Below, in pieces: positions 1 through 64,000 of a stretch of DNA of 64,000 nt (positions within the stretch are counted from its first letter, which is position 1; each line of letters begins with the position of its first letter). A program made the translations under genes and the position numbers. The notes under the pieces were generated by a model. The model was not told the DNA's origin and made no database searches. It saw nothing but the letters and a program-made list of their open reading frames with translations. The DNA is from Lytechinus pictus (Eukaryota), in assembly GCF_037042905.1 (NCBI RefSeq), contig NC_087251.1, positions 40,302,001 to 40,366,000 on the forward strand, given 5' to 3'.

Positions 1-2237
1 TATTATGCGTTCATTACATATTTTTTCCTAAAATTTGTTTTTTTGAGGTGTCAGTTTTTTTTTCTCACACGGTATTTTGTATCTGGATTTGATCAATTGA
101 ATTTATTATTAAAAAAACCCACTATATATTATACGCATGAAATAAGCTATGTCGATCATTAATAAAGTTTCCAGACTGACCTTGCCGTAAGCTATGAATA
201 AGAGTGTTTATCTTAGCTAAAAATTAATCTTTACATTGAAAAAGGAAATCAAGCTGGGTCACATTATTCTTTTATAGTAAAAGATGTTGTGCTCATTTTA
301 GATAATTTTGTTAGCAATATTCCTTAATAAAATATGTGTCCACAAAAATATACAGCTCCGATACCACAATAAATACTTAGCGATATTTACAATCGCAATA
401 AACTTGCAAGCTATCCAATTCAGTATTGAATGAAATTTGAGTACTTTTGAGAGCAAGTTTCAACATTTTGTAAAGAATGACATATTTGTTACACAGTCTA
501 TTATTCAGATCGTACCGAGGAATCATATCAGAAAATTGAATCTCACCGCGAACTTTAACACGCTGAAAGGAAATGGGGCGGTGAATGATTATCATGATTA
601 TTGTTAATACCAAAAGTACAAAACGATAACATACCCTGATTATGAAAGGTGAATAATGTAGGTGGACATTGTGGAGGCAGTGAAGAGAATTTTATGATTA
701 TTAATATTTGGTAGTGACATATGTGAATCACCCGGGTGAATGATCAGTTTCAAGAGCAACTCTACTCTATTAAAGGGAAATCCAACCCAAATAAAAACTT
801 GTTTATAGAGGAAAAAGAAAAATCAGATAAGTTGATAGGTGATGGTTTGAACAATATCGGACAAACTTGCTGGTAAACGCCAAGCTGGTATATAACCAAT
901 TACCTATAGGAATGACGTCTAAGTTAATCAGTCAGGCTGACCTTATAAACCACATAAACCACAGATATTAGTATTACTCTTGGGAGACAATGGCAGAGTG
1001 GGGATTCGAACTCACAACCTTGCGGTTATGAGTCCAATGTCGGACCACACGACCCTGACATCTGCTTTCTGTTCACTCCATTCTTTATAGAGGCTTCAAA
1101 GTAGAAAATGAATGGCAATTGTGTCGTCATTATCATCATCATCATTGTTATTATAATTTTTAGTTTATCATATTTTCATCATCATTATCATCTGTACTAT
1201 TATTATGGTTATTTCATCAGTATATTAAGGATTGATTTTCATTATTATCATCGGAAAAACAAATATCATGTTGTTCATCAAATATCTTGATTTTAATTTT
1301 AAAATATTCTATCAGAATATGAAAAAAAATTGACTGATTGATTGATTAATTGATAACAAATTTATTTCATTTCAATTTTTTTTTACAAATTTACAAAGTA
1401 AAGCGAACAATAATACAACATAATGAAATGAATTGAATTGGGAACCTTCTGGCGCACAAACATAGCTTGTTAATGAAGGTTTCATTAAATAAATTAGTAT
1501 AAGAATACAGTATCGATACAAAATTCAAAATATTTACAATATACAAATCATCATATCTTCCATAAATGCCTGTAAAATATTAATAAGGCTTTTTATCATA
1601 TTCTCCCAAATAAAAGACAAACAAGGCTGCATAATATTAAGATATGACAAGAAAAGTGAAAGGGACACACCGGAAACAAAACTTTACAAGAACAGGACAT
1701 AATTCTTAGCTTTATTCTAATTCTTATAAGGCCTTAATAAATAATGCGACCGTGAAGCGCGAACACGTTTTTTTTTCTTAATTTCATGTATAAACCCGGG
1801 CGCCGTTTCATAAAGCTGTTCGTAAGAGCGACTTTAAGGACGAACGGTGAACCTTTCTTGCGCGCTAAACCATCGCCAATGAATCTACCATTTACCACAA
1901 GAAAGGATCCCCAGTCGTTCTTAAAGTAGGGTGGTATTATCTGAGCAGTATCATGAACGAGATGCGTAGGCCTATACTTGTAATGCCAGCGAGAAGCACG
2001 AGCCGAAATTCTTAATATCACAGAAAAGTATTGTTTAGTCAAGAAGATAATTTTTGGAAATGTCATATGAAAAACACCAGACACTTTGAAAATGTTCTGA
2101 AACATATATTGTGCTTTCGATGATACCGTGAACAAATAAGAGTCGAGCAAAGTTATATATCTCGCTGAATTTCATAAGGAGTCCTGAACACAATAATTAC
2201 ATTCTTCCATTCATAAATTCATTTAATTTAATTCAAT

Positions 2238-2380
2238 TTCATCCATCCATCCATCCATCCATTCATTCATTCATTCATTCATTCATTCATTCATTCATTC
2301 ATTCATTCATTCATTCATCCATTCATTCATCCATTCATCCTTTCAATTCATCCCGGCATTCATCGGGGCATTCATCCATT
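2238..2380 (+). repeat. (CATC)n/(CATT)n microsatellite
   Basis: Read directly from the sequence. Confidence 0.95.
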
Positions 2381-2659
2381 ATCTCTATGATATGACTTAC
2401 AGCAGTATCTTTGCTTATTTTTACAGTACTCATGCCACTTGTGCGTCTTTCAAAGAGTTGCGATCCGAGTTTATTCAAAAAATTTTCTAGAAACGATGTA
2501 TTCACACATTCTTTATTTCCTTTAAATAAATTTAGTGTGCTTCTTATTGTTCACAAAGTAAATTGTGCAAATTTCCTGTGGAAAAATTACCGAAAAATTA
2601 TGACATTGATCAATCCATGGAGGTAGAAAAAACGGGGCACTGGATTTCCACTTAATACT

Positions 2660-3689
2660 TGTTCGCGTGCGCATGCGCCGCGCGGGTGTTTTGCATTGCA
2701 TTTGAAGTCGAGTGTTGTCGACGGTTTACAGCGAGCCAGCAAGTGACTAGGGACAATTCCGTAAGTTGAAGAATGGATTATTAAGACAAAATCTTGAATT
2801 ATTGAAGATGAATTGATAGTATGAATTCGTATTTCGTGCTAATTGAGCCGATATAACTCCTCAAAAAAAAGAAGAAGAAGAGATAACGTCAGCCTTACTC
2901 AGTAGTAGCCGTTTGTTTAGGGACCGGCGATTCCCATCCATTGCGTTTTGTGTGTGTGTGATGGTGTGGATGGATTGAACATAGTGATACTAGAGTCTAG
3001 AGAGAAGCGATGCCGATCACTCTAGGCGACACCCCAATACTTACCCGTGCTAATAAACTGGGACTCCACTCACGCGCATTTGGGCCGCCCTAGCTTAGAA
3101 CTAAGCAATATTATCTAGAAATTGTTACATTTGTAGTCATTAAATATGTTCTATTAAATAAATTGATAATGTTTAATCGGTACTCACCGGTTCTTTTGTT
3201 GCATTTTCAGACCATTTCTCACAATTCTTCGTAAATATTTGCGGCAAATTTTGTCGCCATAGACAGCTTAGCATCCATCTTTATTGATAAATGGAGCGCC
3301 CTTTACGATAGTTGTTAATGCCGCGGAGAAATCGTTAGGCATTTTGGCCTGTGTTCAAGGCGTTCTTTCTGTTTTATTTTTTATATTGAAGATTGTGCAT
3401 TTGTTGAATAGCGCCGTCTACGTCAGGTATGAGATCGAGTGTATAAATACACTCTTCCAAAATAATTATGATTCCGACCTGGCGCTGTTTAACTTCAATC
3501 TCTTTCACCTAAATTAGCGATGAATGCTAGCATTATAAAATATATATTATTAACGTCTGACGAAAAGAATAACCAACCGATCAGCTGACGAGAACGCGAA
3601 TCACGTGATCTTCATATCAGCTTCGATCGCGAGTCAGAAGAGAAGAGCAGCTGCCCAGAAAATCAGGAAAAAGCCGTGAAAATGTAAGT
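2660..3689 (+). promoter_or_regulatory. Putative KNL1 promoter region with candidate non-coding first exons
   Basis: CpG-richer zone; NRF1-like GCGCATGCGC near 2668, CHR-like TTTGAA at 2701, E-box CACGTG near 3602; strong GTAAGT donors at 2761 and 3684; the ATG exon has its own acceptor at 6407-6408. Confidence 0.45.
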
Positions 3690-5169
3690 TCCCCTTCATT
3701 TCTTTCATTTTTTTGTTGTTGCTAACGATGCATTTACACTATAAAATTATAATTTAAATAAGAGAAAGGAATATAGCTTGTACTTGTGATATAATATATA
3801 AATATCCTGTTCTCAGAGATTTCTAACCAAAAATACTACTGATGTCGCCTATGAGGTCCATACATGTAATGTTGGACCTCATTGGTACTAGGAGTGATGC
3901 CGATGCGGGCGCGGTCGGCCCTAACGTAACGACTCTAAAGTTTGACTTTCTTTAAATATGTTTTATTCATTTTCAAAGGGTTACAAACATCAAATCAGTA
4001 TACATGTAGCAAAAGAAAAATAAGCAGCGAAAATAAATAACAATAGACTAGTAGTAGTAGTAATACTATAGAATTTAAAAGTGCCAAAGTGTCAGCCATG
4101 TCAGCCGTCTGTTTCGTCTTTCGAGGAGTTTTTTAAAATAACATTTTTATTTTTTTTTTATTTCTCGTCGTATTGTAGGGTCCTAAAGCTATGCACCACT
4201 CCATTGCGCATGCAATTCCATGGCAATGGCAAATTAAATGCGCACTCTAGCTTTTTTGTGGGTGTGTGAAGCTGTGACTGCACTGCAGACATGGCAGAGA
4301 GTGATGAACAATCCCTATTCAATTTTTCTAGAGAGGCTGCAATAAATCCTTGGATGCAGAGAAAACCAACAAATGATTGGAATTTTAGAGTTATATTCAC
4401 TTTAATGTCATATTTTCCTATACTAATACGAACATATTTTAGAAATTGAGGCACAGAAATTACTAATTCATTTGCATGATAAATCGAGTGCGTATCTTTA
4501 GTTTAGGACCCCTTCTAATTCTATATCAGACGGCAAAATCAAGAGGCATTTGGAAAACACGGCGGGATTTTCGTATTAGTGAGTTTTGTGATATTTTCTT
4601 CTTGGTTAAGGATCTTAAAAATATTCATTACAAAATAGTGAAAGATAATTTCTTCAAATATTAAAATTTGCATAGTTTTTAACTTTGTTTCGTTTGAAAA
4701 CAAAGTGCGTACATGTAGCTTTAGGTCCCCCCATCATACACAGACGGCTCGCTATCCTGCAGCCACCATTAGGGGGTTAACAATGCAAAATCCCCCTGAC
4801 GGGGCTCATCGATTTTTTCTTTATTTCATAAAAATATTTAAAAAGATAAAGATTATTATTTCGTTTAGGCCTGAAATGCACCAAAACAGGAAAAAATAAA
4901 CTTAAAAGGACAAAAAATAGTGACTTACTTCGGCTGGCGCATAATTCCACTTCCCTGGTTTTAATGTCATGTCATGTACATCCATATTGTAAACACTGCA
5001 ATACAATAGGCTTGACCCTTGAACCCGCTTCGATATGACGTACACGTACGTAGCTTCGATGAGCTGTATTGCGAAGTGCTGTTTTGAAGAAAAAATCATG
5101 GATTAAAATTTTTTTATGAAATAAAATTTAAATATTGATTGTACATAATTATTACAATAATAATTATTA

Positions 5170-5548
5170 TTAAAATTTGACAAGTTAAAAAAAAGATGGT
5201 CACTAAAAATGAAAGTCATTTTGGTCGTGTAACATTTGGCAAGCCCCCCCCCCCCAAAAAAAAAGGTTATCACTAAAAAAAATGAAGGTCATTTTGTCCC
5301 ATGTAAAATTTGGCAACCCCCCAAAAAAAAAATGAAAATAGGTCTAACTATTAATGATCAACGGTTATTTTGTCTCGCGTAAAATTTGACAAATAATAAT
5401 AAAGAAAGGTTGCAAGCCACTAAAAAAGAAGGTAATTTTGTCCTGCGTAATATTTGGCAAGCCCCCGACCCCCCCAAATAAAAAGGTTGTCACTAAAAAT
5501 GATCGAAAGTCATTTTGTCCCCCGTAAAATTTGACAAGCAAAAAAAGG
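5170..5548 (+). repeat. Degenerate ~60-bp minisatellite, about 6 copies
   Basis: AAAAAAGGT..CACTAAAAATGAAGGTCATTTTGTCC..GTAAAATTTG(G/A)CAAG repeated. Confidence 0.8.
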
Positions 5549-6412
5549 CCAAAAAGAGAAAAGAATATACATACTATGTGAGCAAAATATCCCCAAGTCC
5601 GAACAAAAAATACACATTTTCACCAAGTCCAAATGACATAGTATTTATGCAATTTTGGTGATATCTCTCTATTATTGGTTGGTTTTCTTCGATAAGTTGT
5701 TACAGCCGAAACAATTCTCTACAAATAACTTGGAATATTTTTCAATTTTGACAACAACATAGCGAAAATCCCACTGCTGTGAAAGTTATGGTGCCTTGCA
5801 TTGTGCAATTTCCAGCCAATCATTTTGGGTAAAATTGTCTTCTTTTTCTGGAAATTTTCACAGTGTAGTATGTGCCTCATGTAAACATATTCATCATCAT
5901 AATCATAATGATTATTAAATCACCATTTTAATGATCAGTTTTGTCAGGATCAAAATTTATTCCCATGATTTCTATGATAAATACGATCAAGATCATACAA
6001 AATCCATTTTATATTACATCCATCAACATTGAATGAAAAATTACGACAGACCAACTTATTCGTCCTCATCACAAATTAAAATTATTAATATCAAATTATC
6101 ATTCAAATTATTGAATTTTAGTAATTCAGTGACATTGTCACTGTATACAGAAAAGGTGGTAATAATTTTCCTGAATGTAACACTGCCATCATGACTTCAG
6201 TCATGGCAAACAGATGTTAGGAAGATCGGTCTACATGACAATTGAATTTGAAACCATGCAGTGTTTTACATTTAGCATGTACTGCCACCGAGCGAGTCTT
6301 TGGAAATATTCAAAATTTTAGCACGCCTCAAATTTCTTGTTTTAACATGTTAGTCTGATTTTGACATTTTCAATATTAATGCTTTCTTATCAATATTTTT
6401 ATTCACAGCACA

Positions 6413-6445
6413 ATGGCTAGTAGGAAAAGGAAATCTCTGTCTTCT
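6413..6445 (+). CDS. KNL1: KNL1 coding exon 1 (MASRKRKSLSS)
   Basis: ttcacag acceptor, ATG at 6413, GTAAGT donor; supplies the SS of SSILK. Confidence 0.85.
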
Positions 6446-9400
6446 GTAAGTATCTATTGCCTTCCTTTTTAACAATAAATTTGGCCAATCATTTTTCTTA
6501 GAAAGTGTTTGGAAATGGATCTACTGGGGGGTGTTTCACAAAGATATAACTACATGTATGACTTAGAGTCACACTTAAATGTCTATTTGCATCCGTTTTA
6601 TAAGTTAAAAAATAGCCATGGCCGCAATTGGTTAGATCATGCCAAGAGGATGCATACAGCTGCATATTTATCGATAAGATTTCTTGTTGCATATCATATA
6701 TGCATCGGCATTTAAGAGTGATTTGAGTCGTACTTAAATCTTTGTGAAACACCCCCCTGTATGTCTACTTAGGTCAGATATAGTTTGTATAACCATGAAC
6801 CAGCAAGGAATAGTGTTTACTTTCCACAAAGTGATCTTGAACAACATGGATCTGCTATTCTACTCTTATTAGGGTATGTAGATAGTAAAATATACTTGAG
6901 TTATGGTAAGTAATAATTTGTGTTGATATTTTTCCAACTTTTGCATGCAATAGAAAGTGATTACTCTCATTTTATTCTCTTTCCAAGTTTCCACACTTGA
7001 TATTCAGGGCTTTTGAATAATCCAAGGCCACAGCTATGAATACCCTTTTGATTGGCCATGGAGACTTGCTGTGCCCCCTTTATTTCCCCCCAATTTTACT
7101 GAATGTGCCCAATAGAAAAGTGGCCATGCCCTAAATATAGAAAGTTGAGAAATGAAAATTTCTCATTAAAGTGATTAGACGATCCAGCTCCTTTTAGATA
7201 ATCATCTACATGTCTCTCTGTTAACCCTTATGTAACTGGAGGGGGGGGGGCTCAATTTGCACAGAGTGCCAATTTTTTACTGTACCACTTGCTGACTTTT
7301 TACTTTCAAAATATTGTGCATTGTTTGAGACAAAATTGTGTGGCAATTTGTAAGTTCACGTCGGACCAGTAATTGCTAATAACTTGATTTTGTGTACAAA
7401 ATCAATTTATATTGTGTTTTTAACCAAAAATCCTAAATATATGATTATATTTACTTTTGTTTGTTTAAATGGAGATATTTCATCAGGGTGTTACATTACT
7501 TTCTAGATGCACTTGCCCTGTTGGGCAAGTAAATTTTTAAATAGTTGGAATATACTTGCCCGAAAATATATTTCACTTGCCCGAAAAAATCCTTGAAAAA
7601 AAGTTGTACTTCTTTAAAAGAAAATATTATGGTTTTAGAAACCATTGACCTTTTTTCTCTCTTTTGACATGAACTGATGTACCTTGTTCTTGCATTTCTT
7701 TTACAAAGTGATTTTATCTTGCCCGCCATGACCAAATTTAGGGTGGGTATATCATATCGACCCTAATTTTCGAATTCTACTGTGAGAATTTTGCTTGCCC
7801 AATTCGGGCAAGTAGTTTTGGTCTTTACTTCAAAACACTTGCCCGACTATAACTTTTGCTTGCTCCGGGCAATCGGGCAAGTGCTTATGTAGCACCCTGA
7901 TTTCATGCTGTTTATGATGCAAAAGAGTCCCCGACAAAGTTCAAAGGAAAAGCAATACAAATCAAAACGTTGAAAAAACAAAGATTCATACAATGAACAA
8001 AACAGCAACATACATAGGAAACTAATTATGAAGGGAGGTCAATTTCACCCCCCCCCCCAAGAAAAAAACCTGGTCTGAAATAGCCCAGTTAAATTAGGGT
8101 TAAGAGAGCAAATGGTAATCTGTGCATGTAGTTGTGAAGAACAAGCTTGTACCAGTTATGAAAGTTTTGTCATGAAATGTAGTCCTTTCATTTTTGTTTA
8201 CCCTTCTGCTTCTTTCATATAGATACTGAAGACCGTGTCACCATCAAGGACTGCATTGTCTGATTTGAACCCAAACGTGAATGAACTACCGACTGATGAA
8301 ACAGTCCATCTAGATCTGTAAGTTTATAGCAGAATACATATACAATGACTATGCTATGACCATAATATTTTCAATATTTTCTTGTAAAATGACTAAAGAG
8401 AATTTGAGACCGCCATAGGACACTAGGCAACCCACTCTCGATGGCAGTCTCCTGTATTAACAATTTTCATGATTTAATTGTTTGGTAAAAAATTCCAATT
8501 TTGTTTGTGTTTTATATTACAAATCATTTCAGCTTTGTATACATCTAAATAGCAAATAGTCGACCGATACCTGTTGGCTGTTGTGTTATGAAATGAAAAT
8601 GTTAGTTTTAATTAAGTGCTCTTGAATTGAGAAAGGGTCGAAATATTTCTTATTACCAAGGACAGAGTAATCCTCAAAATTTACCACTTTGATTGCAAAC
8701 GTAACAAGTGTAAGGGGTAAGAGGGGGGGGGGGGCTTGAGATAGGCATATATGTGAACAAAACTTACATTCAGTCACATGACTATGTTGTAATCAACGTT
8801 ATGAATTCTCATCAGGATAGAGAAAAAGAAGCGGAGGTCCTCTAGGAGAGTGAGTTTTGCAGAGACCTACCAAGTCAAGTAAGTCATCATTTTTAGTTTA
8901 AATAGAGTCATTGTGTATTCCAAGATTATATCATTATCATCATCATATCAGCCATATTCAGCCCACTACAAGTCGAAGGCCTCCTCAAGTTGGTGCCAAA
9001 GGTGCTTGCCTTGTGCTGATGCAATCCACTTTGTGCCAATGATCTTTTTTCATATTTTCTGTTTTATTGAAAAAGTTGAAGAAAATCACAATATTTACAA
9101 GAATTATTGCACAAAATCAAGGAAATGAGAAGAAAAGAAAAATAATGAAACATTGCAGGACAAAGACTAAAAAAAATCTCTCATTCAAGGGTGAATTCCA
9201 TATTGGATTTAAGCCCTTTGTGCCAATGAACTTTGTGAGCTTGTCACTCCATCTCAATTTTGTCTCCCCCGATTTTGTGATCCGAGCCATGGTTTCCATT
9301 CTGCGATGCGTTTGGTCCATCTATTGTCATGTGATCTGGCAAGGTGGCCCGCCCATTTCCATTATATAATTGTACTCAATTTAATTCTTAGCACTTGGGC

Positions 9401-12400
9401 CTGATTGGAAAATCACAGTATAAGTAATAGTAACAATGATGATAAGTTTGGAAAGCATAGTGTCATATTATATGCAGTGCATCCCAGAAAAAAACAAATT
9501 CAATGTATTTTTTTGCTATCAGTATCATGATCATAAAGATATGCTTCTCTTCTTTCATTTGAAACCCATCTCAACGTTCAATATGCATGCATGACTGAGT
9601 TAGAACATGGAAACTGTTGCTACCAAATTATCATTTTCACAAGCAAATTATGATTTGGAGTGAATTCTCTTTTGTTTTTTACCGCTATCTATTAAAGAAA
9701 ACAATGTTCATAACTTATATATCCATCTTTTCCTCTTTCATATGAGGTCTTATACGTAAAATGTGAATTAACATGGTCAAGAAAAAGTTGCGTGAAAACA
9801 TGCTCAATTTCTACCTATTTGACTGATTGTTGAAAAACACGCAAGGAAAGCCCTTTACTGTTGGCATTTTTGGAATAAGCTGGTGTCTGACTATGGGAAT
9901 TCAATGTTACTCAGTCATGTGTGCTTTGTGAACGTTTGGCACCGAATCTGTTTTGGATTGTTACACAGATGCAATGATGCAGAGTATACACAAAGTTTGA
10001 TCACAATTTGTTTTAAATGACATACTGTATTGTACTGTTACGTTCCCAGAGAATTTCTGAAAGATTCTGACAGAAAAGAATTAGGCCCATGGAATGATTC
10101 TCAAGATGATACGACACATCAGGAATTACCAGCCAATGAACAGTAAGTATATATCACTTTATACATTATATCTAAAGGCTTTTTGTTTGGCATGGTCCAA
10201 TTCCTGAAATTGGACCTTGCAAAAATATGAAAAAACATTGATTTCATAGCCCCAACTAAAATGGAAATTGTTTTCATCTTTTATTTCTTCTCTGAATTAG
10301 ATGGGGTAATTCAGTATGAACATTATGTGATTTGAACAGATAAAGTAAAATTAGACAAACATTAAAAACAGTGACAATTTTAAGTAGGGTAGCCACCCAA
10401 AGAAAATTCACACTAAGTGATAATTATAGACAAGTTATGTATGGATGGAAAGGTCTTATCTTGTTATACACAAATATGTACCTAAAAAGTCTTATAGATG
10501 TCATGGAAAAGCAAGAAATTCAATTATTAGAGACCTTTCTCAGTCCCCTGAATACAGACAATAAGCGATTGCTAAGTCTCAATGATGACGTCACACAATA
10601 CACAATGGACCTACTCCATGCGCATGCATTCCCCTTGCCGATTTGTTTTACCTTCAGATTTTTTCAATTTCTTTTCCTATGAAATTGGATATTCGATTCC
10701 CCATTTTGACATCTTCAAACACTATAGTGAACAGTTATTGCGGGCCTGTACTCTGTACATATATGCTGACAGATGCGGTGGCACTGCAAGGGAGCCAATG
10801 CTGCATTATTTGATCTCGTCCCTTTTCATCAACGGGTCCTTTGTCTTGTTCTTAGCTCTCCTTGAAGCTCCCCTATATTTCCCCATCATCATCAATGTCA
10901 TCATCACTGTCATTATGATCACTTTCTTCACTGATGTCAGCATCCATATCCAAAAACTCATTTCCTCTGCAACAGCCATCGATCATTTTTTATTGCAACC
11001 TTATGGCATTTTTTCAAAATTTACATGTGTCCATACTGTGCAGACTGTCATTATCTAAAAAAAAATAATTCAATATCTTTAACCCTTTGAACCCCAAAAA
11101 GCCAGAATACCGGCTTCACAATGAATGCGCATATACCTGACAAGCCGGAATACCGACATCAAGTCATGTGATTCAAAATGCAAGGGTTTTAGATATCAGG
11201 TGAACTGTAGAAATGACATCATTTTAGAGATATTCAGTCAATATCTTCAGTTTATGATTTTATTGACGATTGGCTTTCATTTATTAGATTTTAGCATAAA
11301 AAATGACAAAAATATACTACCCTACCAAGTAGGTTTGTGCGATAATACACAGCGAGTCGTATGTGGACTATGCATAAGCAATTGTTGAATTTTACATCCG
11401 TCAAAGCATTGATTTTGAGACAAAATTTGAGATTATTGTTAGTAAGGGAAGCTAGATAATATCAGCCGGGTCAGGCCGGGTACAAGCGTAGTAAAGTGCC
11501 GCTGACATGGCTGGGCTCTAATCATGAGAATAGGAGATCGTTTATTTCAAATGTCATGGACACCTTCATTTTGCTGATAGTTTGATATCTGCAAATGATT
11601 CAGGATGAGGGTCATGATTAATTCAGGGTTCAAAGGGATAAAATCTGACATCACCATCATAAAAGCAATCTTAGAACACATACATTTCTTTAAGGTGAGA
11701 CCAGTGAGATCTATGAACATCAAAGTATAGACATCATACATGTAACTTCAATCAAAATTTTGACAAACTTTACAAAACTTTCCCTTTTTATATGCATTGT
11801 ATTGCCCACCTTTATTATATAAAATACTTGTTTTTTCGGGTGTCTACTAGTAGACTCTACTTAATTAAAATGGGACAAGGAATAGCAAAGTTATGACACT
11901 TTTGATGACACAGTTTTGTGCATGTCCTCATGAATATGCAATGACAAGCTGATGAAGTGATCATATCCAGGGTTGGCGATTTTTTTTTATTAAAAAAAAA
12001 AATCGGATTTGATTTAGATCAGATTTTTAAAATTTGAATCGGATTTTTTTATATTTTTTAAACAATATTTTCTAAAACAAAGTGGAATCACCAAAAATAT
12101 AACCTTACACTGAAATCATTTTGAAAATCATACATTTCACAACTAAAATTATTATTAACTTTTATTGTATTTCATAATTAAATCCAGTCAAAATAGAATT
12201 TATATAGAATATGTAAGTCATGACGAAGATGCTGTTTCTGCATCCTCTCGTGTAGGGTATTTAGCTCCTACTGGCTGGTTTGGTCCAAGTTGAGGAACTG
12301 CCTTGGTACAGCAAAGTTAGTGTTCCTATTCAAATGAGGATCAGTTTCTTTGGAAGAATTCCATGACTCAGAGACTCACATTCTCGAAAGAGAAACATTC

Positions 12401-15400
12401 TTGATTTTCAAGCCAAGGACTGAAAATCATGTGATTGATAAAAAAAACTACATTTCTTTTTGTTTGTTTAAACCTCCTTAGGTATTTGAGCCATGGTTGG
12501 AGGTTTTTGATTGTTTAAAGCATTGATTTACAAAGCTGTGACTTATTGGGAAAAAGTTGCAAGTTTATTTGAATTATTTCTTTTAGTACAATAAACCTGG
12601 AGTTGTACATTGTACATGTACATGTTTCAATGGAAGTGATTTAAATCAATGTTTAAAAAAAAAATCATAGTGAAAGTGGAGTAGGGGGCTAAGTGTTAAC
12701 AGCTTATGAAGGATTTATTCATGTTTTGATGACATAAAGTTGATAAATCTTTCTATTTTGAGTAAAATAAAAATAAAACTGCCACAAATAAAAATATTGT
12801 CAATCAATTGTACATGTTTCAATGGAAGTGATTAAAATCAATGATTAAAAAAAAATTAAAAAAGTGAAAGTGGAGTAGGGGCCTAAATGTTAAACCGTTT
12901 ATAGGCTACATTGCAATAAGATTGATAAAATCATTATATTTTGAGTAAAAAAAAAAAAATGCCACAAATGAAAAAAACTTTTAATCAGTTGTACACATTT
13001 CAATGAATGTGACTTAAATCAATGATTAAAAAAAATCATAGTGATTTCAATGGCGATTTAAATCATGATTTAAATCAACGTGATTTAAATCAACCAACCC
13101 TTATTATTCTGTATTTTATTATGTGAAGTTATTTTTTTACTGATTTAGTGTGTAAGATAATCATTGTTGAAACTTATGTTACAAGGGAGACATGTTTTTG
13201 CACACACGTGTAAAAATTATGAAGTAATTTTCATATGAAGTAATAAACTAAGAAAAAGAAAAGTGGGGACATGACAGCATCAGTTTACTATTGCATGATA
13301 TTAGTAAATATTTTCCAAATATTGCTGAACTTTTCAATAAATTATTTTTCATCAGGTTTGATGAAATTTACAGTGTTTTGCTCATTTAATTTGGTATAAT
13401 TTTTCAGGTATTAATTTTAGTGTACTGGATTTTTTTTAATCGAAAAATTATAAAAAATTCAATTAATGCGCATATGTATTTTGGCTTTTAACTCTATAAA
13501 GACTTGGCTATGTTGACGCTGAAGAAGAGGGGGGGAGGGGTTGTTACGATCTTGGTTGTCTACCACACGACCCGTGACGCGAATCGGCATGCATTTTAGT
13601 ATTACCCATGGCATAATCTACAAAAATGTTGGATCAACTTCTTCAGAAAAAACCTTTTTCCTATTTGTGCTAATTTATGCATAAAATAAGAAAAAGTTCG
13701 AATTCATTTAATAAGGCCCCCTAACTGTAATTGAATATCACAATTTTGTCTTTAATATGTATTTTATTGTTTCAAAAATTTCCTATGTATTCTGTATTTA
13801 TCAACTTTCTGTTTATTATTTTTTCATGGCAAATCTATTTTGACCATAAACAAGATGAAGTCAGTTGAGTTTAATCAAATTTAGAAATGATAATACATAA
13901 ATTTGGCTAAAACTCAAAATGCATTTGATTTGTACACAAATTCACCTTTTTGAGCAAGTTTGGTTGATTGGTTCTGACATTCACTTACAAATGTGTTTTC
14001 AAAAGTTGCAAAACTTGAAAGAAAAAAGTCATGGCACATTGCACTGTCAGCTTTTGTGTTACATATTTATTGCAAAAAATGATTTTAAAAATGTCTCTAG
14101 GTTTATTCACATTAAAGGAGAATGAAACTCTTGGAGCAAATTAGCTTTTGTGAAAGCAGAAAAATCAAAGAATAAGATCAACAAAACTTTGAGAAAAATA
14201 GGACTAGCAATAAAAGAGTTATGAGCATTTGAATGTCGAGATCACTAATGCTATGGAGATCCTCCCATTGGCAATGCGACCAAGATCTGTGATGTCACAC
14301 ACGTACAACTCTCCCATTTGGACACTGAAAATATACCCCAAAACATCTCTTTTTGCTCATTCTAATCATATGACAAACGATTCATCAATGATATAATGTT
14401 GTGAAACCTCTGTACTTGTCATCTCATAAAGAGAACACCTCATCCACCTTGTGATAGACTCTATAAAAGTGAGAATATAAGTGAAATAAGTACTAAAGTA
14501 ATGAGGGAGTTGTACGTGTGTGATATCACAGATCTTGGTCGCATTGCCGTTGGGAGGATCTACATGGCACTAGTGATCTCAATATTCGAATGCTCATAAC
14601 TTTCTTATTATTCATTCAATCTTCCTCAAACTTTCAACAATATGTTTCTTTGATTTTTCTCTTTGATATGGATTCAGCTGGTTTCAAGGGTTTCATTCTC
14701 CTTTAAGCATAATATCTCATACATACATTTTTATTGTAAAGTAAAGCTGCTACTGCATCATCACAATACTTATTTTGCAAAATGTCTTAATCTTCATTAT
14801 TTTACATAATTTTATTTTAATAGTAAAATCAATGATGCAGTTTGTTGAGGTCCAAGCATGTTTAGTTTCCAATTATATCACCTATTTCATAGTTTGTTCA
14901 CTAGTTTGAAGTTGACCTTGTCACTTTGATTTTTTTACGAACATAACACAACATGCTTTTGTTTTTTAATGATTTGTTTCTTTAGAGCAAATGTTCAATC
15001 TGACCATGCTGGACCGAGTGGGAGTCATCATGATCAAGCCCATCGTATTACAGGTATAGTATTTCAATTGGTATTACTCATTTTTGTCTCGCCTGCATAG
15101 CAGAGCTAGACTATAGGCGCCGCTTTTCCGACGGTGGCGGCTTCAACATCAAATCTTAACCTAAGTTTAAGTTTTTGAAATGACATCATAACTTAGAAAG
15201 TATATGGACATAAGGGTAATCAAGTATTACTGAACATCCTGTGTGAGTTTCAGGTCACATGATCAAGGTAAATGGTCATTTAGGGTCAACGAACTTGACC
15301 ATGTTCGATCAATATTGAAATCTTAACCTAAGGTTAAGTTTTTTGAAATGTCGTCATAACTATGTGGACCTAGCTCATGAAACTTACACATAAGGATAAT

Positions 15401-18400
15401 GAAGTATTGCTGAACATCCTCTATGAGTTTCAGGTCACATGACCAAGGTCAAAGGTCATTTAGGGTAAAAGAACTTTGGGCATCTTAGAGGTATTTGTTG
15501 CATTTCCATCGTAACTTTAAATTGTATGGAGCTAGTTCATAAAACTTGAACATAAGTGTAATCAAGTATCACTGAACATCCGGTGCGAGTTTCAGGTCAC
15601 ATGACCAAGGTCAAAGGTCATTAAGTTCAATGTACTTTGGCCAAGTTGGGGGTATTTGTTGAATTACCATTATAACTTTGAATGTTTATGGATCTAGTTT
15701 TTAATACTTAGACATACATGTAAGAGTGATCAAGTATCACTGAACATTCTGTGTGAGTTTCAGGTCACATGACCAAGGTCAAAGGTCATTTAGGGTCACT
15801 GAACTTTGGTCATGTTGGGGGTATTTGTTGAATTGGCATCATAACTTAGAAAGTTTATGGATCTAGTTCATGAAGCAGAGACATACGGGTAATCAAGTAT
15901 AAATGATTGTTTTGCACACATCTTAGATCACATGAACATGGTCAAACATACCTGCAAAGATGCTCAAATAGTGAACAACCTATGACTTCTCTATTGTACC
16001 AATACCTAGTATCTATGTTGGGATTAATGAATACTTTGGCCTCGTTGACTTTTTAAATGACTGCATAGATCTGCTTTTATTATCTGACATCTTACTCTCT
16101 ATTTTGTTTTGTGTGTAATAAAGGTTTGGAAACCCTGCTGTCTGGACCCATTAAACAGGAAGCGCATTCCATGACCTCGGTAGAGCAAGATCCGTACGGA
16201 TCCCCTTTTAAAAGGTAACTTTTACATGTACCTCATCAGGGTGCTACATAACTTTTTAGAAGCGCCTGCCTCGTCGGGCAAGTAAATATTTAAATAGTTG
16301 GAATATACTTGCCCAAAAATCTATTTGACTTGCCCGAAAAAATCCTTGAAAAAAAAGTTTTACCTCTCCAAAAGAAAGCTTTGCAAATTTATAAATCATT
16401 GACCTTTTTCTCTCTTTTGACATGAACTGATCTACCTTGTTATTGCATTTCTTTTTCCAAAGTGATTTTATCTTGCCTACCATGACCAAAATTAGGGTCA
16501 ATATCATATCATATTGACCCTAATTTTGGTCATTCTACTTTGAGAATTTTGCTTTCTACTGTGTGAATTTTGCTTGCCCAATTCGGGCAAGTAGTTTTGG
16601 TCTTTACTTCAAAACGCTTGCCCGACTCTAACTTTTACTTGCCCCGGGCCATCGGGCAAGTGCTTATGTAGCATCCTGACCCCATGTTTTTACGATTAGT
16701 GAGTGATGTGAATGTTTACTGCCCCGCTGCAACTGTGAAAATTAAATGCAACTTCATTTACAACTAGGGCTGAGTCGAAACGTTTAAACGCTGTTCAAAC
16801 GACCGGTAAAAGTATGAAGGTTTTCCTGTTTTGACATGTTGATTAAATTTCTCATTTCACATTTTACAGCTGAGAAATGTTTATCTTTTTCCCATATTTC
16901 CTTGAAATAATTTTAATTTAGTTGGAAACTATCAAGAAAATGAATAATATTCCCTTCTTTCTTGACTCTGAAAGATCATACTTTTAGTTGATGTCACCCT
17001 AGATCAACTATCATGAAAGACTGCGTGTGAGACCACAATAAAAAATATGCCAAATTTTGGCTATACAAATCACAAGATTCTGATTTATAGACCTAAGCTT
17101 ACATTTTATACCAATGGATAAGCCAAGAATAAGTCTTTGAACCATTGATATTGAATCTATTTATGTATTTTGGCTCATTTCCTCGACTTGAAAAAAAATT
17201 GTATCACTCTGAAACAGTCAAGAATGAAGTTTTGCTTTACCCATAATGCACTACAAATCAATCATGAAGTTCAATATCAATGATTCAATGACTTTTTATT
17301 GGCTTATCCACTGGCACAAAATGTAAGTTTAGTTCTTTAGATTCTCTATTTAATAGATTCTTGTAATTTGTTTTTCCTGAATTTGGCATGTTTTTATTGT
17401 GATCCCACATGTAGACATGTAAGTTGATCTAGTGTGACATCAACTGCCAAGTACGATCTTTCAGAGTCAAGAAGGAAATATTCTTCATTTTCATGATAGT
17501 TTCCAACTAATTCAAATTATTTCCAGGGAAATCTTGAAAATTGAAGGGCATTTCATGGATGTAAAGATATGAAATGTGACATTTCAGTAACTGTTGGGGA
17601 AGTTGTTAATGTTTTTTTTGCGTTTGAACGTTTTTCAAATAAATGTAATGACTCAGTCCTATAAAAAGCATGCATTAGGGAGTTGCACTTGATTTTTTTG
17701 AGCTGCATTTAAAGTTATGCATTTCTTCCAGCAAGGGGCCCATGGTCTCATAATCAGATAAAAAGTGTTCAAATATGTATATCGATGTTAGAGTGGATAA
17801 GGCATTAATCATTAACGTGATGTCCCCCTTAGATGTCTCAATGTCTGAGTAATGTTCCTTACAGTCTAATGAGATGGGCAATTTACTTATTGGCCTGTAT
17901 CATTATAATCCCGGTGCATGTGCTCCACCATTTTGTTCTGTTTGCGACTAATGAATATAGAGGGCATCAACACTTTGCAGCATTTGCGATCCAAACAGAG
18001 CAAAAAAAAAACGATACTGACCAATAATATCAAGCCAGAAAATTGAAAAATCCCGCTTTGTGCTATTATATAGCATCGTGAAAGTCTCAGATCTAGATAA
18101 GGAAATGAAGGTCTTAAATTGGTTAATATTATCAGTCTTTGGTGATTTTCTTAATTTCTTTGGTCGGTGCACTGGTCTGTACAGATTTGCACAGTGACCA
18201 CCTGGTTCAACTCAGGCTTAATTAGGACAATTTGAGTACGCTTGACTTTGTACCTTCAATTTTTTGTTTAACTGTTACAGGGCTGCTCAGCAACTTAACC
18301 AGTGTCCTCAAAATTACAACATGGAACAAAGGAAGAATGATATCAATGAAATTAGTGTGAAAAGCAGTTTCCTCAAGTCTGTAATTGCAGCAGATTCATC

Positions 18401-21400
18401 TTTTGCAGCGCCTGCATTTCGGTCTAATGCATCAACATCCAGACAACAGGCAGAAGATCAGGAAGACAGACCTAGAGGATCCAGCTTCAAGAACACCTTC
18501 TTGCAAGCAATTGTGGCTGCAGAACCATCCCCGTCTGATGCACTTGGTTCAATGAAACATCAAAGCCAGCCGCGGAATGTGGATCCTGGTATGGAGTTCA
18601 CAAATTGTTACGACCCCAGTGACATTACAAATAGATATGAAGGAAACAAAGAAAAGGTTGGAGACATCACAAGAATATTTGGAGGACAGGGAGATGGGTT
18701 TGAGAATGATAATGGGATGGATATGACCACATGCATGGGAGGTTTTGAGACAATGCAGAAGAAGCTTGAAAGGCCAGCAGCAGAATCGACAAGAATTTTC
18801 GATGCTGAGAACACAAACAAAATGGAACTGACAGAGTGCCTCAAGGGATTTGGAGGAATTTCATGTAGCACTAACAAATCCCTTGGAAGGACTTTGAATC
18901 AAACAGGAAACAATTTGAATTTTACTCAGGTGTTTGGTAAAATGTCAGAAAGTGATTATGCCGACATGCCCCATGAATCCACCGCAAGACTCCTCCAGAG
19001 AATTGACGATGCTATTGCTGGAAGCGATTGTAGTGGGGCCGAAACAACAGGGGTAGATAATAGCAAAACTGGCCACATGAATGTTTTGCACAGCACAAGA
19101 AATAATACTCAAAAGTCCATAGCCCTGGACACAATTCAAGAGGTTTCTTCATCCACAGTATCGATGTTAAATTCAACCTGTAGGGATAAATCAGCAGTGT
19201 CTGCATCCTCTGTACTTGAAGCCTGCACGGAAGATGATGAAATGGATATAACCACTTGCAGTAATTACACAAAAGACATCAGGATCAGGTCAGCTCAAGA
19301 AGAGATGTACAGGTCACTTGATAAAAATGAAGTGATGTGTGGCGTTGGCAATTCAGTATCTGCTGTAAAACCAAAGGTGGTGGTTTCATCTTCTGTTGTG
19401 GCAAAAGGAAGCGGTGGAGACCATACCAGAGTGCTTGACCAAGCCGCAGATGATTCAGCTGAAATGGAAATGACCTGCGCCATTACCCAGCCCCTAATCA
19501 AAGGTAATGAGGTAAAAGAAGAGCTTCCAAGGGCTCCAGCATTGTCAGATGAAGACAGAACTAGAGTTTTTACCTCAGAGGATACTGCCATGATGGAAAT
19601 GACATGTGTGGTGAGTGGAGCAAGTAGGTCAGCATTAAATATTGAGAGTGTCCATCAACAAAAAATGATACCTTCGTCAGTCGCAAGCAAAGTAGTGTCC
19701 CACACTCATTATGCAAAAGATGCCAATGACTCAGATGATATGGAAATGACCTGTGCCATAAATCAAACACTGATGACAGGTAGTCAGGCCAAGGGACAAC
19801 TCCCACAATTAACAGTCGTAGATGATAAAGACACAACCAGAGTATTTAACTCTGATGACACTGCAGCGATGGAGATGACTTGTGCCATGAATCAACCTGT
19901 TATCATAGGCAGTCAGTCAAGAGGGAAACCTCAAACCCTACAAGCAACTTCTAATGAAGACAAGACCAGAGTATTTAACTCTGATGACACTGCAGCAATG
20001 GAGATGACTTGTGCCATGAATCAACCTGTTATCATAGGCAGTCAGTCAAGAGGGAAACCTCAAACCCTACAAGCAACTTCTAATGTAGACAAGACCAGAG
20101 TATTTAACTCGGATGACACTGCAGCAATGGAGATGACTTGTGCCATGAACCAACCTGTTATCATAGGCAGTCAGTCAAGAGGAAAACCTCAAACCCTACA
20201 AGCAACTTCTAATGAAGACAAGACCAGAGTATTTAACTCTGATGACACTGCAGCAATGGAGATGACTTGTGTCATGAATCAACCTGTAATCATAGGCAGT
20301 CAGTCAAGAGGGAAACCTCAAATCCTACAAGCAACTTCTAATGAAGACAAGACCAGAGTATTTAACTCTGATGACACTGCAGCAATGGAGATGACTTGTG
20401 CCATGAATCAACCTGTTATCATAGGCAGTCAGTCAAGAGGAAAACCTCAAACCCTACAAGCAACTTCTAATGTAGACAAGACCAGAGTATTTAACTCTGA
20501 TGACACTGCAGCAATGGAGATGACTTGTGCCATGAATCAACCTGTTATCATAGGCAGTCAGTCGAGAGGGAAACCTCAAATCCTACAAGCAACTTCTAAT
20601 GAAGACAAGACCAGAGTATTTAACTCCGATGACACCGCAGCAATGGAGATGACTTGTGCCATGAATCAACCTGTTATCATAGGCAGTCAATCAAGAGGGA
20701 AACCTCAAATCCTACAAGCAACTTCCAATGAAGACAAGACCAGAGTATTTAACTCTGATGACACTGCAGCAATGGAGATGACTTGTGCCATGAGTGGAGT
20801 GAACACCTCAGCATTTTCCTTTAGGAATAAGCACCAAAGCAAAATACTGTCCTCAGCAGGGCTCTCTTCTTCAGGAAGAGAGCATGCTTCATCTTTTGCA
20901 TCAGGTTTGACTCACCTTGTGGACAATGATACAAATAAGGCCACTGAAGACACTACAACATGCTTTGAAAACACTACTTACTTGAGAAAACTACCAGAAG
21001 GACTGGCTTATCAGATGAGGACAAGGAAGGGAAAGCAAGGCATGGACATCTTGCAGAATGATGACACTGCGTGCATGGAAATGACTGAATGTGTAAGTGC
21101 ACCTCCAAGTATTTTCTCTTCAGAAAACGCAGATCTTCCTACAAATAAAGAACATGGAACGTCTCAACCAAAGATGATGAGGCAGCAGGACTATGAGAAT
21201 ACAAAGATATATGATGACGAGAACACTGGACACATGGAGATGACAACATGTATAGATGCACTTCCGTCAACGAAGATTAAGGGTAAGGCGTGTAGAGATG
21301 ATCAAACGCATGTTTTCAATAATGAGGATACTGCAAACATGGAAATGACATGTGTTGGGGTTGTCTTACCCCCGCTGTCAAAAGCAAAAAAGATTCCTAA

Positions 21401-24400
21401 AAATATTTCTGAGGAGCCAACACATATTTCTCAGTCTGAAGATCCTTCTACAAACATGGAATCGACAGCATGTGTGCTTTCCGGGAATTCAACATTAACC
21501 GTAAATGCACATGCAGGCAGACCTGTAAACTCTGATGTACTGGGTAAAACACTTCTTTTCAGCCAATCAACATGTGATGACACAGGAAAGAATCAGACCC
21601 AGTCTGAGACTTCGGATGTTGCATTCCCAAGAATGAAAGTTGAGCAAATGATTCTACCGCAATTTTCTACCGAATCAGAAATGAAGAAAACCCAACAAAC
21701 CACACAGGTTATTGATGTCAGCGCCGTGATCAATACTGAACAGTCTTTGAGAGATACAGATGATTTCAAGATTCAAGAAAAGAATGCTGCTGGAGAGGAA
21801 ATCCATCAGAAAGATGGTGAGATAAATATCAGTGGTGACATCCCTCATGACAAGACATCAGATACGTATACTCTAACTCACCCCGCTCTCCAACAGGATG
21901 AGGACAATCAGCTAGGAGAAGAACTAGCTGCACAGGAAAAGCTCCAACAGGGTCGCAACTTGGACACTTTCACCATCAATAACTCCTCTGTGACAGGGTC
22001 TGGGAAAAGGAAACTGAGTTCACTTACAGAGGGAATGTCACAAAGATCTACATCTGCTTCCAGTGAGGAAGGCAAGTCCAAGGCTAATGAAGAGGGGTCT
22101 TCTAGTTCACCTGACTCAGAATCACACGCATCATTTGTTTTGAAGGACAGTATCATCTTGCCAGACTGGATTGATGCAGAAGATGAGAAAGGAATTTTGG
22201 ATGAACTGCCCATTGATAATGACAACACTGAAGATTTGTGCATGACTTCAAACAAGAGGCAGAGAATTGATGATGGTAAGCTGGCTTTCTTGAATAGATA
22301 GGTTTTTAATGAATAATTTTTGTCTCGCATGAATGAACTTAGATTATGTTGGGGGAATCAAAACAAAATATTAACTGAGGTTATTTTTTTTAATGTCAAA
22401 ACTTGAAAGTATATGGATCTAGTTCATGAGACTTGGACATAAGTGTAATGTTATATAAATCAAGTATCAGTGAATATCCTGCATGAGTTTCAGGTCACAT
22501 GACCAAGGTAAAAAGTCATTTAAGGTCAATGAACTTGGCCATCATTATTTGAAAGTATATGGATATAGTTTTTGAAATGTGGACATAGTCGTAATCAAGT
22601 ATCACTGATCATCTTGCACAAGTCTTAGGTCACATGATCAAGGTCAAATGTCATTTAGGGTCAATGAATGTAGTATTTATTATCATGTGAATGTGGTTTT
22701 CTTTTTGGAATAATCATTTTATAGTATTTTTCAAGGTCGGTACTGCTGCTACATGTATATTGAATTGCGTAATGCAATGATACGAAATATGGCTAATTTC
22801 ACATCCTAAGCAAATTTGATTTTTTTTTTCTCATGATTAAGGATTGATCAAAAATTTAATTTTGGAACACTTTCAGTCATAAAAATAAAATGTACAGAAT
22901 GGAATACTGTACATAAGAAATTTACAAAACATTGAATAGCAAAAGAAAGTTTGACCCTTTTTCATAAAATTTTCACCAAATCTGTGCAAAAGATTTGATG
23001 ATAATACACCTAGTTTTAGTGAAGTAATAATTATATCAACAGATATACATGCATCTATTCATTGTTTTATTTTATAGAATAAATGTACAAAGAATTGCCT
23101 TACCCATGATTCTACATAGTGATATTTTGTTACAAGTATCCTGTCAAATTAAACCTATCAATTAAAATAAAAATCTATTTGGAATAGGGTCAGCACATAA
23201 ACAAGTGACTACTATACTAATTCACTATTGGTTACATCTCTGAACCTGTTGTATAAAAATGCAATATATCCTGCCTCAGAAGTTACTTTTCATTTTCAAG
23301 TATAAATTTGTTTTGATTTAGCAGCCGAATAATATCAGCTTTTGATTTAAATTCATTTATTGACAGCTGTCTTCACATCGTCTTACATGGATGCATCCCA
23401 TTTGACCTCTAACCTATCCCATCTGCCCTTGTCATCGGAGAGGGGTTCAACATCAGTGGAAGACTTCCTCCAAATGTTATTCAAGTTCAACGACCTTCCT
23501 ATGGGCAAACGTAGTGTGATGTGTCCCACCAAGGCAAGTACCGAATAATGAAAGACGTTACTTGGCAAACTGTGTACGATTTCAAAAGTATAATTTATTT
23601 CATACTGATTATACGCACATGCAACCCAAATGAATTAAAAAGAATGATTCATTGAAGGATGTATAGTAATAATAAATAATTTAGGATTTGTACAGCGCAC
23701 GTATCCACCTTGCTAGGTGCTCAAGGCACTCCAATGTTACCCCGGCTAAGCTAGTCTACTGATTCCGGTGCGCACAGCTTTTTTGAGGAATTACTTGCTG
23801 CCAGTACCCAGCACAATAATAATAATACATATGATTTATATAACATCTTTTCCATTTTGATTTAATGCTCGAGGCGCTTAGAAGAGAGCAAAATATAAAA
23901 GTAAAGAGAACTTAGAGAAGTACAAGAAAGGGTAAATAACAAATGAGGAAAATTTTCTGTCTTCAAACCTAGTACCTGCTGGTGAACAAATGCAATTTTA
24001 GGTTACCCTAATAGGGATAAATTTCTTGCTGAAGGAAAACACGCCATGGCTTGGAATCGAACCCACGTCCTTCAGATTGAAAGACAAGTATCTTGACCAT
24101 GAAACCACGACGCCCCCACATTTATACTAGTATAAAGATGAAAAAATATATACAAGAAAATGTCATAACTTTATTATTCTACATCTGATTTTGAAGAAAT
24201 CGTAAGTGTTATGCTTGTTGGATTTTTTTCCCTTTTTATTCAAATCAACTTTTTGATGGGGTGGACTTGTCCTTTAAGATCATAAGGGGGAGCTGAATTA
24301 GCCCCCTGTCTACTTGGGCGTCAAAGTAGCCCAGTCTTTTTAGGGTTAACTCATTCTTGTTGGGGTGGACTAGGTCTTTGATGTTTGTAGTTGACTCCAA

Positions 24401-27400
24401 ATTTATAAAGGTCTCCTTTTTTTTTTGTCCATTCAGATTACTGAGCCTTCTACACTAAGCAACCAATTGGAAGATACCTGCGTCATTAAACCTAAAGCTG
24501 ATATGTATGAATGGGCCATCAAATTCCTCACACCAACGGTTCAAGAGTAAGTTTTTTTATTGCAATAATGACAATTTATTTTCAATTCCAATACATATGT
24601 AGTCATAAAAGTTTTTGAAAAATATTGTTTTAAATTAAAAGTACTATGTGATTGCCTGTTTCGAAATTATGCAACATTTTGTAAGTGCATGTTCAAAAAC
24701 GTGATTTCATGTACAAAGTCAATGCAAATTGTGTTTTCAACCAAAAATAATAGATGTTTGATTAGTTTTGGTTTTGCTGGTCTAAATAGGTTTATTTCAT
24801 GCTATTTATGATTTCAAAAGAGTCGCTGACAAATTTCATCGAAAAAACAATGAAAAAAAGGTCTAAAAAACACATAAATACATGAGAAATTTATCTGATA
24901 TCGTAATTTTTTTCACTTTCATTTGCTAAGAACACCACAAAGAGTTTCTACACCAAAAATTAAAACATTTGGAGCTTTATTTAGAGTGTTTGAGGACAAA
25001 GTATGATTTTGCATACTAATTATGTATAAATTTGCATGAAGTAAATTAATAAATAATTTTGTAGATTATGTCCCAGACAACCTGTGTGCCTTTTTTCGGC
25101 GTGATTGATGGCCCAGGGCACCGTAACACAAAGATTAGCGATCAATCGCTAAATGAACTGACCAATCAATATCAATGTTACATGCGCATTAAGTTTAAAA
25201 TACTGACCAGGGACCAATCAGGGGTGTTCTCTTATATTTGCAATTCATCGCAAACCTTTGTGTTACGGGGCCCAGATCTCAAGGGGGGCCTGTCGCATAG
25301 TGTGTGCCGGGCTTTAGGCATCAAAATAGCTCAATTTTTTCAGGGTTAAAAGAAAAATGATCCCTCATTTTGTTTCGCCCGAGTAGCAGAGCGAGACTAT
25401 AGGCGCATTTCTTTCTGACGGCGGCGTCAACATTGAAATCTTAACCTAAGGTTAAGTTTTTTAAATGACATAACTTAGAAAGTATATGGACCTATGAATA
25501 GACTTAAGGGTAATCAAGTATTCTGAAATTTCTACCTGGGTTTCAGGTCACATGACCAAGGTCAAAGGTCATATACATGTAGGGTCAATGAATGTAGACC
25601 CATGTTGAGGAATCAACATCAAAATCTTTACCTAAGGTTTAGTTTTTGAAATGTCATCATTACTTACAAAGTATATGAACCTAGTTCATGAAACTTGGAC
25701 ACAAGGTTAATCAAATATTACTGAACATTTAATCGAGTTTCAGGTCACATGACCAAGGTCAAAGGTCATTTAGAATCAATGAACTTTGGCCATGTCGGGG
25801 GTATTTGTTGAATTACCATCATAGCTTTGATTGTTTATGGATCTAGTTTATAAAACTTGGACATGAGAGTAATCAAGTTTCACTGAACATCCCATGCGAG
25901 TTTTACGTCACATGACCACGGTTAAATATCATTTAGGGTCAATGAACGTATAATTATATTTTATGAATGGTGTTTTTTAAGAATGATTATTTTATAGTAG
26001 TTTTTAAAGTCAGCACTGCTGCTACATGTATATTGAATAACGTAATGCAGTCAAGACTGCTAGAGGCGCTCCACTTGTTAGCTGATGAAACCGATAATAC
26101 TAAGTTGCACAAAACTCAATAAAGTGCATAGTTATCGCACTGACTCATAAATTGATGTGAAGTCTACTTTCGTAAAAGCAATTGACATGATAGAATGGTA
26201 TCTATTTTTTGTGTATGTTACTGTATATTATACACTGCAAAATTAGTATTTTGTTTGTATTCTTGTAATTAAAGTTCAGTACTACTGAATGATCTGAGGA
26301 TGTTATATACGTGTAGTGATGGAGCCTTTTGTAACAATTCACTTTATGATTGCAGGGGCCGTGGAACAGTTTTCAAAGTGGGGGGGGGGGGGCTGACCAT
26401 GCAAAAAATCACAATTGTATGGTAAATTTTGTACATGTTTTTTTTTTCGCGGCTCCTGGATTGTACTAACACAATGCTATGATTTTCTCTTTGTAGGCTG
26501 AGGAAATCAGTGGCATCCCAAGATCCCAAACACTTTGAAGAGAATGTTCCCATTGTCAAGGAATTACAATCTGCTGGTCCTGAAAGAGTATGTTTTTTCA
26601 TTGATAGAAGGGTCAGATATTGTCAAGGGGTACACTATTTCAGGGGAAACAAGTTTTGAACGTGCCCATATGAGCATTGCAAGTAACTTACAATCAATAG
26701 GAAATGTTAGAACTCAAAATGATCTGGCAATTGATGGCAAATTTACAATCAATGCAGATTCTGTTTTTTACAACAGAAATTTTAAATTCAGTTTGGTTTG
26801 CTAGAGATATAGACAGTCGATTGGAAAGAATGCCAAAGAAGTTTCTTGCATCGCTCCCCAAGTTATGAGGTTAACAAGTGATATTTACAATCAATTACAA
26901 AGAACTTTCTAGCATCACTCGTCGAGTTTGCGTGTATGAGTCTATCCGTACTTTGATTTCTTTCCTCCAGCTGGTGTGCTGTGATCCGTAAAGGACAAGT
27001 CCACCCCTTCAGAAAGATTATTTGAATGAAAAGGAGAAAAATCCATTAATCATCACACTGAAGATTTAATCAAAATCGGGTTTAAATTAAGAAAGTATAA
27101 CATTCTAAAGTTTCGCTTAATTCTCGCTACCCCAAATAGCGATTTCGCCGAGATCCGGGAAAATCCCTGTAACGCGCATTGCATTATGGGATAGCTTTTC
27201 GGTATTACAACTTCCTGATCGGAAGTCCAATGCACTGTTTTGCCATTCAGATCAACCGTGCCGTCATGCACAACAACACAACGTCGCTTTCGCTCGGAAA
27301 GTTCGTGATCACAACCCTCTCTTTCACATTTTCACGTGAAATGTATTTTTTATTTCTATTTATAATTCAAATGGAATCAAAACTGACCAAATTAGATAAA

Positions 27401-30400
27401 AAGTATTATAATCTGTACATATTATGCTGATTGGCATCGATTTCAGCGTGGTGGAAAACTCAGTATCGCGAACCTCGCGCGAGCATGACTCTGAACCGGA
27501 AGTGGTGATGACGACCCGACGGAGTGAAAATTATCTCGTCTCGCGCATTATGAGATTTTTGTTCCTATTTGGGGTAGCGAGAATTAAGAAGAAACAGTTT
27601 TATGCTCATCATGGGGCCCGTTGCAGAAAGAGATGCAATCAATTGCAACTCTAAAAATCATGCGCAACGTGATTTTCAACCAATCAACAGCGCGCATTTG
27701 GGACTTGCGATCGATTTTTTGACTTGCGTTTAAACGCAACTCTTTCTGCAACGGGCCCCTGTTCAGTTTGCCAATGAGGGTACTGATAACGTCACCCACT
27801 CACTATTTCTTTTGTATAATGTCATTACATGAAATATAAAATATTTTAGTTTGCTCATTGTCATGTGAAACAGATTTATTCCTCCCTGAACATATGGAAT
27901 TACCATTGTGTTAAATTTGTTGTGTTTCTGTCAAGTTGGTCATCATTGTCGAATCTGTAAGAAATAAGCGAAACTTTCCTTCACTGCTATAAATGGTAGT
28001 TACTTTTATTTCTCTCCCCCAGTGTTCTGAGATACTTGAGAAAGGAAAGAATCTGGAGAAGTATTGTAAAGCGTCTTCGAAAACTAAGATGAAGGGTTGG
28101 AGGCTGCAAATGATCAAGAATACCAGGACAGCCATGCAGGTAGGAATATCATGTTTTAGATCAACAAAATAAAGTAGGACAGGTAATTTGCATACATTGA
28201 CTCGCCAACAGTCCAATATCTCCCTAGCCTGAGCAGCTTTTCAGATAATGCAAAAAATATATACCTCAAATTTCTCGTAACTTGAAAATCATTATGTGGT
28301 CCCAAAAGGTTTGATTTTGACCAAGTTTCCTGCATACAAATATCAGACTTAAATGGTCTTTTGTTTATATTCAGCCATTACATTTGAAAAGTATTGCATA
28401 TATTCTCCGTGACCCACTCTGTATCCATGTGCAAGCTTCTGTGATTATATTTACTAGCGTTGTTTATTTGGAGTGCTAAGATTGAGGATATGTTCAGTTT
28501 GAAGTTTGGACAGCAAGAGACTAGTAACAGTTTAGTATAGTTGATTTCATATCCATGATTCGTTACTTAAAATAATAATAATAGTTAATACATGTATTCA
28601 TAGTGCTTATTACACTTTGTTTCTAAGCGCTTTACATTGTAATTATTATTACACCGGTCATCGGATCCTGACATGCCCGCACATTTTATATATGCACTTT
28701 CTCCACTCCCTGGGAGCATACCAACAGGAGTTCCAGGACTCAATTGCTAGGCATCCTTCCGGGTACCCATTTAATACCTGAGTGGAGTGTTGCAAATTGT
28801 GGATTGATGCCTTGCCAAAGGACGCTAGGCTTTGGTGGGATTGGAACACACGACTTGCAAGGCGAGAGTCCAAACTGCTACACCACAACTCTTCCATAGT
28901 AAAAGCAGTATGAAAATGAAAGAATGCTTATAGCTATATCAACTGCAATGTACGAGGGATATGAATAATAATGCCGTTTATAATATGGTGGCAGCAGCAG
29001 TGCTTTCAACATTGAAATCTTAAACCAAGGTTAAGTCTTTTAAATGTTGTCACAACTTAGAAGAAAGTATATGGAGCTAGTTCATGAAACTGGGACATAG
29101 TTGTGATGAAGTATCACTGATCATCTTTCATAAGTTTCTTTCAGGTCACATGACCAAGTTCAAAGGTCATTTAGGGACTTGGATCTATGAACTTTGATCA
29201 TGTTTTGCTTATCAACATTGAAATCTTAACCAAGCCAAGGACAAGTCCATCCCAACAAAAAGTTGATTTGAATAAATAGAGAAAAATCCAACAAGCATAA
29301 CACTGAAAATTTCATCAAAATTTGATGTAAAATAAGAAAGTTATGACATTTTAAATATTCGCTTAATTTCACAAAACAGGTATATGCACATCCTGGTCAG
29401 TATGCAAATGAGACTGATGACATCATCCACTCACTATTTTTTTGTGTTTTATTATATGAAATATTATAATTATCTCATTGTCAAGTGAAGCAAAAATTGA
29501 TCCTCCCTATATGCTTCAGTCTAGTTGGTCCTTATTGTCAAATCTGTAAAAATTGAAATATTGTATAATTCAAACAATAAAAAACAAAAGAAATAGTGAG
29601 TGAGGAACATCATCGACTGTTTCATTTGTATGTCACTGATTTGTGCATATAACTGTTTTGTGAAAAATAAGCAAAACTTTAAAATCTCATAAGTTCATAA
29701 CTTTCTTATTTTACTTTCAATTTTGATGAAATTTTCAGCGTTAAGGCTTGGTCACACTGCACTTAGGGATACAGAGAGGATATAAAATGGATAAGAATCT
29801 TGCCATCCGTTTGAAAATGTTATGTATCCATTGTGTACTATTTGCATACGTGTTTCATACGCTCTATATCCATTGAGCATCCATCCACTCTGATTTCATT
29901 GTTCGCCCATTTTGTCCATTGTCTGGAGCAGATAAAAACGGATGGAGCCACCCCAAAATTTTGCTTGTCCGCTGTATCCGTTATGAGTACGTTTGTGTCT
30001 GTCGGTCAGTGGAACCAGGCCTTTTATCTCTATTTATTCAAATCAACATTTTTCTTGGGTGAACTTGACCTTTGGGTTTTTGAGATGTCATAACTTATCA
30101 GTATATTGATCTTTTGCTTGAAACTTGGACATAAGAGTAACCAAGTATCACCGATCATCGTGCATGAGTTTCTGGTCACATGATTATTAAGGTCAAAGGT
30201 CATTTAGGATTAAAAACATTGACCATGTTGCAGTTATTTTTTGAAGGGTTATCATAACTTTGAAATTTTATGGATCTGGTTCATGAAACTTGGATATAAG
30301 GGTAATCAAGTATCATTGATCATTTCGTATGAGTTTTAGTTCACATGATCAAGGTCAAATGTCATTTAGGGTCATATCATATGAATGTTTTTTTTATAAT

Positions 30401-33400
30401 TATTAATCATCTTCGTTGTTTTCAAAGTTACCACTGCTGCCATATTGTATCATGTAATGCAGGTGAGACTGCCAGAGGCATTTGTTTACATATTAATTAC
30501 CTTGGTCATATGCCTGTCTTGCCTGTATACAATGTACTTTTTCCACTCCCTGGGGAGCATTCCAGCTAGAATTTCAACTCAATTGCATAGCATACTGCAT
30601 TAAATGAAGAGTGGTAGATTTAGCCATCTTGGATAAAATGAAATTTCATGGGCTGCTCTTTTTTTGCACATTATTTGGCCCCTAAAAACTATTGTGTTTA
30701 TTGGCTGGAGCTGTGCCTGAATGAAGGCCATTTTGGTGTATTTCTTTGGCAGGATTCAAGCCAGCACTTTGGAAACAAGCTAGCCAAGGTGACAAGTTCA
30801 ATATCTACAATTGAGGAACTGTTACAGCAATTAAACTCTGGTAAGTCTTATATAGTCATAGAGGTAGGCTATAAATTAATGATGTTTCAGTTTGCTTAGT
30901 GCACCAGCATAAACAAAGAAGGGCATTTCCTGAGCTTTTGATACCTCATTTATCAAATTGGTCCAAAATTGAGATGGTGCCACCCAAAGTATTAGTTTGG
31001 TACCATGGGACCATTCCCCATTGAAGATGTGTATATTATGTATTTTTTGACATATTTTGTCACTTTTTGGGGGGCAATAAATCTACCGCACAAAGTATTT
31101 TGAAAGCCTCTCGCTGACTTTTTACTTTCAAGACTCCTGCAACTTTTGAGACCAAATTCGCGACACCTGGGTGTGCGGTTCTGAAGTTACGCACCATAAG
31201 GTAAATAAATGTCAGTCCCAACATTGCTCAAAAATGTGATTTTATGTACACTGTACAAATCCAACACTAATTCTATTGTCTAGCCAAATTGGAAAATGTT
31301 TCATTGTTATTTGCTTTTACTGACTAAAAGCAATTGATTTCATGTTATTAATGACTGAAATAGTATCGCTGATGATTTTCATAACAAACAAAGAAATACA
31401 TATTGTAGGTCGAAGGAATGGCTGTCTGCTGATCTCTCCCAGCTACACGTATGACTCCCGGGGGGGGGGGGGTCTCTAATTGACCTGGGCCCTACTTGAG
31501 TTATCAATTATTCAATTTTTTTTTTCAATATTGAATAATTTCAATAGAGCGTGTAGAGCTGGATGTAAGCTACAAGACTGTAAAGTAAAAGTTTAATATT
31601 TTGAAAATTTTACTTTACAGCATCCAAGATAGACCTGTATGAAATGTTTTAGCCTTCATGTCAATGTTTTTGCCTTTAATTCCCTTTAAGTAGCTCTTAA
31701 AAAGCTTATTTTCTGTGAAAATATTAATTTTGACTTTTCTATCAAATATCTACAAAAAATTTGCCAAAACAATTAATTTCGTATTTATTTTTTTAAACTC
31801 TTTTTATTGTTTTTCTTTTTTATTTGATGAAATAAGTCTGAGACACTTTTGCAATCATAAAAAGCATAAAATACATCCATTTTAACCAGCAAAATTAAAA
31901 CTAATATTTATGTCTTACACTGTAAAGTGCATAGAGAGAGTTGTTTTTATTATGCACTTAATAAATCAATTTTTTTAATTATTATTGTTATAATCATACA
32001 GTTATGATTTTGTTGGGAAACACAATTTGCATTGACTTTCTACACAAAATCATGTTATTGAGCAATTTTGAGTCTGACATGCTCTTATAAAATGTTGCGT
32101 AATTTCAGAACCGCGTACCCGGGCATCGCAAATAAGGTCTCAAAAGATGTGCAAGTGAAAAGGCAGTGAGCAGCACAGTCGTAAAATTTTGCCTGGCAGT
32201 GTGGTCATGAGATTTGTCGACCCCCCCCCCCCCCCCCCCCCCCCCGTTAACTTATTGCAGTGATGATATTTGGAAAATAATTTGTTTTTTTAACTTGATA
32301 CATGTATTATGATATAGATTCATTGTTATTGTTTTTTTAGTTGAGAGTTCATTGGATGATGCAATCAAGAGCATAGAAGAAATGAAATTGCCGTCTGAAG
32401 GAGAGAAATCAGAATGGATTGCAAATCAACAACGATTGGAATTAATGGAAACAAATCTCAAAGAACAAGAACGGGCAGTACAAGAGACTGAATGGTTTGT
32501 TGATATCTTCATTCGAAATGATTATCTTACAAGCTAACAAGTACTGTAAGAGCTGTTATTTTTGCATATATAATTTTTCACGAATCGCTGGGGTCCCAAC
32601 ATTTTTCGCGGGTTGCTAGACATGTATACCAAACACTTCCACAGCATTTCAGAGCACTAATAACAGTGCAAAACATGCAAAAATATGCTTCTCAAAGTCC
32701 TCATGCTGACATGTATTTTGTACATAAATATGTCCATGTAAAAGAACAGTTGGTGGGAAAATAGTGGCTTAAATTTCACTTTTTGTCTCGCCCACCAGAG
32801 GTGAAGGCGAGACTAAGGGATCCAAATGTCTTCCGTTGTCCGTCCGTCACAAACATTATGACACAACTCTGCAACCGTATATCACTTTTCAACCAAACTT
32901 GGATGGTAGATGTACTTAGGGGACCTGCATGTTATGCTGCAGTCAGAGGTCACATGTAAAGGTCAAATGTCATTTTCAGGTCAACGTTACAGTTTACATG
33001 CAAGACTCTTATGACACATAACTTTGCAACCGTAAGTTGTTATATGTTATTTCAACCAAACTTATGGATCTAGTTCATGAAACATAAGAGCAATTAAGTA
33101 TCCTTGAACATCCTGTGCGAGTTTCAGGTCACATGAAGCATCGACGTAAGGGTAATCAAGTATGAATGGTTGTTTTGCACATGTCTTAGGTCACATGATC
33201 ATGGTCAAAGGTCATTTTGGGTCAATGGACATAATATTTTATTTTCATATTAGTGTTTTCTTCTAAGAATAATTATTAATTAGCTGTTCTCAAAGGCAGC
33301 ACTGCTGCTATATCGAACTGCGTAATGCAATTATTTTCATAACAAGTTATTTGTTCTTCTTTAAAAAGATATTTATTGACTTCCATTTTGTCTAAAGTTA

Positions 33401-36400
33401 TGCCTTTTGAATGGGTGATGGTATTGGTATATGTTATATCCCAGACTGATCGATACATAGAAACTCACACACACTTTCTGATTTTGTTGATTATTCAGGA
33501 GGAAAAGATTTGGTGTGCTTAATAAGAATATTATCTTTTTCATTACTGGAGAAATATTTGAAAAATCTAGTTTCTATTCAATATTAGCTCCTTGTTGAAA
33601 GTTTGAGAGTTTTAACATGATTTCTCCTTATGATTTTTACATTCAAAAAGTAGATTATAAACTGCTCAAAATGTCTTAAAATTATATTCCACTTTGACTA
33701 CTTCATTTTGGAATAAAATTTGGTTTTATGTGTTGATTGTTGTAAAGCTCCCACTTTTAACATGATGGAACTGAAATGAAATGATTTTGACTTATGTTTG
33801 CAGCAAGAGGAGAAGGTTAGAAGGAGAGGTAAAGAGTTTAGAGGATAGTACGATGAAGCTGGAGGCAGAACAAGAAATACTGAGCAGATCTGGAAAAGTA
33901 ACCAACCAATCAGAGACAGATATAGAGAATATGAAGTCAGAGATCCTCCTCCTCCAAAGGTAATAATATTTATCATTTCATTAATATTCAATAAAAATAC
34001 ATCAATGTCAAGTAACCTATCGCTTGCATATGAGCTTGTCATTTCTCTAAATTTGTTAATGTGACTCATTGGCATATGCAAGATATGTTATCTCTAATTA
34101 TTATTTAGATGTAGGGTTTTAGAGGCGCAGATATTTTTTGACGTCTTGCGAGGTTGTTTCAAAGAGACAAAATATTAAAAGTGATTTTTAACGTGCATGC
34201 CTATGAAACCATCCGACGAAATGATTATTTTGCCGCGCCCACAAGATTATCATTGGTTAATAAATGATTGTGCGCATGAAGCTATTGTTACGTCATTTCG
34301 TTGCGTATTAGTTGCCAGGAGGTGTGGTAAAGGAGCGTCAATTTATTGAATTCAAATGTGCTTGCACTATACGCTTGCGCATCTTTACTTCATTACAGAG
34401 ATTTCTTTTTTTTAAATGACAATACTCAGGCGCCATGCTCATGATTTACAGGATTGCCATTGATGATGGTTACTGACATTTTTGGGGGGTTCATTACTTT
34501 ATTTTTAGCTTTGTGGGGGTATCTAAATAATAATATTGGATGACCAGTTTTCGTGAGATGCGTAGAAATATTGTTACTCGCTGAAGAACAATATTTTTTC
34601 GCATCCCACATAAGGCCATCCAATATTCCCTAAGTATTTTGGTTGGTCTGGGGAGCATTTCATGAAATAGTGATTTTGCTGACAACTGTTATAAACTACT
34701 GAAATCCTTGCATCTGATTTGCTCAGAACAATTAGTCAGTGAAAAGCCACTTGCTCCTTGCTACATGGAACAATATCTAGCTGCAGTTAGCACTCCCCAA
34801 ATCAATGATAGCATAATTTCTTTGTTTTTGTGTATATAAATTTAGTGGAATGCAATGGAACATTTACACATATTTGTACATGATTCTCATGGCAGGATCT
34901 TATTGTTTAAGTTGCGTAACAAGCTGCTGTTTTTCCCCATACCTCTTCTACAGCCTTCAAGAATGGAGACTGCAAGCTTTCCAAGAAAATAATTACAAGT
35001 TTTCATCCCTTGGCAAATCAATATTACTCCACATAAAGTATGGTGAGTGGAATTAGTTTTTCAATCATTTATTTCACTCCGTTACTTGAAATATGGTTTG
35101 AGGATGCCCTATTATTTGTTCATTGTATTCCTGGCACTTATTTTTCCTAGATTTATATTGTCAAAAAAAGAAGTGAAGGAAGCAAAGCTTAATTTTTGTG
35201 TAGAAGGTAATTTGTCCCAAATTTACAAATAAAGTTTTTTAACCTTGGGATTATTTAAAAATCCCTCCTCGTATTGTTGGTTTTATGAAAACGACATGGT
35301 AAGAACATTTGGCATTGTAAAATTATCACAAAAATTTAAACGGTGGCTAGATCAGCCACCCCCCCCCACATTTTTTGTCTCGCCTGCATAGCAGAGCGAG
35401 ACTATAATACGCCCCGCTTTTCCAACGGCGGCGGTGTAAACATTGAAATCTGAACCTAAGGTTAAGTTTTTGAAATGTCATCATATCTAGTATGAAGTAT
35501 ATTGACCTAGTTTGTGAAATCTGGACATAAGGGTAATCAAGTATTACTGAAAATCCTGCCTGCGTTTTAGGTTGCATTACCAAGGTCAAAGGTCATTAAG
35601 GGTCAATGAACTTAGATTATGTTGAGGGAATCAAACAAAATCTTAACTGAGGTTAATTCTTTTTAAATGTCAAAACTTTGAAAGTTTATAGATCTAGTTC
35701 ATGAAATTTGGACATTAGTGTAATCAAGTATCACTGATCATCTTGCACAAGTCTTAGATCACATTATCAAGGTCAAATGTCAATTGGGGGTCAATGAGCA
35801 TGGTCTTTTATTGTCATATATGAAAGATGTTTTTTGTGAATAATTATTCTATAGTCATTCTTTAAGGATGATGCTATATTGAATCACATATTGCAGGCGA
35901 GACTGCCAGAGGCACTCCACTCGGTTTTTTTTTTAGGGTTCTATATTTTTATGTAATGTTGGCCATTGAGTCTGAATATTGTTTTGCATTCAGATTTCTT
36001 CGGCAAGCAAGGATTCATGTATTCATGTGTAAATTCTAAATTGAATTTTTTTTTTTTTTGGGGGGGGGCAATTCCATGAAATAACTGACATTTTTGTATG
36101 TCAGACCCCCATTTTTGTCCATTCATCCTTCGCTTCATGAAGTGCTCAAGCAAGAAAATATTGAGAGGTTTTCAACATTCATGTAAACTAAAAATTAGAG
36201 ACATATCAGGAAGACCCCGGTCAGATGTACACAATCACATGTACGTTTATTCATATTTTTCTTCCACATGTTCTATAGGTGACAAAGAAAGAGGTAACAA
36301 GTTGATTGATGTCACATTACATAGTGTGCTTGCACGTAAGTATCTTGAGTGATTCTTTCCAATATAATAATGAGAAGTCATTAATGGGTTTTATTAATTC

Positions 36401-39400
36401 AATATTGTATTGGAAAAAACCTGAAAGCTTTGTTTATATATAACTTTTCCAGAGGATACAAAGCGAAACTATTATTACCCCAGCTGTAGGTTGAGCTGCC
36501 TCTTAACCTTATCTAGGCCGGGGTATTTTGGGAGATCATATGGCCAGGTGGGGGGGGGGGGGGGCTGCCAGGGCCCCCCCCCCCTTGGCCGTCGATCGTG
36601 CTGAAAATTGACAGGCAGGTTGTCTGGGATGTAGTCTACAAAATTCTATATTAATGTATTTAATGCAAATTGCTATTAATTGATTATGCTAATTTATGCA
36701 TAATTAGTATGCAAAATCGTACTTTTTCCTCTAACTCCCTAAATAAAGCTTCAAATGTTCTAATTTCTGGTGTAGAAACTCTTTGTGGTGTTCTTAGCAA
36801 ATGTACAGGAAAAAAATTGTGATATCAGATCAATTTCGTATGTATTATATTATTTTTCAATTTCTTATGTATTTCTTTGTTTTTCGGACCTTTTGTGTTT
36901 CATTGGTTTTTTATGATGAACTTTGTTGGGGACACTTTGAGATCATAAAAAGCATAACATAAATCCATTTAGACTAGCAAAACTAAAAATTATCATACAT
37001 TTATTATTTTTGGTTGAAAACACAATTTGCATTGACTTTGTACACAAAATCACGTTTTTGAGCAATTTTTTATCTGACATGCACTTACAAAATGTTGCGT
37101 AATTTCGAACTGGCGTACCCAGGTGTCACAAATTTGGTCTCAAAAGATGCGCAAGACTTGAAAGTAAAAAGTCAGCATGGTAAAAAAAAATTCAAGTGGC
37201 CAGGCCCCCCCCCCCCCCCCCCCCCGCCTAGATAGGGTTAATTTTTGTGCATATAGTCAATGGATTCAATGAGTTAATCCTGTCAGGTACCAATTCACCT
37301 CACTTGGGTTGAGAGCAGCAAGATGTGGGTAAATTTCTTGCTGAAGGAAAACATGCAAATGCTGGTATTCAAACCCAGAGCCCTTTGTTTGAAAGATGAG
37401 AGTTAGAACCAAGCTAGGTTCATTGATTTCTGTTTTGCTTTTATTTTTATTTTTTAGATGATGCCTGTAGCTCAGCTAAACTTGCCCATTCACTATTCTT
37501 CAGCAGTGTAAATACAGACCAGTTAAAAACTCTCTATCCAACTTATAATGACCTTCCACAGGTAAATCTTGCTTGTTATTTCCCCTATCTCCTTGTGTCT
37601 CTATGTCTGTCTATTAGAAGTTTCGCTCTGACTTAGCCTTTTTGTTATTTTGTGGTGAATATTTCTGACTGGTTACAGAAATATGCTCAGAAATATGTAC
37701 AGTATGTGAATCATTAACCTTTATGCATTTTGTCGATACATTCCGTTTTTTAATCACACACAAAAAGTGCTTCTTTACTTTTCCGTGGGTGGTTGTACTG
37801 GTGTGTTTTTTCCCTCTCTCTGGTCTCATAGTACTAAGTGAGTAAGGCTTCAACAGAATTTCAAACCTTGCCTATTTATAAGCAAATGGATGCAAATTTT
37901 ACATTTGAAAATTCGTTTGCACCAAATCTGCCATCCACACACTGAGGAAAATGTAAATGAATTTCAGGATATTATTGTTTCATGACCATCATAAATGTAT
38001 GTTGATATGGTTGCATCAATTTTTGCTTTCTAGATGATGCAACATATGTCAGAGTTGGTTGGTCAGGTCAGGTTGCTCGAGGCCGAGGTTAGTAGAATAG
38101 ACTTCTGGCATCCAGTTACTACAACACACAACAGGTATGACTACTTTCATTTGTTTTCCCTCGTCATCATAGCTTGCATGTAATGAACAGTCCTGGGTTC
38201 TTATTGATAACAATAAACAAAGATCCGTTGAGAGATCAATGTCAAGTGCAAGTGTAGAAGTGATGGTAATCTCATTACTTTGGGTATGTTAAAGTTCACA
38301 AGGTCATAGAGAGCATTATATATCCCCACAAATATTTTGTTCTCTGACCTTTTGATGTCTAAAGAACTGTTTGAGGATTCAACATAAAACTCGGCTATAA
38401 TGTGTTCAAACTGATCTGATTAGATTATTTGTTCAAATGTTGCAGGTCATTACATGTACATACTTGGTAATACCTCACTTTTGCGATAATTGAACGGTTG
38501 AAAACCTTTGGATCCGCGCCTGTTCACTGAGGGTCGTTACTTGAAAATTGTAGAAGTTAGGGGTGTTGTGTATTCTTGATTTGGCAATGGCACAGGCATA
38601 AATTTTTAACTAAGTTCAGTTGAGAATCGATCTAGTTTTATTGTATTGCCTGCATAGCAGAGTTAGACTGTAGACACTGCTTTCCAACAACATCGCTTTC
38701 TACATTGATTGATGAACGTAGTATTTGATTATCATATGAATGGTGTTTTTTGTGAATGATTTAGTGAATAATTGTTCAATAGGTTGTTGTTTTCAAAGTC
38801 AGCACTGCTGGTATTATGAATCACGTAATGCAGACGAGACTGCCAGAGGTGTTCCATTTGTTTCCTGTTATAACTGATTTTTCTTTTCTTTTTGACCGCT
38901 ACCCTCTTGTATAATGTGTTTTTTCAATTTTATTATATTCATATGTATCAAGATTGTGCTGAGAAAGATATATGATACTATTGTTCATTCAAATCAACTT
39001 GTAGGCCTTGATACACCCTTTAAGCCCTCGGCTAAGATGGGTCCAATAACCCAGCCCTATTAGGGTTAGCATACTTTATAACATTTTGGAAATTGCAACT
39101 CTCATCATTGATGGTATAGAGACAGTTGAGTGATTTCTATGGAGGAAATACAAGGTAGTCATTAAAGGACAAGCCCCCCCCCCCCCCAAAAAAAAAAAGT
39201 TGGTTTGAATAAGAGAAAAATCCAACAAGCATTACACTGAAAAATTCATCAAAATCGGATGTAAAGTAAGAAAGTTATGACATTTTAAAGACTGATGACG
39301 TCATCCTCTCACTATTTCTATTGTATTTTATTATATCAAATATGAAATATTCTTCTTTTCTCCTCATTGTCATGTGAAACAAGGTTTTATTTCTCCTAAA

Positions 39401-40929
39401 CATGTGGAATTACCAATGTTTCAACATTTTATGGTTCAGTGAATTGGTCCGTAATCTCAAATCTATAAAAAATTAAATATTGTATAATTCAAACAATAAA
39501 AAACAAAAGAAATAGTGAGGGACATCATCGACTGTCTCATTTGCATGTCACTGAGTTGTGCATATTACTGTTTGTGAAAAATAAGCAAAACTTTAAAGTG
39601 TCATAACTTTTTTATTTTACATCCGATTTTGATGAAATTTTCAGCGTTATGCTTGTTTGATTTTTCTCCATTTATTCAAATCAACATTGTTCTTGGGTGG
39701 ACTTGACCTTTAACAAAATTCTATTTCTTCTTGCTCTAGATTATCAATTGAGTTTTCAAGCATTGAAACCCACTGTATGTTGTGCATTCATCTGGATCTA
39801 CTACCGGGCCAATATCCATTCACAAGAATTCCACACAGCTCTATCATCAAGATAGGAAAAATAAGGTAAGAATTTCACTATTAACATCCATGAAGTGATG
39901 AACGACATTTTTTAATATAGGCTACTGTATGTACAGGGGCCTATTATAGAAAGAGTTGCTCTGAAACACAACTAATACACTTGGCACAATCCCTTATATG
40001 CATTTCATTGGTAAAAGTCAAGTTTGAACCCAATTCTTTCTGCATGTGCCCACTGATAGATTTTCATTTATTACATTGCTTTTGTGACAAAACGTTACAC
40101 ATTTCAGCCATGTTGATTAGGCATTTTTAGTTAAGTGTGGGGTTTGATAAAAAGAAGACATTGTTGCTGAGCAAATGTTTTACTTGTAGTTTAGAAATAT
40201 CCTTTTGATGGTGATTACAAAGGTTTGTATCCATTTCGTCTACTAGCAAATAATTCTAATTCTCAGATCGTCTATCATGGCTTTCCCACTTGGTCTGTTA
40301 TCAATTTGGTCTATCATTTTAGTCTAATAGAACAGATGGTCTAATCAAATTACTGATTTCATTAATTAACAAATCAATTTTTTCCCCTCTCCATAGGGAT
40401 TTTATTAATTTTTCAACATACAAGGGTGTGAGAGTTCAGATTTTTATCTGATATCAGATTTTTTTGTTTTGATTTTCAGCTTAATTTCTGCTTATTTTGG
40501 CCTTCCTCTGTACAAAAAGTATGGGAGCTCTTTCTATTTCAGACTTTTTCAACACTCTTCAGCTTTTTTCAGATCTTTTTATTTGTGACCACTCACACCC
40601 CTGAACATAATACTTTTGTATTTTAATATAATATTTCAAAATGACTTATTTTATCAAAGGACTACATTTTTAAATTGACTCATTTTGTGAAATTAGTCAT
40701 TTCATTCTAGTTTTTCAAATGACCAATTTGAAATGACTAGTTTCATCACAATCAAATTATTACTTGGTTTTGTCAGTGAAATGACTAATTTCATCTATCA
40801 TAAATACTATCATAATTTTTCAGTGAGAAGGCCATCAGTGACACCATTGATGCAGTTCAACCAGGATGGGGGTACATCTCAAGAATCACCAAAGGCATCG
40901 AACAGCTTCTTCTCAAGCATTCAACATGA
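6413..40929 (+). CDS. KNL1: Kinetochore scaffold 1 (KNL1/CASC5/Spc105), whole spliced model, 20 coding exons, 5904 nt, about 1967 aa
   Basis: Exons 6413-6445, 8223-8317, 8816-8878, 10050-10142, 14986-15053, 16124-16214, 18281-22275, 23367-23533, 24437-24546, 26497-26587, 28023-28139, 30753-30840, 32341-32494, 33804-33959, 34954-35042, 36279-36335, 37458-37561, 38034-38134, 39740-39865 and 40824-40929 join in phase with no stop. The protein has SSILK, RRVSF, ITGLETLLSGPI, about 19 MELT-like motifs, a coiled coil and an RWD-like C terminus. Confidence 0.93.
6527..6756. mobile_element. Harbinger/Tourist-type MITE
   Basis: TIR GGGGGTGTTTCACAAAGAT; 3-bp TSD CTG. Confidence 0.8.
7225..8099. mobile_element. 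piggyBac-type non-autonomous element, interrupted by a MITE
   Basis: TTAA-CCCT...AGGG-TTAA ends; related sequence near 24620-25349, 31080-32250 and 36503-37240. Confidence 0.6.
7484..7899. mobile_element. CA..TG MITE with 7-bp TSD (P-element-like), copy 1
   Basis: TIR CAGGGTG(C/T)TACAT; ATTTCAT duplicated at both ends; near-identical to 16237-16678. Confidence 0.8.
8223..8317 (+). CDS. KNL1: KNL1 coding exon 2 (ILKTVSPSRTALSDLNPN...)
   Basis: AG and GTAAGT boundaries, phase 0 to 2; completes the SILK motif. Confidence 0.9.
8816..8878 (+). CDS. KNL1: KNL1 coding exon 3 (IEKKKRRSSRRVSFAETYQV)
   Basis: Contains the RVSF PP1-docking motif; canonical splice sites. Confidence 0.93.
8930..9360 (-). 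mobile_element. RTE-clade LINE 3' fragment
   Basis: The minus strand reads KWAGHLARSHDNRWTKRIAEWKP...LRWSD...EEAF with a frameshift and a stop, followed by a (TGA)n-type tail. Confidence 0.7.
10050..10142 (+). CDS. KNL1: KNL1 coding exon 4
   Basis: cccag and GTAAGT boundaries, phase 2 to 2, open frame EFLKDSDRKELGPWNDS... Confidence 0.85.
11083..11637. mobile_element. piggyBac-type MITE
   Basis: TTAA-CCCTTTGAACCC...GGGTTCAAAGGG-ATAA. Confidence 0.6.
11968..13100. mobile_element. hAT-like non-autonomous element with an internal ~190-bp tandem repeat
   Basis: CAGGGTTGG...CCAACCCT ends; TGTACATGTTTCAATGGAAGTGATT recurs near 12617, 12811 and 12990. Confidence 0.55.
14116..14702. mobile_element. 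Kolobok-type MITE, family A
   Basis: TTAA-AGGAGAATGAAAC...GTTTCATTCTCCT-TTAA with long imperfect TIRs; second copy at 45239-45824. Confidence 0.75.
14986..15053 (+). CDS. KNL1: KNL1 coding exon 5
   Basis: ctttag and GTATAG boundaries, phase 2 to 1; ends HRIT, leading into the conserved ITG.ETLL motif. Confidence 0.8.
15083..15945 (+). mobile_element. Helentron/DINE-1-like non-autonomous element with internal ~180-bp tandem repeats
   Basis: 5' GTCTCGCCTGCATAGCAGAG..AGAC hairpin, then repeated GAGTTTCAGGTCACATGACCAAGGTCAAAGGTCA units. Confidence 0.7.
16124..16214 (+). CDS. KNL1: KNL1 coding exon 6 (GLETLLSGPIKQE...)
   Basis: Resembles vertebrate KNL1 ITGMNTLLSAPI; phase 1 to 2. Confidence 0.88.
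16237..16678. mobile_element. CA..TG MITE with 7-bp TSD (P-element-like), copy 2
   Basis: CAGGGTGCTACATAA...TTATGTAGCATCCTG; flanks ACCTCAT and ACCCCAT. Confidence 0.8.
16766..17662. mobile_element. Foldback MITE with about 400-bp imperfect inverted arms
   Basis: TAGGGCTGAGTC...GACTCAGTCCTA ends; CTTGACTCTGAAAGATC (16961) mirrors GATCTTTCAGAGTCAAG (17455). Confidence 0.7.
18281..22275 (+). CDS. KNL1: KNL1 giant exon 7, carrying all MELT repeats
   Basis: 3995-nt open exon within ORF 18264-22301; ttacag acceptor and GTAAGC donor; many TxxF...M[ED][MLIF]T motifs. Confidence 0.95.
19836..20793 (+). repeat. Coding tandem repeat, 129-bp (43-aa) unit, 7 full units plus a partial 8th
   Basis: accagagtatttaactc recurs every 129 nt from 19836 to 20739; units differ by only a few substitutions. 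Confidence 0.97.
23367..23533 (+). CDS. KNL1: KNL1 exon 8, ending at a GC donor
   Basis: tgacag acceptor; AAG|GCAAGT gives the phase-0 junction needed for exon 9. Confidence 0.8.
23670..24118 (-). mobile_element. tRNA-derived SINE, interrupted
   Basis: The reverse complement begins GGGGCGTCGTGGT...GTGGGTTCGATTCC (A and B boxes) and has an (ATT)n-type tail; related pieces near 28575-28895, 37255-37410 and 870-1056. Confidence 0.6.
24437..24546 (+). CDS. KNL1: KNL1 exon 9 (ITEPSTLSNQLEDTCVIKPKADMYEWAIK...)
   Basis: attcag and GTAAGT boundaries, open frame. Confidence 0.87.
25369..26078 (+). mobile_element. Helentron/DINE-1-like element, near full length
   Basis: Same 5' hairpin and tandem units; 3' end GTAATGCAG...GACTGC.AGAGGCG.TCCACTTGTT. 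Confidence 0.7.
26497..26587 (+). CDS. KNL1: KNL1 exon 10
   Basis: ttgtag and GTATGT boundaries, phase 2 to 0. Confidence 0.85.
27116..27588. mobile_element. MITE nested in a Kolobok-type copy
   Basis: 24-bp perfect TIR CTTAATTCTCGCTACCCCAAATAG. Confidence 0.7.
27614..27758. mobile_element. Short Harbinger-type MITE nested in a Kolobok-type copy
   Basis: TIR GGGCCCGTTGCAGAAAGAG; flanks ATG and CTG. Confidence 0.75.
28023..28139 (+). CDS. KNL1: KNL1 exon 11 (CSEILEKGKNLEKYCKASSKTKMKGWRLQM...)
   Basis: ccccag and GTAGGA boundaries, phase 0 to 0; Spc7-like YC...K..W pattern. Confidence 0.87.
29745..30021. mobile_element. Harbinger-like MITE nested in a Kolobok-type copy
   Basis: GGCTTGGTCACACTG...CAGTGGAACCAGGCC imperfect TIRs. 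Confidence 0.55.
30753..30840 (+). CDS. KNL1: KNL1 exon 12 (coiled coil)
   Basis: tggcag and GTAAGT boundaries, phase 0 to 1. Confidence 0.87.
32341..32494 (+). CDS. KNL1: KNL1 exon 13 (coiled coil)
   Basis: ttttag and GTTTGT boundaries, phase 1 to 2; overlaps ORF 32352-32537. Confidence 0.85.
33804..33959 (+). CDS. KNL1: KNL1 exon 14 (coiled coil)
   Basis: ttgcag and GTAATA boundaries, phase 2 to 2; heptad-like E/K/L-rich sequence. Confidence 0.87.
34954..35042 (+). CDS. KNL1: KNL1 exon 15 (start of RWD region, LQEWRLQAF...)
   Basis: ctacag and GTGAGT boundaries; resembles the human LSEW...FTF segment. Confidence 0.87.
35373..35925 (+). mobile_element. Helentron/DINE-1-like element
   Basis: The 5' GTCTCGCCTGCA is inverted to the 3' TGCAGGCGAGAC; both ends lie in T runs. 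Confidence 0.7.
36279..36335 (+). CDS. KNL1: KNL1 exon 16
   Basis: ctatag and GTAAGT boundaries, phase 1 to 1. Confidence 0.83.
37458..37561 (+). CDS. KNL1: KNL1 exon 17 (SSAKLAHSLFF...DLPQ)
   Basis: ttttag and GTAAAT boundaries; resembles human SSLLVHKLIF...QLPK. Confidence 0.88.
38034..38134 (+). CDS. KNL1: KNL1 exon 18 (MMQHMSELVGQVRLLEAEV...)
   Basis: ttctag and GTATGA boundaries; resembles human MLEEFSLVVHHCRLLGEEI. Confidence 0.88.
39166..39709. mobile_element. Kolobok-type MITE, family B
   Basis: TTAA-AGGACAAG...CTTGACCT-TTAA; other copies or fragments near 24150-24277, 26990-27990, 29238-30071 and 62040-62318. Confidence 0.75.
39740..39865 (+). CDS. KNL1: KNL1 exon 19 (LSIEFSS...GQYPF...IGKI)
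   Basis: ctctag and GTAAGA boundaries; RWD-type YP motif. Confidence 0.88.
40824..40929 (+). CDS. KNL1: KNL1 last coding exon (...VQPGWGYISRITKGIEQLLLKHST*)
   Basis: tttcag acceptor; TGA at 40927-40929. Confidence 0.88.
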
Positions 40930-41838
40930 GAGATTGTATAGCTATTGTTATTATTCATATAATTATAGTGTAAAAAAATGTGTAAATTAGAGGAAATGAC
41001 CATTGTGAGATTAACCCTGGTTATTACAGCTTTATGTGCTGTCAAGTGTCAAGTGACATTGCACTGTTTTGTTTTTATTTTGCATGTGTTTTGTGGTGTG
41101 AGGATACAAGCGGTTACATTTGTACTTATAACATATAGAGTATCCTATGAATTACCAGCATATGGAGATGATTAATGTGAATATTAAAATCATATTACAA
41201 TGCAAATAGATGTATAGCTTTAGCACAGTGAAAGTAAATGGTAATAATGCTTGTAATAATAGAGACATTTGAAAATTCACTATTGGAATGTAAACTTTTA
41301 AAAGTAATACTTGCAGATGGTAATTCATGTAATTACAATGTAATGCTATATTGTGGATTCGTATGGATTTTGGTGTATTGGGACTCAATGCTAATGTGTT
41401 TAATCATCTACATACATGTAGTCTTTTGCCCTATCCCAATGAATCTGAAAATATTGTATTTCTTTTAATGCTAAATTAAAGATGATATTAGTTTTGCATG
41501 CCCAAATTCTGATATTATGCACACCCTAGATACCTGAAGTCCATTAAACTTGATCACTAGACAACTGGGATTATGTTTTTATACATATATGATAATCTAG
41601 ATTATCTAAATCAATTTCTTATACAGTGCTTAATTAAAACTACATGAAAAGTGAATTATTTGTACAGACAATATGGTTTTAATTACTAAAAGTCCCCCTC
41701 CCCTATCAGTGCATTTTGTTAATAGTTGCATTGGTAAATAGATCTATCACAGATGGTTCACAGGTCTACAACTATTTGTGAATCATGATACTATAATCAC
41801 GATTTGTTCTTTACTATTCTCTTTTTTTTTAACAGGAT

Positions 41839-42641
41839 TTTTGTCTCACCTGCATAGCAGAGTGAGACTATAGGCACCGCTTTTCCCACGGCGTCGGCGT
41901 CAACACCAAATCTTAACCGAAGGTTAAGCTTTTGAAATGTCATCCTAACTTACAAAATATATGTACCTAGTTCATGAAACTTGGCCATAAGGGTAATCAA
42001 ATATTACTGAACATCCTGCCTGAGTTTCAAGTCACATGACCAAGGTCAAAGGTCATTTAAGGTCAATGAACTTTGGCCATGTTGGGGGTATTTGTTGAAT
42101 TACCATCATAACTCTATAACTGTATTGGTCTAGTTCATAAAACTTGGACAAAAGAGTAATCAAGTATCACTGAACATCCTGTGCGAATTTCAGGTCACAT
42201 GACCAAGGTCAAAGGTCAATGAACTTTGGCCATGTTGGGGGTATTTGTTGAATAACCATCATAACTCTGAAAGTGTATGGATCTAGTTCATAAAACTTGG
42301 ACATAAGAGTAGTCAAGTATCACTGAACATCTCATGCAAGTTTCAGGTCACATGACCAAAGTCAAATGTCATTTAAGGTCAATGAACTTTGGCCATTTTT
42401 TGAGGTAATTATTAGATTGCTGTCATAGCTTTCAAAGTTTATAGATATAGTTTATAAAATGTGGATATAGGGGTAATCAAGTTACTGACAGGTCCTAGGT
42501 GTCGCATGATCAAGGTCAAATGTCATTTATTGTCAATGAACATAGTATTGTATCATTTGAATTGTGTTTTTGTGAATAATTATTTTATAGTAGTTTTCAA
42601 AGTCAGCACTGCTGCTATATTGAATTGCGTGATGCAGGTGA
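41839..42641 (+). mobile_element. Helentron/DINE-1-like element
   Basis: Same family with four tandem units; further copies near 22320-22780, 28990-30480, 32782-33330, 38645-38860 and 61750-61968. Confidence 0.7.
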
Positions 42642-44559
42642 GAAGAATTGTTATTCATAGGATGTAATTATTTGGATAGGTGTGTGTTAATAGAGCTTAT
42701 ATTTTTAACCTCTGATTAAAAGAGTCTAAACTTTGATTTAATTTATTATCAGTTGGAAATCTATGGATTTACTGATTATTTGGCCTACATATCTGGATTA
42801 AGTATATCAGTTCCTTTAAAATGAAATGAACACAGAGAAAAAGTGAGCTCCCTTTTAACAACATTTTAATGAAACAAATATTTTAGCAGGAGTGTTCTAA
42901 ACTTGGTGAATAACTTGTATCTAAAATCTACATAGACAATGAGACTCGGGCAGCATGAGTTAGGAGCACGTTTAGATACCTTTTTCCGAAATAACGATAG
43001 AATATAATTTCTTCCTTTAGTGTTCTTATTCAATCATGGCTAGGCCATGTTTTGAGAAAAATCTGATTTCAAAAGTGCAAAAATACAATTTTTTTTTGTA
43101 GATTTGAAGTCACTGAACTACAAAAATTTGAATTGTCCATATATGGGAATCAGCATGCGGGTGGTCCGTTGCAACTACTTGCTCAATTTTAAACCAATTC
43201 TCATAAAATTTGGCTCACACAGAGGTCTTGAGTGAAAAATGTGCAAGGCCCTTTTTTTTGTTCATAATTTGTCAGAAATTGTGATGGCATGCAAGATTCA
43301 TTTTTTCAATGTTGTGGAAACTGCATTGGGCCTACCATGGCATAGGCGGGTTATCAATCAGCTTCAGTGATATATCTACGTGCCTCTGGCTTTGACATGT
43401 GCTCATAAATGACTTGGCTTGAAAGTGAATGTACTATTCACACAGAATGTATTGAATGAGTTATTAATACTTCTGCCAAATTATTTACTAAAGAATATTT
43501 CATTAAAAAGGGCTGGTAGTTTGAAAAAGGAGGGAGTAACTCTTTGGCCGTGTTTAATTAACCTCTAAATTGAAATTTGTGTATATTTTTTGATGGGATC
43601 CATTTCCTGTAAATAAAAATAAAAAGATAATGAAATGTATGAAATGACTTCAGTTGCATGCTATTGTGTTGTGTAGTTTGTACCCGTCATTTTTCTAAAT
43701 TTTTTCTTTACCTCATGAACTACTCGGGCTATGCCAATTTGAGATAATGCCACATTTTCATGTGAAAAAAGGGAGACCAAAGACCAGTTAATGCTACTAT
43801 ATCTTGCATAACAGGGATCAGATATATTTAATGTATAAAAATGTCAAGTTAAATTGTAATAGATTTTTTTTTTGCCAAGATGTATACATGTACATTTATA
43901 TTTACAAGACTTTTAAACTCCCATGGACTGTGAAGAATGATCTTTTTGTATCTTTGTTTATTTCATTTGTCGCTTCTCTTGAACTGAATTATCTGAGTAT
44001 TCTTGTAAATGGGCAATTCCATGAAAAATGATACCCAAGGGCGCGTTGTTTTTTCCTGTAAAGTATTCAGAAAAGGTTATATCAACAAGATTTAATTAAA
44101 TAAAAGGTTGCCCTAGTCAGAAAAATATTTTTTTACCTCATGAAAAAAGGTGTTTCTTCAAAGACATTGCCATGAAATTCAGTGCATTTTGCATGTATTT
44201 CTTCTGAAGTAAAATTTGTCACCTTAAAATGACGCTCAGGTGAAATTTCTTATAATATGATAAAGCCGAGGACCTATTTTGACATATCATCCAACAGGAT
44301 TTAGGAAGGGTATAAATATTTTCAGAACGATGGCCATTTCAAACTTTTTGATTTCCACCGTGCCTGAAGTGTAAATGTCTGAAACGTTTTAGATACATAA
44401 GTTATTATAGCATGCTGTGTTTTTGTGTCATTTTGTTGCAAATTCCAACGCAAAGCTAAAATGATGATGATCCACAGCATGTTTCTGTTAAAGACATATG
44501 TGCAGGCTCATCCAATTTAGCTAATTATTACAGATCTGCTGAAAGAAGTGAGTTTTGAG

Positions 44560-45030
44560 AGATGATTTGAAGAGTTTAATGTTGTCAATTTCACGTAGTG
44601 AAGAAGGGAGGGAGTACTTCCAGAGGCATGGAGCAATAGATGAAAAGGCACGGTCTCCATATCCCTTTAGGTGTGTGATGGGTATATGAAGAGTGACACC
44701 AGTACCAGAAGCCAGGACATAGACGGCATTGTTCTACTATTAGGGAATTCACATAACCTGGAGCTAAACCATGGACAGCCTTGAAAGTCGGGAGAAAGAT
44801 TTTGAATTAGATCCTGTACTTATTTGGTAGTCAGTGCAACTCCATGAGAACAGGGGTGATGTGGTCATATTTCTTGGTACCAGTTAGCAGGCAAGCAGCA
44901 GCATTCTGTAAGTTCTGGAGTCTGTTCAGCATAATGGAAGGAAGACCAGCCAGCAAACTGTTACAGAAGTCAATCGTAGAGGTGATCAAGAAATGAATTA
45001 GGCTTTCTGCTGCAGAACAAGTGAGAAGCG
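44560..45030 (-). mobile_element. L2/CR1-group LINE ORF2 C-terminal fragment, degenerate
   Basis: LIHFLITSTIDFCNSLLAGLP...LQNLQNAAACLL...KYDHITPVLMELH matches the L2/Crack ORF2 tail consensus; in-frame stop at the conserved W. Confidence 0.8.
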
Positions 45031-45238
45031 TAAAATGTGATATCGCACAACATATCAACAAATTCTTCTAAGAAATTTTCAAAAATTCATCAATAAAATG
45101 GGTTACGGACATTACACCACCACTGCGTTACGGAAATTACGCATTTATAGCAGAGATGAAACTGCGTACCAGTAAAGGATTAAGTTTTGTTTCTTTACTG
45201 CATTGAAATGTAGCATAAATGGACGCTTTTGTCTTTAA

Positions 45239-45824
45239 AGGAGAAAGAAACCTTTGGAACATGTGGACTTGTTTTGAAACAGAAAAATCAAAGATTAAGA
45301 ACAAAGAAATTTTGAGAAAAATCGGACAAATAATGAGAAAGTTATGTGTTTTGTATATTGCGATCACTAATGCTATGGAGATCCTCCCATTGGCAATGTG
45401 ACAAAGATGTGTGATGTCACATGTGAACAACTTTCCCTTTGGTGGACTATTGAATACCCCAAAATGTCTCTTTTTTGCTCTTTCTTATGGTGATCAATAC
45501 AAACTCTTTATCCATGTTTTCTTTGAAATTTGTATTACATGCCCTCCTATAGAAAGAATACATGATCTACTGATAGATGTGATAAAAGAGGCAGTTTACA
45601 TGTAAGTGAAGTATGTACATAAGTACTGGGAGAGTTGTTCACAAGTGACATCACACATCTTCTTCGCATTGCCAATGGATCTCCACAGCATTAGTGATCA
45701 CAATATTCAAATGCTCATTACTTTCTCATCATTTGTCTGATTATTTTTTTCAAACTTTCATTGATCTCTATTTCTTTGATTTGTCTGTTTTCACACAAGC
45801 TATCTAGTTCCCTTTTATTTTCCT
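45239..45824. mobile_element. Kolobok-type MITE, family A, copy 2
   Basis: TTAA-AGGAG...CCT-TTAA; shares GATCACTAATGCTATGGAGATCCTCCCATTGGCAATG with the 14116 copy. Confidence 0.75.
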
Positions 45825-48080
45825 TTAATATGAACATTAATTTGGACATTAAAGGGGTTATCCAGTACTGGAATGATAAAATATAAATGAATGTATACAG
45901 TAACGTTTAACGAGCAAACCTTGAGACTTGCTTCAAATTCTCATAAAAGATGATCGAGACTTATTAGTATTTTTTTTTGGATTGGATTATTTTTGAAAAC
46001 GGGTAATTGCATTCCCATCATGAATATATGGTACATTTAGGGTGATGATGCCTCAACTTTCTTATATTTACATAAAAATAATCATTCAATATTTTCATAT
46101 AACATCAATTTTATGGCATTAGGTAAGGGTAGGATACCTAAAATAACTTGCAGCAATTATTAGTTCCTTCATGTTATATTTTGTTTTTGTTATTGTTAGA
46201 ATTGAATCATTTTTACTGTCTTTTAAAATTGTAAAGCGCATAGAGAGCTATACTATATTATGCGCTTAATAAATATCCTCTATTATTATTAAAATCTTAT
46301 ACATTTTCAGTAGACTGTCCTGTTTTTTAATTATCAGAGCAAATAATATAATTCATATAATAAAACACAAAAGAATTAGTACATGTAAAGTCAACATCAG
46401 CTCACTCACTTCATATTAGTGAGTGATTCCATGATATCAAGTCAGAATAAAAAGGTTGTGGTATCTTAATGGCCTTTTTGAAGTTGCAAAAATTGTCTGA
46501 AATGTAATGTCTGTATTGAATCTCCGAAAAGTTACTGGCTCATAATCCATAATTCATTTACCTTTGTGCACAGATCATTTTACCTCAATGTCATCTTATT
46601 TTTTGGTATTTAATCCTTTTAAGATAATCCATGATTCCGTTTCTTGCAACTATTATCACTATCAACACAATTTTTCTTTAGAATAGTATACAAATAATGA
46701 AAGTTTATGAGTGCAATAGACAAAATACTTCATGAGGTGAAAGATGAAATGATCCATCATTCATTTCATCTTTCACCGAATGAAGTAATGAATGAAGTAA
46801 TTTGTCCATTGCACGAATGATAAGAACATTCATTATTTGGTTTATATGACACCTAAAAATAGATTCTATTTCATATGAAATGTATGAATTTCGATGCAAA
46901 ATAATTATGTGAATGCAGTGCGAGCTCGGTCTGTTGATTGTCACGTACAATCAACATGCGCGCGTGCAGTGGACAAAATCGTATGGATCCAAAATTGCAC
47001 GGTTGATGACGTCATTGTAAAATGGTCTGAATGATCGATATCAAACAACCAATCAAATGGCAAGGATCTGTCTAGGTGTCATATAAATATCATTATCAAG
47101 CATACCGATAACAATCCCAACCTGTATTACTGTTAAAAATCTTTTGTACTGAATACACCTTTCCCTCTTTCAATTCACCCCTTTTTTAATAGCTTTCACT
47201 TGTTTTTTCTGTTTGTTTTCTTTAAAAAAAAAGTATTTCATACAATCCACTCTTTAGAAAGTGAGAAACTACACAGATGTCATTGTTTTATTCTTTTAAT
47301 ATTGCTCAACTATACATGTATATTTATGTAAAAAAAAATCATTATGTTGAAATGCTATATATAACTTTAATCTACTCCTAATCTCTTCCCATTCTTCTTC
47401 CTGACATTACTTCTTTTGTATACATTGCTCTCTTCATCCCCCTTCCCTTTATATATTTTAATATACATGTACATTTTTTTATCATTATTTATCTGTTTGT
47501 ATTTAGAAATTTTATTCTGTACAAATTCATGTAATTCAGCCCTTGGCTGCAGATTTAATTTTATCATAAATAAATACCATTTATCCATCTATCTATCTAT
47601 CTATCTTTCCTGATGAAGCCCTATGGGCGAAAATTTGATCAACTTTTCTATCTACGGTTGTTTTATTCACCTTGTATTTTGCTTTATATTACCACAACCG
47701 ACGCAGGACCTTCATTTATATTCTTATCTATCTATCTACAGTATCTATAAATATATCAATCATCAAAAGTGAATTTATCATGTACTGCTGAAAGTGTCTG
47801 AAATTGATAGTCTGGCTGTAAAGATTCTTTGTATATGCTCCGATATCTAAGAACATGATTCATAGTGGTGTTTGCATAGCCTACATTACATTGATAATGA
47901 ACTGCTATGAAAGTCCAAAGGGAATCTCAAATTAAATTGCAAAATCTGCTGTTTACTAAAACTAACTAATATACCATTAACATATTTTCCTATACAGCTA
48001 AACGGCAGGCATAGATTTAGACAGGTGTTAATTTTCAACCAAGTTAAAGCTACATTACAACAAGTGAAACACCTCTGGTA

Positions 48081-48503
48081 ATCTCGCCTGCATTGTGCGA
48101 TTCGTATAGCACCATTGCTGACTTTGAAAACGACTACGATGAATAACTATTCAAAAAACACCATTCATACTAAGTTAATTTACCATAAATGACTTTTGAC
48201 ATTGATGATGCAAAATTATCAGTGTTACTCGATTATTGCAATTCCAAGTTTCATGCAATAGATCCATTTACATTCAGAATTATGATGACATTTTAAAAAA
48301 AATACCCCCAAATAGTCAGTTCATTGACCTTTGACCTTGGTCATGTGACTTGAAACTCAGGCAGGATATTCAGTAATATTTGATTACCCTTATGGCCAAG
48401 TTTCATGAACTAGGTCCATACACTTTCTAACTTAAACTGTCATTTCAAAAACTTCGGAAAAACCGGTGCCTATTGTCTCGCTCTGCTATGCAGGCGAGGC
48501 AAA
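48081..48503 (-). mobile_element. Helentron/DINE-1-like element, reverse orientation
   Basis: TCTCGCCTGCATT at 48082 and GTCTCGCTCTGCTATGCAGGCGAG near 48476 are the reverse complement of the family ends. Confidence 0.65.
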
Positions 48504-49265
48504 AACCAGAAGAAAAATGTCGTCAAAGTTTCTTAGATGCTGACTTTCTTACAGTACTACATGTATGTCTTCCTATTCCTCCAAGACCAAGGGAAATGAA
48601 TGTTTTTTACCTTTTTATAAAGCCTGCTTAATCTTTGTGCCCCTTGCCTGGGTGAATGACCACAATAAAAAAACGTGGCTTGATAAGTGATGTAATAATT
48701 AGCATAGTCAATCGTGCACACTCAGAACAGTAGGATTACTGGATAGCCATTTTACGTACTGGAGTACATGGAAGATAAGTCTATGACATCACATATGAGG
48801 CCAATTGGAAGTCTCCACGGGTAGAGTGATTACCAATATTTACAACTTTTAAAAATTCATAACCGTCTGATTGTTTGTCCGATATTGTTCAAACTTTCAC
48901 CTAAAAACTTTTCTGATTTTTCATTTTCCTCTAAAAACAAGTTTTTATTTGGATTGAATTCCCCTCATAAGAGATTATACATAATAATCATAGATACGAG
49001 TGTAGGCATACACATCATACAAAAAAATATGTCGAGTGCTTCAAATGTAAAATATGATGACCACTGACTATCGGTATATAATTTCAAAGAATGCTACAAA
49101 CATGGTCATTGTACATAGTCAAAACTATAGAAATAAATACAAACTCGATTTGTCGAAAATAAAAAGAACCACGTCATCAGGAAACTTAACATAAAGTGTC
49201 CATGTGATGAAAGATAAGTTCATATTGCTATCCAATTGTGCAAATGTCTCTATTTTGTTGATATA

Positions 49266-49499
49266 TCATTGATAGTCATGTCCTGGTACCGGTACACTGT
49301 CCTTGCGAAACATAAGACTGCTCTGGTACTTAGACTGAGCCGTGTGGAACTCTGGCCTAAGAGCATCGTAACGTTCCAAGACTGGATGCTTGGACTCCAC
49401 CCTTGCTCTTGGCTCGACTTCGTTCATGCGTTCCCGTTTGTCCAGGAAAAGACTTTCATCGTGTGGGCCTTTAGGAATGATGCCACTCATTTCGCAGTT
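49266..49499 (-). CDS. TEX43: TEX43-like last exon
   Basis: caacag acceptor; lies within ORF 49266-49511. Confidence 0.88.
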   Translation of the reverse strand, partial: NCEMSGIIPKGPHDESLFLDKRERMNEVEPRARVESKHPVLERYDALRPEFHTAQSKYQSSLMFRKDSVPVPGHDYQ

Positions 49500-52122
49500 C
49501 TGTTGAATCAAATGCAGAAAAAATATTCTTCATGACATGAATCAGAAAAATATACAGCTAAAGTAATGTACAATATTGGAATAATGTGAGAGTCTGGAGG
49601 TGTAGAAAATAGATCTCGTGAAAATAAAGCCAGTAACGAACTCAAAATATGAAAATAGAAAGTATTGGATGATGAAATGAATCGTTGATTGCACTGTTTG
49701 TCTGGTTTTCCTTCCCCTTTCCTTTCGAGGCCTGTTTCAATTTCAAGCTCTAAGCTTAAGATGGAGGTCTCCCACATTCCAAAATGTATTATGTTGATAT
49801 GTATATTTTTTTCTGCTATTTGTTTTAATAATATAGAAAAAAAGAGAAATTCATTAGGTATAGATATATTTCAAGTAGATTGTTAGAATGTACGTATGCA
49901 TATGTTATTCTTTATGTCATTTGCTTCTAGGTTATATGCTGAGAAAAGATGATTGTTATTAGAATGTGGAAATAAATAAATCAAATCAAATTTACAGAAT
50001 CACATATCATTCTATATGTAAATGATTTGGTTTCATTAGTAAGTTACATGTAAACACAAAAGTTGTATGATTCACTTACCATAACAAGCAATTCTCTGTT
50101 TTTCATATCATTCTTCCACTCTGGTACATATCTTCTTGGGATTACAGGATGTAACTTTGAAAATCTAGGAATGCTGGTAGAAAATGAAAATGGAAAGAAA
50201 ATATTTAATACAATTTCAGTTTGCGTAGTATTTGAAATAAAAAATATAAGTCAATATCAACTTAGCTGGTTCTCACTGCTCTTCCTCAGCATGTCCATGA
50301 AAGCAGAATTGTCTTGTACTGTATTGTCAGAGCTTTGAGCTTTCTGAAAGTAACAAACTGCACCTTAACAATAACAGCTCGTTATTTATTACTTAGTCAA
50401 TCCTGCCTGGTTCTACTGTTTATCAGTTTACTCAAGTCAAGGACCATCATCACTCATATGGAACATTTAATTACCATGCATAGGAATCTCTTGTATAGTT
50501 GGACTCAAATTTAGCCCTTGGTTTATGAAGATTGAAGATGTAATTAAACCTTAAATTGTTTAGCTTAAAACTGCGATAAGTACAACTGCAGTCTCAAACT
50601 TGCAAAACCATTCAATAGAACATTTTAAAATGTTTAAAAGGTCCTAACAGATGGAATTCATCTGTCTAATTAACAGTTAGTGTACTGTTTCATGCAGCCC
50701 ACTCACTGACTGAATATCACCCAAGTTAGCTTTTTTTTTAATTTGACATTTTATTATAATTTCTATTGTCAATTTATAATAGCTGTAGAATTTGTGTGCG
50801 CTACCTGTATTACGTTAGAATTATAATTTCTATATCATGCACCTAGCCTATAATCTAGGCGGAGACTGCAGCTGTCTTTGCTGTTATACTGAACGCAAGC
50901 GATACGTCTGATGTGGCAGACTACAATCTGCGAAGCAGTCACCACCTATACACTCCCGTTTTGCTTTGGATGTTTTTTATTATCGACAATGAAATGACGC
51001 CAGTTTTTCGTACGTTGGAAAGAAGAAGGTAAGTCATGAGACATGACATCACTTTTCATCCAAAATGGAGAGTATGAAAACACGCAACTTGTGTGACGCA
51101 AGAAACTTTGGATTATGCTGCCGATAAACTCGGCATTCCTAAAAATATAATTTACAATTCCAAGACCTTCAAGAATCTGCCATTTGTAGCTTTATTGACG
51201 ACGGGAGGGATATATTTGTTGATGTTGCTTTTTTACACTAACAGTAACAATATGGAAAAGCCCAATCTAAATACCAGCCAATCGATATCAATTATCATTT
51301 CAAAGACAAAGACAAAGTTGTTGCAGACAAAATTGCCTTAGCTTTGTTCGTGAAATGGAAATTGCTGATTTGTCACCAATCTTCCTATCTCGGAAGAATG
51401 GTCCTAGGGACGTTCCTACGTAAAACTAAAAAAGTAACTATCGCTCATCTCGATGGTCATGAATTTTGAAACAGGCCCCTGGTCCATTGAGCGCCTGTCC
51501 GCGCCAAGCGCCAGCCCGCGCCCGGGATCCGCCGGCCAGCAATGGCATGGCATGGCGGCATAGCCAGACTCCAGAGCAGAGCCAGAGGCTTTTGGCACAT
51601 CTGGACGTCCAGATCCAGCGCGCAACGCCAAATTTCAAAATAAATAATACGGTACCTCTGATAGCTTGTTCCATCCTGCTTCTTTTCTGCCATGACAATG
51701 TGATTTCTAAAATTTATTTTAACCCCGACGGCTGTGTTAATTTCAAAGACTGTTTTGGGTCGTGCAGCGTGGCTGGCATGAACGTTACGATTGTAAACAA
51801 ACTAAACGCGGCGCCCGCGACGTACGTTGTCATGGATGAGGTCAAAGTTCATCGATAGGTGCGTGCGCGTACGTCTCCTCAAAGATACTACAAGGGGAAG
51901 ATCGGACACTTCGGCAATTTTTTGAAACGCTCGATTTTCTTCATGAGGAAGGGCGCCAAAGCCCTGTGTACGAGAGGCTTAGGGTTAGTTTTTTTAGATA
52001 ACCGTTACAGAGTGGACAAAAGCATACTTTTGGGTACACAGTTTCCTTATGAACCAACTTTCTATTTCAGAAGGTGAGCCACCCCAACCAGCTGTACCAG
52101 GTTCGTCCTCACCTGTTGCCAT
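49266..52122 (-). CDS. TEX43: TEX43/SPMIP10 (C5orf48)-like axonemal microtubule inner protein, 3 coding exons, 140 aa
   Basis: Exons 52122-52028, 50173-50080 and 49499-49266 splice in phase: MATGEDEPG...CTQN IPRFSKLHPVIPRRYVPEWKNDMKNR...GPHDESLFLDKRERM...SKYQSS. This resembles recalled human TEX43 motifs LPRFS..GMIPRRYVMPWKENM..R, GPLEDSLFL...ERL and SRYQS. Confidence 0.82.
50080..50173 (-). CDS. TEX43: TEX43-like exon 2
   Basis: ttttctaccag acceptor and GTAAGT donor; encodes IPRRYVPEWK. Confidence 0.88.
52028..52122 (-). CDS. TEX43: TEX43-like first coding exon
   Basis: ATG at 52122; open frame to the AA|GTATGC donor, phase 2, matching exon 2. Confidence 0.65.
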
Positions 52123-53627
52123 GGCAACGGATTATAACTTATCTTCCCCTGTATATGGTAAAATAAACATGGTATTGATTACCTAACTTATTGATTTAAA
52201 GTTTCAATTCTAGATGCAAATGAAATTTACAAATATTTAAGCTCATCAAAATAGTTATAATAATTATGTCCGTTGCCATATGGTAACGGCTTATTTTCAA
52301 CCCAGAAAAAAAATGCGAATTTTTCATTTAAAAAACATGTAGAATCTGACTTTTCTTTCATTTATCAAAACTTTAGGGTGTTTAACATAAAGTTTTTGTT
52401 GCAAAATGCGTAAATACCATATTAAGCCGTCGCTATGCAACAAAATAACATCTGCAAAAAATGACGTAATCTGCAGGTTAATGGCCCTTATATTTAATTT
52501 GGAAAACATAATTATTACAGTAACTGTTTATTAGAATTACATTGGTGTTGCCTTGGTACTATAGAATTCAATAACAAAATGTTGCATATGTCCTGTTCAG
52601 TGGCGTAGCTAAGATTTTTTCCGGGGGGGGGGGGCACTGGGGGGTCCTTGCTTTTTTCGATCAGTGTGTGTATGTGTCAAAAGGGCGGATCCGACTTTCG
52701 CCAATAGGGGACAGGGCCCGAAATTATCTTCACCTATATTTTCCCTGATCAGTCACTTCTTAACTTAATTATTATATAAAACAACATAAATATTAAAAAA
52801 TATAATGAAAGCTCGATGTCCGAGCTGAATTGTATATTGACTTCAAAACTTGATATTTTAAGCTCCTTATCAGCCTATTGAGCAAGATATAAATATCATC
52901 GAACAGATTATTCTGGCGCGAAGCGTAAGCGAAAATCTTATGAAAGATTTGGGTTTTTTTTGCTAGTCTTCCCCTCACATTATTTTATTCACTCGTCTTC
53001 CTCCTCTTCTTTTTTTCCTTCTGTCTTTCTCCTTCTTTTCCTTTTTTTTGGCTCCGCCATTTTTATCAGGAGGGGGGCAAACCAAATCTCAGGGGGCACG
53101 TGCCCCCAGGCCCCCACCCCACTGGTCCTGTTGCCTAGTAACTGCTAATTATCCGCAGAAAAGTACAAACTTTGATTTAAAAAAAAAACATGTAGTATCA
53201 CATTTTTCTTTAATTTCCCCTATATTTTAGGGTGCACATGCAGTTACGGTTGCTAAATGTATAAATACCAATTAGGCTTAGGCTTTGTCATGGCAACCAA
53301 ATAACATGGTAAACAAGATAATGGTGGAAAATACCATAAAATGACCTTGAATACATGTATATATTATGCATAAGGTTTGACCCAGTCATTTCATTTTGAA
53401 AACAAATTACAGTAAAAATTAGTTAAGTAAAATGGTAAATATTGATGTTGTCTTGGTGACGCTGATAAATGATAATGTTGCAAATGAACCGTTGCCATGA
53501 CAAAGGCATTTCCCCCAGAAACTGAATGCAAATTTTGACAAAAGTATGTAGAATATTATTTTTTTTTCATTTCCTTTTATTTGAGGGTGACGAACATGAA
53601 TATGCTTGTTGCTATTGCCATGGCAAC
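52115..53627. promoter_or_regulatory. Cluster of RFX X-box-like motifs at the 5' end of the TEX43-like gene
   Basis: GTTGCCATGGCAAC 52115-52128, GTTGCCATATGGTAAC 52272-52287, GTTGCCTTGGTACT 52547, GTTGCCTAGTAAC 53130-53142, TTTGTCATGGCAAC 53284, GTTGCCATGACAAA 53491, ATTGCCATGGCAAC 53614. Confidence 0.65.
52598..53124. mobile_element. hAT-type MITE
   Basis: CAGTGG...CCACTG ends; 8-bp TSD GTCCTGTT at 52590-52597 and 53125-53132. Confidence 0.8.
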
Positions 53628-54631
53628 CAGATATGACCCGTTTGCTCAAACCCTTGGGTGTTTTTTTTATGTTTGTAGGTAAAAAAGTGGAGGATCGAGG
53701 ATCGTCCAAAGGGCCGGGGGTGGACACAAAGCAACCAACCTTTGTTAAATATGTTATGCCAAGCCAAAACCATTTAAAACACCCACACTGCCCACTTTCT
53801 TATACATCTATTCACCCAGTGACGACTTTAAAAAATACATATTGCTATTGTATCTTTTAATGAAAAAGCCCCCCCCCCCCTCACCCGCTCCATTTTTTTT
53901 TGGGGGGGTCACATTTTTATCCAGGCGCCCCCTCCACCATGGATCTGCCAGGGTAAAGATGTGAGTATATAGACATGATGTGACTACAATAATATGACTA
54001 GCTCGTCGACAGCTTTTGAAAAATAACTAGAAATAGGCGCTAACTGGGCCCCTGGCCGGGGGCAAAATAATGAAGTTAATTGAGCTTGTTAGGGACCGCC
54101 CCCCCCCCCTCAGCTGCCATGATAGATTATCCTTCAACTATGGGCTGTGTATTTAATTGTATATGAGCGAAAGACTACCCATGGGGATGGGAAAGGGTTG
54201 GGGGCGATGCCCGATCGTTGCATTAATATTGTGCAAATATTTATGTCCATCAGTTCCATAAAGCATGTAATGTAAATTGATTCAAATTTGATAAGTTTGT
54301 AACGCCCCCCCCCCCAAAAAAAAAAAAAAATCCTTATAAAATCATAAATGAATATATTTCAGATGTTTCTTGGAAATGAAAAAATTGAATTATCCCCTTT
54401 TGCCGCCCCTTTACCCCCTCCATCATTTCCCCATATGTCTTGTACACAGCAGCGTGCCGACTTGCGCAAGTTTACTTACTCAACGCTGTAGGACGCCCTT
54501 CCCCATGAACGAAATTCGGCGTTTCATTACGAGCCATTGAGTGTCCGATCTTCCCATGATACGTCTTTAGCTAGCTCTGCCGCGCGCTCCTTGTACCCAC
54601 TGAACTGGAAATACGTATCTTTGGCAATATG

Positions 54632-54955
54632 GGGCCGATTGCACGAAGCGTCTTCGCAAGGACCGTCTTTCGTGTCGCCAATTTCTTATGATGCGCCATG
54701 TGAAACGCATTTCAAATAAATTATCTGCAAACATATTTTATTCTTCATTTATAATAATAAAAATATTTGTTTATAAAATGATGTGATATCTCATGAAATT
54801 GTATGAAATTTGATTTAAAAGCAAGCTAACGAATTTTATTTTTTAAATCATAAATTTCAGAAACACCCCGCTTATACTAAGTTATACTAGCGCATCATAA
54901 AAGATGGGCGACACGAAGGACGGTCCTTTGAAAGACCCTTTCGTGCAATCGGCCC
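54632..54955. mobile_element. PIF/Harbinger-type MITE
   Basis: Imperfect ~65-bp TIRs starting GGGCCGATTGCACGAA; 3-bp TSD ATG on both sides. Confidence 0.8.
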
Positions 54956-55022
54956 ATGGCTGCTGAGCTAGCTATATCTAAATTGCTGCACGATCGAGCT
55001 TACTTCAGAAAAGAAGACGGAG
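54956..55022 (+). other. Candidate non-coding first exon of MRPS12
   Basis: GAG|GTAAAC donor at 55023 in a CpG-richer zone; the MRPS12 ATG exon has an acceptor (tttaatag, 61558) 16 nt upstream of the ATG, which implies an upstream exon. Confidence 0.4.
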
Positions 55023-55521
55023 GTAAACAATTTTTCGTTCTTTTCCTTTATAATTTGGCGAGACTTAACGTACATAATCTGTCTGTTTTAGATTTAAGTT
55101 AAACTTAAAGATTTACAACTACCCCGGTATATTTTGAGAGAATTTTACTGAAAATATGCCGTACCGGTATGTTCTTAATATAAATAACGATTAACATAAC
55201 GGTAACCTAACCCACGCTGCCCCGACCCGGGCCCGTTCGTATAACATACCTCGCAATACGTGTGAGTGGCCCCGGGCCAGGCCAGGCAGGGAGCTAGAGC
55301 TCCGGCCGGCGAAGCGGTCCGGAACCCAGGACTCGTCCGTGTAATTAGGCAGCGGGTACTCTCCAAAATGGGGTAGCACCCCAAAGGCCCAAATAAAAGG
55401 GGAAGAAATACATTATGCACTTACAGGTACTGGTACCGTACCTCGATTACGTACTGTACTACTGTCTGTACCGGTATATCATGGTCTTAATGAAGGTGTA
55501 TCGTGACAGAATCCTGACATC

Positions 55522-58500
55522 TATGGAAGCAGGAGACCGTCAAAAACACGGATATACGTCGTGTCGTAATGCAATTTACTACACGACGTAAATAATTACG
55601 TCGTGTAGCAATTCGAATTACTACACAACGTAAATAATTACGTAGCCGTAGTGTAGTAGCCTAATTCGAATTACTACACGACGCAATTCCGTATTACTGT
55701 CCAACGAATTAATGTCATGACGTTAAATGAATTAGTGTCGCTACATCAAATAATTAAGGTCGTGTAGTTATTCAAATTACTACACGACGTAAATAATTAC
55801 GTCGTGTAGTAATTCCAATTACTACACTACCTAAAGTAAAGAATTACGTTGTGTAGTAAATAATTACTACACGACGTAATTCCGAATTACTGCTCAACGA
55901 TTTAATGTCATGACGTTAAATGAATTAGTGTAGTGACGTTAAATCAACCAATGAGATCGTTCGTTATATGAGCGCAATGCTAAGAGCTGAGACTACAGAG
56001 TATTGTACCGGAACGTACCGGCAGGAAGTTAGTTGGATATTCAATATTCAAACTGTGAAGTTGGTTTGATATTTAGGTTCGATATTCAAACGCCTGTGAA
56101 ACCGGACCAATATTCGTTATTCAAATATTATGGGTTTTGAAAGCTAAGGGGTTTAACAGGTGCAGCACCTCTCGGGCAACCATAACAACTCTGGCTTGCC
56201 AAAGTACGAGGACATTTAGGGGACAAACGTCAGTGAATAAAAGGGCATGAAATTTTTATTTTTTGATTTTATTTTCGAGGGGCCCCCTGGGATATCCCGA
56301 CGGCCTAGCCGGGGTAACCACGTATCCTAACTTGTAGAACTCGACTCGGGCAACCATATAAACACTAGCTTGACCCGGTGCATGCACATTTAGGGGGCTC
56401 AAATTAACAAAATTAAAGGAATAAAGGGCTATTTATCGCATTTTGTTTATTTAAAAAAAATGTCAATGGCCCCCCAGGAATATCCCGACGGCCTAGCCGG
56501 GGTAACCACGTATCTTAGCTTGTAGAACTTGAATCGATTACCCGGCGCATGCACATTAATAGGGGGCTAAAATTAACAGAATTAACGGCATATTTCAAGC
56601 ATGGTGAACCACGGTTCTGATATTCCTTGGTGCCGCCAGTGGGTAGAGTAAAAAAACAAGGAAAGAGAGAATACATAATAGGAGAGAGAGAAGCGAAAGG
56701 GAGAGATTGGAAAGAAAAAGGAGGGGGAACGGGAGAGAAAGAGAAGGGAGAACGGAGGGGTCATATCATTGTATGAACAGGATGTTTTATGATTGTGCCC
56801 CGAGCATTAGGGCGAAGCTCAATGCGTGATAAGAACAAAAAGAGGGGACACACAATGGCGCATGCAGCAAAAATTTGCTTAATAATAAGTCTCGAGCCAA
56901 CGAGAAAAAAAATCACCTTTAACTTAGTGACCAAAATTGTTAGGAGCTAAATGCCAACGGTGAATGGATGAGAAAATTTTCAAAATTTAAAGAACAAAAA
57001 ACAGTTTTGGAGAATTATGACAACGTTTACTATACTTTTTTTTTCTCAAAATTTTGGGGGCGGGGGGCAACTCACTGGGGCCTCCTCCTTTGGTGCCGCC
57101 ACTGGTCTGGGGCGGAGCCCCCGGAACCTCTTGACATTTTTAAACATTGCAGATGACAATTTTTCTATCGCACGGGTAAATACACCTCATATTATTTTAA
57201 GTTCAACGCAGTTGCGGATCGATAATAAACGAAATATGTTGCATGAGGCAGCACAACATAGCAAATGCAGAAAAATTTGTAAAGGTCGCCAGCGAGCGAA
57301 GCGAGCCAGAAAATTTCGGCCTTTTAAAATGATTTTGAAATTGAATTCTAATTACGTTATAGTCGCTTTGGAAATTTAGCCAATCAATCAATAGCTTTGA
57401 AATTACTGACGCGATATCGTCTAAAAGAGACATTTTAGTTCATGAAACGTTTATTTTTTAGGGGTATAACTCCTTGTTGATTAATTGAATTGAAGGCTAC
57501 ACATGCAAAAGAAAATGTCTCCTGAGAATCATTCGAAGATTAGAGGAGCTTTATACTCATATTTTATATTTTGACAATACGTTTTCTATCAATATACGCC
57601 CCCATCTTTTTTCCAAGAAATGACGATCTACAATAACAGACGGCTAAGGATATTCATTCGACCCAACCCATTCTCATTTTTTTGTGTAAGCTGATTACAA
57701 ATAGAGTATGTATATTAATGATAAGATTGATTTTAGAAACAAAGAATGGGCAACCACTGAACATATTTTGTGCGAATAAAAGAAAAATACATGTATCACT
57801 CAGCTTTCGGAACTAATTTAGTGGCGGACAAATTAGGACTGAGTATAATAGATGAATAAGATCTGCTCATGAGATGCTTTACCGAGTTGCCCCCTAAATG
57901 TGCATGCGCCGGGTCAAGCTAGTGTTTATCTGGTTGCCCGAGTCGAGTTCCGGGGTCGAGTTCTACAAGTTAGGATACGTGGTTACCCCGGCTATGCCGT
58001 CGGGATATTCCTGGGAGCCCCTTGACATTTTTTTTAAAATAAACAAAATGCGATAAATAGCCCTTTATTCCTTTAATTTTGTTAATTTGAGCCCCCTAAA
58101 TGTGCATGCACCGGGTCAAGCTAGTGTTTATATGGTTGCCCGAGTCGAGTTCTACAAGTTAGGATACGTGGTTACCCCGGCTAGGCCGTCGGGATATCCC
58201 AGGGGGCCCCTCGAAAATAAAATCAAAAAATAAAAATTTCATGCCCTTTTATTCACTGACGTTTGTCCCCTAAATGTCCTCGTACTTGGGCAAGCCAGTG
58301 TTGTTATGGTTGCCCGAGAGGTGCTGCACCTGTTAAACCCCTTAGCTTTCAAAACCCATAATATTTGAATAACGAATATTGGTCCGGTTTCACAGGCGTT
58401 TGAATATCGAACCTAAATATCAAACCAACTTCACAGTTTGAATATCGAACATCCAACTAACTTCCTGCTGGTACGTTCCGGTACAATACTCTGTAGTCTC

Positions 58501-58951
58501 AGCTCTTCGCATTGCGCTCATATAACGAACGATCTCATTGGTTGATTTAACGTCACTACACTAATTCATTTAACGTCATGACGTTAAATCGTTGAGCAGT
58601 AATCCGGAATTACGTCATGTAGTAATTATTTACTACACGACGTAATTCTTTAGGTAGTGTAGTAATTGGAATTACTACACGACGTAATTATTTACGTCGT
58701 GTAGTTATTCGAATTGCTACACGACCTCAATTATTTAATGTAGCGACACTAATTCATTTAACGTCATGACATTAAATCGTTGGGCAGAAATTCGGAATTG
58801 CGTCGTGTAGTAATTCGAATTACTACACAACGTAAATGATTATGTTGTGTGGTATTTCGAATTACCACACGACGTAATTATTTACGTCGTGTAGTAAATT
58901 GAATTACGACACGACGTATATCCGTGTTTTTGACGGTCTCCTGCTTCCATA
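55522..58951. mobile_element. Non-autonomous foldback DNA transposon, IS3EU-like, about 1.05-kb TIRs and a 6-bp TSD
   Basis: Ends TATGGAAGCAGGAGACCGTCAAAAACACGG and its exact reverse complement; GACATC at 55516-55521 and 58952-58957; arms about 55522-56575 and 57890-58951. Confidence 0.85.
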
Positions 58952-58957
58952 GACATC

Positions 58958-59157
58958 GAGGCACAAACTGGACCATCATTTATAAAATTAAAAAGGAAAA
59001 GTTCTGTCAGTGACTGACAGTGTCCTTGTCAGTCCATTCGTTCTACTTCTTTGTCTTTCAAAAGGGAAAAAAAAAAGTCAAAATGGCTAATCACTACCGA
59101 GAACAAACGCGACATGGAGGTCTAACTTTTTTTTTTGAGGGTCCAGTTTGTGCCTCA
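58958..59157. mobile_element. Small MITE with GAG..CTC ends (Sola-like)
   Basis: 17-bp perfect TIR GAGGCACAAACTGGACC; flanks CATC and AATC. Confidence 0.6.
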
Positions 59158-59214
59158 ATCAGGGAAATCAGGGAAAATTATTTTACTTTTTTTTTATAAG
59201 TCGAAAGCACGGTA

Positions 59215-59852
59215 CCGTATGGCGTTAGGCACTAAGGGCACTAGTATTCAACCCGTATGGAGAGCTCGAGAGTTTCCTCAAATATATAATATGGAATTTA
59301 CCTTAATTTCAGACCTGTCTTAACTCTTATTTCCAAGAGCAAATGCTTGTTATTCTTTTTGCGTTAATTTTTTCTTCAACCCGTCAACTGTGTGCGCGGG
59401 CGATCGAATTATACGGCGATGGTTTTGGCACTAATATTCAACCTGTTGGCACTAGTATTCAACCTAGCGATGAAAGATGGCCCTGTCTCTCAATCTGCCC
59501 TTGTCCCATCCGACTATGGACTAGACCATTTGAGATGAGACCAAACAAGGAATTCGTCAAAGCCAGAGACTTACATAGATCTAGATCTAGTTTAGCAATC
59601 TAAACCATTTTGAGATTCGCTATCTATCATCACTAGGTTGAATACTAGTGCAATTCAGTGCAAAAGGTCATCGCCACATAATTCGATTCTCCGCGCATAC
59701 CGTCGACAGATTGATAAAGAAAATACTGACAACAGATTACCCTGGAAATAAAAAAAGTTATGAAATTAAGATAAATTCCCTATTTCTAGATATTTGGGGA
59801 AATTTGTCCAAATCTTTGAATTATGCCGGGTTGAATACTAGTGCCCATACGG
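59215..59852. mobile_element. Tc1/mariner (pogo/Tigger-like) MITE
   Basis: TA-CCGTATGG...CCATACGG-TA; internal GCACTAGTATTCAACC repeats in both orientations. Confidence 0.7.
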
Positions 59853-60089
59853 TAGTCAGTCAGACTCTGTCTCTGTTATATTTTGTTGCATATCAAAACA
59901 ACATCCATTGAATGACTGGTTATGATGGTACTAATTAAAATAGTGTTACATTATTGTAATGTAACCAATTTTTATTCCAATCCCCAATCCGATTTTCCCC
60001 TTTTTTCTACATTTTTCCGAACTCCGATTTTTGACGAGTGGGAAAAAAATCGGATTAGAAAAACAAAACCTATGTTTGCCGTCAAAATG

Positions 60090-60541
60090 CGCTGATGATT
60101 TGTTTTGATCTCGGACAAAAGCGGTGGAAGGAAAAGAAGATAAAGGAGAAGAAAAGTATGATTTGTTTGATCTCCGATATTAGCGGAAAGGGAGGAGGAG
60201 GAGAAGATGATGATTTGTTTTCATCTCCGACGTAAGTGGAGGAAGAAGATGATGATGATTTGTTTTGTTCTCTGACATAATCGGGTAAGAAGAAAAACAA
60301 CAAGAAGATGATGATATGTTTTGATCTTAAGTGGAGGCAAATAGAATTTAGTTGTCGCTGACTATGCGTCCTCTAAGAGTTTAGGATTACCTCCGCCATC
60401 ACCACGATGTTGTAGAGAAGGTGAATATCATCATAAACAACTTCGGATGCATCATCATTATCTTCTTTTCCTTCCTCCGATTATGTCGGAGATCAAAACA
60501 AATCATCTTCTTCCTCCGCTTTTGTCGGAGATCAAAACAAA
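60090..60541. repeat. Degenerate ~45-bp repeats: about 5 forward, then 2 inverted
   Basis: ATGATTTGTTTTGATCTC.GAC...GCGGAGGAAGAAG forward at 60094-60335 and reversed at 60450-60541. Confidence 0.7.
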
Positions 60542-60843
60542 GTCTGTCATCAGTATAGCTTGCAGCATTTGTCCACGTGCCGGCCACCCACAGATATTAA
60601 TGTATTTTTTTGTTTTTGAATATCTGTCGATCCGATATCCGAACCGATTTTGATTCAAGGAGCCAAACTTCCGAACCGAACTCCGATCCCGTTAGTGCTC
60701 TAACTTACAATATTACCTCAGGTGATGGATCGTGTAAGCTCCACTTCACCTCATTACCACTACACGTTACACAAACTGTCAGGATCAATCCATCAATTGA
60801 CACATCGATTCACAAAGGTTGGATTATTTGAACACTGTTTCAC

Positions 60844-61070
60844 TCCATGTCCATGCTTCTAGTATCTGTATAAAAATCAGTGATTTGAAGCCCTTTATAA
60901 ATTTACAGCCAATTCGAAAAGTTCGCTTCCGCTATCCCAAGTATCGCCGTAGCCGCCGGCCACGCATTTTTGCGATTGTGATGTTTTTTAATCAGCAGTG
61001 AGTTTATAACATGTGAAGATATGGGCTTCAAATCACTGATTTTATACTGATATAGTAGCATGGACATGGA
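60844..61070. mobile_element. Small inverted-repeat element
   Basis: TCCATGTCCATGCT...ATAAAAATCAGTGATTTGAAGCCC is mirrored at 61023-61070. Confidence 0.55.
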
Positions 61071-61574
61071 ACAAAAAAAGGGCTGGTTTCTCAAAATGTT
61101 TTTTTCAAGGTACCATCTTTCATATTGCCAATTTATTGTAATATGCTGTATGAGATGACTTGTAATTCATTATTGCCCTAAACTATTCATAAAAAGAACA
61201 CTTTATGACATTTTGTAGATCTATAGATCTGTTGAAAATACATAATCTCAAAAGGGGTTTAAGAAAATCATGAATGACATGTAAAAAGGTTGATAAGATT
61301 TATACAAACTGATGTGTCCTACAGTGCCGCATTATATTAGCATAATGAAAGAGGGTGTTTGCCAAGGCTTTCTTTTGAAACTCGGTTCAGATTTCTATGT
61401 GAAAAGAAAAGGCTTCTAGGTTCAAGGAAACTAATTTAGCTATAGATCAGAGGCCATAGTTACTTTTTATTGTTCATTCTGCCATGCACTTATTAATTTT
61501 TTACTGAATCATCTTTGTTTGTTATCAATGTTTTGCATTTTTCATTTTGTTTTAATAGATCAGTCTTCACAATC

Positions 61575-63212
61575 ATGTTTGAGATTTTGACCAAAATGAG
61601 ACCACTTCTTTCATCTGCTTGCCGGTTGTGTCACCACCATTCTCCAGTCCAAGGTAAGTTAGTTTGACCCGTCTTCAACAGAGATTTTAAAAATCCTGGA
61701 TGAGATAAATTTTCTTGAATTTTATTTATCTCATCCAGAGATAAAACTTTTGGATCTAGCTCATGAAACATCGACATAAGGGTAATCAATTATGAATGAT
61801 TGTTTTGCACATGTCTTAGGTCACATAATCATGGTCAAAGGTCATTTTTGGTGAATGGTTTGTGTTTTCTTCTGTGAATGATTATTCATTAGCTGTTTTC
61901 AGAGGCAGCACTGCTGCTATATCGAATTGTGTAATGCAGGCGAGACTGCCAGAGGCGTTCCACTTGTTACAGATTTGACAATAAGGACCCTCTTGTTAGA
62001 ACACAAAATGTTGAAACAATGATAATTAAACTGGTTCAGGGAGGAATAAAACTTTGTTTCACCTGATAACAAGGAGAAAATTTGAATATTCCATTTGATA
62101 AATACAAAAGAAATAGTAAGTGGATGATGTCATCAGGCCACTCATTGCATACCGACCAGGATGTGAATATAACTTTTACGTGAAATTCAGCAAAACTTTG
62201 AAATGTCATAACTTTCTTATTTTACATCAGATTTTGATGAAATTTTCAGTGTTATGCTTGTTGGATTTTTCTATTTTGATTCAAACCAACTTTTTGCTGG
62301 GGTGGTCTTGTCCTTTAAAATTATCAGAGAGTTTGTTCCATAGTTGAGGGTCTGCATATTGAAATGCTCTTTGCCCATAGGATAGTGTGGATAGTTTAAG
62401 AGGGACAAAAACTTTCTGTAACTTGAATGTACCTGCCTTTTGGGGTCAAACTCATTGAAAGGCTGTATGTGTTGTAAGTGAGGGGCCAATTTTTGCTGAC
62501 ATTCAAGTGCCACTACAAGAAGTTTGAATATCAAAGCGCAAGTCAGGATTTGTAAGCGCCTCCTATGTTGACAGGTTGGAATTATGCTCCCCAGGATGTG
62601 GAGAATGTGCACACATTTGGTGTGGTTAAGACTGACTGAATGCAGTCACTAGGGTGTAAGTGCCATCTAAATATCAATGTAGTTGCATAATTTATATCCA
62701 GTTGTGATTATTCTTCCCACAACTAGTAAGATTAATTAGAATAAATGAATAAGATTCGTATACACATTATTTCATGTTATTTCTTCCCCCAAACTACAGG
62801 AACATCTTTCTTTGGATCAATAGCCAGCTCAATACAGGGCTCTATATTCCAGCCCACCCTTCAAACAGTGCGAAGCATCACCATCAATCAGCTCCATAGA
62901 AGAGGACCGCTGCGCAAGAAACCCAACCCCAATAAGACATTTGCAATGGACATGCGTCCCCAAATGAAGGGGGTGGTACTGAAGACCTTGATTCGTAAGC
63001 CTAAGAAACCCAATTCAGCCAACAGGAAGTGCGCCAAGGTGAGGCTAAGCAATGGTCGAGAGGTAGTGGCCTTTATCCCGGGAGAAGGCCATAATCTTCA
63101 AGAACATAACATTGTCTTGGTGGAAGGTGGCAGGACGCAAGACTTGCCTGGTGTCAAACATACCGTCATCAGGGGGAAATATGACTGTGGACATGTCGTC
63201 AAGAGGAAATGA
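61575..63212 (+). CDS. MRPS12: Mitochondrial ribosomal protein S12 (uS12m), 2 coding exons (61575-61653, 62800-63212), 163 aa
   Basis: S12 signatures [31 protein letters not shown] and [10 protein letters not shown]; the N-terminal exon resembles a mitochondrial presequence; phase-1 GTAAGT...ctacag intron. Confidence 0.95.
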
Positions 63213-64000
63213 ACTCTGGATTCATTGTAAAACAATGTTTCGCACCATGTGTTGAATGTTGGATCAAGTTTTAGCTTCAGCAGAAAGATCAGCAGTAATA
63301 TATCGGGTACATCTTGACAGTTCCTAGGCCTGCAGTGAAGGTTATTTCATACATTGTGTTCTTATTATCCTTAACATCGAATGCAGTGTGTATTGGGTCT
63401 TCCAACCTTGAAAATGGAAACATCAATTTATTCAAGATGAGACTCAATTTAGAATTATTAATGTATGAGAAGTTATGTGAGGGGTTTATGTTGATTTCTC
63501 ATAAATTGCAATGTCATCTGTCACATGTTTTTATTGATCTATCAATTAAAAACCTGAAATATCTATAATAATGATAATAAAAGAATAAAGGTGTTATTTT
63601 ATAAAGCGCGCACACTGTCGAAGACGCTCGTGGTGCTAGCCCAGCAACACCTCCTTCAGGTGCCCGAAACATTTTTATTACTGATTTTTTTTTTTTTTTT
63701 TTTTCCTTAGCTAGTTTCATGTGTGAAACTCTTTTTTTAATAAGAGGGCGGGGGGGGGGGGGGGTCGAAACATACATAATTAAAACAATTGTCTGCTTGC
63801 TGCCATTTATCGTATAGCTACCAGCCTACCAATACTACATGAAAGTTAAAATCTGAAAGTGGTTGTATTAAAAAAAAAAAATTCACTAATACGTAAAAAA
63901 ATGAATCAGCTTCAACTCAGAATACATTTAATAAAAATAGGGAAAGATGACCTGTTCTTGAATAATCTGAAGAAAAGAACCATTTACAGTTAATACATAT

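Follow-up and report, generated by a model that had tools for sequence, protein, structure and literature searches.

Does the block of nearly identical MELT modules in a sea urchin KNL1 gene record a very recent burst of new Bub3-Bub1 docking sites, or an older tandem that looks young because its units keep exchanging sequence, and does its length differ within the species? The question arises from a window of 64,000 nucleotides of Lytechinus pictus DNA (contig NC_087251.1, positions 40,302,001 to 40,366,000; positions below are those of the window). A preliminary description, made from the letters alone, had proposed a very young 129-bp expansion that added about 7 of ~19 docking sites. Our analysis makes it likely that the block is a homogenised set of TxxF-MEMT docking modules in KNL1 that unequal crossover and gene conversion continue to maintain under purifying selection, with haplotypes that differ in unit number.

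The KNL1 gene and its docking modules

The open frame that carries the array matches a Lytechinus pictus protein (P0002) at 100% identity across 99% of the frame. The exons of P0002 were placed by tblastn from 6413 to 40926 in 17 matching pieces, which left aa 1573-1640 and aa 1859-1889 unmapped. The gene had been described as KNL1, and this assignment was confirmed. P0002 contains the Spc7 domain (PF08317, E 6.7e-12, 45.6 bits, above the Pfam cut-off of 34.5) and the Knl1_RWD_C domain (PF18210, E 8.6e-11, 42.6 bits, above the cut-off of 27.8), and it matches the human KNL1 structures 8q5h (E 8e-10) and 4nf9 (E 2e-8), with aa 1707-1765 aligning to the corresponding part of 8q5h. The KNL1 set of Tromer 2015 includes an orthologue from S. 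purpuratus (PMC4558858, supplement). As in the KNL1 proteins of that study, SILK and RVSF PP1-docking motifs are both present at the N-terminus and MELT-like repeats occupy the middle region: 17 motifs in the large exon fit M[ED][LIVM]T, and 19 are counted with the near variants MEFT and MEST, in agreement with the earlier count of ~19 docking sites. Pfam matches to MELT itself reached 24.2 and 19.9 bits, short of the curated cut-off of 30. A Pfam match to Fer4_15 (E 1.6e-11) had no passing stretches and was discarded as an artefact of summed repeat matches, and so were PPV_E1_DBD and weaker matches. The features of the gene are as follows.

6413..8318, + strand: first two coding exons (at 6413 and 8223), with the start codon and a SILK motif split across the intron
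8817..8879, + strand: exon with the RRVSF PP1-docking motif (8844)
18281..22275, + strand: large KNL1 exon (aa 148-1479 of P0002), with all 19 MELT-like motifs; splice ends read from sequence
19707..19835, + strand: older module 5' of the array, degenerate (MEMT retained, TxxF lost); 72/129 nt match the unit
19836..20793, + strand: TxxF-x7-MEMT tandem array, 7 full 129-bp (43-aa) units and a 55-bp half unit, 8 modules in frame
23366..32492, + strand: Spc7-domain exons (aa 1507-1685) and residues on to aa 1721; two short exons (aa 1573-1640) unmapped
33805..40926, + strand: exons of the C-terminal Knl1 RWD region (aa 1725-1967); aa 1859-1889 unmapped

Eight copies at an exact spacing of 43 aa had been reported, and the same arrangement was recovered here. 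The 16-aa motif starts at 19836 + 129n (n = 0-7), and TRF gives a period of 129, 7.5 copies, 96% matches, 0% indels and a score of 1799, the highest among its 21 rows in the window. The match of the eighth unit extends for 55 bp and ends at 20793, and the whole array sits in frame within a 1351-codon open frame. The order of the T/I and E/V variants along the units (TE, TV, TE, IE, TV, IE, IE) was reproduced exactly; A17V in unit 4 is an additional variant that the first list lacked. Pairs of full units differ at 1-7 nt per 129 (mean 3.4%), and all seven are distinct at the DNA level.

An upstream TxxF/Y, located 6-10 residues before the MELT, is present in 12 of the 19 MELT-like motifs, and 8 of these 12 complete modules belong to the array. 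All eight array modules combine TxxF/Y with the M-[E/D]-[L/I/V/M]-T core, the TxxF sitting seven residues ahead of MEMT in each unit. The human T-Omega-MELT module is likewise a TxxF upstream of M-[E/D]-[L/I/V/M]-T, and human KNL1 has 19 modules (Vleugel 2013, PMC3871444), as compared with 19 MELT-like motifs in L. pictus. MEMT is also the motif of the yeast Spc105 MELT2 phosphopeptide that was crystallised on Bub3 (Primorac 2013, PMC3779320). Because the array units fit both, homology argues strongly that they would dock Bub3-Bub1. In vertebrate modules, however, an SHT motif follows the MELT, whereas in L. pictus it is missing and a cysteine is found there. By established homology with the yeast and human systems, Mps1 would phosphorylate the MEMT threonine, Bub3-Bub1 would then bind, and PP1 docked on SILK/RVSF would reverse this docking. 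Upstream of the MELTs, at 18363-18510, the window also has two SSFL/TFL motifs, repeated in starfish orthologues too, which resemble the KI-type TxxFL motifs (the resemblance is to those described in Vleugel 2013, PMC3871444).

Gain and loss of modules among echinoderms

When MELT modules were matched one by one with those of S. purpuratus, the array block corresponded to a single ancestral unit together with the last half unit, so that 2 modules had become 8. The 11 of 19 motifs outside the block matched S. purpuratus modules one-to-one. S. purpuratus modules 5 and 13 had no counterpart in the window, although a second L. pictus record (P0014) retains a remnant of module 13. Thus, the figure of about 7 added sites needs revision: the local gain is +6 modules, two other modules were lost, and the overall gain is +3 (19 vs 16 MELT-like motifs).

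Complete TxxF/Y-MELT modules number 8 in S. purpuratus, 11-12 in Diadema, which has no array, and 12-16 in starfish. From these sequence counts the array looks like a replacement of decayed modules and not an unusual surplus, and its complete modules would offset those that decayed elsewhere in the protein. The same counts bear on the possibility that the array is a very young, species-specific burst that added ~7 strong docking sites and whose copy number tunes checkpoint gain. The excess of 12 complete modules over the 8 of S. purpuratus would suit such a burst; however, the gain is only +6 locally and +3 overall, and Diadema reaches 11-12 complete modules without any array.

Related duplications are common. 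Near-identical MELT duplications (at least 2 modules with at most 3 differences in 30 aa) were detected in 7 of 15 other orthologues and none in the remaining 8, in a tally of non-independent records that had been retrieved through their similarity to the query. Some unnamed orthologue records contain blocks of 3-4 near-identical MELT modules, and KNL1 of Asterias amurensis exceeds that of A. rubens by one 43-aa module. KNL1 of the brittle star Amphiura filiformis (XP_072032658.1, P0026) also has eight near-identical TxxF-MEMT modules in tandem, at aa 1030-1366; its period is 48 aa and its unit sequence is different, and it would represent an independent expansion. In the same part of the exon, S. 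purpuratus KNL1 (XP_030854204.1, P0015) has a recent duplication of a 44-aa unit, and an ENA record (P0003) has a 118-aa two-module block twice; unlike the L. pictus array, these comprise only two copies each, in proteins with 16 MELT-like motifs.

Further KNL1 records differ in this region. The P0028 protein, a second S. purpuratus record (LOC115923493; also P0022 and P0029), has 693 aa and 2 MELTs, the second of which runs straight into the Spc7 region, so that nearly the whole array is missing; either a gap or a faulty gene model on an alternative haplotype could account for this, or the protein may be a genuine short form. P0003, which has its 118-aa two-module duplication in place of the 44-aa one in P0015, shares 96% identity with P0028 across 150 aa; identity between the two S. 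purpuratus records is 94%. It is possible from these records that MELT array structure is variable within or near S. purpuratus too.

Homogenisation of KNL1 arrays by unequal crossover was described in lamprey, Blumeria graminis and drosophilids (Tromer, Snel, Kops 2015, PMC4558858). The L. pictus array shares with them, as they are described there, the expansion of a single module with few DNA substitutions (1-7 nt per 129 here, as in class 2, homogenisation, of that study), edges occupied by older modules in decay, turnover by unequal crossover, and purifying selection on the motifs. Unlike those arrays, it replaces only 8 of 19 modules; with 11 motifs outside the block, the second trait of class 2 is absent and homogenisation is partial. 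The L. pictus array is a new example of the repeat turnover already described for this protein.

Transcription of the array and differences between haplotypes

A tandem array may be misassembled, and a read-depth check for this had been suggested. RNA reads were used for this purpose: 4 of the 23 listed runs were aligned, with ~6% of each raw run read, and the alignment target consisted of the left flank and unit 1, so that reads from all units stacked on one unit. The two raw RNA runs, X21 and X22, carry the same species label, and their haplotypes are unlike that of the window (~70 variant places each). In the aligned pairs the first mate was always on the minus strand, which corresponds to sense transcription if the library is of the usual stranded type. 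Over the three unit bins, depth was 7.6/6.6/6.2 times that of the flank in X21 and 7.0/6.4/5.8 times in X22 (8.2/7.5/6.8 times its near flank); the first bin thus stood at 7.0-8.2 times the flank in both raw runs. These ratios are probably lower bounds owing to edge losses, and such depth separates neither alleles nor counts of 7, 8 and 9 units. In the two runs 244 and 278 reads jumped back by exactly 129 bp, while 44 and 35 left the unit at 19890 into the right flank. Depth and go-back reads together establish that the array is real; the array is therefore transcribed as a tandem of ~7-8 copies in other animals or haplotypes. The X2 contigs are not independent support because they show 0 differences from the window over 18675-19865, and the copy-number estimate leaves their depths aside.

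The junction reads also revealed a unit ending that the window lacks. A last codon of the type seen in the module bordering the array (joint 19956 to 19828) was carried by 10 of the 244 junction reads in one run and 24 of the 278 in the other, counted from explicit joints only, and by 0 of the window's array units. Loose read ends at 19828 (42 and 41 reads) were initially considered as one border-type variant unit and were dropped, since the aligner can stretch ordinary junction reads to this position. In the degenerate module that precedes the array, the RNA runs contain two distinct segregating 3-bp deletion alleles at 19708-19714.

P0014, the second L. pictus record, contains nine modules, each 43 aa from the next, compared with eight in the window; it is known here as protein only, and the comparison of 8 with 9 rests on two database records. 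P0014 is a distinct haplotype, with 54 substitutions from the window protein in 1644 aligned flanking residues. The units differ as well: T34 occurs in 4 of 7 full units in the window and in 0 of 8 in P0014, V41 in 2 of 7 and 0 of 8, respectively, and units cluster by haplotype record (exact permutation, 280 of 6435, p 0.044). Four P0014 units are identical as protein, and its unit 3 ends like the module bordering the array. This ending and the border-type junction reads point to exchange with the border module and to turnover since the haplotypes parted. The number of complete TxxF/Y-MELT modules is 12 in both records. Outside the array, the window lacks at 21075-21160 about nine residues that P0014 keeps as the decayed remnant of S. 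purpuratus module 13, and in P0014 the module after this remnant has lost the aromatic of TxxY.

These records suggest that unit number probably varies within L. pictus (8 vs 9), in line with the earlier proposal that copy number may be polymorphic. Under an alternative that we consider very unlikely, the array is real and its number fixed, and one of the two records contains a mistake of assembly or gene modelling. Assembly is known to go wrong in tandem arrays, P0014 is represented by a protein with four identical units, and an RNA depth of 7-8 that does not separate alleles would be compatible with a fixed number. However, the two records are different haplotypes whose units differ in kind as well as in number, the window units are all distinct in DNA with mostly silent differences, which random error would not give, and reads from other haplotypes carry a unit ending missing from the window.

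Tromer 2015 compares species (PMC4558858), whereas here two haplotypes of one species differ in unit count and unit variants; the words 'polymorph', 'population', 'individuals' and 'urchin' are absent from the main text of that paper. Our literature search, which covered titles and the beginnings of abstracts and was thin on subscription papers, found no report of this array and none of KNL1 repeat-number variation within a species. Haplotypes that differ in module count (8 and 9) and in their unit variants would catch KNL1 turnover in progress, and natural length alleles would open population-genetic, transmission and cell-biological tests.

Age, selection and possible consequences

The units contain 13 distinct substitutions, 10 silent and 3 replacement, an excess of silent changes over that expected from site counts (p 5e-5 to 3e-4); the protein identity of the array is therefore kept by purifying selection. 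A comparison of units with flank showed no significant excess of constraint on the units (Fisher p 0.31). Mean pairwise divergence among units is pS 0.109 and pN 0.013. The units had been called nearly identical even at synonymous sites; the near-identity stands, but its synonymous part was overstated. Three variant sites are shared among units in a pattern that shows exchange, and all four gametes are found at unit columns 90/122, which supports the unequal crossover or gene conversion proposed previously.

For comparison, silent divergence between alleles is at least ~0.05 (19 silent variants, frequency-weighted, over ~280 silent sites), a lower bound taken from 33 flank rows for X21 and X22 among 40 of 106 variant rows. 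A close relative, organism B, differs at 47 of 1139 bases over three listed flank pieces. Its summed contig depth is 169/134/62 on the unit and 5-13 on the flank, contig depth being no measure of copy number, and several short variant contigs cover the unit with the same exit point, 19890, as in L. pictus. No go-back joint was present among the organism B contigs listed, and no protein of a Lytechinus congener was among the matches listed in sequence searches. From the contig signal, the array is probably common to organism B and hence older than the split of L. pictus from this relative.

With unit silent divergence (0.11) above that between alleles, and an array-like signal in organism B, the near-identity of the units is better explained by exchange and purifying selection than by a very young burst, and the label 'very young' is not upheld. 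Likeliest, the array is at least as old as the polymorphism of the species and looks young since its units keep exchanging. One ancestral 43/44-aa module would have multiplied, probably before L. pictus split from its close relative, and the array would since have gained and lost units and swapped variants, giving haplotypes that differ in count (8, 9) and make-up.

The burst with checkpoint tuning introduced above is, on this evidence, unlikely. In its favor, units differ by just 3.4%; in yeast, MELT number and affinity set checkpoint strength versus responsiveness, and excess strong MELTs delay anaphase (Roy 2020, PMC7292645); and sea urchin embryos have an Mps1-dependent checkpoint from first cleavage (Chenevert 2020, PMC7290841), with Mad2 overexpression blocking mitosis in L. 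pictus (PMC7290841). On the other hand, BUB1 load in human cells is additive, and six modules, even identical ones, give near-normal load and alignment (Vleugel 2013, PMC3871444), a near wild-type state that tells against tuning. Carried over from yeast and human, a one-unit difference would most likely lie on a functional plateau and be near neutral.

What drives KNL1 repeat turnover was left open in Tromer 2015, where genetic conflict was raised as a possibility for homogenised arrays (PMC4558858). Under conflict, centromere drive or selfish chromosomes would cause the turnover, and longer arrays would bias or suppress transmission through female meiosis. The same region is independently duplicated in other sea urchin records, as such a driver might produce, but the amino acids of the L. 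pictus units are under purifying and not positive selection, and we regard this explanation as highly improbable. There is also a slim chance that KNL1 alleles of different length segregate in wild L. pictus and alter the kinetochore load of Bub3-Bub1, acting as a heritable dial on checkpoint strength or meiotic transmission. If so, they would provide a within-species test of what drives the turnover. Repeat turnover of this kind has been described before and is frequent among echinoderm orthologues, and a difference of one unit may do nothing.

Several other features were detected in the window. Related tandem repeats of 153-162 bp occur in intronic and intergenic positions (15388-15900, 41941-42371 and ~22400-22700) and probably belong to a dispersed sea urchin repeat family. 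Two clusters of related 42-bp repeats (55555-55931 and 58610-58918), whose unit looks self-complementary, are possibly transposable element ends. In addition, an open reading frame at 62745-63212 matches ribosomal protein S12/S23 (PF00164, E 1.7e-27) and looks like mitochondrial S12.
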